A stretch of DNA of 25,685 nucleotides, taken from positions 1 through 25,685 of IMG/VR virus record IMGVR_UViG_3300010376_000123; one strand, written 5' to 3'. This document shows positions 1 through 25,685 of this stretch, one piece after another (within the stretch, counting starts at the first letter, position 1; each line of letters begins with the position of its first letter). Position numbers and translations under genes: made by a program. The notes below the pieces were generated by a model. That model was not told where the DNA came from, made no database searches, and worked only from the letters and a program-made list of their open reading frames with translations. This stretch comes from a virus (taxonomy: Duplodnaviria > Caudoviricetes).

Positions 1-1
1 C

Positions 2-337
2 TGGAACAAGCCCAAGCGCTCGACCTACGCGCCCGTCGGCGTGATCTACCGCGAGCCCGAGACCGGCTACATCCGCTGGTGGGGCCTGGGCACCTGGCCC
101 GACAAAGAGGCGCTCGCGAGCTTCTGCGGCGTTGTCGGCTCCGAGCGCCTGAACGAGATCCAGAAGGCCAGCCTGGCCGAGGTGATCGCCCGCACCCGGG
201 TCTTCGAGCACGTCACGTTCGAGGTCCGCGAGGGCCCGGCGAGCGAGGCCGAGAAGGCCGAGCAGGCCCGCGTCGAGGGCAGGGTCTGGGCGGCCGTCGC
301 GCGCGAGGCGGGGCGGGCCCGCGAGGAGCTGTCGTGA
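2..337 (+). CDS. Hypothetical phage protein, 5'-partial
   Basis: Frame is open from base 2 (WNKPKRSTYAPVGVIYRE...), so the true start probably lies upstream of the window. Its stop overlaps the next start (GTGA at 334-337). Confidence 0.7.
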   Translation, partial: WNKPKRSTYAPVGVIYREPETGYIRWWGLGTWPDKEALASFCGVVGSERLNEIQKASLAEVIARTRVFEHVTFEVREGPASEAEKAEQARVEGRVWAAVAREAGRAREELS

Positions 338-666
338 AGGACTGGCGCTCCACCGCCCGGCGCCTGGAGAAGCTGGTCGCGCTCGCGGGCTCGGCCAACG
401 AGCACGAGGCCGCCCGCGCCCGCGAGCACGCCCTGCGCCTGATCGCGGGCATCGACCTCGACCTCGTCGCGACGCTCGACGGCCAGCGCGACTACCTGAT
501 CGAGGCCTGCCGCCGCGAGCTGCGCCGCCTCAACGAGTCGAGGACCCGGCCGAACGCCGAGACGAGGATGCTCGTCAGCTCCGCGCAGATGCTCCTCAGC
601 CACTACCGCAACCTCGACGCGCTCGCGCCGATGGTCGTGCTCGCCCGTCAGCTGGTGGCGACGTGA
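334..666 (+). CDS. DUF2786-like domain protein
   Basis: GTG at 334 after GAGGAG. RLEKLVALAGSANEHEAARAREHALRL resembles the DUF2786 pattern (KLLALA.S.NEHEA..A). Coupled to neighbours at both ends. Confidence 0.6.
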   Translation: MKDWRSTARRLEKLVALAGSANEHEAARAREHALRLIAGIDLDLVATLDGQRDYLIEACRRELRRLNESRTRPNAETRMLVSSAQMLLSHYRNLDALAPMVVLARQLVAT

Positions 667-1475
667 GCCCCGACGAGGTGATCGCGCTGCGCGCCGAGTG
701 GCGGCGCTGGAGCTTCTCCCGGCTCGTCCCCGATCAGACGTTGCTGGCGTCGGTCGACTGGCTGACCTACGTCGGCGTGATGTGCGACGAGCTGCCGGGC
801 GAGCCGACCCTCGTCTTCCCCTCCGAGGAGGAGGTCGGCTGGGCCTGGCCGCAGGGCCTTGCCATCGTCTTCGCCGAGCCCGTCGCGATCGCCCACACGA
901 TCGTCTCGGACCTCGGCCGCCCGGTCCCGGCGCACGCCGAGACCCAGCTTGCCCGCGGCCTCCTGATCGGCCCGACGACGCTGATGCCGACCCAGGTGAT
1001 CACGGCGGGCGTCCGCGCGAGGGGCGAGCCGACGGCGGCCCACCCGATCGCCTGGATCGGCGACGACCCCTCCGACTTCGTCGAAGGCCACTGGACGCCC
1101 TCTTCGACCGTCGGCAACCAGGACGGCAGCCCGATCAGCCACTCCGCCCGCTTCGTCTTCGCGCTCCTGACCGCGATCGGTCACCACGCGACGACGCTGG
1201 AGGTGCCCGCCGCGGCCGACCGCGGCGAGCGCCGCCGCCTCCAGCGCGAGCTACCGACGCTGCGGGTGCTCGCCCTGACCGGCGACGCGCGCCGCTCGCA
1301 CGGCACCGGCGGGCCGGTCGCCTGGAAGCGGCGCTGGATGGTGCGAGGGCACTGGCGCCTCCAGCCCTACGGGCCGGGCCGCTCGCTGCGCAAGGCGCGC
1401 TGGATCGACCCGTACGTCAAGGGCCCCGCCGAGGCGCCGCTCGACACCCGTACGACGATCTGGCGGACGCCCTAG
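663..1475 (+). CDS. Conserved phage hypothetical protein
   Basis: 270 aa with GTGA-coupled start. C-terminal WMVRGHWRLQPYGPGRSLRKARWIDPYVKGP is a motif I recognise from many uncharacterised phage proteins. Confidence 0.75.
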   Translation: MSPDEVIALRAEWRRWSFSRLVPDQTLLASVDWLTYVGVMCDELPGEPTLVFPSEEEVGWAWPQGLAIVFAEPVAIAHTIVSDLGRPVPAHAETQLARGLLIGPTTLMPTQVITAGVRARGEPTAAHPIAWIGDDPSDFVEGHWTPSSTVGNQDGSPISHSARFVFALLTAIGHHATTLEVPAAADRGERRRLQRELPTLRVLALTGDARRSHGTGGPVAWKRRWMVRGHWRLQPYGPGRSLRKARWIDPYVKGPAEAPLDTRTTIWRTP

Positions 1476-1693
1476 ACGCCGATCCGAAGCTGGGCCCGCA
1501 CGACGCGCGGGCGCCAGCTGCGCTCGGGCACCGCCGCCAGCTCGCGTCCGTCCGTCTGCTCTCCCCGGGCCCGGGCGACCAGGCGCAGGGCCTGGCGTTG
1601 CGAGTCGGCCTCGACGACGCCCAGCTCGCGCCAGGTGTCGACGTCGGCTCGTTCGAGCACGGTGTAGCGGCTGCGCGGGGCGGCACGGGTCAC
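1472..1693 (-). CDS. Small hypothetical protein (73 aa; alternative ATG start at 1705)
   Basis: MTRAAPRSRYTVLERADVDTWRELGVVEADSQRQALR...AVPERSWRPRVV. Fills the gap exactly. Its stop shares the CTAG palindrome (1472-1475) with the convergent gene. TATGCT lies 7 nt upstream of the GTG. Confidence 0.65.
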   Translation of the reverse strand: MTRAAPRSRYTVLERADVDTWRELGVVEADSQRQALRLVARARGEQTDGRELAAVPERSWRPRVVRAQLRIGV

Positions 1694-1732
1694 GCCCCCC
1701 AGCATACGTGACGAAGAGGTAGCATCCGGCAC
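1694..1732. promoter_or_regulatory. Putative divergent leaderless promoters
   Basis: + strand: TAGCAT (1720-1725), 7 nt, ATG 1733. - strand: TATGCT (1706-1701), 7 nt, GTG 1693. Both fit TANNNT. Confidence 0.45.
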
Positions 1733-2392
1733 ATGCGTTCGCGCAGGATCGAGGGCCGCTGCGACTTCGACGCGGGCCGCCGCGCCTACCTGCCGATCTA
1801 CGAGCGCCAGCCGCACGAGTCCGAGCCGCGCTGGGAGGGCTTCAAGCTCTACCTCCAGGAGCGGAGCGGGCGCCGCGTCGCCGCTCGCCTGGGCAAGTCC
1901 GCCGCGCTCGTCCACAAGTGGTCGAAGGAGGACCGCTGGCCCGCCCGGGCGCGGGCCTGGACGGAGGAGCAGGAGCGGATCCAGCGCGCCCTCGTGCTGG
2001 CCGAGTACCGGCGCATGAGCGAGCGCCACGCCGCCGCCGCCTCGAAGGCGATCGCCGCCCTGCTCGCCCCGCTTGAGGCGATCTCGCGGCCCCGCCTGCT
2101 CGTCGACGAGCAGGGCCGTCAGATCCTCAACGAGGACGGCGTCCCGATCACGATCGAGCGCGGCGCCGACCTCGACGCGGCCGACACCCAGACCCTGCTC
2201 GCCCTGATCGCCCAGACCGCCCGCGTGCTCGCCCCGCTGGTCGCGATCGAGCGGCTCGCGCGCGGCCCCGAGCCGAGCGCCGAGACGCCCGCCGAGGAGG
2301 CCCCCGACGTCGTCGAGGTGCCCTCCGACTCGGACCGGGCCGCCGCCGTGCTGGCCGCGCTGGAAGAGGTCGGAATCGTCAACGGCAGGTAG
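1733..2392 (+). CDS. Putative terminase small subunit (HTH-containing)
   Basis: YERQPHESEPRWEGFKLY...RRVAARLGKSAALVHKWSKEDRWPARARAW is an HTH-type N-terminus followed by helical segments. Lies upstream of TerL. Confidence 0.6.
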   Translation: MRSRRIEGRCDFDAGRRAYLPIYERQPHESEPRWEGFKLYLQERSGRRVAARLGKSAALVHKWSKEDRWPARARAWTEEQERIQRALVLAEYRRMSERHAAAASKAIAALLAPLEAISRPRLLVDEQGRQILNEDGVPITIERGADLDAADTQTLLALIAQTARVLAPLVAIERLARGPEPSAETPAEEAPDVVEVPSDSDRAAAVLAALEEVGIVNGR

Positions 2393-2410
2393 CGCGCACC
2401 ACCAACGCTG

Positions 2411-2419
2411 TGCTATACT
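2411..2419 (+). promoter_or_regulatory. Extended -10 promoter (TGcTATACT) driving the small-gene cassette
   Basis: Near-consensus TGnTATACT in the intergenic gap, followed by a GGGGG-TGACCG-CCCCC hairpin (2429-2444) and SD AAGGAG (2460-2465). Confidence 0.6.
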
Positions 2420-2473
2420 ACGAGTAGAGGGGGTGACCGCCCCCGCCACCACCACCACGAAGGAGCGCGCGAG

Positions 2474-2593
2474 ATGAAGACCCTGGTCAGCTGGTTCAAG
2501 TCCGTCTTCGGCCCCAAGGTCACCACCACGCCCTACGGGCTCGTCTCCAACGGCCACGGCGCCGTCCTGGCCGTCAACTGGAAGGTCTCCTGA
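2474..2593 (+). CDS. Small hypothetical protein (39 aa), absent from the ORF track
   Basis: MKTLVSWFKSVFGPKVTTTPYGLVSNGHGAVLAVNWKVS. Strong SD AAGGAG; TGATG overlap with the next gene. Confidence 0.7.
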   Translation: MKTLVSWFKSVFGPKVTTTPYGLVSNGHGAVLAVNWKVS

Positions 2594-2838
2594 TGAGCGC
2601 CGTCTTCAAGCGGGTCAGGCGGGGCTGGTACGCCACCGCCGACGGCTGCTGGGCCGTGATGAGCGACGGCCTCGACCACGTCACCGGCTCGTGCGACTAC
2701 GGCGAGGCCGGGGACGGCTGGGCCCTCGTCCACGACCCGGCGGGCAGGCTCACCAGCGACCCCGAGGTCGGCGAGAACCTCGACTGGTTCGACACCAAGC
2801 GCGAGGCCGTCGCCTTCTTCACCACCCACCACCTCTAG
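2593..2838 (+). CDS. Hypothetical protein (81 aa)
   Basis: Coupled start, GC3-biased codons, ends ...WFDTKREAVAFF. Confidence 0.75.
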   Translation: MSAVFKRVRRGWYATADGCWAVMSDGLDHVTGSCDYGEAGDGWALVHDPAGRLTSDPEVGENLDWFDTKREAVAFFTTHHL

Positions 2839-2846
2839 GAGCCACG

Positions 2847-3164
2847 ATGACCACCCCCGCGACCCAGCACCTCTCGATCGACCTCGCCGACGATCCCGGC
2901 GGCACCACCCTGCACGTCACCGTGCACGGCGCCAAGGGCAGCTACGACCTGCTCGTGTGGGCGTCGGAACAGACCCAGCCGAGCGACGGCGGCGGCATCC
3001 CGTACCTGAACCTCGACCTGCACGACCCGGCCGACCAGACGCTCCAGACGAAGACCTGGGGCAACGGCACGGAGATGAAGAAGCTGCCCGAGTCGATCCT
3101 GGCCGGACGGCTGGTCGGCGAGGCCGCCTGCTTCACCAGCGTGTTCGTGCCGACCGCCTCCTGA
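2847..3164 (+). CDS. Hypothetical protein (105 aa)
   Basis: ATG 2847 after AGGAG; MTTPATQHLSIDL... The track start at 2691 is over-extended. Confidence 0.75.
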   Translation: MTTPATQHLSIDLADDPGGTTLHVTVHGAKGSYDLLVWASEQTQPSDGGGIPYLNLDLHDPADQTLQTKTWGNGTEMKKLPESILAGRLVGEAACFTSVFVPTAS

Positions 3165-3192
3165 CGCCCACCACCACCACCGAGGAGACACC

Positions 3193-3441
3193 ATGACCAC
3201 CACCCCCGCCATCACCCCCGACTCGCTGAAGCTCTTCCTCAGCCTCGCCGACGACGCGCCCAACTGGTCGGGCACCCCGCCCGCCTGGGTCTCCGCCGAG
3301 GAGCGCGGCAACCTCACCCAGCTCAAGCGCGCGAAGCTGCTCAAGACGTTCGTCTCGGACGGCGACGCCTGGGTGACCTTCACGGACGCGGGCAAGGCGC
3401 TCGCCGCCGCCCACGGCCACGACCCGCGCTGGCTCGCCTAA
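3193..3441 (+). CDS. Hypothetical protein, possible winged-helix fold (82 aa)
   Basis: SD GAGGAG. ERGNLTQLKRAKLLKTF...AWVTFTDAGKALA resembles the helix-wing-'T..G..L' end of winged-helix domains (inference). Confidence 0.7.
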   Translation: MTTTPAITPDSLKLFLSLADDAPNWSGTPPAWVSAEERGNLTQLKRAKLLKTFVSDGDAWVTFTDAGKALAAAHGHDPRWLA

Positions 3442-3466
3442 CCACCACCACCACGAGGAGCACGAG

Positions 3467-3763
3467 ATGACCACCACCACCCTGACGGCGAGGCAGGTCG
3501 AGCGCGCCCACGCGATCAAGATCCGCCCCGAGAAGGGCGCCGCGACGCACCCCGACCCCGTCATCCGCCGCCTCTACGGCCAGCGCCGCGCCGCCGCGAC
3601 CAAGGCCGACTGGGGCGCCACCAGCTGGCAGCGGATGACCGGCTGGGGCCTCGTCGAGGCGATCGCCGCGCTCCTGGACGAGGTCGACCCGGACGGCGAC
3701 TGGCGCTACGAGGGCTACGACCATCACGGCGAGCACGGCGGCGGCTGGTACGTGAAGCGCTAG
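3467..3763 (+). CDS. Hypothetical protein (98 aa)
   Basis: SD GAGGAG; MTTTT N-terminus. Confidence 0.75.
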   Translation: MTTTTLTARQVERAHAIKIRPEKGAATHPDPVIRRLYGQRRAAATKADWGATSWQRMTGWGLVEAIAALLDEVDPDGDWRYEGYDHHGEHGGGWYVKR

Positions 3764-3773
3764 CCTCTGCGCC

Positions 3774-5219
3774 GTGACGCCGAGCGCAGAGCCGTCCTTC
3801 TGGCCCGCCCTGCGCGCCCTCCCCCCCGGCAAGCGCCGCAGCGCCGTCAAGGCCCTCTACGACGCCCTCGGCCCGCTCCGCCTCCGCCACCAACCCCCCG
3901 GCTTCACGCCCACCGCCAAGCAGGAAGCCTTCCTGCGCCTCGGCGCCCTGGAGGTCTTCTACGGCGGCTCGGCGGGGGGCGGCAAGACCGTCGCGCTGCT
4001 CGCAGCCGCCGCCCAGTACGCCGACGTCCCCGGCTACTCCGCGCTCCTCGTCCGCCGCACCTGGCCCGAACTCGTCCTCCCCGGCGGGCTCCTCCCGCTC
4101 AGCCACGCCTGGTGGGACCAGAGCGACGCCAGCTGGGTCGCGGGCGAGCGCCAGTGGCGCTTCGCCTCCGGCGCCACGATCACCCTCGGCCACCTCGACC
4201 ACCACTCCATGCGCCGCTACCAGGGCGCCGCCTTCCAGTTCATCGGCTTCGACGAGCTGACCCACTTCCCCCAGGGCGCCTACGAGTTCCTCTTCAGCCG
4301 CCTCCGCCGCCCCGAACAAGCCCCCACCCTCGCGACCAGCCCCGACGGGCTCAGCGTCGCCGCCATCCCCCTGCGCATGCGCTCCGCCTCGAACCCCGGC
4401 GGCCCCGGCCACATGTGGGTCAAGCGCCGCTTCGTCGACCAAGCGACCCGCGCCGAAGGCGCCCTCTACCTCCCAGCCCGCCTCCACGAAAACCCCTACC
4501 TCGACCAGCAGTCCTACACCACCAGCCTGCGCCAGCTCTCCGCCCTCGAACGCGGCCGCCTCCTCGAAGGCGACTGGTCCGCCCGCGAAGCAGGCGCCCT
4601 CTTCCAACGCGAGTGGCTCACCATCCTCGACCAGACCCCCCACGAGACCGAGATCGAGACCCGCATCCGCGCCTGGGACCTCGCCGCCACCGAGCCGACC
4701 GCCGCCAACCCGAACCCCGACTACACCGTCGGCGTGCGCATGGAACGAACGCACGACGGGCGCATCCTGGTCACGGATGTGCGCCGTGTACGCTTAAGCC
4801 CCGCCTCCGTCGAGCGACTGATCGCGAGAACCATGCGTGAGGACGGCCCCGCCTGCGCAGTCTGGATCGAGCAGGAGCCGGGCGCGAGCGGGAAGCTGTT
4901 CGTGTCCGGGCTGATGCGACGCCTCGGCGGGATCGCCCCCGCCTACGGCCAGACCACCAGCGGCGACAAGCTCACCCGAGCCAAACCCCTCGCCGCCGCC
5001 TGGGACCGCGGCGACGTCGCGCTCCTCCCCGGCGCCTGGACCGCCGCCTACCTCGACGAGCACGAAGCCTTCCCCTACGACGAGCACGACGACCAGGTCG
5101 ACGCGAGCGCGCTGGCCTACTCGAAGCTCGCGAGCGGCGTCGGCGCGCTGATCGAGACGCCCGAGCGCAACGGTCACGCCGAGCTGCCCGACTGGAACCC
5201 GTTGACGGTGACCTGGTGA
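3774..5219 (+). CDS. terL: Terminase large subunit
   Basis: Walker A YGGSAGGGKT, Walker B FIGFDELTHF, motif SASNPGG, nuclease motifs RAWDLAAT...PDYTVG and HDDQVDA. Confidence 0.95.
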   Translation: MTPSAEPSFWPALRALPPGKRRSAVKALYDALGPLRLRHQPPGFTPTAKQEAFLRLGALEVFYGGSAGGGKTVALLAAAAQYADVPGYSALLVRRTWPELVLPGGLLPLSHAWWDQSDASWVAGERQWRFASGATITLGHLDHHSMRRYQGAAFQFIGFDELTHFPQGAYEFLFSRLRRPEQAPTLATSPDGLSVAAIPLRMRSASNPGGPGHMWVKRRFVDQATRAEGALYLPARLHENPYLDQQSYTTSLRQLSALERGRLLEGDWSAREAGALFQREWLTILDQTPHETEIETRIRAWDLAATEPTAANPNPDYTVGVRMERTHDGRILVTDVRRVRLSPASVERLIARTMREDGPACAVWIEQEPGASGKLFVSGLMRRLGGIAPAYGQTTSGDKLTRAKPLAAAWDRGDVALLPGAWTAAYLDEHEAFPYDEHDDQVDASALAYSKLASGVGALIETPERNGHAELPDWNPLTVTW

Positions 5220-8200
5220 GCCCGCCCGTCGCGCCGGGCGCCCCCACCACGGAGATCGGCTACGCCGTCGACACCTCGACGACGAGCCTCGTCGTCGCAG
5301 GCGGCGGCCTGCCCAGCTGGCAGACGCTCGCCGAGGACACCCACGAGTACGTCGACGAGCTGTCCTGGCCACGCTCGGTCTACACCTACCAGCGGATGCG
5401 CAACGACGCCCAGATCGACGGCCTCATGCGCGGCTTCACCTGGCCGATCCGAAACTACGACTGGGCGATCGACCCCAGGGACTGCCCGCCCGACGCGGCC
5501 CAGCGGCTCGCCGACGACCTCGGCCTGCCGCTCCTCGGCGAGGAGATCACGAGCGAGGCGACCAGCGCGCGTCACTCCCGCGCCAGCGCCGACGAGCATC
5601 TGCGGATGGCGCTGCTCGCGCTCGTCTTCGGGCACATGTACTTCGAGCAGGTCGGCGAGATCGACGCCGACGGCTGGTGGCGCCTCACGAAGCTCGCCCC
5701 CCGCATGCCGTCGAGCATCGATCAGATCCTCGTCGCCCGCGACGGCGGCCTCGTCGGCATCCGCCAGCTCGGCAGTGACGTCGTGATCCCGGTGAACCGG
5801 CTCGTCGGCTACGTCTGGGACCGCGAGGGCGGCAACTGGTACGGCCGCTCGATCCTGCGCGCCGCCTACGCGCCCTGGCTGATCAAGGACCGCCTCTACC
5901 GGATCGACACCGTCAAGCACGAACGCACCGGGATGGGCGTCCCGATCATCACCCTCCCCGAAGGCGCGTCAGAGGCGCAGCGCCAGGCGGCGCTGCAGAT
6001 GGCCGAGCAGTTCCGGGGCGGTGACCTCGCGGGCGGCGCGCTCCCCTTCGGCCACCAGCTCAGCCTCGTCGGCGTGCAGGGCTCGACCTCGGACGTGCTC
6101 GGCTCGATCCGGTACTACGACGAGCTGATCGCGCGGATGCTGATGATGATGTTCACCCAGCTCGGCACGACCGAGACTGGGAGCCGCGCGCTCGGCCAGT
6201 CGTTCATGGACTTCTTCTCGCTCGCCCTCAGCGCGGTGGCGGAGTGGTACGCGGGCGTCGTCGACGCCTTCATCATCGCCGACTGGGTCGAGTGGAACCT
6301 CGGCGAGGACGCGCCGACGCCGCAGCTGGTCTTCGCGCAGGCACCCGAGCGTGTGCTCGCGCCGCCCGACCTCGTCGGGTTGATCAACGCGGGCGCCGTC
6401 GTCGTCGACGAGGAGCTGCGCGAGTGGATCGCGCACCGCTACGACATGCCCGCCCCCCCGCCCGACGCGCCCCTCCCGAGTCTCGGCGGCCCGACGAACC
6501 CGACGACCAGCCCGACCAGCCAGCCCGGCTCGGCGCCGCCCGCCGAGACACAGCCCGCGACGCTCGCGAGCGTCGAGGCGTACTACCCGCCCGGCCGTGA
6601 CGTCGGCCCGACCCCGCCCAAGGCGACGAGTCCGGCCTGGCCGTACCACCGCCAGCCCTTTCGCCACGAGGTCCAGGCGGCGGTCGACTACCCCGGCCTG
6701 GACCGCGACTTCCAGAAGGCGCTGGAGGCGACGCTGAAGACCTACCAGGCCCAGGTGCGTCCCGCCCAGCTACGCGCGATCGAGGCGGCCGCCGCGGCGG
6801 GCGACATCGGCCAGATCCTGAGCGCGCTCGATGCGGCCGGGCTCGACGGCGTCGAGGTGATCGCGCAGGGGATGCACGCGACGGCCCGCTCGGGCGTCAA
6901 GCACGCCCTCGCCGAGGCGCAGGCGCAGGGCGAGGCGATCCCCGAGCCGCCCCTCGACACCGCCCGCACGCTGCGCCGCGCCGCGTCGACCGACACTCTC
7001 CTGCGCCGTAGCCTGGCGCAGTCCGCCTACAACAAGGCGGCGATCCTCGCGCCCGACGGGATCGGCACGCCCGCCGTCGCGGGCGGCGTGATGAGCTACC
7101 TCAAGGGCCTGACCGACGCCTGGCTGCGCGACCAGCTCGTCGGCGCCCTCACCAGCGCCCAGAACGAGGGCCGACAAGCCGTCTTCGAGACCGCGGCGGG
7201 CGCCGGGATGGAAGCCTCGTACTACGCGAGCGAGGTGCTCGACGACGCGACCTGCGACGAGTGCCAGGCGATCGACGGCACCCAGTTCGACACCCTCGCC
7301 GACGCGCAGGACGCCTACCCGACCGGCGGCTACTCGGACTGCCTCGGCGGGCCTCGCTGCCGCGGCACGATCGTCGTCGTGTACGGCACGAGCGGCGTCG
7401 AAGGCTCGGCGCTGCGCGCCTACTCCGACGACCAGCCCCGCGACGAGACGGGCCGCTGGACGAGCGGTGGTGGTGGTGGGGACGGCGGCGGCGAGGCCGC
7501 GCCAGCCGATGCTGGGTCGGCGCCCGGCGCGCCGCCCGGCGTCCAGGTCGACCCGTCGAAGATCGGCCCGGACGGCTGGCCGGTCAAGGACGAGGGCGCG
7601 ACCGCCGTCCTCGGCGAGGCCGCGAACACCCAGGAGATGTACACCGTCGGGCGCGACGCGAACGGCGCGCCGATCTACAGCCCCGACCGGGCGGGTGTGC
7701 ACGACGCGATCGTCGCGGGCGCGACCGAGGGGCACGCCAGCCAGGAGGATCCCCGCGCGCTCTTCATGGCGGGCGGCCCCGCCTCGGGCAAGTCGACGGC
7801 GCTCGCCGGGCTTGAGGCGCAGGGCTCCGACCTCGTCCCCAAGGACGCCGTCAACGTCAACCCGGACGAGGTCAAGTCCGAGCTGCCCGAGTACAACCAG
7901 ATCAAGGACACCGGCTCGCTCTACGCCGCGACCGGCGTCCACGAAGAGTCCTCGGACATCGCCAAGCGGATCACGAACGAGGCGATCGCGAACGGCCAGA
8001 ACATGACCGTCGACGGCACCGGCGACTCGGGCGGCTCGAAGTTCCCCGACAAGCTGGAAGCCGCCGCGCAGACCCACCAGGTCGACGTGATGTACGCGAC
8101 GCGCACCACCCAGGGCGCCGTCGACCAGCAGATCGACCGGGTCGCGAAGACGGGACGCTACGTCCCCGAGGAGGAGCAGCGCTACCAGCACGCCCAGGTC

Positions 8201-8392
8201 TCCGCCGTCTACCCGAAGGTCGAGCAGATGGCCTACGAAGGCAAGATCAACAGCGTGCGTGTCTACGACACGGACACGAAGACGACGCTCGCGACCGTCA
8301 GCGCGGGGAGCCGCGAGATCCACGACCCGGTCGGCTACCAGCGCTTCCTCGACAAGGCGAACGAGTACACGGGCCCCAGGAAGGTCGGCTGA
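5216..8392 (+). CDS. Portal protein (DUF935/Mu gp29-like) fused to a MuF-like head morphogenesis domain and a C-terminal zeta-toxin-like P-loop kinase
   Basis: Portal about 5216-6450 (NWYGRSILRAAY, ERTGMGVP, GSRALG). Pro-rich linker. MuF-like region about 6640-7390 (LDDATCDECQAIDG...CLGGPRCRG). Kinase about 7600-8392 (FMAGGPASGKST, VNPDEVK, VHEESSDIA, NMTVDGT, RVAKTGRYVP). One uninterrupted ORF. Confidence 0.85.
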   Translation: MSPPVAPGAPTTEIGYAVDTSTTSLVVAGGGLPSWQTLAEDTHEYVDELSWPRSVYTYQRMRNDAQIDGLMRGFTWPIRNYDWAIDPRDCPPDAAQRLADDLGLPLLGEEITSEATSARHSRASADEHLRMALLALVFGHMYFEQVGEIDADGWWRLTKLAPRMPSSIDQILVARDGGLVGIRQLGSDVVIPVNRLVGYVWDREGGNWYGRSILRAAYAPWLIKDRLYRIDTVKHERTGMGVPIITLPEGASEAQRQAALQMAEQFRGGDLAGGALPFGHQLSLVGVQGSTSDVLGSIRYYDELIARMLMMMFTQLGTTETGSRALGQSFMDFFSLALSAVAEWYAGVVDAFIIADWVEWNLGEDAPTPQLVFAQAPERVLAPPDLVGLINAGAVVVDEELREWIAHRYDMPAPPPDAPLPSLGGPTNPTTSPTSQPGSAPPAETQPATLASVEAYYPPGRDVGPTPPKATSPAWPYHRQPFRHEVQAAVDYPGLDRDFQKALEATLKTYQAQVRPAQLRAIEAAAAAGDIGQILSALDAAGLDGVEVIAQGMHATARSGVKHALAEAQAQGEAIPEPPLDTARTLRRAASTDTLLRRSLAQSAYNKAAILAPDGIGTPAVAGGVMSYLKGLTDAWLRDQLVGALTSAQNEGRQAVFETAAGAGMEASYYASEVLDDATCDECQAIDGTQFDTLADAQDAYPTGGYSDCLGGPRCRGTIVVVYGTSGVEGSALRAYSDDQPRDETGRWTSGGGGGDGGGEAAPADAGSAPGAPPGVQVDPSKIGPDGWPVKDEGATAVLGEAANTQEMYTVGRDANGAPIYSPDRAGVHDAIVAGATEGHASQEDPRALFMAGGPASGKSTALAGLEAQGSDLVPKDAVNVNPDEVKSELPEYNQIKDTGSLYAATGVHEESSDIAKRITNEAIANGQNMTVDGTGDSGGSKFPDKLEAAAQTHQVDVMYATRTTQGAVDQQIDRVAKTGRYVPEEEQRYQHAQVSAVYPKVEQMAYEGKINSVRVYDTDTKTTLATVSAGSREIHDPVGYQRFLDKANEYTGPRKVG

Positions 8393-8589
8393 TGACGGAC
8401 TACACGAAGATCACCGAGGACGTCGACGCCGACCAGCTCGCGACGCCGAAGAAGCCGCCGACGGCGGCGCCGGTGCCCGTCTCGGACTCGGCCGACTACC
8501 TCGACCGGCCCGCGCCGGTCTACCAGCACGGCCCCGCCCAGGCGCCCGACTTCGACCGGCCGCCCGGCGGCCGAAGCGGGTCAACGTGA
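8392..8589 (+). CDS. Small Pro/Asp-rich protein (65 aa), candidate antitoxin/immunity
   Basis: TGATG overlap upstream and GTGA overlap downstream support a real gene. The function is inferred from position only. Confidence 0.6.
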   Translation: MTDYTKITEDVDADQLATPKKPPTAAPVPVSDSADYLDRPAPVYQHGPAQAPDFDRPPGGRSGST

Positions 8590-9956
8590 GCTTGACCACG
8601 ATCGAGGGTGTCGAGCTGCTCGACGTCGGCGAGAACTGGCCGCTCGCGAGTGGCTCGCAGACGTTCACGCTGGAAGACCTCGCCGCGGTGATCGAGTCGC
8701 AGGACGACCCCGCCGTGAAGGCGCCGCGGCTGAAGCTCGGCCACTCGGGGGCGGACTGGCAGAGCGCCGAGCCCGCCTTCGGGAGAGTCTCGAACCTGCG
8801 CGCCTCCGAGAACGGGATGACGCTGCTCGGCGACATCGAGGGCGTGCCGCAGTGGCTCGCGGACGTGATGCCGACCGCCTGGCCGAGCCGCTCGATCGAG
8901 GGCCGCTTCGCGGTGAAGACCGCGACCGGGCATCATCATCGTCTCGTGATCGACGCGGTCGCGCTGCTCGGCGTCGTGATGCCGGGCGTGTCGACGCTGG
9001 AGGACCTCGCCGCCGCCTACCAGGACGAGATGCCGGAGGGAGTGGAGCTTGCGATGAGCGAGAACGTGGTCGCCCGCCTCGCGCGCCGCGCGGTGGCGGG
9101 CCGCTCGACGGACGTCGAGGCGGTGCGCCGCAGCTTCTACGAGCAGGTCGCCAAGGGCGACAACGCCTGGTGGTGGATCCGCTCGCTGCAGGTCGACCCG
9201 GCCCAGGCGATCTGCGAGGACGAGCAGACCGGCGACCTCTACAAGGTGCCGTACACGATCGGCAAGGGCGGCGTCAGCTGGGGCGAGCCGCAGAAGGTCG
9301 AGGTGGTCTACCAGGACGCAAAAGCGTCGCGTGTCACGGCTGCAGCGTCGTGGCCGGAGCCCCTGGATTCGAGGAGAGGAGTGGCCGTGGATCCCACGGA
9401 GCTGCGCCAGAAGATCGGGCTCGCGCAGGACGCGAGCGAGGAGGAGGTGAGCGCCAGGCTCGACGCGCTCCACGCCTCGACGGCCGATCCGACGAACGAC
9501 CCCGAGCCGACGCCGCCCGCAGAGCCGGGCGACGACGACGAGGGCGACGAGGAGCCCGCGCCGGTCGAGGGCCCGCCGCTCGACCCGGGCGCGCCCGCCA
9601 CCCAGGCGTCTCAGCGGACGGTGCGCGTCGACGCCGAGACGCTCGACCAGCTCCGCCGCGACGCAAGACTCGGCGCGCAGGCGCGAGCGGTCCAGCTGGA
9701 TGCGGAGCGCGACCAGGTGATCACCGCCGCCGTCCAGGACGGGCGGATCGCCCCGGCCCGCGCGAAGGCGTGGCGCAAGGCGCTTGAGGCCGACCCGGGC
9801 GCCGCCGACGTGCTCGCCGGGCTTGAGCCGGACCTGATCCCCGTCCAGAACCGCGAGGTCGGCCGCGCCGATCACGACCTCGTCGCGAGCGCCGAGGCGT
9901 ACCCGGCGGAGTGGCTGACGACGCGCGAGCGTCGCCAGCTCGGGAAGGAGAGCTGA
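8586..9956 (+). CDS. Capsid maturation protease/scaffold (Mu gpI-like)
   Basis: GTG 8586. APRLKLGH...EPAFGRV...WPSRSIEG...AVALLGVVMPGVSTL protease region. C-terminal acidic and helical scaffold region (ELRQKIGLAQDASEEEV, AAVQDGRIAPA). Confidence 0.8.
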   Translation: MSLTTIEGVELLDVGENWPLASGSQTFTLEDLAAVIESQDDPAVKAPRLKLGHSGADWQSAEPAFGRVSNLRASENGMTLLGDIEGVPQWLADVMPTAWPSRSIEGRFAVKTATGHHHRLVIDAVALLGVVMPGVSTLEDLAAAYQDEMPEGVELAMSENVVARLARRAVAGRSTDVEAVRRSFYEQVAKGDNAWWWIRSLQVDPAQAICEDEQTGDLYKVPYTIGKGGVSWGEPQKVEVVYQDAKASRVTAAASWPEPLDSRRGVAVDPTELRQKIGLAQDASEEEVSARLDALHASTADPTNDPEPTPPAEPGDDDEGDEEPAPVEGPPLDPGAPATQASQRTVRVDAETLDQLRRDARLGAQARAVQLDAERDQVITAAVQDGRIAPARAKAWRKALEADPGAADVLAGLEPDLIPVQNREVGRADHDLVASAEAYPAEWLTTRERRQLGKES

Positions 9957-9959
9957 GCG

Positions 9960-10373
9960 ATGGCGAACGACTGCATCCCCCTCTTCGAGGAGGGCGACCG
10001 CATCCCGTGCGTCGTCGCCACCGGCCAGAGCGTGGTCGGCAAGACGTTCGTGCAGTTCGACTCGTTCGTCGGCCCCGCGATCTCGGACTCGCCGCTCGGC
10101 GCCGAGAACATCCGCTGCCGCACCGCGGCGGCGGCGGGCGCGAGTGGCACGCTCGGCGTCGCCGCCTGGGACGCCGCCGCGGGCACACCCGTCACCGTCA
10201 TCGGCGGGGCGCGCTTCATCGTCCCCGTCACCGCGGGCGCCGCGATCACCGCGGGCCAGCAGCTCGACAACGACGCCGCGGGGAAGGTCATCCCGCACGC
10301 CTCGGGTGTCGTCGTCGGCCAGGCCATGACGGCCGCCGCGAGCGGCGCCGACTGCTACGTCCGCCTCGCCTGA
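9960..10373 (+). CDS. Head decoration / capsid cement protein (DUF2190-like)
   Basis: Lies between scaffold and capsid genes. GVAAWDAAAG...VPVTAGAAITAGQ...DAAGKV...VGQAMTAA pattern. Confidence 0.75.
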   Translation: MANDCIPLFEEGDRIPCVVATGQSVVGKTFVQFDSFVGPAISDSPLGAENIRCRTAAAAGASGTLGVAAWDAAAGTPVTVIGGARFIVPVTAGAAITAGQQLDNDAAGKVIPHASGVVVGQAMTAAASGADCYVRLA

Positions 10374-10384
10374 AAGGAGGAGCC

Positions 10385-11365
10385 GTGCCACCGACTCAAG
10401 AGCTTGAGCGCACCGGCCGGGTGCGTGACGGGCGCGTGATCGCGGCCCAGCCCGCCTACCCGGCGAGGCCGCAGCACCCGCTCGGCGCGCCGACGCTGAG
10501 CGGCACCACGATCACCGTCGACATCATGCTCAACACGCCGACGCGGATCACCCGGATGATCATGGACCTCTCGCAGGAGCGGTTCATCACCGACCGGATC
10601 TACGCGAGCGCCGGGGGCGTCACCGGCGGCGCGGTGATCTTCGACATCCAGGACACGAACCAGCTCTACACGGACCGCGACGCCGAGCAGGTCTCGCCCG
10701 GCGCGAGCTTCCCGATCGTTACGAGCGTCCGTCTCGGCGCGGGCGTCGCCCCGGTCGAGAAGTGGGGCGCGAAGACGTTCATCACCGACGAGGCGCGTGA
10801 CCGCAACAACGCGGTGCTCTTCACGAACCAGCTGCGCCAGATGACGAACACCCTGATCCGCAAGATCAACGCTCGCGGGATGGCGGTCCTCAACGCGGCG
10901 CTGGCGAACTACCCCGCCCAGGTGATCGCGGGCCACAACTGGCAGACGGTGAACCTCCAGGGCTCCAGCCCGACGCCGGTCGCGCAGACCCCGGCGGCGG
11001 ACATCGCCAAGGCCCAGCAGCAGGCCGAGACCCAGGAACTCGGCATGGTCTACGACACGCTCCTCTTGAACCCGCAGGAGGCGAACCAGGTCAACCTGAT
11101 CTACTCGGTCGTCGCGGGCGGCTGGGACGCGATCGCCGCGAGCTGGGGGATCACCGAGACGTACGCCTCTCCCCGGATCGCTCCCGGCATCGGCTACGTG
11201 ATCGCCTCGCAGCAGGCGGGCGGGATGCGGACCGAGAAGCCGCTCGGGACGGAGACGTGGCGCGAGGCCGAGACGGAGCGCACCTGGGTGCAGGCGTCGG
11301 TCAGGCCCGTCTTCTACGTCGACAACCCGACGGCGGTCGTCGAGCTGACCGGACTGGCCGGGTGA
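10385..11365 (+). CDS. Major capsid protein
   Basis: GTG 10385 after strong SD AAAGGAGG. 326 aa. EQVSPGASFP, VEKWGAKTFITDEARDRN and YDTLLLNP motifs are typical of HK97-fold capsids. Position fits. Confidence 0.85.
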   Translation: MPPTQELERTGRVRDGRVIAAQPAYPARPQHPLGAPTLSGTTITVDIMLNTPTRITRMIMDLSQERFITDRIYASAGGVTGGAVIFDIQDTNQLYTDRDAEQVSPGASFPIVTSVRLGAGVAPVEKWGAKTFITDEARDRNNAVLFTNQLRQMTNTLIRKINARGMAVLNAALANYPAQVIAGHNWQTVNLQGSSPTPVAQTPAADIAKAQQQAETQELGMVYDTLLLNPQEANQVNLIYSVVAGGWDAIAASWGITETYASPRIAPGIGYVIASQQAGGMRTEKPLGTETWREAETERTWVQASVRPVFYVDNPTAVVELTGLAG

Positions 11366-11368
11366 GCG

Positions 11369-11875
11369 ATGAGTGACGAGACGCTGCTGCGCGTGATCGT
11401 CGGCTCCGTCGCGGTGCACCAGACGCGCCAGCTCGTCGCCGACGCGGAGGGCAACCCGATCCCCAACGAGCACGGCGCCGAGCAGTACGTGGTCCCCGCC
11501 GACCACTGGGCCTCGTACGGCGAGGTCGTCGGCGTCGGCCCGAACGAGGCGCAGCGCCTGCGCGCCGTCAAGACCGCGGACGGCTCGCCGGTCGTCGAGG
11601 ACGCGCCCGAGGGCGCCGAGGCGGGCGAGGTCGTCGGCGAGGCGCCGGAGGCGCCGCCGCCCGGCCAGGTCGTCGCCGACGACGCCGCCGAGAGCGCCGA
11701 GCCGTCCGCGGCGGCGGAGGCGGCCGGGCAGACCGTGCAGGGGACGATCACGCAGGTCCAGGAGTACGCCCGCGCGCATCCCGACGAGCTGGAGCAGCTG
11801 CACGACGCCGAGTCCGCGGGCCAGGCCCGGCCGACGCTGCTGCGCTGGCTGGAGGAGCGGCTGGGGAGCGCGTGA
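11369..11875 (+). CDS. Hypothetical virion-associated protein
   Basis: 168 aa with an acidic linker and a small C-terminal helical module (TITQVQEY...AESAGQARPTLLRWLE) of a kind often found after capsid genes. Confidence 0.7.
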   Translation: MSDETLLRVIVGSVAVHQTRQLVADAEGNPIPNEHGAEQYVVPADHWASYGEVVGVGPNEAQRLRAVKTADGSPVVEDAPEGAEAGEVVGEAPEAPPPGQVVADDAAESAEPSAAAEAAGQTVQGTITQVQEYARAHPDELEQLHDAESAGQARPTLLRWLEERLGSA

Positions 11876-12891
11876 GCGTCAGCCCGCTCAGCGCCACGGG
11901 CACGCCCGCCGTCTGCGCCCAGGCGTCGCTGCAGTCCGCGGCGACGTACCTGAACGCGCTCGTCTTCACGCTTCAGAGCGCGGGGGCGGCGGGCAACTCG
12001 TGGATGCTCGGCGCGACCGACCAGGGCGCGGGCGCGGTGCTCGTCACGCTCTACGCCGACCCCGCCGCGACCCAGGTAGCCGAGCAGGCGGGCCCGTTCG
12101 CGACGCTCGGCGACGCGCACGCCCACGCCTGGCAGACCGTCACCGCCAGCTGGAACCAGGTGAGCGGCGCGGTGCCGTCCGAGCCGATCGCGCCGTTCGG
12201 CGTGCCCCAGCCGTTCACGGGCGGCGCGGATGCGGACGTCCCCGGGATGAGCCCCGTCGCCTCGTGCTACCCGAGCGTGGACGAGATCGGCGCGATGCTC
12301 CACGCCCGCACCGTCGACGAGAACGGCGCCGAGCTGGGCACGTTCACCTCCGCGACCAGGCCGACGGACACCCAGGTCTCGTCGCTGATCAGCCTCGTCG
12401 CGGGCGGCCTCGACGCGCTCTCGGCGAGTCTCGGCTGGGCGGGGCAGTGGCCCGACGGGCTCGTCGGCTCGGCGAAGGACGCGATCGTGCTGTGCGTCTG
12501 CTGGCGGATCGAGGCGGGCTACTTCCCCGCCCAGACCCAGGTCAACCAGTCCGCGATCAGCTACTACCAGACGGCCTGTCAGAACGCCTGGCAGAAGCTC
12601 GACACGGCCGCCCGCGACTGGGCCTGGCCGGACGACCCGGCCGGGGGTGACGCGCACACCGCGATCTTCGCCGGTGGCTGGACGTGGTGGGACTTCCGCC
12701 CGATCGAGTGGTGGATCACCGACGTCTGGAGCCTCGTCTGGTGGGACCCCGCGACGGAGACCTGGAACGTCCCCGCCGCGCCCGTGATCCCCTGGGGGAA
12801 CCCCGCCCAGCGGCGGATGGCGGTCAGCCCCGACGAGGCGCTGCTCCGCGCATCCGTCCCCGTCGACGTGCCCGCGGAGCTAGCGCCGTGA
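11872..12891 (+). CDS. Putative head-to-tail adaptor with N- and C-terminal extensions
   Basis: Core YPSVDEIGAMLHART...GTFTSATRPTDTQVSSLI resembles actinophage adaptors. Position fits. Confidence 0.6.
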   Translation: MSVSPLSATGTPAVCAQASLQSAATYLNALVFTLQSAGAAGNSWMLGATDQGAGAVLVTLYADPAATQVAEQAGPFATLGDAHAHAWQTVTASWNQVSGAVPSEPIAPFGVPQPFTGGADADVPGMSPVASCYPSVDEIGAMLHARTVDENGAELGTFTSATRPTDTQVSSLISLVAGGLDALSASLGWAGQWPDGLVGSAKDAIVLCVCWRIEAGYFPAQTQVNQSAISYYQTACQNAWQKLDTAARDWAWPDDPAGGDAHTAIFAGGWTWWDFRPIEWWITDVWSLVWWDPATETWNVPAAPVIPWGNPAQRRMAVSPDEALLRASVPVDVPAELAP

Positions 12892-13370
12892 CGGGGCTCG
12901 GCTACGCCGTCCAGATCCAGGGCAGCGAAGAGGCCCGCTTCATGCTGATGCGCTTCGCCGACCGCGGCGAGAACATGCAGCCCGCCCTGGAGGCGATCCA
13001 GCGTGACTTCTTCGACATGGAGCAACACCAGTTCACGAGCCAGGGCGCGTTCCGCTCGGGCGGCTGGGCCGAGCTGGCCGACTCCACCGTCGCCTACAAG
13101 GAGCGCAACGATCTCGACCCGCGGATCCTCTACGCGACGCACCGCCTCGTCCAGAGCCTCACCGGGGAGTCGGGCGAGAACTACGCGCAGTTCACGCGGG
13201 AGGGCGTCGCGCTCGGCTCGACCGTGCCCTACGCGGGGTTCCACCAGACCGGCACGACGCGGATGCCGCGCCGTCCCCTCTTGGAGCTGACCGACGCGGA
13301 CGTGCAGCGCTGGGCGAAGATCGTCCAGACCTGGCTCGTGACCGGGCGGCGCGGGAGTTCTAGCTGGTGA
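12888..13370 (+). CDS. Virion morphogenesis protein (Mu gpG / Phage_tail_S-like)
   Basis: GTG 12888. WAELADST...RILYATHRLVQSL...GSTVPYAGFHQTGTTRMPRRPLL. Confidence 0.85.
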   Translation: MTGLGYAVQIQGSEEARFMLMRFADRGENMQPALEAIQRDFFDMEQHQFTSQGAFRSGGWAELADSTVAYKERNDLDPRILYATHRLVQSLTGESGENYAQFTREGVALGSTVPYAGFHQTGTTRMPRRPLLELTDADVQRWAKIVQTWLVTGRRGSSSW

Positions 13371-13990
13371 GCTACACGAACTCGAACTACCCGAAGCTCG
13401 GTCGGCTCGTCTGCGCGCTCGACGTCGAGCAGGCCGCGACGGACATGCTCCGCAAGAACATCGGGGTCTACCTCGACGCGGTCGGCACCCGCTTCGGCTA
13501 CACCGCCCCCCTCGTCAGGCCCCGCTCGATCACGTGCGCGCCCGAGGTGGCGCGCTACGCCGAGGACCAGCTCCCCGCGATCGTGGTGATGAGTCCCGGC
13601 ATCGTCGGCAACGTCGAGCGGCGAGGGGCGGGCACCTACGACGCCCCCTTCGGGCTCGTCGTCGCCTGCGCGGTGAGCGCCTCGAAGCGCTACAACGCGC
13701 TCAAGCTCGTGAGGATCTGGTGCGCGGCAATCCGGGCGTGTTGCGTCAACCACGCCGGTCTCGACGCTTCTGGTCTCACCTCCAGCCTGGCCTGGATCGG
13801 TGAGCAGTACGTCGCCGAGAACGCCGCCAACCGCCGCACCATCTGCGCCGGTACGGTCGAGTTCCGTGCCCGCGTGGCGGACGTCGTTGACGCGACCGTC
13901 GGGCCGCTCGACCCGACGGATCCCGCGGCCATCTGGCCGAGCGTGCAGACGCACGACGAGGACGTCGAGCTGATCAGCGGGTCGCCCTGA
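13367..13990 (+). CDS. Putative tail terminator/completion protein
   Basis: 207 aa, DQLPAIVVMSPG motif, positioned just before the sheath gene. Confidence 0.6.
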   Translation: MSYTNSNYPKLGRLVCALDVEQAATDMLRKNIGVYLDAVGTRFGYTAPLVRPRSITCAPEVARYAEDQLPAIVVMSPGIVGNVERRGAGTYDAPFGLVVACAVSASKRYNALKLVRIWCAAIRACCVNHAGLDASGLTSSLAWIGEQYVAENAANRRTICAGTVEFRARVADVVDATVGPLDPTDPAAIWPSVQTHDEDVELISGSP

Positions 13991-14009
13991 GCCGAGGAGG
14001 CGGTGTCTC

Positions 14010-14186
14010 ATGCCGGAGTACGTCGTGATCGCGAACCACCCGGTCACGTTGCCCGACGGCCGCATGGCCGGGATCTACGAGCACGTCACGACCGACGACG
14101 ACGTCGAGGGCCTCGTCGAGGACGGCCTCCTCGCGCCCGCGGTCGAGGCCAAGGCGAAGCGTCAGACGAAGGAGGGATCGGCATGA
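14010..14186 (+). CDS. Small hypothetical protein (58 aa), absent from the ORF track
   Basis: SD GAGGAGG upstream. MPEYVVIANHPVTLPDGRMAG...GLVEDGLLAP...; ATGA overlap with the sheath start. Confidence 0.7.
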   Translation: MPEYVVIANHPVTLPDGRMAGIYEHVTTDDDVEGLVEDGLLAPAVEAKAKRQTKEGSA

Positions 14187-15613
14187 GACCCGGAGTCGAG
14201 GTCACGATCTCGGACCAGCCGCCGCCCGTCTCGGCGCCGGTCTCGACGGACACCTGGTTCGTCACCGGGATCACCCAGATGGGGCCGACGAGCGGCCCCA
14301 GCCTGATCACCAGCATGCGCGACTACGCCGCGGTCTTCGGGGCCCGCGACGCGACCTACCCGCTGCTCTACGACAGTCTCGACTGCTACTTCCAGGAGGC
14401 CGGGGCCCGCGCCTACGTGGCGAGGACGGTCGGCCCCGCCGCGGCCGGGGCGACGGCGGTGCTCGGGGTCGTCACGATCAAGGCCTCGCCGGGCGTCTGG
14501 GCGAACACCTACACCGCCCAGGCGGCGCAGGACACGAGCGTGCCGCCGAAGGGGCAGATCACGATCAAGGACGGCACGGGCGCGATCGTCGCCCAGTCGC
14601 CCTGGGTCGCGGACGCCTCCGGCTTCCCCGCCTGGGGCAACACTCTCCCGAACTTCGACTGCACGACGACCGGCACGACGCTCCCGCCCGCCGCCGCCGC
14701 CGTCACCTTCTCGGGCGGCGCGGACGACCGCTCGAACATCACCGCGACCCAGCGCCAGGCCGCGCTCGACTCGTTCAGTGACGGCCTCGGGCCGGGCCAG
14801 GTCTCGATGCCGGGCCAGACCGACGACCCGTCCCACACCGCGCTCCTCAACCACGCCGACGCGCATAACCGCTTCGCGATCTGCGACGCGCCCGACACCG
14901 CGACCGTCGCGACGCTGCAGTCCTCGGCGCTGGCGATGCGCACCCTCGGCAAGGTCTCGCGCCGCGGTGTGCTGGTCGCGCCCTGGGGCCAGCTCGCGCC
15001 GCTCACGATCGGCGGCGCCGTCCGCGCCGTCCCGTTCGGCGCGGCGCTCGCCGGGATCATCGCCCGCAACACGACCGCCGCCCCCGCCGGGCAGGCCTCG
15101 GCGGGCACGATCTTCGGCTCGTCGTTCTCGATCGTCAGCCTCAACTACGACCTCTCGACGGTCCGCGACCAGCTCAACACCGCAGGCGTGCTCGTCGCCC
15201 GCCCCGTCTACGACGTGATCTGCGCGTACGGCCTGCGCACCCTCACCGACCCGACCTCCGACTCGCTCTGGCTGCAGTACCCCGGCGTGCGCATCGTGAT
15301 GGCCGTCGACGCCCAGGCGAACGCGATCGGCGAGCGTTACGTCTTCCGCCAGCTCGACGGCAAGGGCCTCGCGATCAGCCAGTTCGGCGGCGAGCTGGAC
15401 GCGATGCTGCTCGGCTTCTTCACGGACGGCTCGCTCTACGGCGAGACCCCCGGCGACGCCTTCAAGGTCGACGTCGGCCCCGCCGTCAACACGCCCACCA
15501 CGATCTCGAACGGCGAGCTGCACGCGATCATCCGGATGCGCACCAGCCCGGGCGCGGAGCTGGTCACGATCGAGATCGTGAAGCGCTCGATCACCCAGGA
15601 CCTCGCCGCCTAG
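14183..15613 (+). CDS. Contractile tail sheath protein
   Basis: MRPGVEV N-terminus, ITSMRDYAAVFG, FSGGADD, NRFAICDAP, YGLRTL, AFKVDVGPAVNTPTTISNGEL. Confidence 0.92.
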   Translation: MRPGVEVTISDQPPPVSAPVSTDTWFVTGITQMGPTSGPSLITSMRDYAAVFGARDATYPLLYDSLDCYFQEAGARAYVARTVGPAAAGATAVLGVVTIKASPGVWANTYTAQAAQDTSVPPKGQITIKDGTGAIVAQSPWVADASGFPAWGNTLPNFDCTTTGTTLPPAAAAVTFSGGADDRSNITATQRQAALDSFSDGLGPGQVSMPGQTDDPSHTALLNHADAHNRFAICDAPDTATVATLQSSALAMRTLGKVSRRGVLVAPWGQLAPLTIGGAVRAVPFGAALAGIIARNTTAAPAGQASAGTIFGSSFSIVSLNYDLSTVRDQLNTAGVLVARPVYDVICAYGLRTLTDPTSDSLWLQYPGVRIVMAVDAQANAIGERYVFRQLDGKGLAISQFGGELDAMLLGFFTDGSLYGETPGDAFKVDVGPAVNTPTTISNGELHAIIRMRTSPGAELVTIEIVKRSITQDLAA

Positions 15614-15626
15614 AAGGGAGCTGATC

Positions 15627-16046
15627 ATGGCCGACTGGTCCCGTAAGGACCGCTTCCGGCTGACCGCGAACATCGGCGGCCGCGACACCGGCGTCTGGTC
15701 GCAGAAGACGGGCGGCGACCTCGACTCGGAGGAGACGCTCTTCCACCCCGGCGGGATGGCCCAGCCCGTCAGCCTGGGAGGCCGCTACACCTTCGCGACG
15801 CTCACCCTGGAGCGCGGCTACGACCCCGTCGCCGACGCCGACCTGGTGCGGTTCCTCGCCCAGAACCGGGGACGCGCGAAGGTCCAGGCCGTCCAGCAGA
15901 GCCTGGACGTGGACGGGAACGCGATCGACGGTGCGCGCCTCACCTACGCGGGCACCCTCAAGCTCTTCCAGCCGCCCGAGGTCGACGCCGAGTCGAACGA
16001 CGCCGCCAAGCTCCACTGCGAGTTCACGATCGAGAGCGTGACGTGA
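15627..16046 (+). CDS. Tail tube protein
   Basis: 139 aa directly after sheath; WSQKTGGDLDSEE, TLTLERGY. Confidence 0.8.
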   Translation: MADWSRKDRFRLTANIGGRDTGVWSQKTGGDLDSEETLFHPGGMAQPVSLGGRYTFATLTLERGYDPVADADLVRFLAQNRGRAKVQAVQQSLDVDGNAIDGARLTYAGTLKLFQPPEVDAESNDAAKLHCEFTIESVT

Positions 16047-16609
16047 CCAACGTCGAGGAGCCGTGGTCGGCCGACGAGACCGCCCCGACGCTCGCCGCGC
16101 TCCCCGCCGCCCAGGACGCCGACCCCGGCTCGGTGCTCGCGCGCCTCAGGGCCCAGCGCGAGGGGGAGCAGGCCGACGAGACGCGGGACCTCGTCGTGCC
16201 CGGCTGGGGCAGGGGGCTTCAGGTCGTCGCGCGCTACGGCAAGACGCCGTACGCCCAGACCCGCGGCCTCACCCGCCGCGTCGTCCAGCAGGGCGGGATG
16301 ATGGATCTGGCGACCGCCTGCGACCTCCTCATCCTGGCGCTGCGCGACCTGCTCGTACGCGACCTCGACGCGGGCCCCGACGCGCCCCTCCAGCAGATCA
16401 CCGACGGCGAGGAGCTGCGCTACGGCGCGCGGATGCTGGAGGTCCTCGGCCGCCCGGCCCGCCCGACGGTGCGCGAGGCCGTGCTGAGCGTCTACAACGG
16501 CGAGCAGGCCGCGATCGTCGCGCACGCCTCGCAGCTCCTCAACTGGTACGCGGGCGCCGACGAGGAGGACCTCGGCCGCGCCCTGGAGGACCGCCTGGGG
16601 GAATCCTGA
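16043..16609 (+). CDS. Tail assembly chaperone (G-like)
   Basis: Lies between tube and tape measure and ends just after the slippery sequence GGGGGAA. Confidence 0.75.
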   Translation: MTNVEEPWSADETAPTLAALPAAQDADPGSVLARLRAQREGEQADETRDLVVPGWGRGLQVVARYGKTPYAQTRGLTRRVVQQGGMMDLATACDLLILALRDLLVRDLDAGPDAPLQQITDGEELRYGARMLEVLGRPARPTVREAVLSVYNGEQAAIVAHASQLLNWYAGADEEDLGRALEDRLGES

Positions 16610-16806
16610 CGACACCCGTCCCGCACGTGATCGCCCAGGCCTGCCTGGCGGGGCTGCCCGGCTGGCTCGTCGCGACGACGGACGACCCGGTGACGCTCGA
16701 CCTCCTCCAGGCCGCGAGCCGCGCCGCGCTGCGCCAGCAGGAGGTGCGCGACAAGAACCTCGCGGTCTACATCGCGAACGCGATCGCGCGGAGCCAGCGT
16801 GGCTGA
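16597..16806 (+). other. Programmed -1 frameshift site and GT-like extension
   Basis: G GGG GAA at 16597-16603. The -1 frame reads ILTTPVPHVIAQAC...IARSQRG to 16806, overlapping the tape measure start. Confidence 0.75.
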
Positions 16807-18631
16807 GGCCGACGTCCAGGTCAGGATCCTCTTGGAGGGCGCCGACCAGTACGTGATCGACATCCACAAGGTCGGCCAGGCGACCGAGCAGGCCGCGACC
16901 CAGGCGGGCGAGTCGTCCAAGAAGGCGGCGGGCGGGATCGGCAAGTGGGTCAAGGCGCTCGCGACGGCGGGGATCGTCTACAAGACGTACGGCTACCTCA
17001 AGGACGCCGTCTCCTCCACCATCTCGCTCGCGGTCGGCACGAGCCGCCTGCAGTCCGTCACGAACCTCGACACGAAGACGGCGAGCGCCTGGATCACCCT
17101 CGCCAAGTCTCGTCACATCTCGGCGCAGATCCTGCAGCGCTCGTTCATCCAGCTCGGCGCGGCGGTGACCCGCTCGACCGCGGCGCACGCCAAGGCCCGC
17201 GCCAAGGCGGCCGACCTCACCCTCCAGCTCAAGGCCCTCAACGCCCAGCCGGTGCAGGGCGCCAAGGACGCCCTCAAGCACGCCACCGCCGTCGGCAAGC
17301 TCTCCGAGAAGATCGCCAAGGCGAGGATCGTCACCGACACGTCGAGCGCCGCCTTCAAGACGCTCGGGCTGACCCAAAAACAGCTCACCACCGGCTCGTC
17401 CGAAGGCGTCCTTTTGCGCGTCGTCGAGGGCCTCAAGAAGATCCGCGACCCCTCGATCCGGGCCGCGGCGGGGCAGAAGCTCCTGGGCCGCTCGTTCGTC
17501 GCGCTCGCGCCGCTGCTCGCGAAGGGCTCGAAGGGCGTCGAGGAGGCGCTCGGCCACGTCAAGCGCTTCGGGCCCGTCCTCGACGACGCCGGGAAGAAAC
17601 GCGCGCTGGCGGCGCGCGACGGCTTCCGTGACCTCAACGAGCAGTCCGAGAAGCTCAAGACCACCATCGGGTTGACGCTGATCCCGACGCTCTCCTCGCT
17701 CGCGAAGGAGCTGGGCAAGATCCTCACCGCCGCCCAGCCGCTCTTCAACCTCATGAGCAAGTACCCGGGCGTGACGGCCGCCGTCGCGGGCGGGATCGCC
17801 GCGCTCGTGCTCAGCTTCAAGATCGCGGGCAGCGCCGTCGAGCTGTTCCAGCTGGAGCTGTCAGCGGGCCCGCTCGGGTTGATCATCTTCGCGATCGCCG
17901 CGCTCGTGATCGGCCTCGTGATCGCCTACAAGAAGGTCGGCTGGTTCCGCAACGCCGTCAACGACGCCTGGAACATCATCAAGCTCGTCTACGGCTGGAT
18001 CAGCCAGATCTGGTCGAACAACGCGAGCCGGATGCTGACCCAGCCGTTCGACTGGATGATCCGCGAGGCGAAGGCCGCGTTCGACTGGGTGAAGCAGAAC
18101 TGGCCGCTGCTCGTCGAGGTGCTCGGCGGCCCGCTCGGCCTGGCGATCGTCCAGATCATCCAGCACTTCGGCGCCCTCAAGAGCGCGGCGCACGACGTCT
18201 GGAACGTGATCCAGGACGTCGCCCACGCGATCATCGGCGCGTTCGGCTGGATCATGAACGCGATCCAGCCGCTGATCGACGCGCTCAAGACCGCCGTCGG
18301 CTGGGTCAAGACCGCGGTCAACGCCGTCAGCCAGTCCGGCCCCGCCGTGACGGGGCAGGCGGGGATCTACTCGTCGGTCACCAAGCGCTCGGCGCGCAGT
18401 GGCGGGGCGGGGATGTTCGCCCACCACCAGTACGGCGGCTTCGTCCGCGGCGGCGGCCCGGTGCTCGTCGGCGAGCAGGGCCCCGAGCTGGTCTCGCTGC
18501 CCGTCGGCTCGCAGGTGCACCAGGCGGGCCGCGGCGGCGGGATGACGGTGCACACCCACGTCTACCTCGACCGCCGCCAGATCGCAGAGGCCGTCGGGCA
18601 GGCCGTAGCCGACCGCAAGGCGCGCAGATGA
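16799..18631 (+). CDS. Tape measure protein
   Basis: 610 aa, Ala/Lys-rich helical sequence. IAYKKVGWFRNAVN, periodic Trp residues, C-terminal GGFVRGGGPVLVGEQGPELV. Confidence 0.9.
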   Translation: MAEADVQVRILLEGADQYVIDIHKVGQATEQAATQAGESSKKAAGGIGKWVKALATAGIVYKTYGYLKDAVSSTISLAVGTSRLQSVTNLDTKTASAWITLAKSRHISAQILQRSFIQLGAAVTRSTAAHAKARAKAADLTLQLKALNAQPVQGAKDALKHATAVGKLSEKIAKARIVTDTSSAAFKTLGLTQKQLTTGSSEGVLLRVVEGLKKIRDPSIRAAAGQKLLGRSFVALAPLLAKGSKGVEEALGHVKRFGPVLDDAGKKRALAARDGFRDLNEQSEKLKTTIGLTLIPTLSSLAKELGKILTAAQPLFNLMSKYPGVTAAVAGGIAALVLSFKIAGSAVELFQLELSAGPLGLIIFAIAALVIGLVIAYKKVGWFRNAVNDAWNIIKLVYGWISQIWSNNASRMLTQPFDWMIREAKAAFDWVKQNWPLLVEVLGGPLGLAIVQIIQHFGALKSAAHDVWNVIQDVAHAIIGAFGWIMNAIQPLIDALKTAVGWVKTAVNAVSQSGPAVTGQAGIYSSVTKRSARSGGAGMFAHHQYGGFVRGGGPVLVGEQGPELVSLPVGSQVHQAGRGGGMTVHTHVYLDRRQIAEAVGQAVADRKARR

Positions 18632-18711
18632 GCGCGGATACCTGGACCGCCCCGCGACGCGCGAGACGGCTCCTGAGAGGCCTCTGCGGGGGTGATACGC
18701 GGTGGTCGTGA
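18628..18711 (+). CDS. Possible 27-aa bridging mini-ORF
   Basis: MSADTWTAPRRARRLLRGLCGGDTRWS. ATGA overlap with the tape measure stop and GTGA overlap with the next start. Codon usage is atypical. Confidence 0.35.
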   Translation: MSADTWTAPRRARRLLRGLCGGDTRWS

Positions 18712-19427
18712 AGAAGAAGGTGGTGCCGAAGCGGGCGAAGGTCGTGCTGCGCGGCCCCCAGGTCGAGCGGCGCGCCCTCTCGATCGGCACGGGCCAGCGG
18801 CGCGTCACGATCGCGAGCCTCGCCCCGCGCCTCTCCGTCACCTGCCTCCTCGACGACGCGCCGCCCAAGCTCTCGGGCTACGGGGGTTGGCAGACGGTCG
18901 CCCGGCCCCAGCGCCGCTCGATCGTCGAGTGGCAGGGCCTCGACCCGTGGCTGCTCGAACTCGCCGTGATCCTCGACGGCTGGGCGTCGCGTACCAGCGT
19001 CGAGCACGACTGCGCGACGCTCGCGACGCTCGCCACCCCCGGCGGCGCCTTCCAGCCGCCCCCGACGGTCGGCGTGAACCTCCCCGCCCTCGTCCTGCCC
19101 GACACCGCCTGGGTGATCCAGACGCTCGACTGGGGCACGAACGTGATCCGCGACGAGGACGCCAAGGGCAACGTCTACCGGCTCCGCCAGGACGCCGCCC
19201 TCCAGCTGATCCAGCTCGTCGAGGCCTCGACGCTGCGCCGCCAGCGTCCCACCGCGGGCCGCAAGAAGGCGAACGCGGGCTCGGCGAAGTGCCCCGCCCC
19301 GGGCGGCTCGCGCGGCGTCGCCAAGCTCGCCGCCGCCCACCACACGACCAGCGCCGCGATCCTCAAGGCGAACAAGCTGCGCGACGCCGCGAAGGTCAAG
19401 GCCCACCAGGTGCTGAGGCTGCCGTGA
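18708..19427 (+). CDS. Tail tube initiator / baseplate protein with C-terminal LysM-like domain (start 18702 or 18708)
   Basis: GGWQTVARPQRRSIVEWQG, WVIQTLDWG. C-terminal [36 protein letters not shown] is LysM-like. Confidence 0.75.
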   Translation: MKKKVVPKRAKVVLRGPQVERRALSIGTGQRRVTIASLAPRLSVTCLLDDAPPKLSGYGGWQTVARPQRRSIVEWQGLDPWLLELAVILDGWASRTSVEHDCATLATLATPGGAFQPPPTVGVNLPALVLPDTAWVIQTLDWGTNVIRDEDAKGNVYRLRQDAALQLIQLVEASTLRRQRPTAGRKKANAGSAKCPAPGGSRGVAKLAAAHHTTSAAILKANKLRDAAKVKAHQVLRLP

Positions 19428-20830
19428 GCGCGACCGCGGGCATGAAGAGCGACCTGAGCCACGTCGTCCTCAACGGGCGAAAGCTGCGCGGCGACGTGGC
19501 GGGCGCGATCACCGACGCGACGCTTGAGCGCACGATCGACGGCTGCTCGACGATCACCCTCGTGCTCGACGACCACGCCCGCACGATCATCACCTCGCCG
19601 CTCGTCGCGCAGGCCGCCCAGCTCTCCTTCGACGGCCTGGCGTTCACCCTCTCGGCGGTGCAGAAGCAGTCCGACCAGGTCACCCTCACCTTCGAGGAGA
19701 CCGCCGTCGCGCGCCTGCGGCTCCAGACGAAGCCGGTCGCGAAGAGCCGCTCGGCGATGACGAGAGCCCAGTTCGCGGGCTTCCTCGTCGCCGAGCTGAC
19801 ACACCCCACCGTGCCCTTCTGGTGCCCCGAGGAGACGGAGCGCCAGAAGGTCGCAGGCCGCGCCGGGAAGTACCAGTTCACGCGGGGCGGGCAGGGCCAG
19901 ATCGAGGACTCCTGGGCGGCGCTCCAGCGGCTCGCGCAGGAGGTCCAGTGGCGCTGCTTCTGCCGCGCCGGGACGATCGTCTTCGCGCGCGACGCGACGC
20001 TCCTCGCACAGCCCGTCGCGCTCAAGCTGACGGAGCGCACGAGCGGCGTGAACGGGATCGACTTCGACTACGACCCCGGCAAGAAGGCGCAGACCGCGAC
20101 CGTGAACTGCCGGATCGACAAGTGGAGCGTTCCGCCCGGATCGCCTGTCAGCGTCTCGGGTTGCGGCGTCGGCAACGGCACCTGGCTCGTCCAGTCGATC
20201 AACCGCTCGCTCTTCTACCCCGAGGGCTCCGTCCAGCTCACGAGGGCCCAGGCGCAGAAGCTCGAACCGGCGGGGAACGTGCCGACCCGGGTGCGGGTCG
20301 GCTCGGGCGGCGGCAAGAACCTCGCGGCGATGGCGGGCGCCCCCTCGGGCGGGCTCGCCGACCTCGGCAACATCATGGTGCGCTGGGGGCTGCAGCTGCT
20401 CGGCCGCAACAACTACCGCTACGGCGCGGGCCACCTCGGCTACCCCGCGATCAAGAACGTGACGCCGCCGATGGACTGCTCCGCGTTCGCGGCGGGCTGC
20501 GCCGCCCAGATCGGCGTCGACATCACCGGCACGACCTACACGATGGCCTCCGCGGGCCGCACCAGCCGCGCCGCGCACGGCTTCGGCGGCTCGCCGCCCG
20601 GCGGCTGGCTGCCGGGCGACATCATCGAGCCGTTCGATCACCACGTCTCGGTCTGCATGGGCAACGGGCACGTCGTCGAAGCGCTCTGCACCGCCTGCGG
20701 GATCGTCGTCAGCCCCCAGACCGGGCCGTACGCGAACCCCTACTTCTGGTGGCGCGTGACCGAGCTGTCACCGCTGCTCGCCCAGTTCGCGGCGCAGGAC
20801 GCCGCCAAGAAGACGACGAGGCACAAGTGA
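19424..20830 (+). CDS. Baseplate hub (late control D-like) fused to NlpC/P60 peptidoglycan hydrolase
   Basis: Hub motifs [19 protein letters not shown] and [14 protein letters not shown]-terminal YRYGA...MDCSAF...PGDII...[15 protein letters not shown] carries the Cys/His catalytic residues. Confidence 0.8.
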
Positions 20831-21819
20831 GCCAGTACATCGACGAGCTGACCGCGCCCGACAAGGCCCCGCTGCGCGGCGCCTACGCCGACGACCCGGC
20901 CGGGGAGTGGGTCGAGGGTGTCTGCGCCGCGACGCCCGCTCAGGGTGAGGGGGTGATGGTCGCGCTGCCCGGCTTCGACGGCGGCCAGAGCGTCTTCGGG
21001 CCCCTCCCGTACGACGCGCCGATCGCGCGCAAGCCACAGTCGGGGGACCGCGTCCTCGTGCTCGTTCAGGGCTCCGAGGCGTGGGCCGTCTCGTGGTGGC
21101 CGCAGGGCGACTTCACGGAGGGCTCGACCGGCGGCGGCGGCGGCACGATCGTCTCGGGCACCTGGAACTGGACGACCTCCACGAGCGGCGCGACCAGCTC
21201 GGGCGACGTCGGGATCAACACCGCCGCCTGGGCGACCGCCACCCAGATCAACGTCTCCGAGCACACCAAGACGGGTGGTGACGCCACGAGCGCGCTCGGG
21301 CTGGTCCAGCCGGGCGACGAGTTCTATCTCCAGGACACGAACGACGCGACCAAGTACGGGCACTACAGCGCGACCGCGGCGGGCACCGACCAGGGCACCT
21401 ACCGCTCCTTCCCGGTGACGCTGATCGGCTCAGGCGCGGGCGGCCTGCCAGCCAACAACCGCGACACGCTCCTGACGATCCGCACGCCCGCCCCGCCCGG
21501 CCCGCAGGGTCCGGCGGGTCCTGCCGGGCCGACGGGTCCCGCTGGCCCGACCGGCCCTCAAGGCCCCACCGGCGCGACCGGCCCGCAAGGCCCGCAGGGT
21601 GCGACCGGCGCGCAGGGCAACACCGGCGCGACCGGCCCCCAGGGCCCGCCAGGCGCGACCGGCCCCACCGGCTCCACCGGCCCGGCAGGTCCCGGCGTGC
21701 CCGTCGGTGGCGCGACCGGGCAGGTGCTCACCAAGACCAGTGCGACTGACTACGCCACCAGCTGGCAGACCCCGGCTGGTGGCGGAACCGGCGTCGATCT
21801 CCTGCTGATGGGCGGCTAG
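20827..21819 (+). CDS. Baseplate spike-like (gpV-type OB fold) protein with collagen-like repeat
   Basis: N-terminal VMVALPGFD...GPLPY...PQSGDRVLV, a middle beta-rich domain, (Gly-X-Y) repeat, then [20 protein letters not shown]. Confidence 0.65.
21499..21696 (+). repeat. Collagen-like (Gly-X-Y)22 coding repeat
   Basis: [12 protein letters not shown] ... GPA GPG, counted by hand as 22 triplets. Confidence 0.9.
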
Positions 21820-21821
21820 GC

Positions 21822-22151
21822 GTGCCGACGACGTACAAGGTGCTCGGCCAGCAGGCTCCCGCGGCGGCGACCGACGCGACGCTCTACACCGTCCCCGCCG
21901 CGACCCAGACGATTATCTCGACGCTCGTCGTCACGAACCGGGGAGCGAGTCCGACGACGTTCCGGCTGCGCGTCGCGGTCGGCGGCGCGGCGGTCGCGAA
22001 CCAGCAGTACCTCGCCTACGACGTCGTCATCCCCGCCCTCACGCTCCTGACGCTGACGATGGGCGTCACGCTCGCGGCGACCGACCAGATCGTCTGCCAG
22101 TGCGGCGCGGCGCAGGTCTCCTTCCAGGCGTTCGGGCAGGAGAACTCGTGA
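21822..22151 (+). CDS. Small tail/fibre-associated structural protein
   Basis: MPTTYKVLGQ..P.A.T..TLYTVPA...YLAYD pattern of a beta-rich protein I recognise from phage tail regions. Confidence 0.7.
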   Translation: MPTTYKVLGQQAPAAATDATLYTVPAATQTIISTLVVTNRGASPTTFRLRVAVGGAAVANQQYLAYDVVIPALTLLTLTMGVTLAATDQIVCQCGAAQVSFQAFGQENS

Positions 22152-23476
22152 CCGTCGAGTCCTTCCCGCTCACGCCGCAGATCGTCGGGCCGCTCGCGGG
22201 GATCGACGTCTTTCGCAGCGCCGCCCAGTCGCTGCCCGCCTCGGCCTGGGCGGCGATCAGTTGGGACACCGCGACGCCACACGGCCCGACGCCGCTCACG
22301 GCACTCTGGTCGGCGGCGAACCCGACGCGGCTCTACGCCGACCGGGATGGCTGGTGGCTCTGCAGCGCGACGGTCGTCGTGAACTCGGCCGCCGGGTCGT
22401 GGCGCATCCTCACGATCCGCAATAGCGCGGGCAGCTACTGGACGAACCAGTCGGGAGCGCCGCTCGCGGGCGGCGGGGCGCACTACATGTCCACCTCGCG
22501 GGTCATCTGGATGACGGCGGGCGACTGGGTTGACGTCGCCTACTACTCGGACGTCGCGCTGACGACCTCGACCGGCTCCTTCTGTAACTGCTCGTGGCAG
22601 CCCGTGCAGGGCGTCAAGGGCGATCCCGGCACGTCCGGGCCGATGCCGAACGTCGTCGGTGGCCACGCCACGATCAACTTCGGAGCGGCGGGCACGGCGG
22701 CGGCGATCCCCTGGTCGAGCCTGACGGCAGGCGGCCCCGCGCCGCTCAGTCCGCTCTGGTCGAGCGGTCAGCCGACGCGCCTGTATGCCGACCGCGCCGG
22801 ACTCTGGCAGGTCAGCGTGTACGTCCAGTCGAATAGCGGCGGCCCGTCAAGCGCAACCTTCAACCTGGCAGTGCGCTGGAACGGCTCGACCTACCTGGCC
22901 AACCTGGCGACGACCGCCAGCGCCAGCTTCGGCTGGGCGCACACAATCTCGAAGGTCGTCAACCTGAACGCGGGCGATTACATCGAGGTCATGGGATCGA
23001 CCAGCGCCCAGTGTGGCGCGCTGGATGCAGGCGGCGGGCAGGTCGTCTGGTCGCCGCTCCAGGGTGCGAAGGGTGACGTCGGCCCGGCGGCGTCACGCTC
23101 GGCCTGGACGAACATCGCGACCAGCCCCGGCTGGGCGGCGAACTGGGGCGAGGGCGCTGGTGGTGCGCCCTGGTCGCCGTGCGCCTGGCAGACCTCCGCG
23201 GACGGCGGTGTTTACCTGCGCGGCCTGGCGGGCTGGACACCGACGACGACACCCGACGGCTCGCTGATGTTCACGCTCCCCGCCGCGATCCGCCCGAGCG
23301 GCGTGAACCGCCTTCTGATTACGCGCTGGGCGGTCTCGGCGTCGAACCTCGGCTACTGCCGGATCGACGTGCAACTGGACGGGCAGGTCATCTGCCGCGA
23401 GTTCCAGGGCACGGCTCCCGCGAACTGGGCGGCGACGTGGGTCTCGCTCAGCCCGCTCTCGTGGAGCACGGTATGA
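22148..23476 (+). CDS. Tail fibre / receptor-binding protein with two C1q/TNF-like repeats and a distinct C-terminal domain
   Basis: GTG 22148. Two repeats of LWS...[10 protein letters not shown]...AGD... The C-terminal GGVYLRGL...FTLPAAIRPS...RIDVQLDGQV...WVSL is typical of phage fibre tips. Confidence 0.7.
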   Translation: MTVESFPLTPQIVGPLAGIDVFRSAAQSLPASAWAAISWDTATPHGPTPLTALWSAANPTRLYADRDGWWLCSATVVVNSAAGSWRILTIRNSAGSYWTNQSGAPLAGGGAHYMSTSRVIWMTAGDWVDVAYYSDVALTTSTGSFCNCSWQPVQGVKGDPGTSGPMPNVVGGHATINFGAAGTAAAIPWSSLTAGGPAPLSPLWSSGQPTRLYADRAGLWQVSVYVQSNSGGPSSATFNLAVRWNGSTYLANLATTASASFGWAHTISKVVNLNAGDYIEVMGSTSAQCGALDAGGGQVVWSPLQGAKGDVGPAASRSAWTNIATSPGWAANWGEGAGGAPWSPCAWQTSADGGVYLRGLAGWTPTTTPDGSLMFTLPAAIRPSGVNRLLITRWAVSASNLGYCRIDVQLDGQVICREFQGTAPANWAATWVSLSPLSWSTV

Positions 23477-24297
23477 CCGTCGAGTCGTTCCCCGGAGCAG
23501 CCAGCCAGGTCGCAGGACCGCTTCCCGGCCTCGAAGTCCAGCGCGCTGCGGGCCTCACCGTCGCACCCTCGACCTGGACGGCGCTGGGCTGGGACGCCGT
23601 CACGACGCGCGGCGCGGCGCCGCTCATCCCGCTCTGGGTAGCCGCCAACCCGACACGCCTCTACGCGGACAGGGACGGCTGGTGGTCGCTCAGCGCCTCC
23701 AACTCCTGGCCGCCCGGCGCGACCGGCACGTTCCGGGGGATCGGCGCGGCGAACTCGGCCGCAGCGCTGATCGGCACGAGCTACGTCACGCCCAGCGGCG
23801 GTTACCTCGTCACGCTCTACAACCGCGTCATCTGGATGACCGCTGGTGACTGGATCGAGGTGCGCGTCGCTCACGACTACACCTCGGCGATCAACACGAA
23901 CCCCGGCAGCAACAACTGCTCCGCCTCCTGGCAACCCATCCAGGGCGTCAAGGGTGACACCGGCGCGAGCGGTCCGCCCGGAGCGGTCGGCAGTGCGATC
24001 GTCAGCGCCTGGACGGGCTTCACCGGCACGTACGACGCGACCAAGCCGCTGCTGCTCTTTTCCGGCTCGAACGTGATCGTCGGCAACGGCGGCACGGCCT
24101 ACACGATCACCCATAACCTCGGCCTGACGTTCGTGCACAACCTCTTTGTCTCGACCGGCTCGGCAAACGGCTTCGGCGCTGGCGCGGGCACGGACGACTC
24201 GCCGGTGACAAACAACGCCTTCAGCTTTCATACCTACGCGACGATCGCGAACGGCTTTTCGGTGCGTTTCAACTGGATGGTGATTGGACAGCGATGA
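23473..24297 (+). CDS. Second fibre / receptor-binding paralog
   Basis: ATG 23473. Shares the MTVESFP start and the [14 protein letters not shown] and [10 protein letters not shown] motifs with the previous gene. C-terminus differs (TITHNLG...FNWMVIG). Confidence 0.7.
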
Positions 24298-24407
24298 CGG
24301 CGAGCCTGGAGCTGGATCACCTCTGCGGCAACCCCTCCTGTGTCAACCCACAACATCTGGAGCCGGTGACTCACCGCGAGAACGTTCGGAGGGGGCGACG
24401 ATGGTAG
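24294..24407 (+). pseudogene. HNH endonuclease remnant / mini-ORF (37 aa), absent from the ORF track
   Basis: [37 protein letters not shown] matches the DHLC.N..CVNP.HLE.VT..EN core of HNH_3-type nucleases. Confidence 0.8.
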
Positions 24408-24715
24408 ATGTTGCGCATTTCAGCCTCCCGTTCCGCTGGGCGACGCCGCACGCCGCCGTCAGCGAGCAGGACACCCAGCAGGAGATCGCGGAGTGCTGCG
24501 AGACGATCATCCGCTACCCGCTCGGCTACCGCCCCGAGCTGCCCGACTTCGGCTGCGCCGAGGTCGTCTTCGGAATGGAGCCGCTCGACGTCGCCGGGAT
24601 CCAGCAGGCCCTCGACCAGTGGGAGCCGCGCGCGCAGGCGCTGGTCGAGGAGGGCGACTTCGACGTGGAGGAGTGGGCGGCCGAGATCACCGCGACGCTG
24701 GGAGGCCAGCCGTGA
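24401..24715 (+). CDS. Baseplate wedge protein, gp25/GPW-like
   Basis: ATG 24401 after GGAGG. HFSLPFR...[10 protein letters not shown]...ALDQWEPRA. Confidence 0.85.
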
Positions 24716-25685
24716 GCGACCAGGCGATCTACACGCCGCCGGACATCGTGGTCGACGCGGACTCGCTCCAGCAGGAGGCGTTCGACAGTGTCGAGGCGGC
24801 CGTCGACGGCTGGACGCCCGCCGAGGGCAACCTCGACGTGATCATCCTGGAGACAACCGCCAGGATGGCGGAGGAGGTCGCGCAGCTCGCGGTCGACGTG
24901 CCGTCCGCGATCATCACCTACCTCGGCCAGCTGCTCGGCGTCACCCCCAAGCCGGGCACCGCCGCGAGCTGTGATCTGCAGGTCACGGCGCAGGACTCGA
25001 ACGGCTACACGATGCCGAGCGGCACCCAGTACGAGCTGACGGACGCGGCGGGCGACGCCTACGTCTTCGCGACGACCGCGGCCGCCGCGATCGCGTCGGG
25101 CTCGACCCAGATGACCGTCGCCGTCGCCGCCGTCGACCCCGGCGCGGCGCAGTCCGGGATCACGCCCGCGATCGGGAACGTGACGCTGCTCGACCCGCTC
25201 TACTGGGTCTCGGCGACGACCCAGCTGACGACGACGAGCGGCGGCACCGACCCCGAGGACACCACCTCGTTCCTCGACCGGCTCACCCAGCAGCTGCAGC
25301 TGATGGCGCCGCGGCCGATCACGCCGCCGAACTTCCAGGTGATGGCGCGCCAGGTCGCGGGCGTCGACCGCGTCCTCGCGATCGACCTCTACCAGCCCGC
25401 CCAGGCCGCGAACGTGTACGGCCCGCCGATCGGCTCGGCCGGGGGCGTGTGCGTCCCCGCCCTCCCCGCGACGGCGGGGACGAACGTCGCGCGCTGCTGC
25501 ACCGTCGTCTGCGCGCACGCCGACGGGACGGCCTGCACCGCGACCGAGCTGGGCGCCGTCCGCGACCTGCTCGTCTCCGAGCGCGAGGTGAACTTCCTCG
25601 CCTACGCGATCCCGCCCGGCTCGCAGGCGCTCGCGATCGTCGTGCACGCCGTCGCCGCGAAGGGCTGGGCGGTCGCCGACGTCCA
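24712..25685 (+). CDS. Baseplate J-like protein, 3'-partial
   Basis: GTG 24712, open to the window end. WTPAEGNLDVIILE, LGQLLGV, GGTDPEDTTSFLDRL, ARQVAGVDRVLA. Confidence 0.85.
   Translation, partial: MSDQAIYTPPDIVVDADSLQQEAFDSVEAAVDGWTPAEGNLDVIILETTARMAEEVAQLAVDVPSAIITYLGQLLGVTPKPGTAASCDLQVTAQDSNGYTMPSGTQYELTDAAGDAYVFATTAAAAIASGSTQMTVAVAAVDPGAAQSGITPAIGNVTLLDPLYWVSATTQLTTTSGGTDPEDTTSFLDRLTQQLQLMAPRPITPPNFQVMARQVAGVDRVLAIDLYQPAQAANVYGPPIGSAGGVCVPALPATAGTNVARCCTVVCAHADGTACTATELGAVRDLLVSEREVNFLAYAIPPGSQALAIVVHAVAAKGWAVADV

Follow-up and report, generated by a model that had tools for sequence, protein, structure and literature searches.

The question raised by this locus is what a tailed soil phage gains from a kinase carried on its own portal protein, and which molecule that kinase phosphorylates. 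The window, a 25,685-nucleotide stretch of viral DNA (Duplodnaviria; Caudoviricetes; IMG/VR record IMGVR_UViG_3300010376_000123), encodes within its head module a virion structural domain and an enzyme in one polypeptide. Directly downstream of the fusion gene lies a conserved, kinase-linked small ORF (<150 aa). The initial annotation of this DNA described the fusion and missed both this partner ORF and a short tag at the junction. The reading favored here, which we regard as possible but somewhat short of even, is that a portal-MuF protein has taken up a mobile cassette, and that the resulting head-loaded kinase is muzzled by its partner, released, and directed at a host target of the NAD type. 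The features are as follows, each on the + strand.

3774..5219, +, terminase large subunit (context; Pfam, PHROG)
5216..8392, +, portal, MuF-like, and zeta-family kinase fusion ORF, 1058 aa (translation, Pfam, PHROG profiles, contigs)
5387..6418, +, portal domain, PF06074, aa 58–401 (Pfam E 1.8e-37; Foldseek E 5.6e-19)
6446..6649, +, Pro-rich disordered linker, aa about 411–478 (pLDDT <50 over aa 424–472; poorly conserved)
6653..7387, +, MuF-like minor head domain, aa about 480–724, with four conserved Cys (PHROG, homologs, annotated relatives, model)
7421..7459, +, junction tag, aa 736–748, aromatic-x3/4-[HQ]PR-x(n)-G-x-[WF], which opens the cassette (motif counts)
7460..7582, +, Gly/Ala/Pro-rich spacer, aa 749–789 (sequence)
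7583..8389, +, zeta/AvrRxo1-fold P-loop kinase, aa 790–1058, with K859, D884, H909-E-E-S-S913, D933-G-T-G-D937, R975, and R981 (Pfam, profiles, fold)
8392..8589, +, 65-aa partner ORF with a conserved peptide at aa 29–44 (8476–8523), a predicted kinase binder (peptide family, complex model)
8586..9956, +, prohead protease/scaffold (context; candidate releasing enzyme; phrog_3894 E 6e-85, Mu-like_Pro)
10388..11365, +, major capsid protein (context; Pfam, PHROG)

One reading frame joins portal, MuF-like domain, and kinase

On translation, positions 5216–8392 (+) are free of stop codons over 1058 aa. The GTG start overlaps the stop codon of the terminase gene, and the TGA overlaps the ATG of the 65-aa ORF (TGATG), which is in turn coupled to the protease gene (GTGA). 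Pfam places Portal_Mu (DUF935) at aa 58–401 and Zeta_toxin at aa 838–1025 (E 1.7e-25; 90 bits, cut-off 22), and the closest solved portals are those of G20c/P23-45/P74-26. The domain architecture drawn in the initial annotation is borne out by translation, Pfam, and PHROG; of the three profiles it had expected, DUF935 and Zeta_toxin were found, and Phage_Mu_F (PF04233) gave no Pfam match in the middle domain. Instead, this domain matches phrog_595 (aa 646–724, E 3.8e-10) and Arthrobacter phage genes annotated as “MuF-like minor capsid protein”, and its four cysteines, C680, C683, C709, and C715, are kept in 97% of 73 homologs; it is therefore assigned as a divergent MuF-like domain. A profile built from it reaches at least 12 bits on only 2 of 30 Pfam-MuF proteins. 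The domain is internal, preceded by the portal, rather than N-terminal. With regard to a temperate lifestyle, as expected of carriers of MuF polymorphic toxins, related head modules are present in actinobacterial genome assemblies, and Pfam found no integrase among the 23 window ORFs scanned, in a record that is 53% complete.

Continuity of the fusion was checked on contigs rather than raw reads. The whole stretch is spanned in the assembly of a run that may be its source. In a run from another study, a single contig covers 6991–7448 with 0 differences and bridges the end of the MuF-like domain (about 7387) into the added cassette. Further contigs, from two runs of further studies, cover parts of 7582–8306; positions 7449–7581 are covered by none of the independent contigs among the matches listed. 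The second member of the fusion protein's cluster is identical in sequence and for that reason lends no independent support. An assembly artefact or chance read-through is ruled out by the independent contig over the MuF end, by a GC3 of 0.96–0.97 that is alike across portal, MuF, kinase, and 65-aa ORF, by the cassette tag at the junction, and by the parallel fusions described below. The 1058-aa ORF of portal, MuF-like domain, and zeta-family kinase is real.

The kinase arrived in a cassette behind the MuF-like domain

Among 73 portal-MuF homologs, 71 end 6–41 aa past the last Cys motif, compared with 341 aa for the window protein; because these relatives stop just after MuF, the kinase is a late addition. 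In all 15 other fused loci that have DNA context, the protein likewise ends within 15 aa of MuF and no kinase is present; the gap to the protease gene is 20–993 nt where that gene can be located. The slot between MuF and protease hosts many unrelated genes. Other cargo borne by this MuF family includes a papain-fold deamidase (Arthrobacter phage ArV1) and a prophage EndoU nuclease. The boundaries of the cassette and the exchange of cargo at the post-MuF site are observed, in agreement with the earlier suggestion of swappable C-terminal domains, and cargo domains are shuffled among homologs, as for head-fused effector proteins.

Of 333 kinase proteins, 68 have the junction tag upstream of the kinase, against 3.2 expected from shuffles; among portal-MuF controls, it occurs in 3 of 73. 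K/R/A stands before 29 of 61 internal tags, where 14.8 are expected. The motif [VLI]-x-A-[AS] is found in 21 of 38 portal-MuF linkers (shuffle mean 8.7, maximum 16 over 500 shuffles) and also in the window's protease and capsid protein. No cut site is claimed, because this candidate motif was picked after viewing the consensus and the window's own linkers hold no strict match to it. A search of the window for repeats, promoters, or terminators marking the cassette found none. As a separate observation, one contig of run X3 joins 7380 to 8594 at a depth of 2.6, with 55 letters on its short side and an intervening part that is not known; it may represent a relative with an empty site and is too weak to be relied on. 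Run X4 (share 0.07) was not counted as evidence.

Catalytic residues are retained and the UDP-GlcNAc signature is lost

The kinase domain is compact (269 aa, model pLDDT 95), and the motifs listed in the initial annotation are all present: GGPASGKST (853–861), NPD884, VD933GT, and R975...GR981YVP. The equivalents of zeta K46, T47, D67, K70, and R158 are K859, S860, D884, K887, and R975, and across the family K859 is conserved in 339/340, D884 in 340/341, R975 in 341/341, and R981 in 341/342. Judged by these residues, the catalytic apparatus is retained and the zeta-family kinase appears intact.

UDP-GlcNAc in zeta is bound by E100, T118, R120, T121, and T128 (PMC4938570). In the profile alignment, the window has K917, T935, D937, S938, and K946 at these positions, such that T118 alone is identical and one exchange is conservative. 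Across the family, the E100 position is mostly K (257/342) and the R120 position mostly D/N (310/339). With four of the five binding residues differing, family-wide too, UDP-GlcNAc is not supported as the default substrate.

The top fold match is AvrRxo1 (Z 19.7, rmsd 4.1, 244 residues aligned; Foldseek rank 1), tied with zeta, which lies within 1 Z unit (18.7). The sequence profile prefers zeta (1gvn, E 5.9e-18) over AvrRxo1 (E 1.2e-9), to which the window kinase is 20% identical. The window kinase has in common with AvrRxo1 R825..H829, NPD..K, and H909xESS, a motif missing from zeta and PezT. Within the family, the H of HxESS is kept in 338/342 and E911 in 341/342; the literature consulted holds no tested role for these residues in NAD binding. 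After D933, the window keeps the G-T-G of zeta, whereas AvrRxo1 has K-R-L. NAD is used by two zeta-domain enzymes whose activity is known, AvrRxo1 (PMC5087710) and the plant NADKc-1 (10.1101/521658). Instead of a cell-wall precursor, the window kinase likely targets an adenine nucleotide, for example NAD. Searches of NCBIfam and PADLOC returned nothing useful, and a single-protein kinase scan of viral contigs gave no matches.

The same virion cargo could alternatively be a UDP-sugar kinase of the zeta/PezT or ng_zeta1 kind that weakens cell-wall synthesis and eases DNA entry or lysis, which corresponds to the cell-wall-precursor reading of Iyer 2017 (PMC5512222) and to one of the options given in the initial annotation. 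The 90-bit Zeta_toxin match, the profile preference for 1gvn, the tied fold score, and the retained G934-T935-G936 fit this reading, as does a homolog, L099, that bears a peptidoglycan-binding domain; in addition, ng_zeta1 has a differing signature and still binds a UDP-sugar through a different residue set (PMC5923241). It is nevertheless unlikely, if still to be reckoned with, in view of the altered positions above. No epsilon antitoxin is encoded upstream, where the gene is the terminase, and Pfam finds no epsilon domain in the ORF; moreover, draining wall precursors after entry would be of no help to entry itself.

Two unrelated partner families accompany the kinase

The 65-aa ORF has no Pfam match. 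Its conserved peptide also occurs fused in cis behind nine related kinases, including the portal-kinase proteins P0005 and P0010, and as a separate ORF in one further locus; all 11 carriers fall together with the window kinase in one starred set of 21 rows of a quick tree. A second partner family, of two helices, lies beside 76 of 94 kinase clusters and beside 0 of 117 control loci; 14 clusters have the partner at another place in the locus, often on the opposite strand. Membership of the 65-aa ORF in this commoner family was considered and rejected (no match in a profile search; hhalign probability 0.1%). The two families are unrelated, with no hhalign alignment, and share the same gene position. 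Linkage of kinase and partner is strict.

Structure prediction gives the complex of kinase and 65-aa protein a score of 0.69, compared with 0.02 for the best control; the mark set for this score is reached by 116 of 157 solved pairs and by 2 of 215 mismatched pairs. Between runs, at least 69% of contacts coincide, and the predicted interface includes kinase residues 883, 913–921, 932, 934, and 942–946. Confidence is best for the contacts of a single strand that pairs with the N-terminal hairpin, and the pLDDT of the partner is low (at least 51). The partner is thereby predicted to bind the kinase next to the acceptor site; predicted binding by itself is not evidence of inhibition.

Kinase-head fusions recur, and a relative is found in particles

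The kinase family, whose members routinely go under the label zeta toxin, comprises 1,870 clusters (E up to 1e-10, 50%-identity representatives), not all of them from phages. A portal or MuF is present on 15 of 34 long kinase homologs, and a portal, MuF, VG15, or XkdF protease on 30 of 58 kinase locus ORFs. Fusions to four portal families were found, and the starred branches of the kinase tree, a quick tree, force at least four label changes. A neighborhood census with home-made markers counted 32 of 62 loci at least 6 kb long, which is a lower bound only because known portal/MuF cases were missed. Three or four other proteins combine portal, MuF, and kinase (P0015, L118, L015, and probably BFVD entry A0A6J5S9A2), so uniqueness of the triple fusion is rejected. 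Many relatives are short or stand-alone, such as that of Bacteroides phage DAC16, which has small genes as neighbors and no annotated head gene close by.

Cyanophage P-SS2 gp30 is a MuF protein with a zeta-family kinase 34% identical to that of the window. P-SS2 particles yielded 96.5 peptides of gp30, counted over the protein as a whole rather than its kinase domain, and 2.5 peptides of gp33 (67 aa) (PMC2784084), the latter within the range of several other small P-SS2 proteins. In that paper, gp30 was taken for the major capsid protein, and the available sections do not remark on the kinase. gp33 belongs to the second partner family (25.9 bits; best of 9,120 shuffles 8.1). Similar to the window, P-SS2 thus pairs MuF and the same kinase family with a partner gene, both products being in particles; gp30 differs in not being fused to a portal, and its partner comes from the other family. 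The virion carriage proposed in the initial annotation is accordingly shown for a relative only (gp30 and gp33).

An unlikely reading is that the kinase stays in the capsid and acts in the producing cell, as a late toxin-antitoxin pair that hitch-hikes on the head operon with an incidental fusion and serves in tuning lysis, excluding competitors, or stabilizing a prophage. The order of toxin then small gene, the promiscuous MuF-protease slot, the short or stand-alone relatives, the displaced partners of the 14 clusters, and the fact that portals are not ejected accord with it. That in-frame fusions arose repeatedly, with four portal families, with MuF, and with proteases, speaks against an incidental arrangement, as do the joint presence of gp30 and gp33 in P-SS2 particles and the partner fused in cis in P0005 and P0010.

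Discussion

A role as a polynucleotide-end kinase, healing RNA or DNA ends that host nucleases break as infection begins, is improbable. The lid motif and P-loop match Pnkp1 (E 9.9e-10) and T4 Pnk, the kinase matches phrog_505 (E 8.9e-5), and fusions to a 2H phosphoesterase and to topoisomerase IB occur in one homolog each; however, Pnk folds score clearly below zeta and AvrRxo1 (Z 11–13 over about 150 residues), no ligase is present among the 23 window ORFs scanned in the 53% complete record, AvrRxo1, formerly proposed as a Pnk, is inactive on UpA, and a healing enzyme has no obvious need of a dedicated partner. That the partner, instead of inhibiting the kinase, activates it, serves as a structural subunit, or is a substrate peptide, with a protein or an unrelated small molecule as acceptor, is very improbable: cis fusion in nine kinases, co-detection in particles, and a predicted contact that adds a strand to the kinase hairpin are set against two unrelated families at one gene position, as is usual for immunity proteins, and a predicted interface on the acceptor side.

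In the favored, NAD-directed reading, the cassette of tag, zeta-fold kinase, and small partner gene acquired by the portal-MuF protein would load the kinase into the virus head. A portal has 12 subunits, and its C-terminal crown points into the capsid, which suggests up to 12 kinase copies inside the head. There, the partner may bind the kinase and keep it off. Because the portal stays in the capsid, proteolysis would be needed to cut the kinase free, with the adjacent prohead protease proposed in the initial annotation as a candidate; the freed enzyme would then be ejected with the DNA into the host, where its phosphate acceptor would be an adenine nucleotide, with NAD or an NAD-derived molecule as the most likely one. 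The phage would benefit from changes to the NAD-dependent metabolism or defence of the host within the first minutes after infection. The literature consulted contains no demonstration of ejection of MuF proteins.

MuF-fused zeta-like kinases in phages have already been named (PMC5512222), so the novelty first attached to the architecture was overstated; the triple arrangement is not unique. Similar to polyvalent proteins and head-fused effectors (PMC5512222, PMC9503650), the window protein has an enzyme fused to head proteins. The available sections of these Iyer texts (2017 and 2022) mention neither a portal-fused zeta kinase nor a partner gene, and assume a cell-wall-precursor substrate that the residues of the window kinase do not support. 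With MuF polymorphic toxins (PMC5576092, PMC3482391), the locus shares a MuF-like domain, a variable C-terminal enzyme, a small downstream ORF, and the packaging module. The window MuF is instead internal, behind a portal, with up to 12 copies expected rather than the 2–3 per head at which free MuF proteins are “thought to be” (PMC12226406), and the partner of this kinase family can be fused in cis. Zeta is absent from the main text and six searchable supplements of Jamet et al. 2017 (PMC5576092).

AvrRxo1/Arc1 (PMC5087710, PMC5491322, PMC4938570) provides the best fold, the catalytic residues, the N-terminal R..H helix, and HxESS, with an inhibitor gene downstream of AvrRxo1 as an inhibitor-like gene lies downstream of the window kinase. 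Beyond the low identity and the exchange of G-T-G for K-R-L after the Walker-B-like Asp, the window partner is unrelated to Arc1, whose double-tyrosine motif (PMC4938570) is absent from the 65-aa ORF on inspection, and carriage is by a phage portal, not type III secretion. Zeta/PezT and ng_zeta1 (1gvn, 3q8x, 2p5t, 6eph) share fold, P-loop, catalytic Asp, lid arginines, and G-T-G, and the window lacks the UDP-GlcNAc-binding set of zeta/PezT. Searches of the open-access literature turned up neither a portal-fused zeta kinase nor its partners nor any assay. New here, as read from sequence and model, are a kinase with its catalytic residues kept, its UDP-GlcNAc signature lost, and a fold and HxESS motif matching the NAD kinase AvrRxo1; new as well are the 65-aa partner with its kinase-fused peptide and the second kinase-linked partner family.

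At its fullest extent, the proposal would be that virion-borne NAD/ADP-ribose kinases form a widespread class, undescribed so far: hung on the portal in up to 12 copies, muzzled by a co-packaged peptide, cut at the tagged junction, and ejected, they would phosphorylate NAD or NAD-derived immune signals before phage gene expression and so disable NAD-dependent defences. Taken as a whole, this is unlikely. The literature searched has no phage report of defences disabled by such phosphorylation.

Release and injection of portal- or MuF-fused enzymes is a long-standing proposal, for which this kinase family offers a direct test: the domain is compact, its product would be a small molecule amenable to LC-MS, and a cultured phage, P-SS2, carries both proteins in its particles. 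The partner peptide, if an inhibitor, should permit cloning. On the residue evidence, UDP-GlcNAc should not be assumed as the substrate of a large family labelled zeta toxin. Should NAD or an ADP-ribose signal prove to be the acceptor, these kinases would represent a new phage strategy against NAD-based immunity.

Architecture of the fusion protein

The fusion protein is encoded by a single open frame of 1058 aa (5216-8392, + strand) within a head-tail operon, flanked by the terminase and prohead protease genes (Pfam, PHROG). The portal and zeta-like domains read at its two ends in the initial annotation are both matched by Pfam families.

Portal domain: aa 58-401, + strand, Pfam Portal_Mu
Kinase domain: aa 838-1025, + strand, Pfam Zeta_toxin
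65-aa partner ORF: 8392-8589, overlapping the stop/start codons of both neighbours

The middle domain has no match to Pfam MuF and is called MuF-like because its four cysteines are conserved in 97% of 73 homologs, it matches genes annotated as MuF-like in Arthrobacter phages, and our own MuF-like profile gives weak cross-matches to Pfam-MuF proteins (2 of 30 at ≥12 bits). On these sequence features, it is assigned as a divergent MuF-like domain. Continuity of the frame, which the initial annotation had referred to raw reads, is supported by assembled contigs: one from another study spans 6991-7448 with 0 differences, and 7449-7581 is covered, among the pieces listed, by a possible source run alone.

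The portal-MuF-kinase fusion is a genuine feature and belongs to a described class of head-fused phage effectors. Iyer et al. 2017 (PMC5512222) reported phage zeta-toxin-like kinases fused to MuF domains, with a proposed role in cell-wall weakening, and portals fused to other enzymes; the fusions added by Iyer et al. 2022 (PMC9503650) involve Nudix, 2H, and ART domains. Jamet et al. 2017 (PMC5576092) defined MuF toxins, with small ORFs downstream, and zeta is not mentioned in the portions covered, six supplements included. The biology of MuF proteins is described as poorly known (PMC12226406), and searches of an open-access library turned up no description of a zeta kinase fused to a portal, of its partners, or of an assay.

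The kinase as a mobile addition

Of 73 portal-MuF homologs, 71 contain the last Cys motif and end 6-41 aa past it (two lack the motif); the window protein extends 341 aa past it. A MuF-profile match is present in 46 of 126 loci examined, the window included, and all 15 other fused portal-MuF loci end ≤15 aa past MuF, without a kinase. The added stretch begins with a short tag (aa 736-748); 68 of 333 kinase proteins have this tag upstream of the kinase, versus 3.2 expected. By these comparisons, the portal-MuF protein acquired the kinase late, as a mobile addition. The tag (7421-7459; aromatic-[HQ]PR...G-x-[WF]) also recurs ahead of cargo domains in P0012, which holds four copies, P0013, and loci L043 and L133; 12 of 73 tags lie ≤30 aa from an N terminus.

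Exchange of C-terminal domains on homologous head proteins, raised in the initial annotation, is borne out. In ArV1 gp3 a papain-fold deamidase is attached to the same MuF family, in L278 an EndoU nuclease; in P0107 an ADP-ribosyltransferase is attached to a Mu-type portal. Among long kinase homologs, 8 of 34 contain a portal and 8 of 34 a MuF domain (one protein has both). Among kinase ORFs in the loci, the fusions are to portal (6/58), MuF (22/58, one with both), VG15 (1/58), and XkdF protease (2/58), where the 58 are the longer ones among 76 cluster representatives of 330-1500 aa. Four portal families carry the kinase (PF06074, PF04860, PF06381, PF05136). In a quick ML tree of 128 kinase domains, portal and MuF carriers are interleaved, and the starred branches force at least four changes. 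The architecture is less singular than first held: further triples are found in P0015, L118, and L015 (portal 27% identical to that of the window; MuF-like by our own profile, 17.7 bits) and probably in BFVD entry A0A6J5S9A2.

Several other arrangements were observed. Two kinase domains occur per polypeptide in P0003, L048:4758-9008, and L151:1110-3998, and many top kinase representatives also have two matching stretches. The MuF-protease slot is occupied by diverse unrelated genes across loci, including one resembling, by eye, a sigma-factor-type protein (L244:8103-8705). ArV1 gp3 (L243:2866-4833), whose cargo is the papain-fold glutamine deamidase, is followed by three small genes and then the next structural gene. 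Bacteroides phage DAC16 gp76 (L002:5776-6621) is a stand-alone kinase-family member amid small unannotated genes, with no partner match in that locus. Among look-alike clusters in the ESM Atlas, taken as leads only, one is 92% viral in membership, the viral part of another is mostly Nucleocytoviricota, and a third consists mostly of diatoms.

Active site and acceptor of the kinase

The kinase model is confident (pLDDT 95). From its sequence the kinase looks active: a set of 343 non-redundant domains shows almost no variation at the P-loop Lys, the catalytic Asp, or the lid arginines. The zeta residues that bind UDP-GlcNAc, E100, T118, R120, T121, and T128 (PMC4938570), align by profile with window K917, T935, D937, S938, and K946, and the replacements are retained across those same domains.

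By structure, AvrRxo1 comes first (Z 19.7, rmsd 4.1, over 244 residues) and zeta is tied with it (Z 18.7, rmsd 3.4, over 222 residues); PezT follows (Z 17.3). AvrRxo1 has in common with the window kinase the R825..H829 helix and the H909xESS motif, which are not in the other compared structures. AvrRxo1 is an NAD/NAAD 3′-kinase (kcat 430 per s), inactive on UDP-GlcNAc and UpA (PMC5087710, PMC5491322), and another zeta-domain enzyme, NADKc-1 of plants, is likewise an NAD kinase (10.1101/521658). An adenine nucleotide has roughly an even chance of being the acceptor. Against an NAD-type acceptor, zeta scores above AvrRxo1 by profile, the window G-T-G is zeta-like, the lid is similar to that of Pnkp1, and ng_zeta1 binds UDP-sugars through a different residue set (PMC5923241). 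A UDP-sugar acceptor is unlikely. Polynucleotide ends, whose kinases match at Z 11-13, are somewhat less probable still.

Two families of partner proteins

The 65-aa ORF was overlooked in the initial reading of the locus. The core peptide of this ORF (aa 29-44) follows the kinase within one polypeptide in P0005, P0007, P0008, P0009, P0010, P0140, P0231, and L093, with a weaker copy, seen by eye, in P0255; in L151 it lies on a separate downstream frame. In P0005 and P0010 the order is portal, kinase, peptide. The tree places all 11 carriers, with the window kinase, in a single starred set of 21 rows. Binding of the partner to the kinase is predicted: the modeled complex with partner aa 11-52 scores 0.69 versus 0.02 for the best control, with at least 69% contact agreement between runs and partner pLDDT of at least 51. 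Of solved pairs, 116 of 157 reach the mark for this score, and of mismatched pairs 2 of 215; these counts are approximate given the use of our own alignments. The predicted contacts involve the N-terminal hairpin and kinase residues 883, 913-921, 932, 934, and 942-946, on the acceptor side.

Most other kinase-family members have a different partner, a two-helix protein of 55-70 aa for which three tested members have no Pfam match. It lies immediately after the kinase gene in 64 of 93 clusters (43 of 72 among clusters not used as seeds) and is present in 76 of 94 kinase cluster loci, with no occurrence in 117 kinase-free head loci (1.09 Mb). Neither family is above threshold in 15 clusters. The two-helix protein is also found at the N terminus of longer proteins (L036:5455-6066, L040:4199-4918, L063:3081-3794, L067:6456-7940, L080:3823-4551), whose common C-terminal part resembles, by eye, an XkdF-type prohead protease.

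In cyanophage P-SS2, gp30 combines MuF with the same kinase family (34% identity) and gp33 (L001:11705-11905) belongs to the two-helix family (25.9 bits; best shuffle 8.1). The original paper named gp30 (L001:6786-11285), which has about 900 further residues, the major capsid protein; purified particles gave means of 96.5 peptides for gp30 and 2.5 for gp33 (PMC2784084, Table 2). By analogy with P-SS2, where gp30 is present in particles, the window kinase may be too, and because gp33 was found there, kinase and partner are weakly suggested to travel together.

Phage and host

The record, a virus fragment of 25.7 kb that is 53% complete, is contained in soil metagenome runs. The operon includes a tail sheath gene (Pfam, PHROG), and the phage is therefore contractile-tailed. 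The tail module (14180-24715) has a short tape measure (610 aa), LysM and NlpC/P60 proteins, a weak gp25-like match, and, near 21400-21800, a collagen-like fibre region rich in Gly and Pro. A 270-aa ORF upstream of the small terminase gene (663-1475) matches phrog_15934 (E 2e-17), of unknown function. The nearest cultured head-module relatives are Arthrobacter phages such as ArV1, in which portal and MuF-like protein are on two genes. The host is probably an actinobacterium: actinobacteria account for nearly all of the 36 genome loci, and the nearest genome-borne head-module copy belongs to a Solirubrobacterales assembly.

Implications for infection

We infer that 12 kinase copies would lie inside the head, be cut free by the neighbouring protease, and be ejected to act on an NAD-type substrate, to the benefit of the phage early in infection. 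The cellular NAD pool is of the order of a million molecules. Working as fast as AvrRxo1, 12 copies would together process about 5,000 molecules each second, which could be significant against that pool. A motif search found no convincing site for cleavage by the protease. The motif [VLI]-x-A-[AS], picked post hoc, is enriched in portal-MuF linkers (21/38), and also occurs in the window protease/scaffold (8586-9956) and near the N terminus of the capsid protein (10388-11365); it is a candidate for the maturation site in this group of phages. New here are two hitherto undescribed families of partner and a revised view of the kinase substrate that is open to testing, and a cultured model exists in P-SS2.
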